The notes below the pieces were generated by a model, which was not told the origin of the DNA, made no database searches, and worked only from the letters and a program-made list of their open reading frames with translations. A stretch of 64,000 nt of DNA from an uncultured cyanobacterium (lineage in GTDB: Bacteria; Cyanobacteriota; Cyanobacteriia; Cyanobacteriales; CAWUOF01): positions 3,232,001 through 3,296,000 of the forward strand of contig CAVUSO010000001.1 in the NCBI GenBank assembly GCA_963744145.1, written 5' to 3'. The position numbers and the translations under genes were made by a program. Below are positions 1-64,000 of this stretch, one piece after another. Positions within the stretch are counted from its first letter, which is position 1, and the number at the start of each line of letters is the position of its first letter.

Positions 1-368
1 GGACGATTTAACATCCCGCGATCGCGACGACGACGATTGACCTCAATCCCAGCTTCCTGGGCTGCTTTAGCGATCGCTTCTATACCAGCCCCATGTTGAC
101 CATCAGTAAAAAAAGGCAGATCTCCTTGAGTGTGAAACCAAGATTGCCATACCTTGCGAGTTGCTGAGGAAATCATATCTAAACGATTAACCACCAACAC
201 CCTAGCTTTATTACCGATCCACTCAGACACTAAAGGATGTTGGGTAGCAAGAGGAATCCGAGCATCACGCACTTCCAAAATTACATCAACCAGCTTTAAC
301 TGTTCCTTGAGTTTCTTTTCAGCTTTAGCAATATGACCGGGATACCATTGAATCGCAGGACTATTCAT
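1..368 (-). CDS. ylqF: Ribosome biogenesis GTPase YlqF/RbgA, N-terminal part (runs off window edge)
   Basis: Manual translation from ATG at 368: MNSPAIQWYPGHIAKAEKKLKEQLKLVDVILEVRDARIP, the RbgA N-terminal signature; absent from the ORF track. Confidence 0.92.
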   Translation of the reverse strand, partial: MNSPAIQWYPGHIAKAEKKLKEQLKLVDVILEVRDARIPLATQHPLVSEWIGNKARVLVVNRLDMISSATRKVWQSWFHTQGDLPFFTDGQHGAGIEAIAKAAQEAGIEVNRRRRDRGMLNR

Positions 369-469
369 GAATAAGATTTTCCATAATAAGAATCAATTAT
401 ATACTGCGAGAATGGTGAATATGGCCATTGTTCATGGTTTTGACCAATGAACAATGAACCAAACAATGA

Positions 470-898
470 TTAAGGCACAATCAACACAGGACAGGGAGAT
501 AGGTTAATCACTCGATTAGTGACGCTTTCCGCAACACCTTCTTCAGTTAAACCCATACCCCGACAGCCCATAATAATTAACTCTGCCCCAATTTCGTCAG
601 CAACATCACAAATAGTAAACGCAGGTTTACCTTGACGTTCAATCGTCTCCGCTTTGATCCCTTGTTGACTAAACATTCCTTGGGCTGTGGTGAGCAATTG
701 TGCAGTCAGGGAAGTCACATCAGTCGCACTTTTTTCACCAGAAGTAGATGGGACTTCTTCGCCTGGGGCTGACTGGGATTCAACTACAGACAGAATGATT
801 AAGCGACTGCTGTAAGTTTTGACAATATTGACAACTGTCTCAGCAGCTTCGCGGGATTCTCGGCTTTGATCAATGGGAAAAAGAACTGTTTTGAACAT
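470..898 (-). CDS. Universal stress protein (USP)
   Basis: MFKTVLFPID start and ELIIMGCRGMG...SVTNRVINLSPCPVLIVP USP motif; start moved to ATG at 898. Confidence 0.9.
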   Translation of the reverse strand: MFKTVLFPIDQSRESREAAETVVNIVKTYSSRLIILSVVESQSAPGEEVPSTSGEKSATDVTSLTAQLLTTAQGMFSQQGIKAETIERQGKPAFTICDVADEIGAELIIMGCRGMGLTEEGVAESVTNRVINLSPCPVLIVP

Positions 899-1076
899 AT
901 CAGGCACCATTAAAACCCTTATTTTTATTAAACGCGAACTTGTGACCCACCCGGTCACTTTCGTTTTATCTCTCTATAATCTGCGGGTTTTGCTTCATAA
1001 CACTACTTAACAGCTACAGGTTGCACTCCAATTTAAGGGAAAATGTGTCACAGAACGTATTTAGGAGATTGATTCT

Positions 1077-2279
1077 GTGCCCAAAAAAACTGTAGCAAAT
1101 TTGTCAGCATCCGATTTAACTGGTAAGCGGGTTCTTGTCCGTGCTGATTTTAATGTCCCTCTGGATGATGCTGGTCAGATTACTGATGATACTCGGATTC
1201 GTGCCGCATTACCAACCATTCAATACCTCACCTCTCATGGGGCTAAGGTCATTTTATGCAGCCATTTTGGACGTCCCAAGGGCGTTGATGAGAAGTTACG
1301 TTTGACCCCAGTTGCTAAACGCTTGTCGGAATTATTGGGTAAACCAGTAGTTAAGTGCGATGACTGTATTGGGGAAAAAGTAACTGAACAAATTGGGAAA
1401 TTACAAAATGGTGAAGTTGCTTTGCTCGAAAATGTCCGTTTTCATAAAGAAGAAGAGCAAAATGACCCTGAATTTGCCAAAAAGCTAGCTTCCATAGCTG
1501 ATTTGTATGTCAATGATGCTTTTGGGACTGCTCACCGCGCTCATGCTTCCACGGAAGGGGTAACTCATTATCTCAGTCCTTCAGTGGGTGGGTACTTGAT
1601 GGAAAAAGAATTGCAGTATCTCCAAGCTGCGATCGAAAATCCGCAACGTCCTTTAGCAGCTATTATTGGTGGTTCTAAGGTTTCGAGCAAAATTGGTGTG
1701 ATTGAAACTTTATTGGAGAAGGTAGATAAACTGCTGATTGGTGGTGGAATGATTTTTACCTTCTATCAAGCTCGTGGTTTGAAAGTTGGTAAGTCTTTGG
1801 TGGAAGATGATAAGCTAGAATTGGCTAAGTCTCTCGAAGCTAAAGCGAAGGAGAAGGGTGTTACACTACTTTTACCTACTGATGTAGTAGTTGCAGATAA
1901 ATTCGCCCCCGATGCTAATTCCCAAACTGTTAGCATTGAAAACATTCCTGATGGTTGGATGGGTTTGGATATTGGACCTGAATCAGTGAAAGTATTTCAA
2001 GGTGCGTTAGCAGATTGCAAATCTGTCCTATGGAACGGTCCGATGGGTGTGTTTGAGTTCGATAAGTTTGCTGTCGGAACAGATGCGATCGCACATACTC
2101 TCGCCAATTTGACTAAAACTGGCACTTCTACTATTATCGGTGGTGGCGACTCAGTGGCTGCTGTTGAAAAAGTAGGGGTTGCTGACCAAATGAGTCATAT
2201 TTCCACTGGTGGTGGTGCTTCTTTGGAGTTACTCGAAGGTAAGGTACTCCCGGGTGTTGCTGCTCTAGATGATCTCTAA
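1077..2279 (+). CDS. pgk: Phosphoglycerate kinase
   Basis: [28 protein letters not shown] and [15 protein letters not shown] motifs; RBS AGGAG before GTG. Confidence 0.98.
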
Positions 2280-2592
2280 AAGAGTTTTTCTCTTCTAGTT
2301 TAAACTTTCCGGTTCCCAGCTAAATCCTGGGAACCTTCTGTTCATGCTCCGTGCGGAGTGCAAAGACTAGGATATGCTGCTTCAATCAATCGGGTCAATT
2401 GTTTTTTTAGCGATCGAAGCGATCGCTGCAAGCATAGCATCTCTCTGAAAAACTAGTGATTTTGTACTACATTTTGAATTTAAAAATGGGGGTTAATACT
2501 CTATTTATTTCAAAATGAGAATTGCTGTCTTTTTTCATAGTGTACTTGTCCTTAGGTTGTTCATGCAATTTTATCTGATACAAGGATTATAT

Positions 2593-3156
2593 CTACGAAT
2601 CTGGTAAGGAGTAACAGGTAAATACCGTCCAGCGATCGCCTGGTAAATCATGAGTTGTAGTCAGAGTTAGCTTAGTAAATTGGTTATTCCAGATATAGTC
2701 AGTATCCTGACGAGTTTGATCACTATATCCTGGTTTTACTTTCTGAGCTTTTCCATACTGAGTTTGCATCTCTTTTACCACTTCCTGAGTTTCTGACTGT
2801 GATAAATTCTCAGTAATCAGGAGAATTTGGTTAATCTGGAATCGCTTTTCATCAAAATAAACGGTTATATCTGAACTATTTTGGGAAAAACTAAAATAGA
2901 GCGGACCAGGTTTTGTGATAGTCTTTCTACTATCTTTAAAATCAATATTATCTTGATGTAGTACCTGAGCAGCGTCATCAATTGACATTCCCATCTGTAA
3001 ATTTCTCCATCCGTTAACCGCATCAAAATTTTGGACAATTAGCTCCTGTGCTTGAACGGTTGGCAAATTTGCAGAATTTAGAAATGAGGACAATATTAAT
3101 AGGGTTAACGTGGTGGTAATAACTCGAAACCCGAATGTAAATAAGTTGGTATTCAT
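2593..3156 (-). CDS. Hypothetical exported protein
   Basis: 187-aa ORF with signal-peptide-like N-terminus. Confidence 0.65.
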   Translation of the reverse strand: MNTNLFTFGFRVITTTLTLLILSSFLNSANLPTVQAQELIVQNFDAVNGWRNLQMGMSIDDAAQVLHQDNIDFKDSRKTITKPGPLYFSFSQNSSDITVYFDEKRFQINQILLITENLSQSETQEVVKEMQTQYGKAQKVKPGYSDQTRQDTDYIWNNQFTKLTLTTTHDLPGDRWTVFTCYSLPDS

Positions 3157-3224
3157 TAATAACTTCTAAATCAAAAAATAATTAGCTATTTCAGGTGGTA
3201 TTTCTACCACCCAAACTAGATCAA

Positions 3225-3461
3225 TTATAACTTGCTATGAGCACCATCACAATAGGGAGGATTACCAGTATGCTTACATAAACACAGAGCTACTTTCTTA
3301 GGTTCTGTAATTTCAAAAGCAGTGGGTGTAAATTCGGTTCCTTGGTGCTTACCATCACAATAGGGTTGGTTTTGTGATTGACCACAACTACACCAGTAAT
3401 AAGTCTTGGGTTCTAAATCTAGCACCACGGGTTTGCGATCGACAATTGTGGGGTTGCTCAT
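3225..3461 (-). CDS. CDGSH iron-sulfur domain protein
   Basis: Two CDGSH-type motifs: WCSCGQSQNQPYCDGKH and LCLCKHTGNPPYCDGAH. Confidence 0.92.
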   Translation of the reverse strand: MSNPTIVDRKPVVLDLEPKTYYWCSCGQSQNQPYCDGKHQGTEFTPTAFEITEPKKVALCLCKHTGNPPYCDGAHSKL

Positions 3462-3650
3462 AAATTTTTTGTTACACTAATAACTTAATTGACTGGTTTG
3501 ATTTTAATCAGTATATTTTTGGTTGTAAAGTATGTACTTTTTAGTAACATACTATCCAAATAGATACTTAGACATAAAACGGCGCTACTAAACAAGGGGC
3601 GATCGGATCACCCCTTGCTGATCGCAAAGCAAAAACTACTTCATCAACGG

Positions 3651-4373
3651 CTATTGTGGCCAAGTGATTGCAGCAGTTGATCCTTGATTAGGCATATTTG
3701 TAGTGGATAGCAAAGTATTATTCAACTTAGCATCAGCTAAATTAGCACCAGCTAAATTAGCACCAGCTAAATCAGCACCATTCAAATCAGCACCAGCTAA
3801 ATTAGCACCAGTTAGATCCGCATCTCTGAGGTTAACCCCATTCACATCTAAGGGATAAGCACTACCTTCAATATTAACTGTACGCATACTCGCTAAAGTC
3901 TGACGAGCATTTTTGAGGTTAGCACCGATGAGATTAGCACTTTCCAGGTTAGCCCCAACTAGATTAGCTTCACTCAGATTAGCATTATTGAGATTAGCCA
4001 AAACCAAACCTGCCAAACTAAGATTAGCGCCACTCAAATCTGCATTATTAAGTATAGCACCGTGTAGTTTAGCGCCCATCAGATTAGTATTCTGAAGACT
4101 AGCTCCATCTAGATTAGCATTAACTAGATTTGCTTGATTGAGGTTGGACTGATTGAAGTTAGTGCCCCGGAGATCCGCTCCTTTTAAATCTGCACCAGTT
4201 AGATCGATTCCATTCAACTGTGCACCACTGAGATCGCAACCTCGACAGAGTTTAGTTTGTAACAATTGTTTAAGGTCAGCAGGATTTTCGGCTTTCACTG
4301 GAGTTGTTAGACCAATCATCAGCATTAATACAATAGCCCCTAATATCCCCGACTTCATCTTCCCCTTCCTCAC
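3651..4373 (-). CDS. Pentapeptide repeat protein with signal peptide
   Basis: A(D/N)LxG repeats after LLQTKLCRGCDLSGA. Confidence 0.92.
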   Translation of the reverse strand: MRKGKMKSGILGAIVLMLMIGLTTPVKAENPADLKQLLQTKLCRGCDLSGAQLNGIDLTGADLKGADLRGTNFNQSNLNQANLVNANLDGASLQNTNLMGAKLHGAILNNADLSGANLSLAGLVLANLNNANLSEANLVGANLESANLIGANLKNARQTLASMRTVNIEGSAYPLDVNGVNLRDADLTGANLAGADLNGADLAGANLAGANLADAKLNNTLLSTTNMPNQGSTAAITWPQ

Positions 4374-4663
4374 ATCACACTATATCTATTATTATCAGAC
4401 ATCTGTCTAGGTTTCCGGGTGATTAAAATTCACGAAGTAATATGACAAAATTGTGCCTGATGACTGATTTTAAACACTTAAAAACAGTGAGTGGTGTCTT
4501 CGATTTATGTAACATCAGTCATTGACAATCTACTACAGACATGATATGCTCTATGACAAAAGTTACACTATTATATCTAAAATTTGGCCAAAAGTGACGA
4601 TTATTAAGATATGTATACTCCACAACCGACAGATTTATGTTAAAGTAACAGGTGTGAATTAGA

Positions 4664-4770
4664 TTCGGTTGTAGATTTTGTTGAGTGTTACAGATTCCCA
4701 GATCACGTATCCGTCTGTATCGACAGACATATCTCCGAACCTGAGTCGCTCGTTGATTAAAGGAGGTATT
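4664..4770 (+). promoter_or_regulatory. Conserved 5'-UTR boxes and RBS of cold-regulated cyanobacterial rbp genes
   Basis: TTCGGTTG (4664), TTTTGTTGAGT (~4676), TCTCCGAA (4732-4739) and GGAGG upstream of rbp; similar to boxes I recall from cyanobacterial rbp leaders. Confidence 0.55.
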
Positions 4771-4772
4771 TC

Positions 4773-5111
4773 ATGTCGATTTATGTAGGTAACTTATCCT
4801 ATGAAGTTACCCAAGAAGACATTACAGCCGTTTTTGCCGAATACGGAACAGTTAAAAGGGTAAATCTGCCCACTGACCGCGAAACAGGACGCTTACGGGG
4901 TTTTGGATTCGTGGAAATGAACACAGAAGCAGAAGAAACAGCAGCGATCGATGCTCTTGATGGAGCTGAATGGATGGGCCGGGATCTGAAAGTGAATAAG
5001 GCCAAACCTCGGGAAGATCGTGGTGGTCGTAGTGGTGGTGGCGGTAACCGAGGTGGTTATAGCGGTACTGGTGGTTATGGTGGTGGGAAATCCTCCCAAA
5101 GACGTTATTAA
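4773..5111 (+). CDS. rbpA: RRM RNA-binding protein with Gly-rich tail (Rbp family)
   Basis: RNP2 IYVGNL, RNP1 RGFGFVEM, Gly-rich C-terminus; paralog letter uncertain. Confidence 0.9.
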   Translation: MSIYVGNLSYEVTQEDITAVFAEYGTVKRVNLPTDRETGRLRGFGFVEMNTEAEETAAIDALDGAEWMGRDLKVNKAKPREDRGGRSGGGGNRGGYSGTGGYGGGKSSQRRY

Positions 5112-5291
5112 ACTTAACCGAAAAGTGATCTGTCAAGCGTGCTGATGATTCTGATCAAGCCCAAACTTGGGATGTTCAGTTCAGATTGCTCTCCCTAGTT
5201 CATCATGTCTAAAGTGGATTAGCTTGATGCACTATTTTAGTGACCGCGAATATCTCCAACAACTCAGTTTTATTAAAAAAAAGGAGCAAGT

Positions 5292-5471
5292 ATGACTCAA
5301 GTAGTATTAGGGGAAAACGAAGGAATTGATTCCGCTCTACGTCGGTTCAAACGTCAAGTTTCGAGAGCCGGGATTTTGGCTGATGTTAAAAGTCGTCGTC
5401 ACTTTGAAACACCGATCGAGAAGCGGAAACGGAAAGCAGTTGCAGCTCGGCGTAAAAGACGTTTTAATTAA
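5292..5471 (+). CDS. rpsU: 30S ribosomal protein S21, copy 1
   Basis: Manual translation: [68 protein letters not shown]; below ORF-track cutoff. Confidence 0.95.
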
Positions 5472-5664
5472 CCAAGTTTTGCCTCTTGATCTATATTACA
5501 GATAGATTCAGGCGGCTATGGTTACTCACCGACTCCCTGAAAAAACGCCAGACGTAACCTCTAGCTTAACTTATTCATTTGTGTTTGAATAGTTAAGCTT
5601 CCATCAGTTTAGCTAGGTTTTGGGTAGCGGTAAATCAATAACGTTTAGCAAAAAAGGAGTAGAA

Positions 5665-5844
5665 ATGACCCAAGTGGTTCTCGGGGAAAATGAAGGAATT
5701 GACTCAGCATTACGTCGATTCAAGCGCCAAGTCTCTAGATCCGGGATTTTGGCTGATGTCAAGAGTCGTCGTCACTTTGAAACACCCATTGAAAAGCGAA
5801 AACGGAAAGCTAGTGCAGCAAGACGTAAGAGACGTTTTACTTAA
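5665..5844 (+). CDS. rpsU: 30S ribosomal protein S21, copy 2
   Basis: [27 protein letters not shown]...; RBS AAGGAG before ATG at 5665. Confidence 0.95.
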
Positions 5845-5918
5845 CAGAAGCTGATAAAAACATTGCTAAAACAGACTAGATTAAGATTAAGTCTGTAAAA
5901 AAATATTTGGTGCTTATT

Positions 5919-5981
5919 GACAGGCAAGATGCCTGTCCCACCAGGAAAAATCACTTTTGTGGGACGGGCATCTTGCCTGTC
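5919..5981. repeat. Long inverted repeat (REP-like or terminator) between convergent genes
   Basis: GACAGGCAAGATGCCTGTCCCAC ... GTGGGACGGGCATCTTGCCTGTC. Confidence 0.75.
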
Positions 5982-6051
5982 CTATTTATTTTTGCTTTCT
6001 TGTCTAGTCTAGATCAGAATTGTCACTTTAACTTCCACTAGTTCGGTTCGA

Positions 6052-6972
6052 TCAATAAGTTTGATCCCCAGCATAGTTAACCTTCTGAAATTGTAAGTTC
6101 TTCAGTTGAGCTTCTCCCAATAAATATTGGAAAAAATCTAGGGAAACTGCTTTCACCTCAGCTTCCGAGCCATTAAAAAAAATCTCACTTATCCCCAAAG
6201 ATGCCATAGCGATCGCCCTGGAATTGCCCAGAAAATACTGATTTTGGTTAAACTTATATTTATGCTCGCGGAGCTGGCGAAAATTTAAAGCTTCAGCGAT
6301 CGCTAGGCGAATACTCGTTTCCACTTGATCAGGATTAATTAGGGTATGATCAACTAAAATTCCCCCGAGTTCAGTTTTGATAAACTCTTGTAGATGGGTA
6401 ATGTATGAAGTTTGATTATACTCGAATATTGCCGTCGATATGTTCATCCTATATTTTGGTTGACTGAGGTCACGGGAGTCAAATAATAAACCTGAATTAA
6501 TCAGATCACCCACGCGAACTGCGGCCACATTAGCAGTTAAATTAGCTAAACAGCAGTTGGCTGTGATGGCATCTTCTATATTAGTAAATTTCTGATCACG
6601 ATATTCTTGACAAGCCTGAGCTAGCTCTGCTGCCCAGCAGTTATATTTACTATTCCAGAAAGTGGTAAAATCTACTACCGAAGATAACCCCGCCAGAGAG
6701 ATAGCATTAGACAGTGCAGTAATAAAATGACCAAAATTAACTACGCGATCGCTCATTAACACCAACAGATTCAGACCATTAACTAGGAAATTTTTTCCAG
6801 AGAGTATTTCCCATTCATATAACTCTTCCCTGACCGATATTTGGGTATATTGATGCAGAAGATTGGCAATCTGATAAGGGGAATCCTCCGGATTTTGCGA
6901 TTCTATACTCTGGATAAATTGACAAACTTTTTCGAGATTTTGTTTGAGCAAAACCTGATCATTACAATTCAT
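6052..6972 (-). CDS. Hypothetical protein
   Basis: 306-aa ORF, no motif recognised. Confidence 0.7.
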   Translation of the reverse strand: MNCNDQVLLKQNLEKVCQFIQSIESQNPEDSPYQIANLLHQYTQISVREELYEWEILSGKNFLVNGLNLLVLMSDRVVNFGHFITALSNAISLAGLSSVVDFTTFWNSKYNCWAAELAQACQEYRDQKFTNIEDAITANCCLANLTANVAAVRVGDLINSGLLFDSRDLSQPKYRMNISTAIFEYNQTSYITHLQEFIKTELGGILVDHTLINPDQVETSIRLAIAEALNFRQLREHKYKFNQNQYFLGNSRAIAMASLGISEIFFNGSEAEVKAVSLDFFQYLLGEAQLKNLQFQKVNYAGDQTY

Positions 6973-7148
6973 AGTTAGGCAATTAAAAGATTTTCAATAT
7001 TCTCTATACTGTTAGGAGTTATCTTGATCAGGTTATCCAGCCGAAAAAATTAAAATATTCAGAGTCTAAATCGACAATTACCATACTAAACGCTAGGATA
7101 GAAAGTATAGTATCTAAATCGATACTGATCACAATTAAATTTTGTTGA

Positions 7149-8438
<1,290 letters not shown>

Positions 8439-8454
8439 GAAATAAACTGGCTAG

Positions 8455-8484
8455 TGGTAGAGATTTAAATATTTGTCTCTACCA
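8455..8484 (+). terminator. Stem-loop after ahcY
   Basis: TGGTAGAGA...TCTCTACCA followed by TTT. Confidence 0.5.
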
Positions 8485-8556
8485 TTTGCCCAAATCAGCT
8501 TTTTGCTAGAGAGCACTTGTTGCTGATTGTCATCAATTTCTAACTAAACCGATGGG

Positions 8557-9168
8557 ATGAATATTAAAGACTTAATTATTTCTGCTGGCCCAACCTTAGG
8601 ATATCTGCTGATTTGGCTGATTGTTTTTTCTGAATCTGGATTGGTAATCGGATTATTTTTACCTGGAGATAGCTTATTAATGACAGCCGGTATTTTAGCA
8701 TCTCAAAATTTTCTGGATATTCGGGTTCTGTTGTTTGGCTGTGTTGCTGGTGCAATCTTAGGTGACAATGTTGGCTATTTTACGGGTTATCGCTGGGGAC
8801 GTAAGTTATTTGAAAACAAAGATGCTCGGTTCTTTAAAAAAGAATATTTAATTGCTGCCCAAGATTTTTATGAAAAGCATGGCAAAATGGCAATTGTGAT
8901 CGCCCGCTTTGTCCCAGTGGTGCGGACTTTTGCCCCAATTGTGGCGGGCATTAGTGCCATGCGTTATCGCACTTTTATGTTTTACAATATTTGCGGCGGC
9001 TCTCTCTGGACTTTTGGGATGCTTTTGTTCGGATACTTCATTGGCAAAAAAATTCCACCTGACCAGATTGATCATTACCTCTTACCACTAATTGCCTTGG
9101 TGGTGATTATTTCAGGTTTACCTTCAGTTATTCATATTCTTAAAGAGCGTAAATCTAAGAAAAGTTAA
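8557..9168 (+). CDS. DedA/VTT family membrane protein
   Basis: FSESGLVIGLFLPGDSLL and ARFVPVVRTFAPIVAG motifs. Confidence 0.93.
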   Translation: MNIKDLIISAGPTLGYLLIWLIVFSESGLVIGLFLPGDSLLMTAGILASQNFLDIRVLLFGCVAGAILGDNVGYFTGYRWGRKLFENKDARFFKKEYLIAAQDFYEKHGKMAIVIARFVPVVRTFAPIVAGISAMRYRTFMFYNICGGSLWTFGMLLFGYFIGKKIPPDQIDHYLLPLIALVVIISGLPSVIHILKERKSKKS

Positions 9169-9374
9169 GGTTTGATAATTTTTGACAGAATTGATTGAAT
9201 CAGATGAGTTTGCTGATATCGATGAATAAGAATCTAGTCATAATTAAAAATTATTTAACAATGGTTGCTATTCTATAAATATGGTATAATAACGCAACTG
9301 GTTACTTAGTCTTTGAGAAGCCAGTTAAACCTTGAGAAAACTTGACCTATCCTGACCGACGGAGCTTTTCGACC

Positions 9375-9629
9375 ATGAAACTATCACAAATTTTCCGCGC
9401 TGCTATTCTGGGATCACGTCTAGCTGTTTTTGGGTTATTGGTTTCTGTTTCTCCCGTGATCGGAGCCAAAGCTAGTTCAGCTGCACAAATCCCAGTTAGT
9501 GGTAATACTTATCAACAAACCATTATCGCTGAGGATGATACTATGGATGATAGTGGTTCGGATGATACTATGGATGATGGTGGTGATGATGCTGGGGATG
9601 CTGGGGATGATGGTGGTGATGACCAGTAA
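9375..9629 (+). CDS. Small exported protein with Asp/Gly-rich repeat tail
   Basis: MKLSQ start, hydrophobic signal region, DDTMDD/GDDAGD repeats. Confidence 0.6.
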   Translation: MKLSQIFRAAILGSRLAVFGLLVSVSPVIGAKASSAAQIPVSGNTYQQTIIAEDDTMDDSGSDDTMDDGGDDAGDAGDDGGDDQ

Positions 9630-9667
9630 TATTAACTATTCTGGTTTCTGAATAATAGTAATTGATG

Positions 9668-9695
9668 GTAGGGGCGATTGATAAATTGCCCCTAC
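9668..9695. repeat. GTAG-type REP-like palindrome
   Basis: GTAGGGGCGATT...AATTGCCCCTAC between convergent genes. Confidence 0.7.
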
Positions 9696-9732
9696 TGCAT
9701 CAGATCAGAGTTGCTATTGATCAGGATAATTT

Positions 9733-10008
9733 TTAAAGAGCACCAGAACTGGCTAACCCTAAGATAAAGCCAAATCCCAAAATATGGCCTAAACAAGCTG
9801 TAGCAATTAATTGTGGTATACCAAATCCTGTAAATAGAGCTGGTAATCCTGGTAATCCTGGACCGACACCAGGTTGTTGAATCCCATAACGACCGATCAC
9901 TACAGCTAAAAGATTAGAAAGAATCATGACTAAAGCCACATTGAAAGACCAAGCTGGGGTGGTGGGCAATGTACCTGCGGCTACAGCGATTAACAGTGGG
10001 TTAAACAA
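9733..10008 (-). CDS. psaK: Photosystem I reaction centre subunit PsaK
   Basis: PTTPAWS...LIATACLGHILGFGFILGLASSGAL; TTG start 8 nt after AGGAG. Confidence 0.92.
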   Translation of the reverse strand: MFNPLLIAVAAGTLPTTPAWSFNVALVMILSNLLAVVIGRYGIQQPGVGPGLPGLPALFTGFGIPQLIATACLGHILGFGFILGLASSGAL

Positions 10009-10159
10009 GTTTTTATCTCCTAGGAGAATGAATTTGACAAAGGACAGACAAGATGTATGTCCCACATTTATGTTGTGGATTATAAAAAATTCTCAATAAA
10101 TAACTACGATTTGTTTGAATAATTAAAATTACTTAATATTTTGATACAAATTTCTCACC

Positions 10160-10792
10160 ATGCGGATTAAAATTTGTGGGATCACAAAAGCAGAACAAGG
10201 AAAAGCGATCGCCACTCTCGGAGTTACAGCTTTAGGTTTTATTTGTGTACCCACATCACCACGTTACGTCACAGCAGCTCAAATTCGGGTCATTGTGGAA
10301 CAATTACCAAAGCATATAGATCGAATTGGTGTATTTGCCAATGCCAAGATCGAGGAAATTTGTCAAGTAATTGAGCAGAGTAATTTGAATGGGGTACAAC
10401 TCCATGGCAATGAAACTCCTGAATTTTGTCAAAAATTACGCCAATCTCTCACGGAAATAGAAATAATCAAAGCGTTTAGAATCAAGACAATAGAAGATTT
10501 AAGTCAAGTAGAAGCTGATCCAGATAATATTGATACAATACTGCTTGATGCTTATCATCCCCAAAAATTAGGTGGCACAGGAAAAACTATCGATTGGTCA
10601 ATTCTTCAAGATTTTCACCCCAGTTGTCCGTGGTTTCTAGCTGGAGGTTTAAATCCAGATAACGTTATAGAAGCTATAAGTCAAGTTAAGCCGAATGGGA
10701 TTGATATTTCTAGTGGTGTTGAAGCGAGTCCAGGAGATAAGAATCTCGACCAAGTAGCCCAGTTAATGAGATTGCTAATTGCTATTAAATAA
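10160..10792 (+). CDS. trpF: Phosphoribosylanthranilate isomerase
   Basis: [35 protein letters not shown] and DISSGVE. Confidence 0.97.
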
Positions 10793-11516
10793 ATGACGGT
10801 TGATGACGAATCAAATTCAGAAACTCTTCGCGACTTTTTTGCTCTGATTGAAAAGTCCCCATCATCGCGCTAGTAACTGTCCAAGAACCAGGCTTTTGTA
10901 CCCCCCGCATCACCATACACATATGGGTTGCTTCTAACACTACAGCTACACCTTGAGGCTCTAAAACAGTCTGAACTGCTTCAGCAATTTGACGTGTTAA
11001 TCGCTCTTGGACTTGCAAACGACGGGCATACATTTCCACAATGCGGGCTAATTTACTTAGTCCTACCACTTTTTGGTTAGGAATATAGGCAACATGAGCT
11101 TTACCCATAAACGGAAGCATATGGTGTTCACACAGACTAAAAAAGTGGATATCTCTGAGCAACACCATTTCATTATGACCTTCATCAAAAATTGCCCCGT
11201 TCACAATTTTTTCTAAGGATTGAGCATAGCCACTAGTCAGAAACCTCATTGCTTCTGCTACCCGTTTGGGTGTTTTTAGCAGTCCTTCACGCTCCGGATC
11301 TTCTCCTACTCCTAGTAAAAGCTGACGTACTGCCATCATCATCTCCTCGTTGCCGATTTCGGTCTTAGATGGCAACTTGGCTTCACGACCATTTAAAGTA
11401 TTGCGATCGGGTCGAGTTACTAATCTAGTTGGAGCTTCGGTAGGTTCAGCGGTAGCAACATCATCAGTTGCAGGTACTTTTGAACCATTGGAACCATTGA
11501 AAGGAGCAATAGTCAT
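10785..11516 (-). CDS. folE: GTP cyclohydrolase I
   Basis: [31 protein letters not shown] and [11 protein letters not shown]. Confidence 0.97.
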
Positions 11517-11725
11517 GATCGGTTTAGGTGAGAGTGTGGTGGATAGAGCGGAAATAAGATCAGCCTGAATACATTGGCATACACTCGTTAGATTTAGATA
11601 AATAATTTATTGCCAGTCGGCTAAGGTGTTTCTAGTAATTGCCTGATCAATTCCACTACTTGCACCTATAATTATCGAAATTTGTCGCTCCTGATCTTAA
11701 AAAATCTGAGGGATTTAACCAGATT

Positions 11726-12706
11726 TTAAGCAGAAATTTCTGTAAAAACACCAATCCGGCGAAATTTTTGATACCGCAAATCGCGACGCTGTTGGCTCGT
11801 CAGTTGGCTCAGTTCGGCTAAATTGTCGCTGAGTGCTTGTTTGAGAATCGCTGCGGCTTGAAGGGGATCGGCGTGAGCGCCACCTAATGGTTCTGGTAAG
11901 AGACTATCGAGAATCCCGAGATTTTTCAAATCTAGCGCCGTAATTTTTAGGGCTTCAGCCGCTTGAGGTGCTTTACTGGCATCTCGCCAGAGAATAGAAG
12001 CACAAGCTTCAGGGGTAGCTACAGTATAAACGGAATGCTCGAACATTAATAATCGATCGCCCACACCAATTCCTAAAGCACCACCAGAACCACCTTCACC
12101 AATGACGGTACAGATAATCGGTACATCCAGGTGAAACATTTCTCTGAGGTTATAGGCGATCGCTTCTCCCTGTCCTAATTTTTCCGCTTCTACACCTGGA
12201 TAAGCACCGGGGGTATCAATAAATGTCAAAATTGGCATCCCAAATCGATTCCCATGATTCATCAACCGGATCGCTTTGCGGTATCCCCCTGGGGCAGCCA
12301 TCCCAAAGTTGCGAGCGACATTGTCTTTGGTGTCCCGACCTTTTTGATGACCGAGCATCACCACTGGACTTCCAGCCAAACGAGCTATCCCACCGACCAA
12401 GGCTGGATCATCAAAACCACCGCGATCGCCATGTAGTTCCAGCCATTCATCGCTAATAGCTTGAATATAATCAAGGGTACTAGGACGACGGGGATGACGA
12501 GCTAGTTGGAGCCGTTGGGCTGGAGACAAATTACTAAAAATTTCCTGACGGAGTTGCAGTGAGCGGGTTTCGAGCTGACGAATTTCCGCCGATACATCAA
12601 CGCTATTTTCTGCTGCTAGTTCTCGAATTTGCTCAATTCGGGCTTCTAGTTCAGCCAGCGGCTTTTCAAAATCTAATAGTAAGGGTTTGCGATCGGGGTT
12701 AGGCAC
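11726..12706 (-). CDS. accA: Acetyl-CoA carboxylase carboxyltransferase alpha
   Basis: [25 protein letters not shown] and [11 protein letters not shown]. Confidence 0.98.
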
Positions 12707-12803
12707 TTGAGGATAAGACTATTATGGCAGGATGTTCTTCTGAATAGAGCAGGTAATTATGGTTATATATAGCAAGCCAAATGCCTACTATATATAACAA
12801 TTC

Positions 12804-13826
12804 TTAAAATGATAACAATGGTTGAAATCCATGTTTAAGAGATATTTTGCCGATTTCTTCCATTTTTTCGATCGTGATTTGATTTCGCCCCCAAGAAAAA
12901 TTAGTGTATATTTTTTCAAATTCCAGCAACATCGATTCGGCAAAACAGGCAAATAATTGACGAGCCGGAGTATTCATGTTGACAATTTTCATGATTTTCC
13001 ACTCAATGTCTAAAGAATGCTCGACAATACCGCCTTTGAGTACATATACTCCTGGATGTTGGATCTGGGTATCTAAGTTTTTGGGATAGCCACCATCAAT
13101 CAATAAACAAGGTTGCTTTAAGCTCGCGGGATTAATTTCTATCCCCTTAGCCATACTAGCGACCCAGACCACAATATCTGCGAGGGGCAATGCTGTTTCG
13201 AGATCCATAATTTGACCTCGACCCAATTCGGCTTGTAAGGACTTTAATCGCTCTTGTTTGCGAGCGATGAGTAACATTTCTCCCACCTGGGTGCGAGCAT
13301 CAAGCCATCGACAAACTGCGCTACCAATATCACCTGTTGCTCCACAAATAGCTACTGTGGCTCGGGAGAGATCGATCCCCAGTTTGGGGGCCATTTGTTC
13401 TAATTGACGACAAATAATATATGCGGTGTGAGTGTTACCAGTAGTAAAACGCTCAAACTCTAACTTAATATTGCGAACCTGTTTGCTTTCATGTAAACTG
13501 AACTCTTCAAAAATGATTGAAGAAAAACCACCTAATGCTGTGATATTAATTCCATGTTTTTGGGCATGGGCCATAGCGTTAAGAATTTTCCGCATTGCTG
13601 CTTTGACTCGACTATTGGCTAGCATTTCTGGCAAAAAGCAGGATTCCACATATTTGCCTTCAATTTTCTGACCTGTGATGCTAGTCACGGTAATATGATC
13701 CACAATTTGTGGTGGGGCAGAACACCAAAAATCTAGACCCTGATCTGCATATTCTGGATAACCCAGTTCTCTAGCAACAGACTGGGCGTGTTCCAAACTG
13801 GTAAGGTGACCGATTAAACCAAACAT
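12804..13826 (-). CDS. aar: Acyl-ACP reductase (alkane biosynthesis)
   Basis: [38 protein letters not shown] and [13 protein letters not shown]. Confidence 0.97.
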
Positions 13827-13929
13827 CGACAGCTCTTGCGTATACCTGTAATTCAGGCAAAAATTGGATTAAATTTAAATTATAGTTGATCGCTATTAAA
13901 TATATTAAACAATATTCTCGCTCAACAAG

Positions 13930-13957
13930 TTAGGGGTACATTAATTAGTACCCCTAA
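13930..13957. repeat. Palindrome between ado and aar
   Basis: TTAGGGGTAC-N8-GTACCCCTAA. Confidence 0.6.
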
Positions 13958-13978
13958 TCGCTGGTGATCGTGGCGAGT

Positions 13979-14674
13979 TTAAACAGAAGCTAGTCCGTAA
14001 GCGGACAATTTCATAATTTCCCGGGTATTAAAGCCAATATTACTTAAGGCTTCTCCATATTGAATCATAAAGTCCTCGACCAGGGCTTCTCTTTCCATTC
14101 CCAGTACCCGAGCATCCTTGGCTACTTGGTTGAGCATCTGCCAAACTAAGGGAAGATTATGACGGTTGGCTGTTTCTAGTTCGGCTTTGGCTGCGGTAAA
14201 ATGCTCGGTGAGCCATTTTTCGCCAAATTTCAGATGACTGTATTCGTCTTTGATCACACCTTCGGTAATTTTTTTGGCAAATGGGTCAGCAACAGGGATG
14301 TAAATGTTATAGGCAGCGATCGCAAAACATTCGATAATTAAAGCTTGAATGAGTAAGCAAGTCACTACTTGACCTTGAGCTGCTGCTGTTTGAAAGTTTT
14401 TATGTAGACCCGCGAAGAATTCACGGGCAAATTTTAGATCTGGCGTCACACTGAGGTTCTTTCCACAAGCTTCAAAGCCTTTTTTATGACGACTTTCCAT
14501 CTTCGCTAAATTAATTAAGTCATCTTTATGCTCCGGCAGCAATTCAGCCAGTTGAATATAATTGTCATTGGCATCTTGTTCACCTTCGATCACAATCGCA
14601 TTGATCCGACTGTAGGCATCTTTGTAGATTTCGCTGTGAAAATCTAGGGCTGGGCTGGCCTCAAGCTGGGGCAT
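13979..14674 (-). CDS. ado: Aldehyde-deformylating oxygenase
   Basis: [17 protein letters not shown], ExxH motifs and [18 protein letters not shown]. Confidence 0.97.
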
Positions 14675-14840
14675 AGTTTTTGGTTCTCCTCATCACAAGT
14701 AAGCCGATTTTAAACTGATCTTAATGATTCTAGGGAAAAGATATAAGTTAATGGAACTTAACTTAGCTTATAGTTTACGTTAGCTTAGTTCAACCAAAAA
14801 TTTACCAATAACTTCTAAATTGGTCAAATTGGCAGCTCGG

Positions 14841-15881
14841 TTATGGTTCGTTCTGGTTGAGAATTTGCAAGCGAATGTGGCGATCGCGTTCTCCCAGGTC
14901 AATTTCAATAATTTCCCCTGACAGCCGTTCTAAGCAACTTAAGAGATGACGTAAATTGGGGGTACTTGCTCCTGTATCTACATACAAGCGATCGGCTAAA
15001 TTAGCGACCCGTTTCCAAGTATTGTATAGTTTGACCATCGCTTCTTCTAATACAGCCGCCTGTTTGAGAATATCAGCAGCAGTATTGAGACATCCCAGTC
15101 TGAGAGCTTCTTCTAATGCCATTTCCAGATCAATTCGACTGTGGCTGAGTGCTTGTACTCGTCCGGCTGCGTCTAGATAACGTGACAAATTACGAGCATC
15201 TGAGGTAGCCTGTTTAAGGGTTTCAACATCAGGATTTTGGACTAATTCTTCTTGAATAGCACTAATGTGGGATTCTGGTAACTTTCCGAGTTCTTTAACT
15301 AAGGGTGCCAGGTAACGAGTGGGTACGGAGCCAGAAGTAGCTTTTTCTTTAACTTCAGCCGGAATTAACTCCGAAGACATCGCTGTCCATTCATCCGATA
15401 GCTGACGAACTTCCCTTCTGGTAATGCGATCGCCTTCATTAGCGGCTTCAGTTACCAATTTTTGCACTTCAGGAGATGATTTGGCGGTCTCCACAAAGGC
15501 TCTTTTACTAAAACGCTTAATACTTGATGGTTCTAGGTTCCCTTGGGATAAGAGGGTATCAGCACTATTAGCGAGTTCAATCAGTGAATAGGCTTGACTT
15601 TTACTGATTTCTCGATCTTTGAGCCAGTTACTAAAACCACTACCGCGTCCTTCTCCACTTCGTTTTTCCCGATCGCGAATCACTTTGAGAATCCGACCGC
15701 GCCAAATATCGGTTTGCAAATCAAAGCGATCGCAAACTTGCCAAGCTGTATCTAGCTGTTGTTCAAATTCCTCATCTGGGATCTGCTGATCTTCGGGATC
15801 GGGTAGATCGAAGTCTAAATGAGTATTCACACCGTCAAAAGCGGCAATTAGGTCTTGAGCAGAAGAGGATGTTTGCACCAT
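14841..15881 (-). CDS. Conserved cyanobacterial hypothetical protein
   Basis: 346-aa ORF with AWQVCDRFDLQTDIWRGRIL motif. Confidence 0.85.
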   Translation of the reverse strand: MVQTSSSAQDLIAAFDGVNTHLDFDLPDPEDQQIPDEEFEQQLDTAWQVCDRFDLQTDIWRGRILKVIRDREKRSGEGRGSGFSNWLKDREISKSQAYSLIELANSADTLLSQGNLEPSSIKRFSKRAFVETAKSSPEVQKLVTEAANEGDRITRREVRQLSDEWTAMSSELIPAEVKEKATSGSVPTRYLAPLVKELGKLPESHISAIQEELVQNPDVETLKQATSDARNLSRYLDAAGRVQALSHSRIDLEMALEEALRLGCLNTAADILKQAAVLEEAMVKLYNTWKRVANLADRLYVDTGASTPNLRHLLSCLERLSGEIIEIDLGERDRHIRLQILNQNEP

Positions 15882-15965
15882 CGGAGCTTGTCAGACAACA
15901 GCCAAACTATTATTACACGCTTAGTCCGATCGCTGTTCATTTTGGCCACACCTAATCTTGCCTGA

Positions 15966-16445
15966 TTACTTATGTATAAGTTTTATTAATAAAAAAATCA
16001 GACAGACCACAAAGATAATTAGAATGATGGCGGCGATCGCTACCCCCAGTAATAAGAGGAAAATAAACCGTCCATCAGCCTTTTTCCCTTGAGTGGGAGC
16101 ATTTAAGTGTTTTTCTAATAAGGAAACATTTTTGGTGTGACATTTCCAAGTAGCATCAAACAAATCTCCAAAAATGGGTACAGTACCAACTACCACATCG
16201 ATCAGGATATTTAAGACCATTCGGATCAGAGTAGCCTGTGGTAAGCCCAATTTAGCGGCTCGGAACACAATGTAAACACCCAAAATACCAATTAATACAT
16301 CACCCCCAAAAGGTAACAGTCCCATAATTGCATCTAGCCCAACCCGGAATGGTGTCCCAGGAATAGCAAAAGCATTGTCTAAGAGATAACTAAGTTGACG
16401 GAGATGGTCTAAGGTATTTTGATAGGATTCTTTACTAATAGTCAT
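15966..16445 (-). CDS. DUF4112 family membrane protein
   Basis: LLDNAFAIPGTPFRVGLDAIMGLLP...GTVPIFGDLFDATWK. Confidence 0.88.
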   Translation of the reverse strand: MTISKESYQNTLDHLRQLSYLLDNAFAIPGTPFRVGLDAIMGLLPFGGDVLIGILGVYIVFRAAKLGLPQATLIRMVLNILIDVVVGTVPIFGDLFDATWKCHTKNVSLLEKHLNAPTQGKKADGRFIFLLLLGVAIAAIILIIFVVCLIFLLIKLIHK

Positions 16446-16906
16446 GGCCAGAATTCTTTTTAGGCTATTTTTTATTTTGACGTGATTTTGAGACTTTTAA
16501 CAAGATCATTAAATCTTAAGACATTTTCATCCAACTTATATAACTCAACCATCAGCATATACATCATCTTAAAATCCCAATGTCATACTATGATCAACAA
16601 CCAAAATAACCGACAAATCTCCTACTAACTTTCCAAATTTATATTAAACCAACAAAAAAACGAATCATAACAAATCCAGATTAAAAATCTCCTTTCTTCT
16701 CATCATCTTTCTTTTTCCTCCTGCCTCAGCATCGATCGCGCTTCCTTCACCCATATATTAATCAAACTAGATCAAAGAAAGTAGAAGAAGGGCGTTTGCC
16801 TACGGCACGTTGCGCGATCGCGAGAGCTAAACGCCCATACAATTAACTGAACCGTATAACTGAACCATATTGACATATAACTCCATAAAAATGAGAAATA
16901 TTAGCC

Positions 16907-18373
16907 ATGAGCATCTCGCTAAACTTTAAAGAACTTAGTAATCTAAAGCTAAATAAATGGCTACTAAGCCTACTAATATTAATCCCCATAATTAGCCTTA
17001 GCTATTTCGCTTATCACCAATTCGTAACCGTACCTCAAGAGCAGGCAAAAAATAAAATTCAAACAGCAGTGGTTCAGCGAAGCAACCTTACGATCACAGT
17101 TTCTGCAAATGGGACAGTGCAACCCATCCAATCAGTGAACATGAGTCCCAAAACCGCAGGAATTCTCAAACAACTGCTAGTTAAAGAAGGCGATTCTGTC
17201 AAACAAGGACAAATACTTGCCTATATGGACGACTCAAATCTTCAAGGGCAACTACTTCAGGCTCAGGGTAACCTCACTGCAGCTCAAGCAAATTTGCAAA
17301 AATTAATCAATGGGAATCGTTCTGAAGATATTGCTACAGCAAAGGCGCAACTAGATGAACAACAAGCAAATTTAGAAAAATCAGTCAATGGCAACCGATC
17401 AGAAGATATCTCCCAAGCCCAAGCTCATCTGAAAGATTCCCAATATGCCTTGCGACAAGCGCAGGATGACTTCGGGCGGAATCAAGAACTCTATAAAGCA
17501 GGTGCCATCTCTCTTCAGAGTCTAAATACCTTCCAGACTACCCGCGATCGCGCCCAAACTCAAGTCAAGCAAGCAGCGCAAGCTCCCTCAGAGATGCGAG
17601 TAGGAAATCGTCCAGAAGATATCGCTCAAGCCCAAGCAGTCTTCAACCAAAAACAGGACGCTCTGAATCTTTCTCAAGCTGGGTCAAGACCGGAAGACAT
17701 TGCACAAGCCCGTGCCCAAGTAGCGGCAGCTCAAGGAGCGGTACAAATTATCCAGACAAACATCAACGATACCGTACTCCGGGCACCATTTAGTGGAATT
17801 ATCGCCCGTAAATTTGCTGATCCAGGCTCATTTGTAACCCCTACCACCGCAGGGAGTTCAGTAACCTCAGCGACCTCCTCTTCCATTTTGTCCCTTGCAT
17901 CGGCGAACGAGGTCATTGCCCAGGTAGCAGAAGCGAACATTTCCCAAATTCACATGGCTCTAGTCGCAACCATTCAGGCAGATGCCTATCCAGGGAAAAC
18001 CTTTACTGGAAAGGTGACACAAATTGCCACCCAGTCGGATGTAGTGCAAAACGTGACCACCTTTGAGGTAAAGACATCGCTACCAGATCCCCAAAACCTG
18101 TTGCGATCGGGAATGAATGTGAATGTGCAGTTCAAGGCTGGAGAATTGAAAAATGTGTTAGTAGTGCCAACTGCAACGATCGTTCAACAAAACAATTCTC
18201 AGGGTGTGTTTGTAGCAAAAGACCAAGGTAATCCAGTCTTCGTACCCATTATCGTCGGGACAACGGTGAATGACAAAACCGAAGTGAAGTCTGGTTTGAC
18301 CGGAAACGAAAAGGTCTTACTCAGCTTTCCACCTGGAACTCGTAAGGTTTCTACATCTAATGGCAGACCGTAA
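16907..18373 (+). CDS. Efflux membrane-fusion (HlyD/MacA-like) periplasmic adaptor
   Basis: N-terminal TM, LLVKEGDSVKQGQIL lipoyl half, GNRxEDIAQA repeats, LRAPFSG. Confidence 0.92.
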   Translation: MSISLNFKELSNLKLNKWLLSLLILIPIISLSYFAYHQFVTVPQEQAKNKIQTAVVQRSNLTITVSANGTVQPIQSVNMSPKTAGILKQLLVKEGDSVKQGQILAYMDDSNLQGQLLQAQGNLTAAQANLQKLINGNRSEDIATAKAQLDEQQANLEKSVNGNRSEDISQAQAHLKDSQYALRQAQDDFGRNQELYKAGAISLQSLNTFQTTRDRAQTQVKQAAQAPSEMRVGNRPEDIAQAQAVFNQKQDALNLSQAGSRPEDIAQARAQVAAAQGAVQIIQTNINDTVLRAPFSGIIARKFADPGSFVTPTTAGSSVTSATSSSILSLASANEVIAQVAEANISQIHMALVATIQADAYPGKTFTGKVTQIATQSDVVQNVTTFEVKTSLPDPQNLLRSGMNVNVQFKAGELKNVLVVPTATIVQQNNSQGVFVAKDQGNPVFVPIIVGTTVNDKTEVKSGLTGNEKVLLSFPPGTRKVSTSNGRP

Positions 18374-18389
18374 GGAGCCTTGATTTTTC

Positions 18390-19712
18390 ATGAAAAAACT
18401 TGAATTACCACCGCCAACAGAGCGTTCGCGTCAGCGTTGCGGAGCAACATCGCGCCGTCCGCGAAAACGCAAGGTTTCTCTTGAACAAGTTCTGATCATG
18501 TCAGTGGAAACTCTGTGGAGCAACAAACTGCGGACATTCTTAACCATGTTGGGGGTGATTATTGGCATCTCCTCAGTGATTACGATTACCTCCGTGGGGC
18601 AGGGCGTGCAAAAGTCAACACAGTCACAAATCGAAGCATTGGGAACAAACGTGATGATGGTCAGAGCCCAGGGAGCAGTAATCAACGGGATCAGACAAGG
18701 ACCAGATTCAGCTAGTTCGCTAACTTGGGAAGATGCTCAGGCGATCGCCAAGCAAGTCCCTGCTGCTAAATCGGTTACAGCATTCTTACAACGGGGTTCA
18801 ATTCAGGTAGTCCGGGGTAATACCAATATTTCCACTACCCTTTTAGGTACAGATTTGAATTACCCAACCATGAAAAATATTTCTCCCCAAGAGGGACTCT
18901 TTTTTAGTCAAGGGGATTTAGATGCGGGACGACCAGTGGCGTTTCTTGGTTCTAAGGTGCGGGATGAATTGTTTAACACAGGGGAATCTGCCCTCGGAGC
19001 TAATGTGCGGATTCAGAGTAAAAGCTACATAGTAGTAGGGGTAGCCCAGGCGAAGGGAACAGCGGGCGGACAGGATCTGGACGATATAATTTATATTCCA
19101 CTAACCAATATGTCTGCCCAAATTGTAGGCAACAACGCTGTCGCGGGTGTAGCAATTAATGGCTTCTGGTTAGAATCGAGCAATGGAGATCAGCTAGAAG
19201 CGGCTCAATTTCAAGTCACGAATATTCTGCGTTTGCGACATGGAATTCATCCATTAGACCCCGATGATTTTCGGATTACGAATCAAGTCGATATCATCAA
19301 CACCTTTACCAATGTGATGGGGTCATTTACCTTGATGGTGGGGGCGATCGCGGGCATTTCCCTAGTTGTCGGAGGAATTGGTATTGCTAACATTATGTTG
19401 GTTTCAGTAATGGAACGAACGCGAGAAATCGGCATTCGCAAAGCCGTGGGCGCAACCAGCACCGATATTTTGAGCCAGTTTTTGACCGAAGCAGTCGTTT
19501 TATCAATGATCGGTGGTGCGATTGGGGTGGGATTGGGAATTGGGTTTGCGTTTGCTGCTGCCACTATATTTCAATTTCCATTCATTGTGCCATTGTGGTC
19601 GATTGGAGCGGGGTTTGGCTCCTCGTTCATCGTTGGCATTCTGGCAGGCGGCATCCCTGCTCGTAATGCTGCCAAATTAGATCCGATCACAGCCCTACAC
19701 AGTGAGCAATAA
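18390..19712 (+). CDS. MacB-type ABC transporter permease
   Basis: NKLRTFLTMLGVIIGIS, GGIGIANIMLVSVMERTREIGIRKAVGA and PARNAAKLDPITAL. Confidence 0.94.
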   Translation: MKKLELPPPTERSRQRCGATSRRPRKRKVSLEQVLIMSVETLWSNKLRTFLTMLGVIIGISSVITITSVGQGVQKSTQSQIEALGTNVMMVRAQGAVINGIRQGPDSASSLTWEDAQAIAKQVPAAKSVTAFLQRGSIQVVRGNTNISTTLLGTDLNYPTMKNISPQEGLFFSQGDLDAGRPVAFLGSKVRDELFNTGESALGANVRIQSKSYIVVGVAQAKGTAGGQDLDDIIYIPLTNMSAQIVGNNAVAGVAINGFWLESSNGDQLEAAQFQVTNILRLRHGIHPLDPDDFRITNQVDIINTFTNVMGSFTLMVGAIAGISLVVGGIGIANIMLVSVMERTREIGIRKAVGATSTDILSQFLTEAVVLSMIGGAIGVGLGIGFAFAAATIFQFPFIVPLWSIGAGFGSSFIVGILAGGIPARNAAKLDPITALHSEQ

Positions 19713-19714
19713 CT

Positions 19715-20428
19715 ATGGCAATTATGATCTGGATGGAGGGGATTACGAAGACCTATCATTTGGGAGAATTGGATGTACCTATTCTCAAGAATATTGATCT
19801 ATCGATCGAAGATGGGGAATATGTGGCGATTATGGGGGCTTCGGGTTCAGGTAAATCGACGCTGATGAATATTATTGGCTGTCTCGATCGCGCGACAAGC
19901 GGACTATATACATTGGATGGTAGAAACCTGACTACACTGAATGATGATGGACTCGCAGATATTCGCAATCAGTATATTGGTTTTGTATTTCAACAATTTA
20001 ATTTGTTGCCACGATTGACAGCACTAGAAAATGTCATGTTGCCGATGATTTATGCTGATGTATCTAAATCGAAACGAGTGAAAGCTGCGACCACTGCTTT
20101 GGAAAAGATTGGGTTGGGCGATCGCTTAAAAAACCGTCCTAGCCAACTTTCAGGAGGACAGCAACAGCGAGTAGCGATCGCTCGTGCTTTGGTAAATCAT
20201 CCTGCTTTAGTGTTAGCGGATGAACCAACGGGAGCGTTAGATTCTAAAACTTCTCAGGAGATTATGAATCTGTTGACAGAATTAAATCAACAGGGCACTA
20301 CGATCGCACTTGTTACCCATGATGCAACAGTAGCAGCTCAAACAAAACGGGTCATTCATATGCAGGATGGAGTGATTGTTGAGGTAGCGAAAGCGAAACC
20401 TTTGCAAACTTCCGACATTTTACTTTGA
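19715..20428 (+). CDS. ABC transporter ATP-binding protein (LolD/MacB type)
   Basis: GASGSGKST, LSGGQQQRV and LADEPTGALD. Confidence 0.96.
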   Translation: MAIMIWMEGITKTYHLGELDVPILKNIDLSIEDGEYVAIMGASGSGKSTLMNIIGCLDRATSGLYTLDGRNLTTLNDDGLADIRNQYIGFVFQQFNLLPRLTALENVMLPMIYADVSKSKRVKAATTALEKIGLGDRLKNRPSQLSGGQQQRVAIARALVNHPALVLADEPTGALDSKTSQEIMNLLTELNQQGTTIALVTHDATVAAQTKRVIHMQDGVIVEVAKAKPLQTSDILL

Positions 20429-20451
20429 ATTATTTTAAGATCAAGTAGACA

Positions 20452-20490
20452 ATGCAAGAATCCTTTTCCAACTCAGCAGGCAGGCATTTA
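20452..20490 (+). pseudogene. 5' stub of a small gene (possibly HEPN-like) truncated by the IS200/605 derivative
   Basis: MQESFSNSAGRHL followed directly by element sequence; family guess rests on only 13 aa. Confidence 0.3.
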
Positions 20491-20865
20491 CAAGTAGTCA
20501 CCGAGAAAGCCCACCCCTTTCATGGGTCGGGATGAATCGGAGAGCTACTGCAAGGAGCCGTAAAAATTATTAAATTATATTAATATAGCGTATTTCCTAA
20601 GAAAATACGCTATATTAATATCAATCGATGGCAACGCTGAAAATTGCGGCAAGCGTCGCACGGCGTAATTTTAGGATCTAACGATCCGATTGCCCATTGA
20701 TGATCTACAACTAATCAAAATGTTGTTAGTAAAAAATACGCCGGGGCACGGCGGAATTTCTACGCTTGATGAGATTGCACCTCTGGCTAATTTTAAGCAA
20801 TTGGGGTTGGTTAAGTGCGGTCGTTGATTCAAGAATCCCACTGCCTTTAGGCGTGGGAGTGTCAA
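20491..20865 (+). mobile_element. Non-autonomous IS200/IS605-family derivative (~375 bp)
   Basis: Left-end hairpin region CAAGTAGTCACCGAGAAAGCCCACCCCTTTCATGGGTCGGGATG; right end TCAAGAATCCCACTGCCTTTAGGCGTGGGAGTGTCAA, similar to the right end of the intact IS605 at 31223; left boundary uncertain by a few nt. Confidence 0.8.
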
Positions 20866-21985
20866 AAAGCTTTAATTAAAACTATCGAGGATGAAAGGGT
20901 TTTTGCATCTTAGGACAATGGCTCGGCACCTCGCTGGTATATTCTTGAGCGTCACCTTGCTAAACAAGCTTGGACAGATAAGAAATTAGGTAAACCACCT
21001 TGGTCAGAGGATGTAGTCTATCAAAAGCATAAACCTGCGATCGTCTCTTTTTTCTCCTTTAAAGGCGGTGTGGGACGAACTAGTACCCTAGCAGCGACTG
21101 CATTGACGTTAGCTCGTAACGGTCATCGAGTTGCTATTGTTGATCTGGATTTAGAAGCACCAGGTCTAGCTACAATTTTTTCACCAGATAACTCTAATAA
21201 TCTTGGTGTCATTGATTATTTATTGGAAAAACAGATTCCCAAAAATGATTGGAAACTTCGCACTCAAACTATTAATGATGAGAAGTTACAGGAGTTTCTA
21301 GGTCGATGATAGCCAACCTATAACATTACTTCCTGCGGGAAATGTAGATGATAATTATTTAGAAAAATTAGCGAGATTAGATTTTCAGAACCTGGTAAAT
21401 GGTGAACTACAAAGCACAATTCAAGGTATGTTAAAAGAATTAGTAAGTGCTGCAAAATCTTTAGATTTCATTTTAATGGATGCGCGGGCTGGTTTTCACG
21501 ATATTGGTGGGCTAGCGATCGCGAATCTTTCCCACGGAGTAGTGATCTTTGGCACTCAATCACGCCAAAGTTGGGCTGGAATAACTCAGGTTATTAAACA
21601 TTTAGGAGGTCATGGAGCTGAGGATCTGCGGTTGATTCTTGTACAATCGATGGCTCCAGCGTTAGGAATACCGGGCAGGGAACAAGAGTTAACAAAATTT
21701 AGAGAACAAGCTTACATCGTTTTTAAAGACAACTATTACTCTAAAGATGAAAACGTTCCTAACTCAAATGATTCCGATGAGCCATTTACCCCTTTTGTTG
21801 TGCCATATCAGGAAAGGCTACGCGGAGATATAGCTCTATTTACTCGCAACTCAAACCCAGAACCAGAAGAATTAGATCGACTGTCAGAACTTGTAATGAT
21901 AATGACCGATCCTACTTCTCCTTATATGCAGATTGCCAAAAAGTTATGCACACTTTTTGGACGTGATTTTCAAATAAAAAATTAA
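20866..21985 (+). pseudogene. ParA/MinD-like ATPase with KGGVGR deviant Walker A; 5'-truncated, with nonsense and frameshift lesions
   Basis: Frame from 20866: KALIKTIEDERVFAS*DNGSAPRWYILERH...SFFSFKGGVGRTS...VDLDLEAPGL; frameshift near 21300 into DSQPITLLPAG...YLEKLARLDF...ILMDARAGFHDIGG. Confidence 0.85.
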
Positions 21986-22910
21986 TTAAATTAAGCTTAT
22001 GAATAAAATTAATAAACAAAGATTGCTCGAATTACTCATCAAAATTGCTCCTGGAAGGGCAACGGCTGAACATGAAAGTGATAATGATGATGAATTCTTG
22101 AAAAATTTCTTGCCCATAGCAAACTATCGCTATGCTTTAGATCCTAGTATTTTGTTAATATTAGGAGGACGGGGAGTAGGAAAAACCGAACTATTCCGTT
22201 TGCTGGCAATCCCTTCAGGTAGAAAAGCTTTGGTTGAAAGTTTGGGGATTCGATCCTTACCTGACTTAATTAAAACGACATGGATAGCTGGTTTTGGGCG
22301 GGTTCGCAGAGCAGAAAAAAGATTTCCAGCACCAGAGATTGTTGAAACCCAAATGGAAAAAGCTACAAATATTGAATGGCGTAGTTTTTGGATTGGTTTA
22401 ATTTTAGGAGGTCTATTACATGAAGGCGATTTTAAGTTCAAAGATTTTCTGATTGAACAAATTGAACAAATTGAACAAATAGACACAAAGATAGTCAACA
22501 TTCTTAGAGAGGACTTATCTGTTTTATCAAGTTGGCATCCGATCGTCACTCAACATCTGGAAAAATTCAATTCTGTTTTAGATAAATTAGATCAAAAACT
22601 CATTGAAACCGATAATTGGCTATTTGTCACTTATGATGAATTAGATCGATTAGTTGCATCCTATACTGCCTTAGCAAGTCCAATTCGTGAACTTTTAGCT
22701 TTTTGGCTTGATCGATGGCGACGTTGGGACAGAATTCGACCCAAAATATTTTTGCGTACCGATCTATTTCGAGAGGAATTTTTGAGCTTTCCTGATGCTT
22801 CTAAACTGCAAGCCCATCAAACTAAATTGGAATGGACGCATTCATGGCTTTACCAACTTTTGGTTAAACGACTGGCAAATTCTGGTTCGGAAATGACAGA
22901 ATATTTGCAA

Positions 22911-25100
22911 CCCACATTCCGCACGTCAATTTGTAATATACTTTGTAACATATTTATCTGAGCATTTATACTCATGAATGACCGAAATTTTCCGCTCACC
23001 ACAGCACTAATTGGTCGGAAATCATCCTAGAAATAATAAGTACTTATGCTGATTAAAGTGACAGATATTGCCTTACCAAGTGTTGCTTTTGGCATTGCTA
23101 GCTGGTCAGATTGATCCTTCATTATGTAAAACACAAGAATACAAAGATAAAAAGAAGAATTATTAAAAAAATCTGAAAGAGCAAGTAAAAAAGTCAATCA
23201 AGGTATTTTTTTGATGAAAATTAGTGAATATAGCCATCAAAAAGTCAAGGAAGAAAATTTATTTCTCCCCATAATGAAGTGCTTCATTATCTCAGCGATT
23301 TTGCCCAGAAAACTAGGGAATTATTGATAATATCTTTGACAAGAAGTGGGTAAAAATTCTAACATAAAATTACGTTCTTCGGTCAAGTTAATAATTCTTT
23401 CAACTCCATTTAGAATCACAAAATGAATTCCTTGAAAACATTGAAATATCCATCTTAATGTCGGTCGGCTTGTTAATTTACCGACTTGATTTTTTACTCC
23501 AGTCTGAGTTCTAAGTAAATTCTTTCTTAGTTCTCTTTGACCAAGATTATAAACTAATAAACACATAGACATTAAAAATAAAATTGTCTCAACTCTTTGT
23601 GGTTTTTTGACAAAAAAACTATCGGCAAAAAATAAGGGGTCTTTGAGAAAACCAAATCCCCGCTCACATCCCTGTTGATTTTTATAACTTCTGAGAATTT
23701 CTGGAGATTTAATTTTTTCTGGTTCCAGAACATTTGTCGCTAAAATAAATCGACCTGCTTCTGATTTTTTCGGGTCTATTTCTGATAGTTTTGGCACGAC
23801 TTTTCCAGCTATCTGCCAGCTTTTTAATGATTTATATCCAGTTATAATCACATTGATTTCCTGGAGCTCAAAAAATTTTAGTGATTGATTTATTTCCGTT
23901 AGTTTAGTTCGAGCTTGAGCGATACTTTCAAATTTTTCATTTTGGAGTTTTTTGAGAATTTTTTCGGCTTTCTGTTGTGATTGCTGGAGTTGTTTCTCGA
24001 ACTTTTCTCGATCACTTTTTTTTCTTTTTTCACTTTCTACTATTAACCATCTTTGCTCTATATCTCCGTAATTTACTGTTTTTTCTTGCCACTTATATCC
24101 TTTGGCTTGTAAACCTTTAATCAAGTCTTTTTCGGGTTGAGGTAATTTTTCTAAATTCTCATATTTTTCCGGTTCTATCTCTTTAACTTGGATTAAATTT
24201 TTGGCTTGGGAAATAGTGCTTGGGACTCTAGTTATCCAGTTAAAATCCTTCATTATTTTTAGATTTTCCTCACTATATAAAGCACTATCAGCTACCAAAA
24301 TACTGTCTAAATTTAGTTGATTTTTAAATGAGCTAAAAACCTGGCCAAAGACAGCCTTATCTGCTTCATTGCCATCGGCGATTCGGATAAATAATGGGAT
24401 ATCCCCATCGCTACTTACCACCAAGTCTAATATACATTGCTTCAAGTCTGAACGATGATCACGAGAATATCCTTTAGTTATAAATATCGGTCTTTCTTTG
24501 ATGATATCTTCATTTTCTTGGTTGACTTTTTCATAATTATATTCCCCATGTAAATGAAATGATGTCGCATCTAAATGGGCATACTTTGATTCAATTTTAA
24601 ACTTGTTTATAGTTACTAATACGATTTCTACAAATAGCCTAGTTAATCCGTATTTATAGAGTTTATCCATCACTCTACCAAGTTTATCGTCGTTTAAATA
24701 TTCACTTTTAATATTTGGTCCTAGCAATTTTTCTATCGCTTTATCTGCAAAGAATTGACTAAATAAATATAAGGGTTTTGATACCATCCCTAGTCCATTC
24801 AAGAGCATCGCTTTTACTACTTGACCATTATCGATATTTGAGCGGCTATCCATTCCTAATTTATCATTGATTATTTCGACTATTCCTATTTCATCAATTA
24901 TCCCTGCCACTATTCCTAAGTGGTCTAGATTTTTGATTTGTATTTCTGATGAAGTAATCATTTTTTTGAAGTTTTTAGATTTTGGCTGACTTTCTGATCA
25001 TCTCATTTTTTTGCCCTGTGGTTATTTAAGTAATTATACTCATTAATGCTCTTGGCCTTTATGTAACTTTTATACTACATTTTGAAGTGCGGAATATGGG
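22911..25100 (-). mobile_element. IS1634-family insertion sequence
   Basis: TIRs CCCACATTCCGCAC / GTGCGGAATATGGG; 6-bp TSD TTGCAA at 22905-22910 and 25101-25106. Confidence 0.93.
23321..24961 (-). CDS. IS1634-family DDE transposase
   Basis: NLDHLGIVAGIIDEIG, HLDATSF, GYSRDHRSDLKQ, VADSALY and ERGFGFLKDP. Confidence 0.93.
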   Translation of the reverse strand: MITSSEIQIKNLDHLGIVAGIIDEIGIVEIINDKLGMDSRSNIDNGQVVKAMLLNGLGMVSKPLYLFSQFFADKAIEKLLGPNIKSEYLNDDKLGRVMDKLYKYGLTRLFVEIVLVTINKFKIESKYAHLDATSFHLHGEYNYEKVNQENEDIIKERPIFITKGYSRDHRSDLKQCILDLVVSSDGDIPLFIRIADGNEADKAVFGQVFSSFKNQLNLDSILVADSALYSEENLKIMKDFNWITRVPSTISQAKNLIQVKEIEPEKYENLEKLPQPEKDLIKGLQAKGYKWQEKTVNYGDIEQRWLIVESEKRKKSDREKFEKQLQQSQQKAEKILKKLQNEKFESIAQARTKLTEINQSLKFFELQEINVIITGYKSLKSWQIAGKVVPKLSEIDPKKSEAGRFILATNVLEPEKIKSPEILRSYKNQQGCERGFGFLKDPLFFADSFFVKKPQRVETILFLMSMCLLVYNLGQRELRKNLLRTQTGVKNQVGKLTSRPTLRWIFQCFQGIHFVILNGVERIINLTEERNFMLEFLPTSCQRYYQ

Positions 25101-25809
25101 TTGCAAAATATCCCAGGGTTAATTATTGAAAACAAACCTGATTTAGGCTGGACTGCAACATCAAATGAAAAGTTGCTTGAAGAACTAATCGAAAGGATGA
25201 TTGGTAAGTATATGGGGGCTAGTCCTAAAAAAGGAATTACCTATCGCTGGATTCCCAATCATCTTCAGGATGCTGGTGGTCGAATTGCACCACGTTCTTT
25301 TCTCAAGTTATTTGCATTAGCTGCACAAAGTCGAATCCAACAGCACTCTCTTGTTGAAGAAAACACTGTACTTTTGCTACCCTCTGACTTACAAGGGGCT
25401 TTAATGGAAACTTCAAATGATAGAATCAGGGAATTACAGGAAGAATATCCTTGGTTAGAATCTCTCAAGACGAGTTTAGATGGTCTGAACGCTCCCATGC
25501 AAAAAGAAATATTTTTTGATGCGGTAAAATCTACCCAATGGAGTTCTGAAAAACAACCACCTGTCACTACTCCTGAAGAAATTTTGAAATATTTACTTCA
25601 ACTTGGAATTGTAGAAAGTCGCTCTGATGGACGAATTAATATGCCTGAAATATATTTGTATGGATTTAATGTTAGCCGGAAAGGTGGGGTTAAACGCCCC
25701 CATTAGGATCAGACTGAAAATTAGGGAGCGCGATCGCCCATTTGTCAAACTGAGCGATCGCTTAAGAAGATTATTGGCAAATCGTTAAACAGCTAAACTA
25801 CAACGTTTA

Positions 25810-25965
25810 TTAAACAAAACGTCGCCCTACAAATATGTTGTAGATTAGCCCAATCAACGCTAAAATCAAAAGTACATGGATTAAGCTACCACCAACGTGA
25901 ATTGAAAATCCTAACAACCAGAGGAGTAAAAGCACACCAACAGCAGTCCAAATTAGATTTGACAT
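25810..25965 (-). CDS. lmo0937-like small membrane protein (51 aa)
   Basis: Manual: MSNLIWTAVGVLLLLWLLGFSIHVGGSLIHVLLILALIGLIYNIFVGRRFV. Confidence 0.82.
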   Translation of the reverse strand: MSNLIWTAVGVLLLLWLLGFSIHVGGSLIHVLLILALIGLIYNIFVGRRFV

Positions 25966-26105
25966 ATTTTTTCTCTTTTATTCAGATGAAATTGATTGAA
26001 AACTCAGTCAGACTAAAGGATGATTATACTCACAAAAGTGAATATTTTGATATGGAGCAAAAATCATCCTTGACTCAAATTATTGAGACGTTATTTAATC
26101 GCTCT

Positions 26106-26612
26106 TTAATTAAAGATATCTCGAACCTTATCTTTGATATCTTCTACGAAATTGCGAGTTCCGCTTTCAACTTGTTTAGCTTTGCCAACAACTTGATCTT
26201 TGCGGTTACCAGTAGCCTCACCGCTTGCTTCTTGAAATTTGCCTTCAAGGTTTTTTGTTACTGCTTTTGCTCTTCCTGTTAACTGGATGCTATCTTTAAT
26301 ATCTTCTGTTGCATTAATAGCCTGACTTTGGACTTGCTTGGCTTGTCCCATTAGCTGATCTTTGGGATCACCGGTGATGTCGCCGATCGCTTCTTGAACT
26401 TTGCCTTCAATATTCTTGGTAATTGCTACGATTTTATTATTCATTGTTGCCAATTGAGTCTGTGGTTGACTGATGAGTTCTGTGAGTGAATCAGCAGCCC
26501 AACTATTTGCATAGCCAAAACCAAAAGCTATTATAGTTCCAAGCACTACAGCTAAACTCATGGTGAAAAAAAAGCGCCGAAACTGTTGAATTAAACTCAT
26601 CCTTAACTCCAA
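26106..26612 (-). CDS. CsbD-family protein with two CsbD repeats and N-terminal signal/TM
   Basis: KNIEGKVQEAIGDITGDPKDQ and KNLEGKFQEASGEATGNRKDQ; start codon uncertain. Confidence 0.85.
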   Translation of the reverse strand: MELRMSLIQQFRRFFFTMSLAVVLGTIIAFGFGYANSWAADSLTELISQPQTQLATMNNKIVAITKNIEGKVQEAIGDITGDPKDQLMGQAKQVQSQAINATEDIKDSIQLTGRAKAVTKNLEGKFQEASGEATGNRKDQVVGKAKQVESGTRNFVEDIKDKVRDIFN

Positions 26613-26842
26613 AAAATAATTTGATAGATCAATCAGATATGGATGATCAACTACTAGGGTCTAATCCCTCTTGAGAAAAACATTTTTAAGTACCTTACGG
26701 TGTATTCTTATCGAAGAATACACCGCTTTGTACTCAGGTTTTATTGATCTCAAAAGAAGCTATTCCTGGAAGAGTAGTTCATCAGAAAACAGGGTTTCAA
26801 TTATTTGTATGAATGGCGATCGCTATTCATACAAATAACCTA

Positions 26843-27025
26843 CTAGTCAATAGTTTTTTTGACTTCATCTTTCACATCTTCGACAGCGTGGCTAACTTTT
26901 GCCTCTGCTTGTTTTTCCTTGCCCTCTATCTGATCTTGAGGATCACCAGTCACATTACCTACTGTTTCTTGAGCTTTACCTTCGATATTTTTGGCGGTTG
27001 CCTTAGCTTTATTTTGTAAACTCAT
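26843..27025 (-). CDS. CsbD-family protein
   Basis: MSLQNKAKATAKNIEGKAQETVGNVTGDPQDQIEGK. Confidence 0.9.
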   Translation of the reverse strand: MSLQNKAKATAKNIEGKAQETVGNVTGDPQDQIEGKEKQAEAKVSHAVEDVKDEVKKTID

Positions 27026-27112
27026 GATATGTTCCTTGTTGAATTTGTTGAATTTGTTGAATTTGAGAACTGCTTACTTGAGCTAACGAATCTGCTGCTG
27101 ATATTAGAGATA

Positions 27113-27268
27113 TCAGAGGACACGTCGCCTGATAAATAAGTTGTAAACAATGCCAATCAGGACCAAAATTAAAAGGAGGTGGATTAAGCTACCACCAAGG
27201 TGAATTGAGAATCCTAATGCCCAGAGAAAGAGAAGCACAATGACAGCAGTCCAAACCAGATCAAACAT
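27113..27268 (-). CDS. lmo0937-like small membrane protein (51 aa)
   Basis: Manual: MFDLVWTAVIVLLFLWALGFSIHLGGSLIHLLLILVLIGIVYNLFIRRRVL; RBS AAGGA. Confidence 0.82.
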   Translation of the reverse strand: MFDLVWTAVIVLLFLWALGFSIHLGGSLIHLLLILVLIGIVYNLFIRRRVL

Positions 27269-27399
27269 ATTTTCCTTTTTGATTCAGATCCAATTGATGA
27301 AACTTTGTCACCAAAGAAGCTATTCCTTGAGCAAAAGTTTCTACGAAAGTAGGGTTACAACTATTGGTCTAAATAGTGATCGCCGCAACAAATAACCTA

Positions 27400-27582
27400 C
27401 TAGTCAATATTTTTTTTGACTTCCTCTTTCATATCTTCAATAGTATGATGAACTTTTGCCTGTGCCTGTTTTTGCTTGCCCTCTATCTGATCCTTAGGAT
27501 CACCAGTTAGATCACCTATTGCTTCTTGAACTTTACCCTCGATATTTTTGGCGGTGGCTTTAGCTCTATCTTGTAAACTCAT
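27400..27582 (-). CDS. CsbD-family protein
   Basis: MSLQDRAKATAKNIEGKVQEAIGDLTGDPKDQ; RBS AAGGAG before ATG at 27582. Confidence 0.9.
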   Translation of the reverse strand: MSLQDRAKATAKNIEGKVQEAIGDLTGDPKDQIEGKQKQAQAKVHHTIEDMKEEVKKNID

Positions 27583-27904
27583 GATGCGCTCCTTATGGAA
27601 TTTATTAAACCTGCTAATAAGGTTTAGTATGACATCCTGTTGGTAAAAATTATGTTTAATCAAGGGTTTAATTTATGTATAATTTGTATAGGTTGTACTG
27701 AATAGATTTAATTCGTTACAAAAACTGACATTTGATCATCTAAAAATAGAACTATATGGGACGGTAAACCTGGTTATTTTTGATATTAATAAGGTGATAA
27801 AACATGGAGAAAAATTTATCATGATTAGCTGAATTTTTAGCTAGTAAATATTTGTTTAAATGACTTATAATATAAGTAGAAAATTTATGAGAGGACATCC
27901 ATCT

Positions 27905-28213
27905 ATGCCCTACACCGATCAAGAAAAGAAAACCCTCAATCTGGATAAACATCATCCTAGTGATGGCAGTGAGCTAATCCCCGCTGAAGTCCAATCCAAT
28001 TCCCATCCTGATGGCAGTAAATTGCCTGATGGCTCTCTCCCCCCTGGCTACACCATAGATGATGAGGGAATCGAAAATAACTATGCAATTGAGCCTGATA
28101 TGTCATTCACAAAGTATCCCTCGCCAAAACAGCAGCAGCGTTATATTTTCTTAGGAATAGGAGCGCTCTTTTTTGTTGCCCTGCTTGTGCTGATTGCATA
28201 TATTGCCAGCTAA
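27905..28213 (+). CDS. Psb34/Ssl1498-like single-TM protein
   Basis: YTIDDEGIENNYAIEP...YPSPKQQQRYIFLG plus C-terminal TM. Confidence 0.75.
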   Translation: MPYTDQEKKTLNLDKHHPSDGSELIPAEVQSNSHPDGSKLPDGSLPPGYTIDDEGIENNYAIEPDMSFTKYPSPKQQQRYIFLGIGALFFVALLVLIAYIAS

Positions 28214-28435
28214 TCGTACCAATAGTAGATCGAAGGCAGTTTAGATATCTAGCTCTTGCCTTCGATTAACTGGGGGCATTGTAAGTGTTTTGCTCAAAAG
28301 TCTGCGATCGCAATACTCCCAGTACCGATCCCAGTCCTCTCTTTTAACTGAACACATAATTACAGCGACATTTTTAGTTTTTGGGTCAAATTTAATTTTA
28401 CGAGAGACTTCATATCCATTCATATGGGGCATCTC

Positions 28436-29892
28436 CAGGGTTAGCGCATCTAATTTTGTCACCGAGGATACAGAATATTTTCATCAAATATGAAATATAG
28501 CCATCGAGATCAGAACATCACAAATCTGGTAGAGAAAATAGTTGACAAAAGAGCATAGAGAGTGGTAGGTGAAAAACTATACCGTCCAACTCATAATCTC
28601 CAGGAATATTCAAATGTCTCAAGGGTTCGATATCAATATAGCTAATGCTAAACAAAACTCCCATTCTGCTAGGAAAAACCAAGTAGTAGCTGACTTGATG
28701 GAAATACAACAGAGTTTAGTCAAGCATTTTGAAGATGTTGAAGACCCGAGAGTAAACCGAACAAAAAAACACTTATTGATAGACATTTTAGTGATGGCAA
28801 TTCTGGCCATAATAGCTGGAGCACAAGGCTGGGAAGACATTGAGAATTATGGGATTAGTAAACAAATTTGGCTAGAAGAGTTTTTAGAATTACCCAATGG
28901 TATTCCCTCAGATGATACCTTTCGTCGAGTATTTGAAAGTATTAACCCCAACCAATTGGAGCAATGTTTTCAAGCTTGGGTAAACACCTTAGTTACTCAA
29001 ATGGGAGGAGAAGTAATTGCCATAGATGGGAAGACTGTCAGAGGTTCCTATGACCGAAATCAAGGACAATCAGCATTACATTTGATTAGTGCGTGGGCTA
29101 GTGAACAACGATTAGTTTTAGCACAAATGAAAGTCCAAGATAAATCCAATGAAATTACAGCTATTCCAGCATTACTAGAGTTACTTGATATCGCTGGCTC
29201 AATTATTACTATTGATGCGATGGGGACCCAAACCGAAATTGCTCAAAAGATTATTGATAAAAAAGCTGATTATATTCTGACACTTAAAGCCAATCATCCA
29301 ACTTTACATAATCAGGTACAACAATTCTTCCAAACTGCACAGAAAAATAATTTTTCAGGAATTGATTTCACTCATGACAAACGGATTGAGAAAGGGCATC
29401 ATCGGGTGGAAATTCGTGAAGTTTGGGTGCTCCCTATTACGGCCATTCCTGACCTTTACCAACCCAAATTATGGGCAGGTTTAAAAAGTATTGTCATCAT
29501 TCATCGTATCCGTCATCTTTGGAACAAAACTACTTGCGAGACTCAATACTATCTTACTTCTTTAGACAACAATGCTGAATTCATAGGTCGAGCTATTCGT
29601 CAACATTGGGAAATCGAAAATTCTGCACACTGGACTTTAGATTGTACTTTTTTTGAAGATAGCTGTCGCATTCGTTCTTTTCACAGTCCTCGTAACTTTT
29701 CTCTGCTCAGACGATTAGCTCTCAACGCTCTTAATCGCGAGTCAACTTACAAACGCAGTTTACGCCAGAAAAGTAAACGCGCTGCTATGGATAATAATTA
29801 TATGCTCCAAATCCTCCTTTCTTGTTTCTCTGAGTCTACATTAGATCCTTCTTAATCCTTGTGTCAAGCCTAATTGAGATGCTCTTACCCTG
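28436..29892 (+). mobile_element. ISAs1-family IS, copy 1 (1457 bp)
   Basis: TIRs CAGGGTTAGCGCATCT / AGATGCTCTTACCCTG; TSD GGCATCTC at 28428-28435 and 29893-29900. Confidence 0.94.
28569..29855 (+). CDS. ISAs1-family transposase
   Basis: NGIPSDDTFRRV, IAIDGKTVRGS, KSNEITAIP, TIDAMGTQ and RQHWEIEN; true start probably downstream. Confidence 0.95.
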   Translation: MKNYTVQLIISRNIQMSQGFDINIANAKQNSHSARKNQVVADLMEIQQSLVKHFEDVEDPRVNRTKKHLLIDILVMAILAIIAGAQGWEDIENYGISKQIWLEEFLELPNGIPSDDTFRRVFESINPNQLEQCFQAWVNTLVTQMGGEVIAIDGKTVRGSYDRNQGQSALHLISAWASEQRLVLAQMKVQDKSNEITAIPALLELLDIAGSIITIDAMGTQTEIAQKIIDKKADYILTLKANHPTLHNQVQQFFQTAQKNNFSGIDFTHDKRIEKGHHRVEIREVWVLPITAIPDLYQPKLWAGLKSIVIIHRIRHLWNKTTCETQYYLTSLDNNAEFIGRAIRQHWEIENSAHWTLDCTFFEDSCRIRSFHSPRNFSLLRRLALNALNRESTYKRSLRQKSKRAAMDNNYMLQILLSCFSESTLDPS

Positions 29893-30337
29893 GGCATCTC
29901 AACATCCAGAACTATTAATTCTGGACATTGAGTTTTAATTTGCTCATAATTTTACCTTCTCCTTTGTCAGTCTTAGGGCAGCGTATTTTTATCTGGCTCT
30001 CAGCTTTTTTAAGAGCTTACCCTTTTTTGAGAACTTTTCTATCAGGAAGACTCGATTTTAAGTTGCTAAATCTAAATCTGAAAATGGCGATCGCACCTGA
30101 AGAATTCCCAAAAATTGCTGATGATGAGCAACAGTTTGGAGTAACGATCAAAAGGGATACAAATATTAATGACTTTGCTAATAAATGCGTTTTCATCTTT
30201 AAGTGATTTTAATCACACCCATTCAGGATCAGCGATCACAGAACACAGGTAAAAAAATCACTCCCTTAACAGATACAAATCATATTAATTCTTAGGTTTT
30301 GATTAGATGATAGAAGAGTAAAGTTCAGGTTAAAGAA

Positions 30338-30523
30338 ATGACTACTAATTGCATCGATACTCTAAACTACATCTTGCTTAACTCAAGCCATGAAAAGATT
30401 ATGACCTCAGCACAGTATGAGTTTGTGCTAAAGACTATCACATCCGACCTCAATCCTGAATTACAAACATTGTTGAAAAGGTTGCAACATAGAATTCGGC
30501 GTGGTTGGGTAACAGTTACATAG
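30338..30523 (+). CDS. Small hypothetical protein
   Basis: 61-aa ORF ending LKRLQHRIRRGWVTV, resembling small cyanobacterial proteins. Confidence 0.5.
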   Translation: MTTNCIDTLNYILLNSSHEKIMTSAQYEFVLKTITSDLNPELQTLLKRLQHRIRRGWVTVT

Positions 30524-30585
30524 TTGGAGCGATCACTTATCCCGGAAATATAGACTTAGTAGAGGGCAATCCTAAAGGTAACTTG

Positions 30586-30912
30586 ATGAAATTGTTGTTT
30601 ATTTGCAGTAAGAACCGATTACGAAGTCCAACCGCTGAAATTGTATTTGCTGAGTATGAAGGATTAGAAGTAGATTCAGCAGGATTAGATCCAGAAGCAG
30701 AAACACCTTTAAGTAGTGAAGCGATCCGGTGGGCTGATATTATTTTTGTGATGGAAAAGTCTCATCAGCGGAAACTCTCAAGAAATTTTCAGTCTTGGCT
30801 TAAACAAAAACGAGTGGTATGTCTGAATATACCTGATGATTATGAATACATGGAATCTGCTTTGGTGGAGTTGTTGAAGAAAAAGGTATTGCCTCTATTG
30901 GGGACTTTTTAA
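30586..30912 (+). CDS. Low-molecular-weight protein-tyrosine-phosphatase family protein
   Basis: MKLLFICSKNRLRSPTAE (CX5R), WADIIFVME and CLNIPDDYEYM. Confidence 0.9.
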   Translation: MKLLFICSKNRLRSPTAEIVFAEYEGLEVDSAGLDPEAETPLSSEAIRWADIIFVMEKSHQRKLSRNFQSWLKQKRVVCLNIPDDYEYMESALVELLKKKVLPLLGTF

Positions 30913-31237
30913 AGACTTATATTTCAATGTTCTAATTTTAGTGCTAAATTAGCTCGCCATATTCCCGAAAGTAGAAATAGTAAATATTTTTAGGCGATCG
31001 CTATATTTAATTCGGCTTCTGCGGGTCACTATTTATTGATGAGTTAGCAAGGTCTGTCATAGTCTGTAATGCTTCATTTGGATTTCGAGAAACATTCATT
31101 TGTATACTATACAGCACATCATCTTGTACCCATTCAATTGCTGGAGGAGAGCAAGATCCACCACAGCTTAAAGATTTGTAATAGCCTGTAATGTTTTGAG
31201 ATAGTTGAACAGCTTGATCGAATTGATACTCTCAGGT

Positions 31238-32542
31238 CTAAAGACACTGAGATTCTTGAAGAGTCCAGATCCTGAACTTCAAAGGCGCGTACAAGACACC
31301 TCTACTGATTTCACTTAGGACTAGCCCAAGCTCCACCGCTACTTTTCTTAAAATGTTGGCTGCACCATTGCAATCGGCATTTATCTTAGTGCCTTTGGAA
31401 CTGAGATAGGAACCACGGCTAACTCTTTTTCCTGATGCTGTCCATCCTGCGGGTTTTTCACCGTAAGTTGGGATGGGATCAGCATCTAAAAAACTAGCCT
31501 TGCTGGTATAACTTTCTTCAGTTTCGGCAAACTTAATGCCAAACAACTCACAAAGTTCTTGAATTCTTGCTTTAAGCCTAGCCGTAGGGATTTGGACAAA
31601 GTTTTGATTGTTCTTTTTGCCTAACTCTATCCCATCTTTTTGACTTTTATTCCAACCAAAAACTAAAGTTCCTATCCCATTATTTAAACAATGGTTTATC
31701 ACTATCCGAGCCGCTTTGTTGATAGCGTCCCTCATTTGTCTATTACGTTTCTCCGTCATTGCAGCTAAACGATTAGACCAAAAACCTTCGGGTTTATTAG
31801 CTTTAAGTTTGGCGACCTGTTTGTTGTACCATTGATTGACTGACTTTAGGTGTTTGCCATCAATAATAAAACTTGTCCCTACATTACTAACGGCTGTCAA
31901 CCAGTTATTCAAACCGTGGTCTATCCCCAAACATTTAGCTGGGTCTAGGACAGGTTTTTCGACTAGAACTGGGTAGATAAACTCAGCATAAAAGCAACCG
32001 TTTCTAGGGAGTATCCTGACCTCTCTAAGAGACTCAAAATCTAGGTTAGTTGGCATTGGTAGGAAAAATTCTTTGATGCCAAACCAAGCATTGACCTGTA
32101 ATCCTAAAGGGAATCTAATCTTTCCATCAATTAACCTTAGTGACCGTTTAGGATAGGCAACTAATTGATACCCCGGTTTTCGATAATTGGGTAGTTTGGG
32201 TCTAGTTTCAAGTTGACCACTTAGCCACAACCCCCGTAACTTGGCAAAAGAGCTAATTGACTCTCCCACTGAGATACAAGTTTGCACTGCTGCATCTGAG
32301 GGTAGTGCAGAGAAATGCACATTTTCCGTAAGATTCCTTACTATGTCAAACTTGGTGACGTATTGGTGAGCTTTAAACCACATTTGACGCGCATAGTAGG
32401 TAGCACAATTGTGGAGTTTGTTCGACTCCGAGCAAATAAATTCAAGAATTGCTTTTAACTCTGGTTCAGCATTGATCAAATTTTGCTGAACACCTAACGG
32501 TACTTTGGTTTTTTTTGGCGTCTTACTTCTAGCTTTAGCCAC
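31238..32542 (-). CDS. tnpB: RNA-guided endonuclease TnpB
   Basis: GIDHGLNN (RuvC-I), TEESYTSKAS and INADCNGAANI (RuvC-III). Confidence 0.93.
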   Translation of the reverse strand: MAKARSKTPKKTKVPLGVQQNLINAEPELKAILEFICSESNKLHNCATYYARQMWFKAHQYVTKFDIVRNLTENVHFSALPSDAAVQTCISVGESISSFAKLRGLWLSGQLETRPKLPNYRKPGYQLVAYPKRSLRLIDGKIRFPLGLQVNAWFGIKEFFLPMPTNLDFESLREVRILPRNGCFYAEFIYPVLVEKPVLDPAKCLGIDHGLNNWLTAVSNVGTSFIIDGKHLKSVNQWYNKQVAKLKANKPEGFWSNRLAAMTEKRNRQMRDAINKAARIVINHCLNNGIGTLVFGWNKSQKDGIELGKKNNQNFVQIPTARLKARIQELCELFGIKFAETEESYTSKASFLDADPIPTYGEKPAGWTASGKRVSRGSYLSSKGTKINADCNGAANILRKVAVELGLVLSEISRGVLYAPLKFRIWTLQESQCL

Positions 32543-32620
32543 TTTCTTTCCTTTTCTATCTTGTTATTAACAGCATAACGTAGTATAGTTGATTTGTCAA
32601 CTTATATCTACAATCTTTTT

Positions 32621-33028
32621 ATGCTAAATTTACCGGAATACAAAACCCACAATCACGTCAAGTTCCTGCTTAACTACCATTTTGTATTTATCCCTAAGCG
32701 TCGCCGTCCAGTTCTAGTCGGCGATATAGCAACTAGAATCCGTCAGATATTTTTAGCTTTGGCAATAGAGAAAGGTTGGGATATTTTAGCCTTAGAAGTT
32801 GCCCCAGATCATGTACATCTATTTGTGGCAGTTAAACCGACAGACACCCCCGCACTGGTGGTTAAAGCATTTAAAGGAAGGTCAAGTAATTATCTAAGAA
32901 AAGAGTTTCCACAATTATTAAAATTACCTAGTCTTTGGACAAGCAGTTATTTTGTAAGCACAGCAGGTAATATTAGTAGTGAAGTGGTTAAGAAATACAT
33001 AGAAGACCCACACCACTCCGCTAATTGA
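32621..33028 (+). CDS. tnpA: IS200/IS605 HUH (Y1) transposase
   Basis: YHFVFIPKRR, PDHVHLF, LWTSSYFVST and KKYIE. Confidence 0.94.
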   Translation: MLNLPEYKTHNHVKFLLNYHFVFIPKRRRPVLVGDIATRIRQIFLALAIEKGWDILALEVAPDHVHLFVAVKPTDTPALVVKAFKGRSSNYLRKEFPQLLKLPSLWTSSYFVSTAGNISSEVVKKYIEDPHHSAN

Positions 33029-33697
33029 AGAAATATTTACTGGCGGTTAAAACCGCACGAGCCGTTTCCCTCCCAGTTCTAAAGAACTGAGTTTCCCACT
33101 TACCGAGTTATTTCTATGAGGTTGATCCCCGCGTTTAGCTGTAAAATATCCAATAAAACAGACAGTAGCACCATGACAGTTTGGTACTGTTCCTATATCA
33201 ACTTGATAACTATTCTGATCGCCACTACTGGTTACATAAATTTTGAACCTAAACTCAGGCAAATGACTTGGTAATCGAATTGGTACTTCAGTTTGTCTTT
33301 CAAGACTGGGAAGAATTGAGCTGAAAATTTCAGCAGGCTGTTCAGAAGCTAATAACTGAGAGGCAAATACCCCGACCAAAAGTGTTCCGATGAAAGTCGG
33401 TATGGCTGTAGAGTTTAACGGTTTCATGGACATTTCCTAGCGATTTTGGTTCACTAACCATATAGTATTTGAAAATAACTTCAATATTTCATTAGGAGTT
33501 AACTCATACATCACTCTAGCCTCTTTTGTCAAACTGGGATGAAACCTTGATTTCTCGTTGACTAAAATGACGAAATATGCTATTAAAGATAGGATAGGTG
33601 CTTTTCAGGATTATGTCAAGCAAAATCTCTCAATACCTATGCAAAGATTGACCAAGATTGCTTTTTTGATCAATGCGATCGCTATATTTCAAAAAGA

Positions 33698-36600
33698 TTA
33701 AAGTGCCTCACCCATTAAAGTAAATCCCGCCCAATATTTAGGTTGAGGATATTTTTTCATAGTGTTTAACATCGCTTGTCTTAACGCTTGGGCTTGATCG
33801 GGGTTTTGTTTAAGTTGGTTGTAAAAGTCTGACATTAAATAACTGGTGGATTCATCACTCACAGACCATAGAGAAACAATTATGCTAGCAGCTCCCGCAC
33901 TGATGAGCGATCGCGATAATCCAATCACTCCGTCACTAGTTAATTTACCCCGTCCCGTGTTGCAGGCACTTAATACTACTAATTGCGCTTTGAGTTTTAG
34001 GTCTAAGATTTCGCTAGAGCTGAGTAGACCATCATCCTTGTCGGTTGGAGTTAGGGCGATCGCGCCTGGCAAACCTTGTTTTTGGATTTCATAAAGTAAT
34101 CCATGTGTTGCGAGATGAATAATATTTGATTTTTGCATCTGTTGAGTAATAAATGCTTTAGTTGCTTGAGCGCCAATGATGGGTTTAGTATTGAGTATTT
34201 GAGATACAGTTTTGGCTTCTGCTTCTGAATGGGGAAGCGGCTCTAATTGTCGGATATCACCCGAAATATTAACTTTAGGCATAATGGGATTTCCCATTAC
34301 GGTTATGTTCGATAAGGGTGATTGCTTGATGTTTTGGTGTTGTGTATGCGTGAGTTGTAAAATCTGAATAGATGGAGCAGTTAAAATGGTATGTTTTTCA
34401 ATCAGATATTTACCTTCTTCGTCTTGCAATGCTGCAAAAGGAACTAGGAATAAAGACTGATGAGGAATAAAGATAACTTTATCATTAGGATTTGTGGGTA
34501 ATAAATCAACGATTGGTTTTATTAGTATTTTATACATTTTCTGGTTACATAGACGTGGTAAAACGCAGAGTTGAGGTTTAGTAGTAATTATTTGTTGATT
34601 AGTCGAATTATTATCTGTTATCCCAACTACTGAACGAGTATTATTTACAAAGTTTGCTAATCCAGAATCAGATGATGGTAATCCTCTAGTAGCAGTTATA
34701 TCTATATGATTTTCAGTAAATTTTGTGAGATTGGTATTAAGAGGTTTTAAGTCAACAGATCGAAAAATAATTTCACCATTAGGCTTAATTACCCAAATAT
34801 ATAAAAATTCACCATCAATAACTGAATATTCAACAAGTGTTGAGTTTTGTTCAGATGCAATTCGTTGAATTTCCTGAATATTAGGGGAATTTATAGTACG
34901 CTCAACTGATGAAGATAAATGAGATGCTAATAATTCAACAAATGCTCTTGCTCTACCACGTTCGGATATTTCTAAGGCTTCTTTAGTTTTACTCTCAGCA
35001 ACTAATGCTCTTTGTAAATTGATATATGGATTTGTTTGGGTTTCAAATATTGATATTTTGTTAGGATCATTTAATCCATTTCGTAGCGATTCTGAAACAT
35101 TGATACTATCCAATAGTGGCTTTTCAGCATCATTGAAATTGCCTTGTTTGTACAAAGATAATCCCAAATGGTTTAGAACATTACCCTCATTATAACGGTC
35201 TTTAATTTTCTGTGTGATTGCCAATGACTGCTGAAAGTAATCAATAGCTTTGGTATATTGACCGAGAAAACGGTAAGCAATTCCTAGATTGCCCAGAGCA
35301 GCTCCCTCATCATGACGGCTTTTTATTTCTCGTACAATCACCAAATCCTGTTTAAGGTAATCAATAGCTGTGGTGGATTGGCCAAGATAATTGTAAGCAA
35401 TTCCCAGACCGCCGAGAGCATAACCCTCGGTTTGACGGTCTTTAATTTCCCTGGCGATCGCTAATTGCTGTTTAAGGTAATCAATGGCTGTAGTGAATTG
35501 GCCAAGATCATTGTAAGCAATTCCCAGATTGCCCAAAGCAAGACCCTCAGTTCGACGATCTTTGATTTCGCGTGCGATCGCTAATGCCTGTTGATAGTAA
35601 TCAATGGCTGTAGTGAATTGGCCAAGATCATCGTAAGCAATTCCCAGATTGCCCAGAGCAAGACCCTCAGTTTGACGGTCTTTTATTTCCCTGGCGATCG
35701 CTAATGCCTGTTGATAGTAATCAATGGCTGTGGTAAATTGGCCAAGATGATCGTAATTAGCTCCCAGATTGTTCAGAGTAAGACCCTCAGTTTGACGGTC
35801 TTTTATTTCCCTAGCGATCGCTAAGGTCTGTTTATCATAATCAATTGCTGTAGTGTATTGGCCAAGTGCATCGTAAGCATTTCTCAGATTGACTAGAACT
35901 TTAAACTCAATTTGACGATTTTTAATTTCTTGTGCGATCGCCAAACTTTGTTGATAGTAATTAATTGCTTTAGTATAGTCACCGAGAGACTGGTAAGCCC
36001 ATCCGAGATTGTTCAGATCCCAACCCTCAGTTTGACAGTCTTTAATTTCCCTAGCGATTGTCAAGCTTTGCTGTGTATAATTAATTGCTTTGGGATAGTC
36101 ACTCAGATCAAGGTAAGCAAGTCCCAGATTCAACAAAGCGTTACCCTCACCTTGACGGTCTTTAATTTCGCGGGCGATCGCCAAATATTGCTGATAGTAA
36201 TCGATCACTTTCGTATATTGACCGAGAGCATTGTAAGAATTTCCAAGATTGGTGAGAACTTTAAACTCAATTTGATCGTCTTTAATTTCCTGTGCGATCG
36301 CCAAACTTTGTTGATAGTAATTAATTGCTTTAGCATAGTCACCGAGAGACTGGTAAGCCCATCCGAGATTGTTAAGATCCCAACCCTCAGTTTGACGGTC
36401 TTTAATTTCCCTAGCGATTGTCAAGCTTTGCTGTGTATAATTAATTGCTTTGGGATAGTCACTCAGATCAAGGTAAGCAAGTCCCAGATTCAACAAAGCG
36501 TTACCCTCACCTTGACGGTCTTTAATTTCGCGGGTGATCGCCAAATATTGCTGATAGTAATCAATTGCTTTGGCATATTGACCGAGATCATAGTAAGCAT

Positions 36601-36892
36601 TACCTAAATTGCGTATAGTTACTCCCTCATATTTGCGGTCTTTAATTTCCTGATAAATAATTAGCGATTGTTGACATGATTGTAATGCTGCTTGAAATTG
36701 GCTGGTATCATCTTGCTTTTTACATTGCTCTAGTAATCCATCAGCCTCTTCTTTCCGATCCGCAGTTGTCTGAGCTACTGCGGATAAAGAATATATCTTT
36801 AATTTGGTATTAAAGCTAATTGAAAAAGCACTTAGATTTAACCCTACTAATAATGCCGAAATTACAGTCAATCTAATATTTTGCATTTTCAT
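33698..36892 (-). CDS. TPR-repeat CHAT-domain protein
   Basis: Signal peptide, 40-aa TPR units, CHAT motifs IHLATHG and VVLSACNTG, YWAGFTLMG. Confidence 0.93.
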   Translation of the reverse strand: MKMQNIRLTVISALLVGLNLSAFSISFNTKLKIYSLSAVAQTTADRKEEADGLLEQCKKQDDTSQFQAALQSCQQSLIIYQEIKDRKYEGVTIRNLGNAYYDLGQYAKAIDYYQQYLAITREIKDRQGEGNALLNLGLAYLDLSDYPKAINYTQQSLTIAREIKDRQTEGWDLNNLGWAYQSLGDYAKAINYYQQSLAIAQEIKDDQIEFKVLTNLGNSYNALGQYTKVIDYYQQYLAIAREIKDRQGEGNALLNLGLAYLDLSDYPKAINYTQQSLTIAREIKDCQTEGWDLNNLGWAYQSLGDYTKAINYYQQSLAIAQEIKNRQIEFKVLVNLRNAYDALGQYTTAIDYDKQTLAIAREIKDRQTEGLTLNNLGANYDHLGQFTTAIDYYQQALAIAREIKDRQTEGLALGNLGIAYDDLGQFTTAIDYYQQALAIAREIKDRRTEGLALGNLGIAYNDLGQFTTAIDYLKQQLAIAREIKDRQTEGYALGGLGIAYNYLGQSTTAIDYLKQDLVIVREIKSRHDEGAALGNLGIAYRFLGQYTKAIDYFQQSLAITQKIKDRYNEGNVLNHLGLSLYKQGNFNDAEKPLLDSINVSESLRNGLNDPNKISIFETQTNPYINLQRALVAESKTKEALEISERGRARAFVELLASHLSSSVERTINSPNIQEIQRIASEQNSTLVEYSVIDGEFLYIWVIKPNGEIIFRSVDLKPLNTNLTKFTENHIDITATRGLPSSDSGLANFVNNTRSVVGITDNNSTNQQIITTKPQLCVLPRLCNQKMYKILIKPIVDLLPTNPNDKVIFIPHQSLFLVPFAALQDEEGKYLIEKHTILTAPSIQILQLTHTQHQNIKQSPLSNITVMGNPIMPKVNISGDIRQLEPLPHSEAEAKTVSQILNTKPIIGAQATKAFITQQMQKSNIIHLATHGLLYEIQKQGLPGAIALTPTDKDDGLLSSSEILDLKLKAQLVVLSACNTGRGKLTSDGVIGLSRSLISAGAASIIVSLWSVSDESTSYLMSDFYNQLKQNPDQAQALRQAMLNTMKKYPQPKYWAGFTLMGEAL

Positions 36893-37068
36893 AAAGATTT
36901 ACATCACTAGATAACTATTGAAAGTTGCTACTTAGAATTTTTGGGCAATCGCTTTCAATATGCTAGCAGAAAAACCTTTATTCTTCAAATTGGATTGCAC
37001 TGCGATCGCACTTAATCATTGAACTTTAGGCATAAAACAGCTCTGATGCGAGGGGTGGGATTGTCAAA

Positions 37069-39744
37069 TTAGGCATATCCATATTTTTTGATAAACCAAA
37101 TTTTCACAAATTGAGTCAATCCGCAATAACAAGTTAGGATTAAAGCTAACCAGAGAAAATAAACAGCTGGTAAGGAAACGAACCCTAGACTGGTAGCGAT
37201 CGGAGAAAATGGTATATATATTCCGATCCCCATAACAGTAGCAGTAATCAGCAACATAGGTAAAGAAGCCAAACTTTGGAAAAAAGGAACCTTAGTTGTG
37301 CGAATTACATGAACAATTAATGTTTGAGTCATCAGACTTTCGACAAACCAACCCGTTTGGAACAAAGCTTGATTGTGGACAGAAGTTGCGCCAAAGACAA
37401 ACCACATTAGGGCATAAGTAGCATAGTCGAAAATGGAGCTAATCGGACCGATGAATATCATAAATCGCTGGATATTATCAATTTCCCACTTTGGTGGTTT
37501 AACCAGAGCTTCTTGATCTACATGATCAAAAGGGATACCTGTTTGGGAAAAGTCGTAGAGAAGATTATTGATTAATATCTGCACTGGTTGCATGGGTAAA
37601 AAAGGCAGAATTGCACTGGCACCCAAGACACTAAACATATTGCCAAAATTAGAGCTGGTTCCCATTCTGATATATTTGATTATGTTGGCAAAAGTTTGGC
37701 GACCTTCAATTACTCCAGATTCCAGAACCAACAAGTTTTTTTCTAACAAAATAATATCTGCCGACTCTTTAGCAATATCAACTGCTGTATCAACAGAGAT
37801 CCCCACATCTGCTTCCCGTAAAGCTGCTGCATCATTGATCCCATCTCCCATATATCCCACAATATTACCTTTTTTTCGCAGCACCTGAATAACTTTGGCT
37901 TTTTGGGTGGGAGAAAATTTAGCAAAAATGGTTGTAGTTACCGCAGATTTGGCTAATTCATCATCCGATAAAGACTCAATATCACTACCTAATAAAACTT
38001 GGTGAACAGGTAAGCCAACATCTTTACAGATTTTCCGAGTGATGATTTCATTATCCCCAGTTAAAATTTTTATATCGACTCCATTGCGCTTGAGAGCTTT
38101 AATCGCTTCAGCCGCAGAATCTTTGGGTGGATCGAGAAACGCAATGTTGCCCAACAGAACCAAATCACTCTCATCGGCAATAGCGTAATGTGATTGATCT
38201 GGTGGCATCACTTTGTATGCTACTGCAATTACTCGTAAACCGTCAGAGTTGAGTTTTTGTTGTAAATCAGCAACTTTAGTACGGGCTGACTCATCCATTG
38301 CTATAACCTGGTCATTGACTTTGAGCTGGGTACAGACTTTGAGAACTTCTTCAACTGCACCTTTGCAAATTAGGACGTGCTGTTTTCCTATTTCTTCGAT
38401 GACAACAGACATACGACGACGTACAAAGTCAAAGGGAATTTCATCAAATTTATGGTAGGTTTTCTCCACGTCTAAAGATTTAAGTTCTTGATTTTTTTCA
38501 AGAACAGCGATATCCAATAAATTTTTTAAGCCAGTCTGGTAAAAACTATTAAGATAGGCGTATTTTAGGACATCTTTACTATCTTCACCATAGGGATCTA
38601 AGTGCCTTTGCAAAACAATTTTATCTTGGGTGAGAGTACCGGTTTTATCAGTGCAAAGAATATTCATGGAGCCAAAATCTTGAATCGCATCAATATTCTT
38701 GACAATCACCTTTTTATTAGACATAGCGATCGCCCCCTTTGCTAAATTTGCGGTGACAATCACAGGTAACATTTCTGGAGCTAGTCCTACAGCAACAGAT
38801 AAAGAAAATGTAAATGCTTCAATCCAATTACCTTTAGCCAATCCATTGATCAGAAATACCAGTGGAGCCATAATCATCATAAAGCGTACTAGCAGCATAG
38901 TCACGCCATTCACACCTTTATTAAAGCTTGTTCTTACTCTGCGTCCACTGACAGTTTTAGCCAGTGATGCTAGATAAGTATGACTACCAGTTTGTGCAAC
39001 AACAGCTGTTCCAGAACCACTGACTACAGCAGTACCCATAAAACAGAGATTGACTAGCTCCAGGGGATTTTTCTCCTTATCATCGGGCAGTTCTGCGTGT
39101 TTTTCAGCAGGTAAAGACTCCCCAGTGAGAGTTGACTGACTGAGGAATAAATCCTTCGTATCAATCAACCTGATATCAGCGGGAATCATATCTCCGGCTG
39201 AAAGAAAGATGATATCACCAGGCACCAACAGTTTTACTGCAATTTCTTTTCCTGGTGTTATTCCCTTCTCTTTTTTCGGTGCATCATCTTTAATGGTATC
39301 CTGGCGAATTACTGTTGCTGTTGTACTTACCATTTCCCGCAGTTTTTCAGCGGCTTTGTTAGACTGAAATTCCTGAGAAAAACGCAGCAACCCACCAAAA
39401 ACTACCATCATAAAAATGATCAAGGCAGCTGTTGGACTTCCAGTTAAAAGTGAAACTGTCCCCAGAACAATAAGTAAAAGCGAGAGGGGATTAGTCATCG
39501 CTTTGAACAGTTGAACATACCATTTGATCGGTTTTTCGCGGGCAATCTCATTCAGCCCGGATTTCCCTAACCTCCGGTTAGCTTCAGTCTCACTCAGACC
39601 CGACCGAGAAGTGTCGAATAAGTGCAAAACTCCATCCACATCACGTTGAGCGATATCGATGAGTGCGTTGGATGAATCTACAGATGAATTCGATTTTGGT
39701 TTAGACTGCTTGGATGAATTTACAGTCTGACTTAATAATTTCAT
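37069..39744 (-). CDS. mgtA: Magnesium-translocating P-type ATPase
   Basis: TGES, GLAPEMLP, DKTGTLT, QTGLKNLLD, PFDFVRRRMS, GDGINDA, SSNFGN and FQTGWFVESL. Confidence 0.93.
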   Translation of the reverse strand: MKLLSQTVNSSKQSKPKSNSSVDSSNALIDIAQRDVDGVLHLFDTSRSGLSETEANRRLGKSGLNEIAREKPIKWYVQLFKAMTNPLSLLLIVLGTVSLLTGSPTAALIIFMMVVFGGLLRFSQEFQSNKAAEKLREMVSTTATVIRQDTIKDDAPKKEKGITPGKEIAVKLLVPGDIIFLSAGDMIPADIRLIDTKDLFLSQSTLTGESLPAEKHAELPDDKEKNPLELVNLCFMGTAVVSGSGTAVVAQTGSHTYLASLAKTVSGRRVRTSFNKGVNGVTMLLVRFMMIMAPLVFLINGLAKGNWIEAFTFSLSVAVGLAPEMLPVIVTANLAKGAIAMSNKKVIVKNIDAIQDFGSMNILCTDKTGTLTQDKIVLQRHLDPYGEDSKDVLKYAYLNSFYQTGLKNLLDIAVLEKNQELKSLDVEKTYHKFDEIPFDFVRRRMSVVIEEIGKQHVLICKGAVEEVLKVCTQLKVNDQVIAMDESARTKVADLQQKLNSDGLRVIAVAYKVMPPDQSHYAIADESDLVLLGNIAFLDPPKDSAAEAIKALKRNGVDIKILTGDNEIITRKICKDVGLPVHQVLLGSDIESLSDDELAKSAVTTTIFAKFSPTQKAKVIQVLRKKGNIVGYMGDGINDAAALREADVGISVDTAVDIAKESADIILLEKNLLVLESGVIEGRQTFANIIKYIRMGTSSNFGNMFSVLGASAILPFLPMQPVQILINNLLYDFSQTGIPFDHVDQEALVKPPKWEIDNIQRFMIFIGPISSIFDYATYALMWFVFGATSVHNQALFQTGWFVESLMTQTLIVHVIRTTKVPFFQSLASLPMLLITATVMGIGIYIPFSPIATSLGFVSLPAVYFLWLALILTCYCGLTQFVKIWFIKKYGYA

Positions 39745-39765
39745 AAAGTATTTTCCGTTGGATGG

Positions 39766-40176
39766 TTAAATTAGGGCAAAGTGCTGTCTAACCTTCGCTG
39801 CGATCTGACGATCGGTCATCTTGTCAACTGTTTCAATCCCCACAATGCGGTTACCAAGGTTATTTCCTTCAATCCGTTTTTGAAGTTCATCCTTTGCCTC
39901 ACCCGGACCAAATATCAGAATAGACTCTGCATCACGAATACACATAATTACCGCATCATAGTAAATATTGAGATGTTCTGTAAAAGCTCTCTGACGGCTA
40001 TTATCCTCCGGGATCTGAAGTGATTCATAAGGACGACCATTAAGAGGTGAATCACCAGAACGCCGAAGTTGTTTTTCTACTTCCGATATTATCTCTTTTA
40101 TCTCTTCTCCTTTCTCCGTAAGAGCCACGATAATAGTCTTTCTATGGTCAACCCATAGCCCTATTTTTGTCTTCAT
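39766..40176 (-). CDS. Putative eRF1/host-attachment-like (baeRF-type) protein
   Basis: IGLWVDHRKT...ILIFGPGEAKDEL...IETVDKMTDRQIAAKVR; RBS AAGGAG. Confidence 0.6.
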   Translation of the reverse strand: MKTKIGLWVDHRKTIIVALTEKGEEIKEIISEVEKQLRRSGDSPLNGRPYESLQIPEDNSRQRAFTEHLNIYYDAVIMCIRDAESILIFGPGEAKDELQKRIEGNNLGNRIVGIETVDKMTDRQIAAKVRQHFALI

Positions 40177-40262
40177 TGATATCTCCTTTGTTAACAAATA
40201 ATACCTATTGTCTTCTCGTAGTCAACTGGCTTTTGCCAGGAATAAATCACAATCAGTTATCT

Positions 40263-40559
40263 CTAATGAGACTTATACGCCTGAAGTTGTGACCGCAATT
40301 GGGCAATTTCCGTCGCCAGATCTAGCACCATTGAGGCTCCCACTAAGTTCAACCCCAAGTCTTGACGCAATCGCCTAATCTGAGCAATTCGAGCAATTTG
40401 GCGTGAATGTAGCATTGATCCGATTGGCTCAATCACACCTAACTCAACATAAGACTGCACTAGTGTAGTTGAAGTCTCAGTCATTAATGCAGCATATTCA
40501 AAGGTATAGAGTTGCTCTCCTTCGAGAGAAAGCACGGTAGTTGAAAGACTGAAGGTCAT
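40263..40559 (-). CDS. cbpM: Chaperone modulator CbpM-like (MerR-type)
   Basis: [20 protein letters not shown]; overlaps the cbpA stop by 4 nt. Confidence 0.85.
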
Positions 40560-41521
40560 AACTTAATCTCCTTTAACTGGATACGCGGGTTAAAACTTGT
40601 ATTTGCCTGGATTTTTTCGTAGTATTCTTGTTCAATCGGACTAAGGTCTTTTGGTGTAACAATCTGAAGTTTGATCAATAAGTCACCTCGTCCCCCTTTT
40701 GGCAATGTCCAGCCTTTACCTTGCAGTCGGAGAGATTGTCCCGATCGCACCCCTTTAGGAATTTTCAGCATCACGCTGTCATCAGGAGTCGGTACACTAA
40801 TTTCAGCCCCTAAAACCGCTTCATCAGGGCGAATTGGAACATCACCAACGAGGTGATCTCCTTCAAATCGAAAGAAGGGATGGGGTAACATTTGGATGGT
40901 TAGATACAAATCACCGGGCTGTTGAGAGAATGGACTAGGACGACCTTTACCTTTGATCCGAATTTGACTACCCGGTTTTGCACCTGCGGGAATGCGAACG
41001 TTGATCGTTTGATCGTCAAGTTGGAGTCGCTTTTGAACACCATGAAACGCTTCAGAAAATGTGAGAGCGATCGCAGCAACTGTATCTGGTGCAGGAGCTT
41101 GAGAACGAAATCCGTTACCAGAACCATTAAAACCATCGGTTGCATTCTGATCGGTGTAGTTTCTTTGTCTTGATCCACTTCTTCTGAGTAGATCATTGAT
41201 AAAGGAATCAAAACTATCGTACTGATCAAACTGGTCTGTCGCTACATTAGTTCCTCTGGGTGGTGACGCTTCACTATAACCAGGCTGATTCCAATGCTGA
41301 CCAAACTGATCATACTTCTGTCGTTTTTCTGCATCAGAGAGTACCTCATTTGCTTCGTTTAGGTCTTTAAACTTTGCCTCGGCGTTTTTGTCTTTAGGAT
41401 TGAGATCAGGATGATACTTGCGAGCAAGCTTGCGGTAAGCCCGTTTGATTTCTTCAGGAGTTGCAGTTTTGCTTACTCCTAAAATAGCATAGTAGTCTTT
41501 AAAATCTGTTGCAGTTGGCAT
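40556..41521 (-). CDS. cbpA: CbpA-like DnaJ class B chaperone
   Basis: J domain with HPD, no Zn finger, DnaJ C-terminal domain, coupled to cbpM. Confidence 0.85.
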
Positions 41522-41721
41522 TATTAACCTCTTGATTCTCTGGCGAAGACGTTGATATTAAAATTTTTAATACATTTTCATACAACTCTTATATTTCAAA
41601 CATTTGCATATACATTATGCCCAATCTACTTATGTTATACTGTTGGAATAAGAAAAATAGTTCACATCTAAATTATTTTCTTTCTCCTGATTTCAAGCTG
41701 ATCTATTGGATCGGTAAAAAT

Positions 41722-42654
41722 ATGACTGATAAACATCACCAGTCTGATTCATCGTCGCACCTATTTACCATCAAAAAATTTGAAGATTTTATTCATCCCT
41801 TTATTGTTTCATCAGGACAGAAAATTTCCCTTGTCAAAGACTACAACCCAGCTTACAAAGCCCATTATCTGAAGAAATCAGAAGCTCAAAGTGAATTGCA
41901 GGAAGGTATTGAGGGTTTAGCCAAATATCAGGATATTCTCTATGCTCAAAATACCTATGCTTTGCTAATTATTTTTCAAGCAATGGATGCTGCTGGTAAA
42001 GACAGTACCATCAAACATGTCATGTCTGGTATCAATCCCCAAGGATGTCAGGTATATAGCTTCAAAATTCCCTCTACAGAAGAATTGGATCATACTTATT
42101 TATGGAGATGCTGCAAAGCTTTACCAGCACAAGGACAAATTGGGATTTTTAATCGCTCATATTATGAAGAAGTGCTAGTAACCCGAGTCCATCCAGAAGC
42201 TCTCAAGCGACAAAACCTCCCGTCTAGTTTAATAGACAAAAATATTTGGAAAAACCGCTTTGACGAAATAAACAGCTTCGAGAAATATCTGGTTCAAAAT
42301 GGGATTATTATCCTCAAATTTTTCCTAAATGTATCTAAAGAAGAACAGAAAAAACGCTTTTTAGAACGAATTAACCTCCCTGATAAGAACTGGAAGTTTT
42401 CTATTAATGATGCTCAGGAGCGTACTTTTTGGAATGACTATATGACTGCCTATGAAGATATGTTCAATCATACCAGCACCACCTGGGCACCCTGGTATAT
42501 TATCCCTGCTGATCACAAATGGTTTACTCGCCTTGCAGTAGCTGGCATAATTTACAATCAGTTAAAGAAACTCAATCTCAAATATCCAGAGGTCAGCGAA
42601 GAAAAACACCAAGAACTTTTACAAGCAAAGGCAATGATTGAAAGCCAGGAATAA
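41722..42654 (+). CDS. ppk2: Polyphosphate kinase 2 family protein
   Basis: FQAMDAAGKDSTIKHV, IFNRSYYEEVLV and PWYIIPADHKWFTR. Confidence 0.93.
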   Translation: MTDKHHQSDSSSHLFTIKKFEDFIHPFIVSSGQKISLVKDYNPAYKAHYLKKSEAQSELQEGIEGLAKYQDILYAQNTYALLIIFQAMDAAGKDSTIKHVMSGINPQGCQVYSFKIPSTEELDHTYLWRCCKALPAQGQIGIFNRSYYEEVLVTRVHPEALKRQNLPSSLIDKNIWKNRFDEINSFEKYLVQNGIIILKFFLNVSKEEQKKRFLERINLPDKNWKFSINDAQERTFWNDYMTAYEDMFNHTSTTWAPWYIIPADHKWFTRLAVAGIIYNQLKKLNLKYPEVSEEKHQELLQAKAMIESQE

Positions 42655-42842
42655 AGCTTTGTTAGCCATATATTGTACCAGAATGTATTAACAATACTTA
42701 GTCTGACACACTTCGATGAGAAATGATGTTTAATCAAGCGTTTGACTAGCGTATAAGTTGTATTTTTTGTACTAAAAGCTTGCAAATTGTTACATTTGAT
42801 CTAATTCGCGCACTAGAGCGGCTTTGATTTTTTGATCTTTAT

Positions 42843-43478
42843 TCATGCCTCATTCGTTTGGGGCAAACCGGCTTGAAAAATCTGTTCTGCTGTTAGTTGC
42901 AATTCTGGAAATGCAGGCGATTCAATGCGATCACTTCCCCGAAACTGTTTGACCTGATACTCCCCATCTATCAGTTGGCAAACTGAGATGGTGGGTTGTT
43001 TGGGATTGCCAATAAACCGTCTACCACCCAAACCCCGATAGTCAACGATCCAATATTCGGGTATGCCAAAAAGTTCATATTCCCCCATTTTCATCAGATA
43101 ATCATCTTGCCAGTTGGTACTGACTACCTCTACAGCCAGTCGTATCGAAGCGCCCATCGTGATGACAGATTCTTTCTGCCAACGTGGTTCGTTTAAGAGC
43201 GCAGTTCGGTCTAGAACAATTATATCGGGCTGATAACCTGATTCGTTACGGGCGGGTTTAAGTAGACAATCACCGGGAATAGAGTAAGGCAATTCGCGAC
43301 GGTCAATTTCAACTGCTAGTTTTAAGCTGATCAAACCTGTAACATCGGAATGATCGCCAGTTCCTAAAGGCATTTCAATAATTATTCCGTTGTGTAGTTC
43401 GTAGTAGTACGGCGAATTTTCTGGATACCATGCAACGAACTCATCAAAAGTGACTGTTTTAGCTATGGTTTGAATCAT
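42843..43478 (-). CDS. Uma2-family endonuclease
   Basis: YELHNG, YQPDIIVL, AVEVVS and GIPEYWIVD. Confidence 0.9.
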   Translation of the reverse strand: MIQTIAKTVTFDEFVAWYPENSPYYYELHNGIIIEMPLGTGDHSDVTGLISLKLAVEIDRRELPYSIPGDCLLKPARNESGYQPDIIVLDRTALLNEPRWQKESVITMGASIRLAVEVVSTNWQDDYLMKMGEYELFGIPEYWIVDYRGLGGRRFIGNPKQPTISVCQLIDGEYQVKQFRGSDRIESPAFPELQLTAEQIFQAGLPQTNEA

Positions 43479-43507
43479 GGTTTTTTCTTCGCTTTTTGAG
43501 GTTTTGG

Positions 43508-43605
43508 GGGCGACAATTGAACGCTCAAATGAGTAATATTAGACCCGAATGCTTCGCCCAACTTCCGTCGATATCTCCCAAAATATCCTTAAACGAACCA
43601 TATTG
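43508..43605. repeat. REP-like/MITE remnant homologous to 47871-48014
   Basis: GGGCGACAATTGAAC...AGTAATATTAGACCCGAATGCTTCGCCC...GATATCTCCCAAAA. Confidence 0.75.
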
Positions 43606-43749
43606 GTAGTGAAGCGATCGCTTGAAGAGGTCTTGTTACAAAACTTTACATCGTGTCCTATTTTTCAGTTATGTCGGTATAATCTCTACCAGTCGATCGC
43701 CTAAATGATTGAGATTCAGCATTACTAGACGGAATATAGGTAAAAATAA

Positions 43750-46700
43750 ATGAACCGGAGAGCTTTAGTAGTCGGGATTAACCGATACCCTTTTATCAAA
43801 AATTTGGAAAGACCAGCTTCTGATGCAGAGGCGATCGCTCATCTCCTAGAAAATCATGGTGGCTTTCAAGTGCGTCGGTTGCCTGCTGGGATAGGAGATG
43901 ATAGATTTAACGTCAATCCTAAACCTGGTAATGGAGAAGAAAATGTTAACATCACGATATTAGAAGAAGAAATTATCAAATTGTTCGCGATCGGAGAAAC
44001 AGATTGCCCTGATCTAGCCTTGCTGTTTTTTGCTGGACACGGTTTGCGAAAACCACGAGGATTAAAAGAAGGATTTTTAGCTACTAGCGAGGCTTGTCCT
44101 AGAAAAGAAGTATATGGTTTTGCTTTAAATTCCTTACGAGATATTTTAGAAGCAAGTGAAGTTAAACAGCAAGTAATTTGGTTAGATTGTTGTCATAGTG
44201 GTAAATTTATTGATGTATTAGATAAAGCTGATCCAAGAAATGCAGGTAAAGTACGCGATCGCTGTTTTATTGCTGCTTGTAGTGCTTCAGAAACTGCTTA
44301 TGGAACTGGCGAACATGGGTTACTAACTAGCATTCTTTTACAAGGACTCGATCCGCAGGGGTGTGAAGTTAATGAGTGGATAAATAACCTTTCTTTAGCA
44401 GCGTTTGTTAACGATAATGAAGACTGGCGAAACTTTGATCAGCGTCCAGTCTTTAACAATTCGGGCGGGGAAATTCAACTCATTAAAGGAGGAAAAAGTC
44501 AGCAAAATCTAGTTGAAAATTCTTTGGTAAATCAACCCGGATGCTCGAATATTAATATAGGAACAAGGAAAATCCTTCACGTCAGTTTAAGTGAACAGGA
44601 CGAAGATTATGCTTCTGTGCGCTACTTTTGGGAGAATTCGGCTGATGGCAAAGAACATAAATTGTCTCTGGCTGAAATTAAAGATTTAGGTAATCAAGCA
44701 GAAGCTGATTTAACTCGTAGCCCTGTGGATTATGCTACTACTGGACAATTACTCTACAATTGGTTAGATCAGAGCGATCGCTTCCTAACTAATGCCTTAA
44801 ATCAGTCCGATCGGAAAGAGTTAATCATTGCGATCGCGACTGATCAAAAACTAGCAAAATTGCCTTGGGAATTGTTGCATGATGGGAATTGTTTCTTAGT
44901 AGAGAAAAGACCTGCTATTATTCCGGTGCGGTGGGTGTCTAATGGTCAACCGATCGCGATCGCTAATTCTCCGCAAAATCGACCTCTTAATTTATTATTT
45001 ATGGCGACTTCTCCTTTGGGAGTTGAACCCGAATTAGATTATGAAGCAGAAGAAGGGCAAATTTTAGAGGCAACCCAGCGTGCTTCAGTGGACTTAATAG
45101 TAGAAGAAAGTGGCTGTTTAGATGAATTGAGTTATGTGGTTCGGGAATATGAAAAAGGCTATTTTGATATTTTTCATTTAACAGGTCATACGACTACTGA
45201 GGAGAAAAAACCTTGCTTTTTGACTGAAGATGAATACGGCAACCGAGTTAATAGTAGTACCGCTGACATTTATGATGCACTGACATCCTCATTACCGCCT
45301 TTAATTTTCCTATCTGGTTGTCGAACTGGTTATTCTTCTAAAGACACAGTTCCCTCAATGGCAGAAGAATTATTAAGGATAGGAGGAACAGCAGTTTTAG
45401 GATGGGGAGAAAGAGTCCGGGATACCGATGCAACAGCGGCTGCTAGTATATTTTATCGTCTTTTGTCTCAGGGAGAAGCGATTACAGATGCACTATCTTC
45501 TACCTATCAAACACTGATTAAACAACAGTCACGCGATTGGCATCAATTACGGTTATATGTGTCAAATATCATCCCCCAGGCGTTAGTAACTCCTTTAAGA
45601 ACAAAGGGACGAAAACAATTGCCCAAACCGACGACAACAAGCCAATTTAGGGATGATGAGCAGAAGTTAAGAGTAGCGAGTAGAAAAGATTTTGTTGGTC
45701 GTCGTCGTCAGTTACAAAACTGTTTGCGAACTCTGAAGGGAGATCAGGAAAAAGTAGGTGTATTAATTCACGGGATGGGGGGATTAGGAAAAAGTAGCAT
45801 TGCCTCTCGATTGTGGGATAGACTATCTGAACATGAAAAAGTTCTATGGTGGCGACAAATTGATAACTCAAACTTAATCAAAAAGCTATCGTCTAAATTA
45901 ATTAAACCAGAGTTACGGGATATTCGTAATGATTTAAACGCTAGCGATGACAGTTTAGACATTAAACTCGCTAATTTGTTCAATCAATTAGTAGGACAGA
46001 GAGAAAAACCATTTCTCCTGATTCTTGATGATTTTGAATGGAATCTCGAAGACAATCAAGGTCGATTCATTCTCAATCCTGAAGTGAAAACAGTTTTGTC
46101 AGCCTTAGTCTGGGCTATCCAAGAAACGGGAACTAAACATCGGATTTTAATTACCTGTCGCTATGAGTTTGATTCTGAGTTATTGGAGTTTTTCTTCTCA
46201 CAAGGTCTAGAATCTTTTAGAAAATCTGAATTAACTAAAAAGCTTACCCGCTTAGAACATTTTAGTTCGGAGCGGCTCTCTGAAGATATACGCGATCGGG
46301 CGCTAAGTTTAGCCGATGGCAATCCTCGTTTACTGGAATATCTCAATGATGAAGTTTTAGGTGAACCAGATGCAGCAGCTAAATTAACAGAACTAGAACA
46401 AAGTCCCGAACTGTGGAAAAACAAAATTATTTGGTCAGACCTGTATAAGCTTATTGATGAGCCATTACAACGGGTTCTTAGCCATTGCTTAATTTATGAA
46501 ATTCCTGTACCAATGGGAGCTTTAGAAGTAGTTTGTGCTGCTCTTCCTAATTACCAACAGCAATTACATCGAGGGCAAGAGCTGGGACTCATTGAAATCA
46601 GTCCTGACGTTCAAGCAGAAAATCAAGTCTTTCGTGTCTCTCGAATTTTACCTCATATCATTCCTAATATCCGACTTCCTGAAGCACCTGAAGTTTATTC

Positions 46701-47397
46701 TTTATACAAGAAAGCTTATGAAATATTACATCAGTTATGGGGAAATCAACAAAATAGAAGTCAGGAAAAGTGGCAGGAGATTTTTCGGTTATTGTTTGCC
46801 GATCGAGAAAATCCAGAACGATTCAGACAGGGATTCTATGAGATGTTGGCAGTTCAAGGTAATTATCAAGCAGATGAAAACGCAAATATTGCCTTAGAGT
46901 CAGAACTGATACAACGGAAAGATGAATTATCAACAGAGAATCTTTGCAGTCAATTAGAGAATTATTTAAGTCAACAAGAATGGAGAAAAGCTGACGAGGA
47001 AACTGCCTGGATTTTTTATCAAATGATGGTGCAGCATGACGATGAAGGTAGGATGGTGGTATGCAAGAACATTCCCAGCGAAACCCTCAACCAGATCGAT
47101 CAGCTTTGGGTTAATAACAGTCAAGGACGTTTTGGATTCAGCATTCAAAAGCGAATCTGGGAAAGTGTGGGCGGACATCCACATGCAGATTTTGAAAAAA
47201 TATTTGAAAAATTTGGTGATAAAGTAGGATGGAGAAAAGATGGCTTCTGGTTGTCAGAGCTTACTTTTAATAATAACACCACTACTCCTTTTAGCCACCT
47301 CCCGGCCACCTCCCTTTTCCTGGTGTATGCGTGGGATGGGGTATTACTAGGAATGTGGTGGTTTTTGAGTTATCTTTTCTCGCGCAAAGACTTGTAA
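43750..47397 (+). CDS. Multidomain protein: caspase-like protease + CHAT + P-loop NTPase + C-terminal GUN4 domain
   Basis: ALVVGINRY, FFAGHG and LDCCHSG (caspase); FHLTGH and LSGCRTG (CHAT); HGMGGLGKS and LILDDFE (NTPase); WRKADEET, GRFGFSIQKRIW, FGDKVGWR and HLP (GUN4). Confidence 0.9.
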   Translation: MNRRALVVGINRYPFIKNLERPASDAEAIAHLLENHGGFQVRRLPAGIGDDRFNVNPKPGNGEENVNITILEEEIIKLFAIGETDCPDLALLFFAGHGLRKPRGLKEGFLATSEACPRKEVYGFALNSLRDILEASEVKQQVIWLDCCHSGKFIDVLDKADPRNAGKVRDRCFIAACSASETAYGTGEHGLLTSILLQGLDPQGCEVNEWINNLSLAAFVNDNEDWRNFDQRPVFNNSGGEIQLIKGGKSQQNLVENSLVNQPGCSNINIGTRKILHVSLSEQDEDYASVRYFWENSADGKEHKLSLAEIKDLGNQAEADLTRSPVDYATTGQLLYNWLDQSDRFLTNALNQSDRKELIIAIATDQKLAKLPWELLHDGNCFLVEKRPAIIPVRWVSNGQPIAIANSPQNRPLNLLFMATSPLGVEPELDYEAEEGQILEATQRASVDLIVEESGCLDELSYVVREYEKGYFDIFHLTGHTTTEEKKPCFLTEDEYGNRVNSSTADIYDALTSSLPPLIFLSGCRTGYSSKDTVPSMAEELLRIGGTAVLGWGERVRDTDATAAASIFYRLLSQGEAITDALSSTYQTLIKQQSRDWHQLRLYVSNIIPQALVTPLRTKGRKQLPKPTTTSQFRDDEQKLRVASRKDFVGRRRQLQNCLRTLKGDQEKVGVLIHGMGGLGKSSIASRLWDRLSEHEKVLWWRQIDNSNLIKKLSSKLIKPELRDIRNDLNASDDSLDIKLANLFNQLVGQREKPFLLILDDFEWNLEDNQGRFILNPEVKTVLSALVWAIQETGTKHRILITCRYEFDSELLEFFFSQGLESFRKSELTKKLTRLEHFSSERLSEDIRDRALSLADGNPRLLEYLNDEVLGEPDAAAKLTELEQSPELWKNKIIWSDLYKLIDEPLQRVLSHCLIYEIPVPMGALEVVCAALPNYQQQLHRGQELGLIEISPDVQAENQVFRVSRILPHIIPNIRLPEAPEVYSLYKKAYEILHQLWGNQQNRSQEKWQEIFRLLFADRENPERFRQGFYEMLAVQGNYQADENANIALESELIQRKDELSTENLCSQLENYLSQQEWRKADEETAWIFYQMMVQHDDEGRMVVCKNIPSETLNQIDQLWVNNSQGRFGFSIQKRIWESVGGHPHADFEKIFEKFGDKVGWRKDGFWLSELTFNNNTTTPFSHLPATSLFLVYAWDGVLLGMWWFLSYLFSRKDL

Positions 47398-47687
47398 ACT
47401 TTAAGAGATAACAATTTCAGGCCATTTGTCAAGCTTATTTTTGCTACTAATTTTTACGAAAACATCGGCTTTTTCCTAACTCAATACCTGGCACTGTTCC
47501 GTCCGTCCGTCGTTTGTCTGTTTTTGGAATATGGACAGAAGAAAGACAGAATGGCCAGGTGACCAGAACAACACAAACTAAGAATCATTAAAAAACTGTG
47601 CAGCGACCTTGGGGTCATAGCAATTAGCCATCACAAACTTTTCAGCCAGATGATGTAGTCGATCGCATTTGGTGGGATAGCTGAGGT

Positions 47688-47756
47688 GCGATCGCGTAAG
47701 TCAACATTCACTGACTGAAAATTGCGCCAATTTTTCAGAGCTATATGGGAGATCAT
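47688..47756 (-). pseudogene. 5' stub of an AAA/RecF-SMC-type ATPase gene
   Basis: MISHIALKNWRNFQSVNVDLRDR; similarity stops at a HIP1 site. Confidence 0.5.
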
Positions 47757-47852
47757 CCTGGTGTTAACCGAATAATTTTTTAAAGATTCAAACCCGCGAT
47801 CGCCCACAAGTGTCAGTCAAGAAAAAATTGACAAAAAGAACGAAGTATCTCA

Positions 47853-48190
47853 GTAGGGGCTTTCGCATTCGGGCGACAATTGAACAATCAAACTGTACCC
47901 TGAGTTTACCCTGAGCGTAGCCGAAGGGCGTAGTCGAAGGGCAGTAATATTATACCCGAATGCTTCGCCCAGTCTGCGCCGATATCTCCCAAAAAATTCT
48001 GAACTGAATGTATTTTAATATATATTTGATCTGTTGGCTGCATAGATGGTAAGGGCAAAGCATTTCGGTAATATTATACTTCCCTTCGACTACGCCCTTC
48101 GACTCCGCTCAGGGTAAACTCAGGGTAAACGTTTAAGCAATCATTTATTCGCCGAAATGCTTTGCCCCTACAATTAACTGAACCGGATTG
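47853..48190. repeat. Pair of GTAG REP-like palindromic units, each with nested CCCTGAGCGnAGnCGAAGGG inserts
   Basis: GTAGGGGCTTTCGCATTCGGG...CCCGAATGCTTCGCCC and GTAAGGGCAAAGCATTTCGG...CCGAAATGCTTTGCCCCTAC. Confidence 0.8.
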
Positions 48191-48296
48191 AATTATAGTT
48201 ACCATCGAATCATATTCAAACTCTCAATCCCGCGATCGCCTGTACTTTAAACATCAGCTCATCAACTTGCTACTGGACGCTTCCCCGCTCATACAG

Positions 48297-49753
48297 CAGG
48301 GTAAGAGCATCTCAATTAGGCTTGACACAAGGATTAAGAAGGATCTAATGTAGACTCAGAGAAACAAGAAAGGAGGATTTGGAGCATATAATTATTATCC
48401 ATAGCAGCGCGTTTACTTTTCTGGCGTAAACTGCGTTTGTAAGTTGACTCGCGATTAAGAGCGTTGAGAGCTAATCGTCTGAGCAGAGAAAAGTTACGAG
48501 GACTGTGAAAAGAACGAATGCGACAGCTATCTTCAAAAAAAGTACAATCTAAAGTCCAGTGTGCAGAATTTTCGATTTCCCAATGTTGACGAATAGCTCG
48601 ACCTATGAATTCAGCATTGTTGTCTAAAGAAGTAAGATAGTATTGAGTCTCGCAAGTAGTTTTGTTCCAAAGATGACGGATACGATGAATGATGACAATA
48701 CTTTTTAAACCTGCCCATAATTTGGGTTGGTAAAGGTCAGGAATGGCCGTAATAGGGAGCACCCAAACTTCACGAATTTCCACCCGATGATGCCCTTTCT
48801 CAATCCGTTTGTCATGAGTGAAATCAATTCCTGAAAAATTATTTTTCTGTGCAGTTTGGAAGAATTGTTGTACCTGATTATGTAAAGTTGGATGATTGGC
48901 TTTAAGTGTCAGAATATAATCAGCTTTTTTATCAATAATCTTTTGAGCAATTTCGGTTTGGGTCCCCATCGCATCAATAGTAATAATTGAGCCAGCGATA
49001 TCAAGTAACTCTAGTAATGCTGGAATAGCTGTAATTTCATTGGATTTATCTTGGACTTTCATTTGTGCTAAAACTAATCGTTGTTCACTAGCCCACGCAC
49101 TAATCAAATGTAATGCTGATTGTCCTTGATTTCGGTCATAGGAACCTCTGACAGTCTTCCCATCTATGGCAATTACTTCTCCTCCCATTTGAGTAACTAA
49201 GGTGTTTACCCAAGCTTGAAAACATTGCTCCAATTGGTTGGGGTTAATACTTTCAAATACTCGACGAAAGGTATCATCTGAGGGAATACCATTGGGTAAT
49301 TCTAAAAACTCTTCTAGCCAAATTTGTTTACTAATCCCATAATTCTCAATGTCTTCCCAGCCTTGTGCTCCAGCTATTATGACCAGAATTGCCATCACTA
49401 AAATGTCTATCAATAAGTGTTTTTTTGTTCGGTTTACTCTCGGGTCTTCAACATCTTCAAAATGCTTGACTAAACTCTGTTGTATTTCCATCAAGTCAGC
49501 TACTACTTGGTTTTTCCTAGCAGAATGGGAGTTTTGTTTAGCATTAGCTATATTGATATCGAACCCTTGAGACATTTGAATATTCCTGGAGATTATGAGT
49601 TGGACGGTATAGTTTTTCACCTACCACTCTCTATGCTCTTTTGTCAACTATTTTCTCTACCAGATTTGTGATGTTCTGATCTCGATGGCTATATTTCATA
49701 TTTGATGAAAATATTCTGTATCCTCGGTGACAAAATTAGATGCGCTAACCCTG
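48297..49753 (-). mobile_element. ISAs1-family IS, copy 2 (1457 bp), inverted relative to copy 1
   Basis: Same TIRs as copy 1; 10-bp TSD GCTCATACAG at 48287-48296 and 49754-49763. Confidence 0.94.
48334..49620 (-). CDS. ISAs1-family transposase
   Basis: Matches the copy 1 protein except for one visible A/V substitution. Confidence 0.95.
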   Translation of the reverse strand: MKNYTVQLIISRNIQMSQGFDINIANAKQNSHSARKNQVVADLMEIQQSLVKHFEDVEDPRVNRTKKHLLIDILVMAILVIIAGAQGWEDIENYGISKQIWLEEFLELPNGIPSDDTFRRVFESINPNQLEQCFQAWVNTLVTQMGGEVIAIDGKTVRGSYDRNQGQSALHLISAWASEQRLVLAQMKVQDKSNEITAIPALLELLDIAGSIITIDAMGTQTEIAQKIIDKKADYILTLKANHPTLHNQVQQFFQTAQKNNFSGIDFTHDKRIEKGHHRVEIREVWVLPITAIPDLYQPKLWAGLKSIVIIHRIRHLWNKTTCETQYYLTSLDNNAEFIGRAIRQHWEIENSAHWTLDCTFFEDSCRIRSFHSPRNFSLLRRLALNALNRESTYKRSLRQKSKRAAMDNNYMLQILLSCFSESTLDPS

Positions 49754-49799
49754 GCTCATACAGTAGAATGAGTACGCGAGTTTTGTGAAATAACCACAA

Positions 49800-49898
49800 G
49801 TTTTTGTTAGTGATTAGTCCCCAAAAATCGCATCAACACTAATCACGCTTGTCCGGAAATGAAAGAGGCGAGATACTTTCACCGCGTCTAAATTGTTG
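49800..49898 (-). pseudogene. Uma2 gene 3'-end fragment
   Basis: Near-identical to 51701-51799 and similar to the 3' end of Uma2 at 61134. Confidence 0.75.
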
Positions 49899-49945
49899 TT
49901 TGCTCAGTAAATCTTTCAGAGCGTCTATCCGGTTAATTAGTTTTG

Positions 49946-50296
49946 TTAACCTTGTCCGTTGCCTTGGTTTCGTTGTTGCAGTTGTAAATATTCCCAGATG
50001 CGTCTAATCTCGGTTCGATCTTCTGCGCCACGTTGAGCCAATTCCAGCATTAACCCAGACAAGTTTGTAACGGTAGTTGTCAATTGCTGCTGGCTATATG
50101 TTAGAGAATTTACTCGTTCAGTCAGGGAATCTATTTTTTCAGTTAGGCTCACTAACTTCTTGTCAAAAACTGAATTTTCTTCCTGAAGTACGAGAATTTC
50201 ATCAAGCAAAATATTCGTTCTTTTTCCAAACTCTGTCTCGTCCTGGGTGACTCTTTCTCTCAAAGCTGATACTTGTTCTTGTATTGAAGTTTCCAT
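49946..50296 (-). CDS. Coiled-coil hypothetical protein
   Basis: 116 aa with heptad pattern, ends EIRRIWEYL. Confidence 0.7.
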   Translation of the reverse strand: METSIQEQVSALRERVTQDETEFGKRTNILLDEILVLQEENSVFDKKLVSLTEKIDSLTERVNSLTYSQQQLTTTVTNLSGLMLELAQRGAEDRTEIRRIWEYLQLQQRNQGNGQG

Positions 50297-50575
50297 ACTG
50301 ATTAGGTGCTTAGGTTGAAATTTATTATAGTGTCTGTTGCGATCGCAGTCCTACAGGCTGATAGTCCCGTAGGCGATCCAATTCTCCCTCGCATATTTGG
50401 GATTGCTTGATTTCTTGAAAAGTGGTGATCTGGATGTTGGGGATAACTGCGTTCACGTAGTACCGTAGGTAATCGCTTGCTCCAAGTCTGCTTTGGAATT
50501 GCCATTAAAGCAAGTATCTTAATAAATCTTTGCATCGTATCTTATTTTGAACATACCCCGGCTAGACCCCTATAT

Positions 50576-51166
50576 CTATCTCTGATTTTGGCGGTTTAGA
50601 TAATCAGAGATCCCATATTCATCTGGTAGTGGAGAGCGATATCCTTCGTTTTTCATAAATGTATGAATTACATCAGCATCGGATAAACTCAGGATGTTGG
50701 ATGAAACAGCTTTGACTAAAATCCCCAAAGTTCCGGTGATTTCTATACCACATTCTTTAGCAAAATTTCTCGCTGCTTTGTCATCAGTGGCAAATACCCA
50801 AGAACGAGTGCCAGCCACTGCCATTGATTCTGACTCTCCCTTCCCAAAACGTTGTTGATACTCATTCATAAGTTGAAGTTCTACAATATCCAGTGCTGGA
50901 TTTACTCCAATACTAGGAAATTGAAGCCATCCATCATCTACTGCTTGCTTGATTATTTGTAGTTTGGTTCTACTCTGCAACAATGGCTCTCTTTGCCCAC
51001 ACTCTATGCCCGCTTGAACTTCCTGTAAAACTGCATTGCAAATAAACGCTCTACCTTTGTAACTACTTTCTAGAATATAAAAAACTTCTGCCAGTGCAAA
51101 ATTCCTCAGAACAGTAGTATCAAAAATAATTGGTACTACATCTACTTCATGCGTTTCTGATATCAT
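50576..51166 (-). CDS. PIN-domain toxin (DUF3368-like)
   Basis: IIFDTTVL, GKGESESMA, FATDDKAAR and GTLGILV. Confidence 0.85.
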   Translation of the reverse strand: MISETHEVDVVPIIFDTTVLRNFALAEVFYILESSYKGRAFICNAVLQEVQAGIECGQREPLLQSRTKLQIIKQAVDDGWLQFPSIGVNPALDIVELQLMNEYQQRFGKGESESMAVAGTRSWVFATDDKAARNFAKECGIEITGTLGILVKAVSSNILSLSDADVIHTFMKNEGYRSPLPDEYGISDYLNRQNQR

Positions 51167-51389
51167 CCAATAGCTCTAATTCATCGTTTATCCCCAAATT
51201 TAATGGAATCTTATGAACCATAAGCTGAAAACGGGCTTCTTCAATCGAAATTGCTAGTATTTCAGCCAATTTGGCCAAACTAATCTCTCCCACACAATAT
51301 GCTTCAAAAGCACATTGCTTAACTTGCCACATTAATTTATTTACTAACGGGTTCTTAAGCCTAATCTTGTTAAGTATGTCCATTTTCAA
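51147..51389 (-). CDS. UPF0175-like antitoxin
   Basis: YCVGEISLAKLAEIL...ELLDDI; upstream of and overlapping the PIN gene. Confidence 0.78.
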   Translation of the reverse strand: MKMDILNKIRLKNPLVNKLMWQVKQCAFEAYCVGEISLAKLAEILAISIEEARFQLMVHKIPLNLGINDELELLDDIRNA

Positions 51390-51700
51390 TATATTTAGAC
51401 AGGATATTTATATAACTATCATATTACAAGATTTTCATCTATCCGTTTCCTAAAATCTACTAGAGCGCCAGAAAAGTAGGGGCGAAGCATTCCGGCAGAT
51501 TTGTTATGGATCAGAACCTTTGATTCTTTGGGCTTCTTCTCGAAGACTTGGACATTTGCCTCTTCGGGCACGAACCCATCATCAGTAGGTTTCCCCAGTT
51601 TCCCTGCGATCGCTGCTACCCACAGAGGAAAAGTAGCCCGCTACGCGATTACATAAGGTACACTACGTGAAGTACGGGCGTATGGCAATACGCCCCTACT

Positions 51701-51838
51701 GTTTTTGTTAGTGATTAGTCCTCAAAAATCGCATCAATACTAATCACGCTTGTCCGGAAATGAAAGAGGTGAGATCCTTTCACCGCGTCTAAACTGTTGG
51801 ATACTTTCATAACCATTAGTACCGGGATTGCGATAAAC
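51701..51838 (-). pseudogene. Uma2 gene 3'-end fragment
   Basis: Encodes VYRNPGTNGYESIQQF..., homologous to 61134-61257. Confidence 0.75.
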
Positions 51839-51987
51839 AATGCCAAAGAGTTTTCGCCCCAATTCACTATCCGTGGGAAAATCTGGTGGGCATGAGTGTG
51901 ACCGGGAACACCATCGAAGGGTTGTTCTTTGACTTTTTTCTAGTCCGTTGAACTTACCTTAAATTTATTAAACCAAGGCTGAAAAAA

Positions 51988-52890
51988 ATGTTGGGATTAA
52001 TATTTGGTAATTTAATCAAAAAAATGCAAAATAGTACGATGAAAGTTTCGCAGGATTTTGTCAAATCTTCTGGACAAGAAATAGAGCGATTATTTGATGA
52101 AAAACTATATCCATTGGCAGATAAATTAGATTATATAGCTCAAAAACGGCTGGAGGAGTCTGCCCAAGAAATAGAAGCTTTAGAGATAAAAACAAAAGCA
52201 GATATAGAAATAATTCTAAATACAGCAAGTGACAAGATTAGGGAGAATCTTCGAGAAATTGATTTGATTAGACAAGAAACAATTAAAAGTGTCCAAAAAA
52301 CCTCTGGTGAAATAGATACCTATTTAGAAAATCGAATTAACCAAATGTCTTTAGCGGTAATGGAAGCTCTCCAATATACCCAATTAAGTACAAGTCAAAT
52401 GTTGAGCCAAATTAATCAATTGGAAGATCAGATATTTCAAGATGGTAATGATTTAATCGATCGAGTGGAAGAAGTTATCGATAAAACACTCGAACAAGTT
52501 AGGATGGAATTAAAGCGGTATTTAGGTAATAGCTTACCTGGAGTTTTTGATCAATGCAAACGACGGCTAAATTTACAATGGAAGTCAGCTCATAAAATTT
52601 CTGATATAGAACTTTATCGTCTAGCAGAATGCTATGAATTGAGTAAGTTAAATGAAAATACCCCTATTCACAAAATAGAAGAAATTTATGGTCAATTACA
52701 ACTGAACGCAGCGCGAATGGCAGTTTTAGTGAAAACTGCTCCTGCTTTGAAAAAAATCGCCGTAGCCGACTGGATAAAATATGGTATACTGGCGCAGTTT
52801 TGGAGTGATACAAAAGAATTCTATGAGTTTAAGTTTCCCATGTTAGAAGATAAAAATAATGAGCAATTAATCAAAGGTATGGAAAATTAG
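51988..52890 (+). CDS. Helical/coiled-coil hypothetical protein
   Basis: 300-aa amphipathic helical ORF, operonic with the GUN4 gene. Confidence 0.75.
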   Translation: MLGLIFGNLIKKMQNSTMKVSQDFVKSSGQEIERLFDEKLYPLADKLDYIAQKRLEESAQEIEALEIKTKADIEIILNTASDKIRENLREIDLIRQETIKSVQKTSGEIDTYLENRINQMSLAVMEALQYTQLSTSQMLSQINQLEDQIFQDGNDLIDRVEEVIDKTLEQVRMELKRYLGNSLPGVFDQCKRRLNLQWKSAHKISDIELYRLAECYELSKLNENTPIHKIEEIYGQLQLNAARMAVLVKTAPALKKIAVADWIKYGILAQFWSDTKEFYEFKFPMLEDKNNEQLIKGMEN

Positions 52891-52928
52891 TAAAATATTT
52901 ACAACAGGAATTAACAGGAAAAAAGATC

Positions 52929-53924
52929 ATGACCAAACCCAATACTGATGATTGGAAAACACCTCTAGGGGTATATGAAAAAGCGATCGCTGAATTACGG
53001 AGAACTCGGGAACAAATTCAGACAGAAATCCAAACTTTCAGACAGATGCCAATTCCTATAAATGAATTTTCAGAATTGAAAGCAGAACTAAAAAAATCTC
53101 ACCTAAAAATCGAAGCTCTTACCGCAGATTTGGAACAAACTAAAACCGAACTTGTCAATACTCAAAAAATCGCCAGTGCTGCTCAAGAGCAAGTTGCTAA
53201 TGCGGAAAAACAAGCTGATTATGCTCAGAAAGAATTAGAAAAATTAACTAAAGTTATGAATAATAATCAAAGCAGTAATACTGAGCTTATTGAAATGGTT
53301 AAAAAACTACAAGAGCAATTAGAACAACTGTCATCTATACCGAAAACAGAGAATTTGCCAGATCGGATTATGGTAGATATTTCAGACTTGCGATCGCAAG
53401 TATCGAAATTATCAGATGAACTAATGCTTGTTTCTCCTGTAACCGGAACAGACTACTCTAGTTTGCGAGATTTATTAGCAAACAAAGAATGGAAAAAAGC
53501 TGATGAAGAAACTAGAGAAATAATGCTGAAAATTTCTAAGAGAGACGAGAATGGATGGTTAGATCGAGGGAACATCGAACAATTTCCCTGGCAAGATTTT
53601 CGGATAATTAATAGACTTTGGTTAGAATACAGCAATAGCAAATTTGGGTTTAGTGTTCAAAAGCAAATATGGGAAAACATAGAGGTAGCTAGCAACAATG
53701 ATTTTGAAGTAGAGAAGACTTTAGGCGATCGGGTTGGGTGGCGTAATAATAATGTATGGCTTAAGTATGAAGAACTTACTTTTGATCTTAGTGCATTTGA
53801 GGGACATCTACCATCAACCCTTCATCTTCTTGGTATAGAACACGGAAAAGTAGAAGGTAGAATAAGATTGCTTTTCTCAACTGATAAATCGGGAGCAGTT
53901 CGGCGTCGAAAAAAGAAGCAATAA
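52929..53924 (+). CDS. Coiled-coil + GUN4-domain protein
   Basis: DYSSLRDLLANKEWKKADEET, KFGFSVQKQIW, GDRVGWR and GHLP. Confidence 0.88.
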   Translation: MTKPNTDDWKTPLGVYEKAIAELRRTREQIQTEIQTFRQMPIPINEFSELKAELKKSHLKIEALTADLEQTKTELVNTQKIASAAQEQVANAEKQADYAQKELEKLTKVMNNNQSSNTELIEMVKKLQEQLEQLSSIPKTENLPDRIMVDISDLRSQVSKLSDELMLVSPVTGTDYSSLRDLLANKEWKKADEETREIMLKISKRDENGWLDRGNIEQFPWQDFRIINRLWLEYSNSKFGFSVQKQIWENIEVASNNDFEVEKTLGDRVGWRNNNVWLKYEELTFDLSAFEGHLPSTLHLLGIEHGKVEGRIRLLFSTDKSGAVRRRKKKQ

Positions 53925-53945
53925 GTAGGGTTAAAGCTGCTATTC

Positions 53946-54269
53946 CTAAAGCCCTAGAAAGACATTGCCAAGTTGTTGTGCATTTTTAGCTGATTTAGCT
54001 ATCACTACATCTGGCTGTAACTCAGAATAGCCATCTATATGGACTGGATTCTGTACTGGTAAAGAAATAATCTTTCTGAAAACAAGTTCAGAAAAAATTG
54101 TTACTAAACGAGTAACGCACCCTGAGTGAAGAGTCCCTATTGGTGCCATATAAACAATATCCCCATCAATTAGCTCTACCCGATCATCATAACTAAGTAT
54201 CCCGACTTCACCTAGTTGGTAATATTCCTCTACAGTGAATTGCTTTCGCTCTGTTACCACTACAGACAT
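53946..54269 (-). pseudogene. Uma2 endonuclease, 5' half only
   Basis: KQFTVEEYYQL...VELIDGDIVYMAPIG...LQPDVVIAK, then unrelated sequence. Confidence 0.8.
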
Positions 54270-54450
54270 AATTTTTACATCCTATTGATTAAATGGGTTC
54301 CACCTAACAATTAATTGTACTCTGAAGAACATTAAAGACTTTTATCCAAATTGGCCACTACCACTGATCCTATCGTTGATTCACCCAAAGGCGCTGTAGA
54401 GGAATAGGAAATTATTTATAATTTTTTCTTAATAACACCAACCAAAAACC

Positions 54451-56727
54451 ATGCAATTGCATCGAAGTAATTTTCTGAAGTTTATTCTCCAACCAGAAGC
54501 AGGAAAACCTGCGATCGCTAATGGTTTGCGAGGTACTTTAGCATTAGGAGTGCCGATGCTGATCGGGCAACTCACCAACAACAGAGAAAGTAGCTTATTG
54601 GTTGCGTTGATAGCTTACTTTGTCAACTTAGCAAATGTCGGTGGCCCTTATCGAATTAAGGCTACAGGAATGACAGTTGCCACTTTCGGAATCGCTGTTT
54701 CTGTATTTGTGGGAACTTTAGTGGCTGGAATGCCAAAACTGACAGTGTTGCTGACATTACTTTGGGGAATAGTTGCAGGTTTGCTATGGCTATACGGTGA
54801 TGCTGGTTCGATTATTGGTCTGGTGATCGGGATATCATTTATTTTCGCGATCACAAATCCGGGGGGGGTTGAGATTGCTCTAACACGATTTATTTTGTGC
54901 CTGATTGCGGGTGGATGGGCGATGCTCCTGTCCCTAGTTATGTGGCCATTTACACCTTACAAACCCCTACGAGCAGCAGTAGCATCTTGCTACAAAGCTC
55001 TCGCTGATTACGTTTGGGAATTCCAGGAGAGCGCGATTCAGACTGAAGTTGACAGCAAGAAATTGGAATATATTCTAAAAATTAGACAAGCATTAGAAAG
55101 AGCTAGAACAGCTTTGGGTACACAACGCATGGGACAACAAGCTCAGAGTTGGATGGACGAGCAGTTACTAGTGCTGATCCAAGATGCAGAGCGGATGTTT
55201 GGCTCAGTTACAGCTTTGATTGAGTTAGTAGAGGTTAACGTAGGATATCAGCCTTTTCTAGCCGTTGAGCTATTAGTTGGCAATATGCTTGAACAGATAG
55301 CAAGCATTATCCAATCCATAGCTCAAGTCATTTCTAGTCAGCCTGCGATCATCTCATTAGAGCATCTTAGCCGTATTCATGAGGCATTGCAGGAGCAAGA
55401 ACGCCTGCAAAGAAAAGCCTTTTCCGGACTTGAGCAGGACTACCCAGCCCTAGTTAGTCTCACTAACCTTGTGCAGTTGATAGAGAAGCTGATTCGGCAA
55501 TTTCGTTACACGGCTGATAGTGCCAGATCCTTGAATAATGATATCAAAAATGCTCGCCGAGGTGTTGATCCGCTCCTTTTAACACTAGAAAACCAGCAAA
55601 CTGCCAAAAGCAGCGCAACGCTTACACCCTTAATGACACTATGGGATAACCTAACTTTAGACTCAGCCATCTTTCGCCATTCTCTACGTCTTGGTATTAC
55701 CCTGGCGATCGGCGTGATCATCTACACCGTTGCCAAACTGCCAATGGGGTATTGGAGTACACTGACGATCTTATTCGTTCTCAAACCCGACTTTGGAGAA
55801 ACGTTCAAGCGCTTTGCTCACCGCGTAGGTGGGACAATCCTGGGAGCAATAGTAGCTGCTATCTTGATTGCCACGATCGCCAACGAGTCTGTATTAAACA
55901 TGATCACTTTGCTGGCAGTGTTCTTTGGCGTTTCCCTACTCAAAGTCCACTATGGATACGCAGTTATTTTCTTTTCCATATTTGTTTTACTGCTCAGCGA
56001 CATTGCTCATCCGGTTGGTTGGCAATTTGCTGGTGTTCGAGTAGTGAATACATTGATTGGTGCAGGGTTGGCGATCGGGGGACACTATCTAATGTGGCCC
56101 AATTGGGAACGCCAACGCTTCTCCAATCAACTCTCAGTTGCTGTGCGCGAGTGCCGCAATTACTTCCAAACTGTGATGGCAGTTTACCTGGGTGACGAAG
56201 AAAGTAGGGCTACCATCGCCTGCCAAAAACGGCGAACTGGCTTGGCCATTATCAATGCCCAAGCTTCTTGCCAAGGTTTACTGGGCGAACCGCAAACGCC
56301 CTCAGAATTAGTAGAACCGCTGATAGCACTGCTGGTGTATGTAGGACGTTTTAACAATGCGGTGACTATTCTCGCTGTATACCTTGACCATTTCTGCGGA
56401 ACTCAGCCACTGCCGGAATTGGAAACCTTCGTCCGCCAAATCTCCGTACTACTAGAACAAATAGCTGATGCGCTACAGGAAGAAATATCCCCACCATCAT
56501 CTTTACCTGACCTTGAAGGAACGCTACAGAAAATTCATTCTCATCTCCAAGTATTACGTGTAGATTGCTTAGAGCAGCTTGCAACTACAGATCACCAACA
56601 GGCTCTTAGCTGTCAGACGGTGAATGACTACAGTGCAGTGGAGATGGAACTCGACCAAATTTTACGTCGGGCTACTGCCCTGCACTCAGCACTCGTGCGG
56701 CTTAGTTCAGCATTGCAAACCCCTTGA
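54451..56727 (+). CDS. FUSC/YccS-YhfK family membrane transporter
   Basis: Two TM bundles; FRHSLRLG, GYWSTLTILFVLKPD and RVGGTILG. Confidence 0.9.
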   Translation: MQLHRSNFLKFILQPEAGKPAIANGLRGTLALGVPMLIGQLTNNRESSLLVALIAYFVNLANVGGPYRIKATGMTVATFGIAVSVFVGTLVAGMPKLTVLLTLLWGIVAGLLWLYGDAGSIIGLVIGISFIFAITNPGGVEIALTRFILCLIAGGWAMLLSLVMWPFTPYKPLRAAVASCYKALADYVWEFQESAIQTEVDSKKLEYILKIRQALERARTALGTQRMGQQAQSWMDEQLLVLIQDAERMFGSVTALIELVEVNVGYQPFLAVELLVGNMLEQIASIIQSIAQVISSQPAIISLEHLSRIHEALQEQERLQRKAFSGLEQDYPALVSLTNLVQLIEKLIRQFRYTADSARSLNNDIKNARRGVDPLLLTLENQQTAKSSATLTPLMTLWDNLTLDSAIFRHSLRLGITLAIGVIIYTVAKLPMGYWSTLTILFVLKPDFGETFKRFAHRVGGTILGAIVAAILIATIANESVLNMITLLAVFFGVSLLKVHYGYAVIFFSIFVLLLSDIAHPVGWQFAGVRVVNTLIGAGLAIGGHYLMWPNWERQRFSNQLSVAVRECRNYFQTVMAVYLGDEESRATIACQKRRTGLAIINAQASCQGLLGEPQTPSELVEPLIALLVYVGRFNNAVTILAVYLDHFCGTQPLPELETFVRQISVLLEQIADALQEEISPPSSLPDLEGTLQKIHSHLQVLRVDCLEQLATTDHQQALSCQTVNDYSAVEMELDQILRRATALHSALVRLSSALQTP

Positions 56728-56814
56728 CGCCTACCTCATCCCCATTTGTCTATTGATTTTCATGTTCTACCAAAGGTAGCAAAGTTTACCTTGCCTGCTC
56801 AGTAGATTAGCCAT

Positions 56815-56847
56815 AAAAAACTAGCCCGCTTTTGCGGACTAATTTTT
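56815..56847. terminator. Bidirectional intrinsic terminator
   Basis: AAAAAA-CTAGCCCGC-TTTT-GCGGACTAA-TTTTT between convergent genes. Confidence 0.65.
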
Positions 56848-56899
56848 GGGATCTTCTTAACCTAAAAATCTGAGCCGATCAGAAAACTATGCTACAGTT

Positions 56900-57139
56900 T
56901 TACTGATCTGCTGGGTCGCCATAGGAATCTTCACTAGCTGGACGAACATTCCCAAACCGATTCTGATCCGCTGGGTCGCCATAGGAATCTTCGCTAGCTG
57001 GACGGACATTACCATGTTGATTCTGATCTGCTGGGTCACCATCAGGATCTTCACTAGCTGGGCGAGTTTGTTGATTTCCTTGATTATCCGAACCCAACAC
57101 GACATCCTTTACCTTTTGAAAAAACCCATCTATTGCCAT
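56900..57139 (-). CDS. Small protein with three RPASEDxxGDPADQ repeats
   Basis: 60-bp DNA tandem repeats; RBS AGGAG. Confidence 0.8.
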   Translation of the reverse strand: MAIDGFFQKVKDVVLGSDNQGNQQTRPASEDPDGDPADQNQHGNVRPASEDSYGDPADQNRFGNVRPASEDSYGDPADQ

Positions 57140-57197
57140 GATTAGATCTCCTGTTTATTTGTGAATTGGCGAGTAAGTTATTAGCATCGTCCTAGTG

Positions 57198-57695
57198 TTA
57201 CTGTGCTGGAACTGAATCTGTCCCCAAACCATTTAAATTGCGCCCAGTCGAACTATTGTTATAGCCCTGAAATTCCCGATATTTTTGCGCCTCCCCCTCA
57301 GGCACTTGAATTCCTCCTGACGGTGGCTTTACCCAATGAGCCCGGTGTTCACTATCGCGATAATATACTTGCCCATTTTTAGAAAGGTAATATTGTCCTT
57401 GCGCCCCTTGCCCTTGCGCTTTCTGATGCTGGTTATACATATAGTAAAGAGCTGCAGCACCAGCCAAAATGGCTACTTTTTGCCCTGTTGATAAACCCTT
57501 TTTTGCCTGTGGTTGTTGACCAGAGTTAGGATAAGGTGCTGCTCCACCACGGGCATCATCAACCACAGGAGGCGGTACACTACCACCAGAACCTCCACAC
57601 CCACCCAAAAAGGATAATGTGATTAAATATGGTGTGAGCAACATTGCTGTGGGACGCCAAAATTTTCTAGTTTTTGAAGATTTTTTCTTCATCAT
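57198..57695 (-). CDS. Putative lipoprotein
   Basis: Basic N-terminus, LGGC lipobox-like motif, YYLSKNGQVYYRD. Confidence 0.75.
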   Translation of the reverse strand: MMKKKSSKTRKFWRPTAMLLTPYLITLSFLGGCGGSGGSVPPPVVDDARGGAAPYPNSGQQPQAKKGLSTGQKVAILAGAAALYYMYNQHQKAQGQGAQGQYYLSKNGQVYYRDSEHRAHWVKPPSGGIQVPEGEAQKYREFQGYNNSSTGRNLNGLGTDSVPAQ

Positions 57696-58270
57696 CTCCC
57701 CTGCTTTACTAAATATTTACAGAATTTGGAGTTTTTAGTTATCAGTTATCTTGTTTATTTTCATTTCTGTCATTTAATACAGATATTAACCTCTCATACA
57801 AGGTATATACATAATATTAATAAATTTCAACGAATTTATTTCTAACATTGCTCAATAAAATAGGTAATAATTATAAAGAAAATATGGATTTTAACTGATA
57901 TTAGCCAATTAATTACCTGAAAAACATAAAATTAACCGAATTTTTTATCACAACTAGAAAATTAGATCCACTGACTCGATTGAAAAGAAGAAGGGCGTTC
58001 GCGTAGCACGCTCCTACGCTTAAATAAACCCTGTTGAAATATAATTTGCTCTGGGAATTGGGGTGCGATCGCACCAGTCAATGACCCACATGAGTAACCA
58101 ATGACAGCACATTCAATGATCACTACCCTATTATCTTTAGATCAGAAAAATTTCTTAAAAAAAATAATATTTTTATTAAGAAATAAGTCAATCAAGGTAA
58201 AAAATTGCTAGAAATAATAGATTATATGATTAAAAGAAAAATTCAATATAAACATTTTTTTCAGGCATTG

Positions 58271-58450
58271 ATGATGAGAATTCAAAAGGGCGAGTTTTTA
58301 CTTTCTAGCAATGGCAAGTATTACCGGGTAGTAGAATGCAGAGAAAATGTGATTTCTCTGATGCGTGTAAACGGCTATACGATATTTGCTTGTCATCGGG
58401 CTTTATTAGAATCTTCATTTCAACCAGTAGAAATGGTAGAAATGGCTTGA
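58271..58450 (+). CDS. Small hypothetical protein
   Basis: MMRIQKGEFLLSSNGKYYRVVECR...; start uncertain. Confidence 0.5.
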   Translation: MMRIQKGEFLLSSNGKYYRVVECRENVISLMRVNGYTIFACHRALLESSFQPVEMVEMA

Positions 58451-58456
58451 GATTGC

Positions 58457-59701
58457 CTACTGGTCCAGGCTTTCAGCCGGGCCAACTGCTTCAATCGCAG
58501 CTTGCAGGGCGATCGCGACATGAGTCCAGTGAGTACCGCCCTGACAGAAGACAATATAATCATCCCGCAATGGGCCATCAGCCGAAAACTCCGAGGTACT
58601 ACCATCAATAAAAGTACCACCAGCCATGACGAGATGGCTATCATAACCGGGCATCGGGGCAGGAACTGGGTCAAGATAAGAACCGACAGGGGAATATTGT
58701 TGAATAGAACGACAAAAAGCAATTAATTTTTGGGCAGATCCTAGCTTAATCGCCTGAATTACATCGCGACGGGGCATATTGGGAGCTGGATTAACCGGAT
58801 AACCAAGCTGATAAAATACATATCCAGCCAGATGGTTACCCTTCATTGCTTCTCCCACCATTTGCGGGGCTAAAAACAATCCTTGAAACAAAAGTCGATT
58901 TTGCTCAAAGGTAGCACCACCGCTACTGCCAATTCCTGGGGAAGTCAGACGACAAGCCGCAGCTTCAACCAAATCAGCTCGACCAGCAACGTAACCACCA
59001 GCCGTCACGATCGTACCACCAGGATTTTTAATTAACGAGCCAGCAATCAAATCAGCACCAACCGCAGTCGGTTCCCGCTCCTCGACAAATTCACCATAGC
59101 AATTATCCACAAAACAAATTGTTTGCGGATTTTGCTGTTTTACCAAAGTGACAATTTTTTCAATATCCGCGATCGATAAACTAGTTCGCCACGAATAGCC
59201 ACAAGACCGTTGAATAAACACCAAACGAGTTTTTTCTGAGACTGCAACCGCTAATTTGCCCCAGTCAATTTTACCTGATGGGGTGAGTGACAATTCTCGA
59301 TAAGTAATGCCAAACTCCTGAAGGGAACCTTGACCAGAGCCGCGCAAACCGATGACTTCTTCCAAAGTATCGTAGGGATGACCAGCTACTGCTAGCATTT
59401 CATCTCCCGGACGCAAAACCCCAAATAAAGCTGAAGCGATCGCATGGGTGCCAGACACAAACTGGACTCGGACCGCCGCGGCTTCTGCCCCGACAATTTC
59501 TGCAAACACTCGATCTAGAGTCTGGCGCCCCAAATCATCATGGCCATAACCACTAACACTAGCAAAATGATGTCCTCCCACTCGATGGCGGCGAAATGCA
59601 GCTAATACTCTTTGGAGATTTTGCTTGACCTGGGTGTCAATTCCAGAAAAAATCTGAAATAGTGCTTTTTCTGCTTGTACCAGTATGAGCTCGCTGTTCA
59701 T
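58457..59701 (-). CDS. Methionine gamma-lyase-like / aluminium-resistance (YnbB) PLP enzyme
   Basis: SGYGHDDLGR, FVSGTHAI, IQRSCGY, FVDNCYGEF and GSLIKNPGG; lies on the minus strand. Confidence 0.92.
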   Translation of the reverse strand: MNSELILVQAEKALFQIFSGIDTQVKQNLQRVLAAFRRHRVGGHHFASVSGYGHDDLGRQTLDRVFAEIVGAEAAAVRVQFVSGTHAIASALFGVLRPGDEMLAVAGHPYDTLEEVIGLRGSGQGSLQEFGITYRELSLTPSGKIDWGKLAVAVSEKTRLVFIQRSCGYSWRTSLSIADIEKIVTLVKQQNPQTICFVDNCYGEFVEEREPTAVGADLIAGSLIKNPGGTIVTAGGYVAGRADLVEAAACRLTSPGIGSSGGATFEQNRLLFQGLFLAPQMVGEAMKGNHLAGYVFYQLGYPVNPAPNMPRRDVIQAIKLGSAQKLIAFCRSIQQYSPVGSYLDPVPAPMPGYDSHLVMAGGTFIDGSTSEFSADGPLRDDYIVFCQGGTHWTHVAIALQAAIEAVGPAESLDQ

Positions 59702-60157
59702 CAATCCCTCGCTTCGCGATTTAGATAGGCTATCTACCTTCCACCTCTTTATTTCAGCCCACAAAACTAAAAAAAGTTGAAATTATCGGTGACAATGCTG
59801 GAAGATAATTACTCTGAGCTAGGAAGAAAACCAACCAAGCTCAATTTATTAAGGTCACGACATCTGCGTATGATTAGTTTACTTCAGCTCCGTCGTTTAG
59901 CATGAAAATAGGTCTGCTAGTTATGAATCCATTTTCACCTCCTTAGCAAAACTTTGGGCTTAACAGGCTGATTATCCCAGAAATGGACTGGCAAACTTGT
60001 TTTAGGCAAGTAGTTCAGCTCTATTTCTTACTTAATCGTAAAAATAGACCCATGTCCATCTGGAATTTTTAGCTTGATTGAGCAAATCCAGTTTAAGTCG
60101 TAACCCATTTTAATCGTTACGCAAATTTAGCTTGAAAAATCCTCTTTAGGTTAATGT

Positions 60158-60973
60158 ATGACGATCGCAACCTCTACAAAAGTCGATATAAATTGGCCCC
60201 ATACCATTAGTCTGGTTGTGGTTCATACTGGTGCTTTGTTTGCTCTGATTCCGAGTAATTTCAACTCGACCGCACTGGGTATAGCTGTATTTCTACACTG
60301 GATCACAGGTGGTCTAGGGATTACTTTAGGATGGCATCGCCTAGTTACTCATCGGAGTTTTCAAACTCCCAAGTGGCTCGAATATTTCTTCGTTTTCTGT
60401 GGCTCCCTCGCTTGTCAAGGTGGAGTAATCCATTGGGTGGGTCTACACCGTTTACATCATCTTCACTCTGATAATGGCAAGCTTGATCCCCATGATGCGA
60501 CTCGTGGTTTTTGGTGGAGCCACATGGGCTGGATGTTCTTCAAAGGTCCTGTAAATGCTGAGATTGACCGATGCACTCAAGATATCTCCAGCGATCCGGT
60601 ATATCAGTTTTTACAAAACTATTTTCTGCCGATGCAAGTAGTATTTGGTGTTCTGCTCTGGATCTTCTGCGGCTGGCCCTTTGTCGTTTGGGTAATTTTC
60701 GTGCGTCTAGTGGTTGTATATCACTGCACTTGGTTTGTCAATAGTGCTACCCATAAATTTGGTTATCGGACTTATGACACTAATGATAGTTCGACTAATT
60801 GCTGGTGGGTAGCCTTAGTTACTTATGGTGAAGGTTGGCATAACAATCATCATAAATATCAATACTCAGCCCGTCACGGTTTGACATGGTGGGAAGTTGA
60901 TTTCACTTGGATGACAATTCAGCTACTGCAAATACTAGGTTTAGCGGATAAGGTCAAGTTAGCCGAGAAATAG
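60158..60973 (+). CDS. desC: Delta-9 acyl-lipid desaturase
   Basis: His boxes HRLVTH, HRLHH and HNNHH; GEGWHNNHH. Confidence 0.93.
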   Translation: MTIATSTKVDINWPHTISLVVVHTGALFALIPSNFNSTALGIAVFLHWITGGLGITLGWHRLVTHRSFQTPKWLEYFFVFCGSLACQGGVIHWVGLHRLHHLHSDNGKLDPHDATRGFWWSHMGWMFFKGPVNAEIDRCTQDISSDPVYQFLQNYFLPMQVVFGVLLWIFCGWPFVVWVIFVRLVVVYHCTWFVNSATHKFGYRTYDTNDSSTNCWWVALVTYGEGWHNNHHKYQYSARHGLTWWEVDFTWMTIQLLQILGLADKVKLAEK

Positions 60974-61133
60974 TTAGTGAAACTGGGCTACTGATTGATT
61001 CAATTCAGGTTAAATAATTGATCATCTGTAGCCCTTTTTTGATATTCCTAACTCAGACAATTTTCCACATAAATAGGGGTGCATCTCAGTTTGGCAAAAA
61101 TATAAAAAAGCGGTTGATTAGTTTTGCTATCTA

Positions 61134-61712
61134 TTAGTCCTCAAAAATCGCATCAACACTAATCACTATGTCCGGAAATGAAAGAGGTGAGATACTTTCA
61201 CCGGATCTAAATTGTTGGATACTTTCATAGCCATTAGTGTTAGGATTGCGATAAACTTCAACTAATTGTGCTTCTATGTCTATGATCCAAAGTTCAATAA
61301 TTCCTGCTCTAGCATAGACAACTGACTTGACATTACGGTCATTGTCAATAGTGGTATCTGATACTTCAATCAATAAATATATGTCTTGGGTTTGGGGTGG
61401 TGATTTTATGTAATCATCCCTACGAGGTTTCAAAATTGATAGATCGGGTTCCGGTTGTAATCTTCCGTTTAATCTGACTGGAGTTTGTGCTGTGATCAAA
61501 ACACGATCGCCTAAAGCCTTAAAGAAAATTTTCAGCAAACGACCAATATACCCTGCATGACGAGTCCCCATTGGTGCCATATAAATAATATCCCCATCAA
61601 TTAGTTCTGTCTTACCATCCCCAAGCATCCCCAACTCACTCAGTTGGTAATATTCCTCTACCGTGAATTGCTTTCTTGTTGGTTTTATTGCTACTGCGAT
61701 CATCATTCTCAC
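61134..61712 (-). CDS. Uma2-family endonuclease
   Basis: FTVEEYYQL, QPEPDL, LLIEVSDTT and YARAGIIELWIID. Confidence 0.9.
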   Translation of the reverse strand: MRMMIAVAIKPTRKQFTVEEYYQLSELGMLGDGKTELIDGDIIYMAPMGTRHAGYIGRLLKIFFKALGDRVLITAQTPVRLNGRLQPEPDLSILKPRRDDYIKSPPQTQDIYLLIEVSDTTIDNDRNVKSVVYARAGIIELWIIDIEAQLVEVYRNPNTNGYESIQQFRSGESISPLSFPDIVISVDAIFED

Positions 61713-61917
61713 GATCCTATTTACTGAAGAACTCTGATAATTCTCATTCTAATTGCGTTCACTAGCGTGTACCGTAGGTAATCGCATCGTCATTATATGG
61801 CAATCCGATGTCTGTTCATTATCTGGGTAAAGCCGGGATACCTACAAAATAAGGCCACGTTGTAAATTTTCGTAAACAAAAACCTACAACCCTTACCAGA
61901 AATATCTTCACAAATTA

Positions 61918-62601
61918 TCAAGCCAAAATCAAAAGCCCATCATCATCCAACAAATTCGGCACAGCCTCCATATCAATCAAATAATCGCCGAAACGCTTAA
62001 TATGACTCGTCATATAAGGACTTAATGCTGCCATATCTTCACGATTGATCAAACGACCAGCCTTCAGTAAATCCCGCAAAACATCAGTTAAATCCACAAC
62101 ATTTTGGAAAATAACAGCATTATCCACCAAATCATTATATTTAATAATCTTCTCCTGCTCAACCGGATCATTATTAGCAATAATCCCAAAACCACCAAAG
62201 AAAAACCACTTATAAAAATCGTTATAAGCCTCAACAATATTCGTAGCTGTAGTAATCTGTTGTCGCAACTTCAGATCCGAAACAGATTGCAACAAAAATA
62301 CCGTCCTAATCACCCGTCCCAACTCCTGAAAAGCTTGATATAAGCTATTTTTGTGACTATAATTTTCCAGCTTTCGTAACAACACCGCACTGGAAACCTT
62401 ACCAGTTTGAATCGACAAGACAACCTGCAAAATATCTTGCCAATGGTTTTCTATTTTGACCCAATCAATCGCATCCTTAAACAAAGAATCAATATGCTTG
62501 TAAACCCTATCATTACTTGGACGAAAGAAATTTAAATCCTTCCAATTCTGAATCCGGGGCATTAACTTAATCCCCAACATACGTGACCAAGCAAACACAG
62601 G
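61918..62601 (-). pseudogene. Tn3-family transposase, C-terminal fragment
   Basis: PRIQNWKDL, ELGRVIRTVFLL, LSPYMTSHIKRFGDY. Confidence 0.87.
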
Positions 62602-62606
62602 CGTTG

Positions 62607-62792
62607 ATTGAGCAGGAAAAGCGGTTAAAGTATTTGGATTTGGTTACTAGTGCGGTGATTTTGCAGAATACGGTGGATATGTCGTTGGCGATTCAAACGT
62701 TCATGTCACAGGGTGAGGTGATTCCTCTGCGATACCTTGCTGATTTGAGTCCTTCTGAAAAATTACTAGGGGATAAGTTGTTAATGCTGTAA
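62607..62792 (+). pseudogene. Second, divergent Tn3-family transposase C-terminal fragment
   Basis: IEQEKRLKYLDLVTSAVILQNTVDM...LSP, parallel to VEQEKIIKYNDLVDNAVIFQNVVDL of the first fragment. Confidence 0.75.
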
Positions 62793-63063
62793 ACCTTACC
62801 TTTTGAGTCATGCCTTAGATATGTCTCAATTTATGTCTCATTGTGCATTTCTCAAATAGTCTAAGATATAATGAAGTATTTAAGTGGTCATCAAATATAC
62901 CATTTAAGAATGGTGAGAGCCATTTCTATTGAGTCTACAACTTCTGTAGTTAGAAGCGTTCAAGACAATGGTGTTTCACCTGCTGGACCATCAATTTCTG
63001 TGGACTAAACTGCTTAGACATTTAAAGGCTCACGACATCACGACAATCAAACCTGTTATTTAG

Positions 63064-63948
63064 ATGAAAAAAATAGTTAAATCATCCTTTCGGATAATAA
63101 GCCTTATAGTTAAATCGTCCTTTCTTATAATAGGACTTGTTGTTAGTGTTTATCTAGGACTAGTCATTGTCTTCATGTTTTGGCCAAATCGACTAATGTT
63201 TTTTCCTTCTTCAGTTATCAAAGAAACACCTAGAAATATTAATCTTACTTATAAAGAGGTTTATATTCCTATTGGTAAACAAAAGCTAAATGCTTGGTGG
63301 ATTGAATCTCATAATCTCAACAGTCCTGTCCTATTATATTTGCATGGTAATGGTGGTAATATAGGAGACTATTCAATAGATAGTAAATTTTTTCATGATC
63401 TAGGAATATCTGTGTTATTTATTGATTATCGAGGTTATGGTCATAGTACTGGGGATTTTCCTACTGAAAAGAGTGTCTATGAAGATGCTGAAGTGGCTTG
63501 GAAGTATTTAGTAGAAGAGAGAAAAATTTCTGCTAAAAATATCTTTATCTATGGTTATTCTCTTGGTAGTGCAATTGCTATAGAGTTAGCCAAACAACAC
63601 CAAAACAATGCGGGACTTATTATTGAAAGTTCTTTTACTTCCATTAAAGAATTGATCGATTATTATCAAATTCCTTTGCCAAATACTAATTCAGTGCAAT
63701 ATTTTGATTCGATAACTAAAGTTAAATCTCTTCATATTCCCATTCTTTTTATACATGGAAGCGCTGATGAATTTATTCCCCCTTATATGAGTAACAAATT
63801 ATTTATGGCATCTTCTGGTCCTAAGTCTCTTCTCATAATCTCTGGTGCAACACATTCTAATGCCTTAGAAAAAGGAGGATCAATCTATCGCCAAGCTGTT
63901 TTTAACTTTATCAAAAACCGTCAAAATTTAAGGAGTTTAAAGAACTAA
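63064..63948 (+). CDS. Alpha/beta hydrolase (ABHD/BEM46-like)
   Basis: YLHGNGGN, IDYRGYGHS, GYSLG nucleophile motif and IHGSADE. Confidence 0.92.
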   Translation: MKKIVKSSFRIISLIVKSSFLIIGLVVSVYLGLVIVFMFWPNRLMFFPSSVIKETPRNINLTYKEVYIPIGKQKLNAWWIESHNLNSPVLLYLHGNGGNIGDYSIDSKFFHDLGISVLFIDYRGYGHSTGDFPTEKSVYEDAEVAWKYLVEERKISAKNIFIYGYSLGSAIAIELAKQHQNNAGLIIESSFTSIKELIDYYQIPLPNTNSVQYFDSITKVKSLHIPILFIHGSADEFIPPYMSNKLFMASSGPKSLLIISGATHSNALEKGGSIYRQAVFNFIKNRQNLRSLKN

Positions 63949-64000
63949 GTTGATACCAATGGAATATAAGTATTTTAAATGAAAACAAATTTTGAAAAAT

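What the first reader, a model, noticed from the sequence alone, without database searches (positions are those of the whole stretch)
47290..47445. Candidate frame-tolerant hypervariable C-terminal cassette on a GUN4-domain gene (possible undescribed diversification system)
Seen: the gene switches abruptly after the GUN4 HLP motif to a G/T-skewed segment (47321-47370: 21 G, 19 T, 8 A, 2 C). That segment ends in TCTTTTCTCGCGCAAAGACTTG-TAA-ACTT-TAA-GAGA-TAA, with stops at 47395, 47402 and 47409, one per frame at 7-nt spacing. The tail reads LFSRKDL*, SRAKTCKL* or SFLAQRLVNFKR* depending on frame. From memory (unverified), cyanobacterial GUN4-domain proteins end in these three kinds of tail (..SRxDL, ..SRxxTCKL, ..LAxRLVxCxI) after W/G/V-rich variable stretches. 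Inference: one constant DNA element is read in whichever frame a length-variable upstream segment dictates. Classical DGRs make mainly A-to-N substitutions at fixed length, so indel-rich G/T segments with a three-frame stop buffer would imply another mechanism, such as non-templated addition or cassette insertion, acting in trans on a ligand-binding tip.
Basis: partly seen in the sequence, partly recalled or inferred. Interest (0 to 1): 0.9.

Follow-up and report, generated by a model that had tools for sequence, protein, structure and literature searches.

The report
Hypervariable three-frame tail on GUN4 genes
The end of this cyanobacterial immune-type gene has a scrambled G/T-rich stretch, then a DNA element conserved across cyanobacteria and read in any of three frames, beside the remains of a DNA-cutting enzyme gene; this may be a little-known way of varying a protein's tip.

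Summary
The window gene (43750-47397, caspase-CHAT-STAND-GUN4) ends with a DNA-level conserved CACCTCCC (His-Leu-Pro). A 62-nt G/T-rich segment follows, then a conserved element with TAA in each frame.

In 59 of 79 GUN4 loci from diverse cyanobacteria the same element follows the domain. The segment between is 24-142 nt. Its length mod 3 is 20/20/18. G+T is about 72% at all three codon positions. It is open in the used frame in 56 of 58 loci.

A convergent gene for a TnpA_REP-like Y1 (HUH) nuclease, or its C-terminal remnant, lies just downstream. The window remnant is at 47584-47670(-).

In one Cylindrospermopsis plasmid four GUN4-segment-element-Y1 units share 85-99% identical flanks but have unalignable segments, and all three frames are used. 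Between strains, the two Y1-linked genes changed their segments; the two Y1-less genes did not.

It is not a DGR. The closest published case is the procA/TnpA_REP association in picocyanobacteria.

I infer Y1-dependent break-and-refill diversification acting in cis. The window copy is probably a frozen relic. The mechanism is unproven.

The parts
43750..47397 (+). Host gene, 1215 aa: Peptidase_C14 (caspase), CHAT, STAND NTPase (AAA_16/NB-ARC) and a C-terminal GUN4-like domain
   Evidence: ORF list; Pfam
46948..47304 (+). GUN4-like domain up to its His-Leu-Pro end
   Evidence: Pfam GUN4 E=2.6e-26, residues 1067-1189, profile positions 9-127 of 141. Modelled with pLDDT 83-93.
47296..47304 (+). 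Left boundary: the His-Leu-Pro codons, starting CACCTCCC
   Evidence: Across loci His is CAC in 47 of 65 (background 35%) and Leu is CTC in 46 of 65 (background 10%); binomial p=1e-9 and 6e-31. The sequence is conserved beyond what the protein needs.
47294..47314 (+). Perfect 11-nt tandem duplication of the His-Leu-Pro flank, which shifts the frame by +2
   Evidence: TRF: period 11, 1.9 copies, 100% match. It is the only such copy among the 59 tails tested (shuffle mean 0.015). A similar AHLPGEAHLP occurs in an internal domain of L019.
47305..47366 (+). Variable G/T-rich segment, 62 nt, G+T 69%
   Evidence: In related loci the segment is 24-142 nt, G .40, T .32, A .17, C .11.
47367..47440 (+). 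Conserved DNA element overlapping the last codons, the stop and the start of the spacer
   Evidence: nhmmer hit at 47369-47438, E=3e-11. No Rfam family and no conserved fold.
47393..47413 (+). Three tandem heptamers, each with TAA (47395, 47402, 47409), giving one stop per frame
   Evidence: The T-A-A columns are among the best conserved while the columns between them vary.
47584..47670 (-). Remnant of the last 29 codons of a convergent TnpA_REP-like Y1 (HUH) nuclease gene
   Evidence: Family profile HMM, positions 226-254 of 256, i-Evalue 3.3e-6

Best explanation
The 3' end of this gene is a decayed copy of a module that is widespread in cyanobacteria. The module has four parts in order:
1. 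A GUN4-like sensor domain that ends in a DNA-level conserved CACCTCCC (His-Leu-Pro).
2. A sharply bounded, random-looking G/T-rich segment of arbitrary length.
3. A conserved DNA element of about 45-80 nt. Its three tandem TAA-bearing heptamers end the reading frame within about a dozen codons, whatever the frame.
4. A convergent gene for a TnpA_REP-like Y1 (HUH) single-strand DNA nuclease/ligase.

Shown: the anatomy; the conservation of both flanks at the DNA level; the composition and length spread of the segment; the equal use of the three frames; selection for an open frame through the segment; the specific two-way linkage with the Y1 gene; and complete replacement of the segment between near-identical copies.

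Inferred: the Y1 enzyme recognises the element, and perhaps the CACCTCCC boundary, and acts in cis. It repeatedly breaks and reseals the DNA there. The stretch between is lost and refilled with G/T-biased filler by an unknown polymerase or repair step. Selection keeps variants that stay open to one of the three stops. This would give NLR-like and caspase-type conflict proteins C-terminal tips of varied length and sequence.

In the window the Y1 gene is reduced to a 29-codon remnant. This tail is therefore most likely a frozen product, later moved into the ..SRKDL frame by an 11-nt duplication.
For: Element and segment:
- The element follows the GUN4 domain in 59 of 79 sequences, always on the coding strand.
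- The element core is more conserved than the GUN4 coding DNA (0.844 against 0.699).
- In 58 loci the segment is 24-142 nt with length mod 3 of 20/20/18. G+T is .70.70 and .74 at codon positions 1, 2 and 3.
- The used frame is open in 56 of 58 loci (shuffle 25.9, sd 3.2). The unused frames are at chance.
- There is a codon bias at His-Leu-Pro.

Y1 linkage:
- Y1 traces lie downstream in 18 of 59 loci. All are convergent, and remnants always keep the C-terminal end.
- Searching plasmids with the Y1 protein found 9 cyanobacterial places. Eight lie beside a GUN4 tail element (4 in NZ_CP060823.1, plus H4, H5, H6 and H14). The ninth (H7) is an N-terminal fragment.
- Y1 carries the HUH and Y..NP motifs. 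Its best fold match is the E. coli REP-associated tyrosine transposase 4ER8 (E=2.6e-6).

Turnover:
- One plasmid holds 4 units with flanks 85-99% identical. Their segments are 36, 42, 68 and 85 nt, 17-36% identical, and use three frames.
- In Cylindrospermopsis protein clusters (at least 90% identity), the two Y1-linked genes show 2 and 3 different segments in 2 and 3 members. P0181 and P0183 are about 99% identical up to the boundary.
- The two genes without Y1 keep the same segment in 4 of 4 and 12 of 12 members.
- G+T is .85 in loci with intact Y1 (n=5).76 with remnants (n=7) and .72 with none (n=46); p=.034.
Against: - No enzyme activity is shown.
- The strain-level contrast rests on 2 against 2 genes of one genus. 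Y1 adjacency was checked only in the plasmid record, not in the other strains.
- The element has no conserved hairpin of the kind that known Y1 enzymes bind. RNAalifold predicts 0 pairs and folding z-scores are near 0.
- There is no second, inverted copy beyond the Y1 gene.
- G/T content shows no polarity along the segment. This gives no sign of stepwise addition at one boundary.
- Tails are invariant within some clusters, for example 6 Microcystis sequences with one substitution and one 1-residue deletion. Any activity is therefore episodic and unlike that of a DGR.
- In P0173 against P0178 the GUN4 domain is more diverged than the N-terminal part. This fits swapping of whole modules rather than change in place.
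- No polymerase or transferase gene that travels with the module was found.
Confidence: 0.45

Rival explanations
1. Module shuffling only. The unit of GUN4 domain, segment, element and Y1 gene is a mobile or recombining cassette that is moved or exchanged between genes and strains. Differences between segments are old differences carried along. No dedicated process makes new segments.
For: - The repeated unit in plasmid NZ_CP060823.1 starts at the start of the GUN4 domain and ends about 15 nt beyond the Y1 start codon. The N-terminal parts of the host genes are unrelated.
- Similarity among the four units is mosaic.
- In P0173 against P0178 the N-terminal 230 residues are nearly identical but the GUN4 domain is diverged.
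- Tandem GUN4 proteins carry internal tails (L012, L019, L044, L047).
Against: - P0181 and P0183 are about 99% identical through the GUN4 domain yet differ entirely after QLPLLR.
- The four plasmid units have flanks up to 98-99% identical on both sides of unalignable segments. This would need separate conversion tracts that stop exactly at both boundaries.
- It does not explain the G/T bias at all codon positions.
- No donor copies were found in the DNA held.
Confidence: 0.25
2. An ordinary fast-evolving linker. The segment is an unconstrained, slippage-prone stretch shaped by selection for a stop-free, hydrophobic tail. The element is conserved because it serves as a terminator or regulatory site and is read in several frames. 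The Y1 gene is a bystander insertion sequence that targets the element.
For: - The used frame is kept open (56 of 58).
- G/T-only codons give Phe, Leu, Val, Trp, Cys and Gly.
- The fold model puts a helix with pLDDT about 74 at the very end.
- Small tandem duplications occur: the window's and a 24-nt repeat in L003.
- Y1-less tails are stable between strains.
Against: - The third codon position is as G/T-rich as the first two.
- The untranslated L004 segment is 94% G/T.
- G and T run lengths match shuffles, so the segment is not a simple repeat.
- The His-Leu-Pro codons are fixed at synonymous sites.
- Every cyanobacterial Y1 place examined that keeps its 3' half lies at a GUN4 tail (8 of 8).
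- Non-coding DNA beyond the element aligns well in pairs whose segments are unalignable.
Confidence: 0.15
3. A diversity-generating retroelement (DGR) target, with a template repeat elsewhere.
For: The variable region sits at the 3' end of the gene and is followed by a conserved flank. Cyanobacterial caspase and STAND proteins are known DGR targets (PMC7517822 and PMC7159879, passages read).
Against: - No reverse transcriptase among the 41 window ORFs scanned.
- No second copy of the segment in the window or in 78 loci.
- Segments differ in length by tens of bases rather than at adenines.
Confidence: 0.01
4. Chance or assembly artefact.
For: In the window alone, five other places reach 40 or more G+T in 50 nt.
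Against: The same architecture occurs in 59 independent loci from many genera and in finished plasmid records.
Confidence: 0.01

Closest known systems
procA (prochlorosin precursor) / TnpA_REP association in marine picocyanobacteria (Laurenceau et al., bioRxiv 10.1101/2020.03.09.984088; whole text read; supplements closed)
   Same: - The target gene faces a class-2 TnpA_REP-like Y1 gene.
- The spacing and the intergenic DNA are conserved.
- Many truncated fragments keep the C-terminal end of the Y1 protein.
- A conserved 5' coding part ends at a fixed G/C-rich motif and is followed by an indel-rich hypervariable 3' coding part.
- The authors proposed a diversifying recombination. A later note says they found no strong evidence for or against causality.
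   Different: - The target here is a GUN4-like sensor domain of caspase, STAND, kinase or protease proteins, not a peptide precursor.
- The taxa are filamentous and other non-marine cyanobacteria.
- The segment is G/T-rich at all codon positions.
- The conserved downstream element overlaps the coding end and is read in three frames with one stop each.
[quoted passage not shown] It does not say what they sit beside.
REP / RAYT (TnpA_REP) and TIR-associated TIRYT systems (PMC6006769 and PMC3733652; passages read)
   Same: - The Y1 protein has the HUH motif and the class-2 Y..NP motif.
- It is about 250 aa with a C-terminal extension, like subclass 2.1.
- Its best fold match is 4ER8.
- It is strongly conserved across the phylum, like a domesticated gene.
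   Different: - No REP hairpins and no inverted repeats flank the gene.
- The cognate conserved DNA lies on one side only, inside the end of a protein-coding gene.
- There are several intact copies in one plasmid.
- The NCBIfam REP_Tyr_transpos score is below its cut-off.
Diversity-generating retroelements
   Same: Diversification is focused on the C-terminal end of a sensor-type protein, a conserved flank lies 3' of the variable region, and an enzyme gene lies next to it.
   Different: There is no reverse transcriptase and no template repeat. Variation is in length and whole content, not at adenines.
Junctional diversity in V(D)J joining (an analogy only; from general knowledge)
   Same: Two fixed boundaries are joined through filler of random length and biased composition. 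Reading frame is left to chance and to later selection.
   Different: No RAG-like or terminal-transferase gene is identified, the enzyme class is different, and change within a lifetime is not shown.
Contingency loci with slipped-strand repeats (from general knowledge)
   Same: Frame changes at the 3' end switch the C-terminal peptide. Some loci hold long G runs, such as 12 G in L068.
   Different: The window has no simple repeat. Across loci, G and T run lengths match shuffles. Whole segments are replaced rather than lengthened by a repeat unit.

Membership tests
GUN4-like domain protein (Pfam PF05419) | Match to the family profile above the gathering score | tested here: met
   92.9 bits against a cut-off of 29.2. 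The match stops at profile position 127 of 141. In 13 of 13 homologues scanned it stops at positions 125-133.
Diversity-generating retroelement target | Reverse transcriptase gene near the target | tested here: not met
   No RT family among the 41 window ORFs scanned at E<=1e-5. The rest of the genome could not be read.
Diversity-generating retroelement target | Template repeat of equal length differing at adenines | tested here: not met
   No second copy of any of the 59 segments in the DNA held, apart from orthologues and a within-locus repeat in L003. Lengths differ between near-identical copies.
TnpA_REP / RAYT (class 2 Y1 HUH transposase-like) | HUH motif, catalytic Tyr in a Y..NP motif, and the Y1_Tnp fold | tested here: met
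   Pfam Y1_Tnp E=3.7e-17. The His-x-His and RYIHANP positions are invariant or nearly so in 24 family members. Foldseek's best hit is 4ER8, E=2.6e-6, ahead of the IS200 and IS608 transposases.
TnpA_REP / RAYT (class 2 Y1 HUH transposase-like) | NCBIfam equivalog score for REP-associated tyrosine transposase | tested here: not met
   66.8 bits against a cut-off of 80. No sequence-level match to any PDB chain.
TnpA_REP / RAYT (class 2 Y1 HUH transposase-like) | Gene flanked by REP hairpins or by inverted repeats | tested here: not met
   No conserved sequence beyond the Y1 start in 8 loci. No inverted copy of the element in 10 loci. No conserved pairing in the element. One exception: L014 has 21-nt tandem repeats there.
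IS200/IS605 insertion sequence | Two subterminal hairpin ends bracketing the transposase gene; many identical copies | tested here: not met
   Conserved DNA lies on the 3' side of Y1 only. The repeated unit in the plasmid includes the GUN4 domain.
procA/TnpA_REP-type association (proposed diversifying recombination) | Target gene facing Y1 at a conserved distance, with conserved intergenic DNA | tested here: met
   All 18 Y1 traces are convergent. The Y1 stop lies 76-114 nt after the GACTTGTAAA anchor in four intact loci. The gap is 90 nt in the two annotated plasmid pairs. The element and spacer are conserved.
procA/TnpA_REP-type association (proposed diversifying recombination) | Truncated Y1 fragments that keep the C-terminal end | tested here: met
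   Of the 18 traces, 12 are C-terminal fragments ending at profile positions 246-254 of 256, including the window's. Five are near full length. L001 keeps only the N-terminal half.
procA/TnpA_REP-type association (proposed diversifying recombination) | Indel-rich hypervariable 3' coding part after a conserved 5' part | tested here: met
procA/TnpA_REP-type association (proposed diversifying recombination) | Y1 enzyme causes the variation | not testable with these tools
   Only a correlation is available: 2 Y1-linked genes vary between strains and 2 Y1-less genes do not.
Slipped-strand contingency locus | Simple repeat tract whose unit number sets the frame | tested here: not met
   TRF finds only the 11-nt duplication in 47000-47600. 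G and T run lengths in 58 segments match shuffles.

The most novel reading that the evidence does not exclude
Cyanobacteria may have a nuclease-driven, template-free way to diversify the tip of immune-type sensors. A domesticated HUH (Y1) enzyme would cut at two fixed DNA boundaries at the end of GUN4-like sensor domains. The gap would be refilled with random G/T-rich filler of any length. A three-frame stop element would make every outcome translatable. This would be a bacterial counterpart of junctional diversity in antigen receptors. It would be distinct from DGRs, shufflons and cassette conversion, and mechanistically akin to the unexplained prochlorosin radiation.
Probability: 0.3. Interest if true: 0.95.

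Novelty: new variant of a known kind. Interest (0 to 1): 0.85.

Why it matters
Few mechanisms are known that focus variation on one part of a bacterial gene. Here both boundaries are fixed at the DNA level, the content between them is replaced wholesale, and a specific HUH nuclease gene sits beside it. The host genes are NLR-like, caspase, kinase and protease proteins that are thought to act in conflict and cell-death systems of multicellular cyanobacteria.

If the enzyme causes the variation, three things follow:
- It explains how the sensor ends of these proteins diversify.
- It gives the large and so far function-less cyanobacterial 'transposase' family a role. That family has at least 819 clusters at 90% identity.
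- It supports the unproven proposal made for prochlorosins.

The question is directly testable, because the sites are short and defined.

There is also a practical point. The last 8-12 residues of many annotated GUN4 proteins are read from a DNA element in an arbitrary frame. They should not be treated as a protein motif.

Tried and rejected
- DGR: no reverse transcriptase and no template.
- Known RNA family: none in window 47000-48400 (3 chance-level rows, E>2.7) and none in L016 10200-11400.
- Conserved secondary structure of the element: 0 pairs in 31 sequences. Single-strand DNA folds of either strand are no better than shuffles (z from -1.6 to +1.1 in 6 folds). Short hairpins can be drawn but do not covary.
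- G-quadruplex enrichment in the segments: 6 of 58 with four G3 runs against 4.2 in shuffles.
- Repeated short motif inside the segments: none beyond composition.
- Polarity of G/T content from either boundary: none.
- Copies of the element start inside segments: 0 of 59 by a strict test. L012 and P0003 do show looser partial copies.
- Donor cassettes: none in the DNA held.
- Inverted copy of the element beyond Y1: none in 10 loci.
- A mirror-image C/A-rich filler upstream of the GUN4 domain: the enrichment is significant (maximum window .70 against .64; p about 1e-5). Its codon pattern (C at positions 1-2, A at position 3) fits a Pro/Thr/Gln linker, so I do not count it as evidence.
- Pfam on the tail peptides alone: no family.
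- PDB sequence searches with Y1 and with its profile: no hit.
- Fold of the window GUN4 domain plus tail: the tail is modelled with low to middling confidence, so it does not settle whether the tail packs on the domain.
Full report
**What is in the window**

The finding lies at the end of a 1215-aa ORF at 43750-47397 on the + strand. The domain order is caspase (Peptidase_C14), CHAT, STAND NTPase and a C-terminal GUN4-like domain. Bases 47321-47370 hold 21 G, 19 T, 8 A and 2 C, and TAA lies at 47395, 47402 and 47409, one per frame. The three frames read LFSRKDL*..SRAKTCKL* and SFLAQRLVNFKR*.

A perfect 11-nt tandem duplication at 47294-47314 copies the His-Leu-Pro flank. It shifts the frame by +2. 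Before it arose, the tail would have been read in the ..LAQRLV.. frame.

**The recalled tail kinds are real and come from one DNA element**

Among 28 homologous proteins, and among 78 loci fetched with a GUN4-domain alignment, the proteins end in one of three ways..SSLASRLVNCNI..LFSRVETCKL or ..SLLSRRDL. The scan found 588 confirmed relatives and kept the best 80, which made 78 loci. These loci are therefore a sample biased towards the query.

The three endings are the three frames of one nucleotide sequence built around GACTTGTAAA. A nucleotide profile of the element hits directly after the GUN4 domain, always on the coding strand, in 59 of 79 sequences (78 loci plus the window). There are 7 further hits, also all on that strand. 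Four of them (two in L027, one each in L043 and L052) I did not place. The other three are internal tails of tandem-GUN4 proteins, described below.

The 39-nt core is more conserved than the GUN4 coding DNA. Mean pairwise identity is 0.844 against 0.699, and the core is the higher of the two in 855 of 903 pairs of 43 loci.

The core holds three tandem heptamers, each with TAA. Those T-A-A columns are nearly invariant, or vary only between stop codons, while the columns between them vary. A stop in all three frames lies within 60 nt of the element start in 54 of 58 loci.

The element matches no Rfam family. It has no conserved pairing and no unusual folding energy. What is conserved is the primary sequence.

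**The segment between the boundaries**

| Property | Result |
|---|---|
| Length (58 loci, one duplicate locus dropped) | 24-142 nt, median 52.5 |
| Length mod 3 | 20 / 20 / 18 |
| Composition | G .40, T .32, A .17, C .11 |
| G+T at codon positions 1, 2, 3 | .70, .70, .74 |
| GUN4 domain of the same loci | A .32, T .24, G .28, C .17 |
| Nearly pure G/T examples | L004 .94, L046 .97, L068 1.0, L071 .98 |
| G+T in first 45 nt, loci with element (n=58) | .735 |
| G+T in first 45 nt, loci without element (n=18) | .606 (p=3e-4) |

L004 lies behind a stop at the third codon, so its bias is not due to translation. G and T run lengths and G-quadruplex potential match shuffles, and no motif is repeated, so the segment looks like random G/T-rich sequence.

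The left boundary is also fixed at the DNA level. At His-Leu-Pro, His is CAC in 47 of 65 loci (background 35%) and Leu is CTC in 46 of 65 (background 10%).

The used frame is free of stops in 56 of 58 segments (shuffle 25.9, sd 3.2). The other two frames are stop-free in 26 and 27, as expected by chance. The segment is therefore translated and kept open. It is not open in all frames; only the terminal element is frame-tolerant.

**The missing part: a Y1 nuclease gene**

In several loci a convergent ORF lies right after the element. It matches Pfam Y1_Tnp (E=3.7e-17). A profile of 120 family members finds traces in 18 of 59 loci, all convergent. Of these, 5 are near full length, 12 are fragments that keep the C-terminal end, and one (L001) keeps the N-terminal half.

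The window has such a fragment at 47584-47670(-), matching profile positions 226-254 of 256 with i-Evalue 3.3e-6.

The protein has the HUH motif and the class-2 Y..NP motif. It scores below the NCBIfam cut-off for REP-associated tyrosine transposase (66.8 against 80). Its model (mean pLDDT 67, core higher) matches the E. coli REP-associated tyrosine transposase 4ER8 best, at E=2.6e-6. The family is large and strongly conserved in cyanobacteria: 819 clusters at E<=1e-20 among 1000 candidates, and 66-82% identity among the 120 listed. It is annotated only as 'transposase'.

The link holds in the other direction too. A search of plasmid records with the Y1 protein found 9 cyanobacterial places. 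Eight lie beside a GUN4 tail element. The ninth is an N-terminal fragment with nothing beside it.

No conserved sequence and no inverted copy of the element lies beyond the Y1 start.

**Evidence for localised turnover**

- **Between loci.** Loci with about 90% identical GUN4-domain DNA have unalignable segments of different length, for example 54, 60 and 26 nt in L021, L034 and L068. The element and the non-coding DNA beyond it still align.
- **Within one plasmid.** Plasmid NZ_CP060823.1 of Cylindrospermopsis curvispora has 6 GUN4 genes, and 4 carry the element and a facing Y1 (3 intact, 1 remnant). The repeated unit runs from the start of the GUN4 domain to about 15 nt beyond the Y1 start. 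The 300 nt before the boundary are 85-98% identical, the element and spacer 91-99%, and Y1 95-98%. The segments are 36, 42, 68 and 85 nt, only 17-36% identical, and all three frames are used.
- **Between strains.** In protein clusters of at least 90% identity, the two Y1-linked genes of that plasmid have 2 different segments in 2 members and 3 different segments in 3 members. P0181 and P0183 are about 99% identical up to the boundary. The two GUN4 genes of the same plasmid without Y1 keep one segment in 4 of 4 and 12 of 12 members that reach the C-terminus.
- **Composition against Y1 state.** G+T falls with Y1 decay.85 (n=5).76 (n=7) and .72 (n=46), p=.034.

Against a fast process, 6 Microcystis sequences and several other clusters have the same tail. 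One cluster (P0014 against P0045) does differ after the boundary.

**Other anatomy**

Proteins with tandem GUN4 domains (L012, L019, L044, L047) carry internal tails: a segment plus the first 30-40 nt of the element with the stops lost. Each of the three frames occurs among them. The internal domain of L019 has a duplicated His-Leu-Pro flank like the window's.

In the fold model of the window's GUN4 domain plus tail, the domain has pLDDT 83-93. The segment has 51-64 and the last 14 residues 73-74, as a helix.

**Interpretation**

The descriptive part is secure. This is a widespread module with two DNA-level boundaries, a wholesale-replaceable G/T-rich filler, a three-frame stop element and a dedicated Y1 nuclease gene in cis.

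I commit to the reading that the Y1 enzyme causes the replacement by cutting and resealing at the boundaries, with the refill step unknown. I put that at about 0.45. The rivals are module shuffling without new synthesis (0.25), an ordinary fast-evolving linker with a bystander insertion sequence (0.15), a DGR (0.01) and artefact (0.01).

The window copy has lost its Y1 gene. It is most likely a fossil of the process, later frameshifted by the 11-nt duplication.

**Literature**

The nearest description is the procA/TnpA_REP association (bioRxiv 10.1101/2020.03.09.984088; whole text read). It has the same facing arrangement, conserved spacer, C-terminal fragments and indel-rich 3' coding part. 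Its authors later noted no strong evidence for or against causality.

GUN4 is named as a cyanobacterial sensor or effector-associated domain of conflict systems in three papers, none of which mentions the tail in the passages read:
- PMC7159879
- PMC7517822
- 10.1101/2022.07.19.500537

The full-text searches gave the following:
- GUN4 with TnpA: no paper.
- 'tyrosine transposase' with cyanobacteria, hypervariable and C-terminal: no paper.
- GUN4 with IS200: only the DGR paper listed (2 papers hold both terms, 1 listed).
- GUN4 with 'diversity-generating', 'hypervariable' or 'frameshift': nothing on this feature, judging by titles, abstract starts and the passages read.

I therefore found no description of this module in the library searched. 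Subscription-only papers are not covered.

Noticed in passing
window 52929-53924 (+): A second GUN4-domain gene (331 aa; coiled-coil-like N-terminal part). Its His-Leu-Pro is coded CAT CTA CCA. Its tail is neither G/T-rich nor hit by the element profile, and only a faint ..RLLFS.. resemblance remains.
   Followed up: partly
window 28569-29855 (+) and 48334-49620 (-): Two 428-aa ORFs with the same DDE_Tnp_1_assoc plus DDE_Tnp_1 architecture, likely two copies of one insertion sequence. One lies about 660 nt beyond the Y1 remnant.
   Followed up: no
window 31238-32542 (-); 23321-24961 (-); 61918-62598 (-): Further mobile-element genes: a TnpB-like OrfB_IS605 protein, a DUF4277/DDE transposase and a Tn3 transposase fragment.
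   Followed up: no
window 33698-36892 (-): A 1064-aa TPR-CHAT protein 7 kb upstream of the caspase-CHAT-STAND-GUN4 gene. Two Uma2-family endonuclease genes lie at 42843-43478 and 61134-61712.
   Followed up: no
window 47929-48094 (-): A chance-level Rfam row (E=2.7) reflects a long imperfect inverted repeat here, possibly a small hairpin-forming repeat element.
   Followed up: no
L014, about 11320-11600: A tandem array of a 21-nt unit directly beyond the Y1 start codon. By eye it resembles the heptamer part of the tail element in reverse orientation. No other locus with intact Y1 has it.
   Followed up: partly
L020 about 10400-10450; L049 about 10430-10480: The element is cut short after the second heptamer and followed by AGTCAAA-type heptamer tandem repeats.
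   Followed up: no
L012 9892-9925; L019 712-736; L044 9858-9895; L047 after 10327: Tandem-GUN4 proteins with internal tails (segment plus first part of the element, stops lost). Each of the three frames occurs among them. This suggests new GUN4 units are added within the heptamer region of an existing element.
   Followed up: partly
related loci, about 40-260 nt upstream of the GUN4 match start: C/A-rich stretches precede many GUN4 domains (maximum 45-nt window .70 against .64 in controls). The codon pattern fits Pro/Thr/Gln linkers. In the Cylindrospermopsis plasmid these stretches differ in length and sequence between the four units.
   Followed up: partly
L040, L053, L066, L067 (after the His-Leu-Pro codons): A GUN4 subfamily with a different tail that is conserved at the protein level and not G/T-rich (G+T .51-.53). 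It may be the ancestral C-terminal segment that the variable module replaced elsewhere.
   Followed up: no
L082 (NC_010632.1 23218-33971): In Nostoc punctiforme pNPUN02 an ISL3 transposase gene interrupts the GUN4 domain. The tail element and a Y1 pseudogene are left stranded on the other side.
   Followed up: partly
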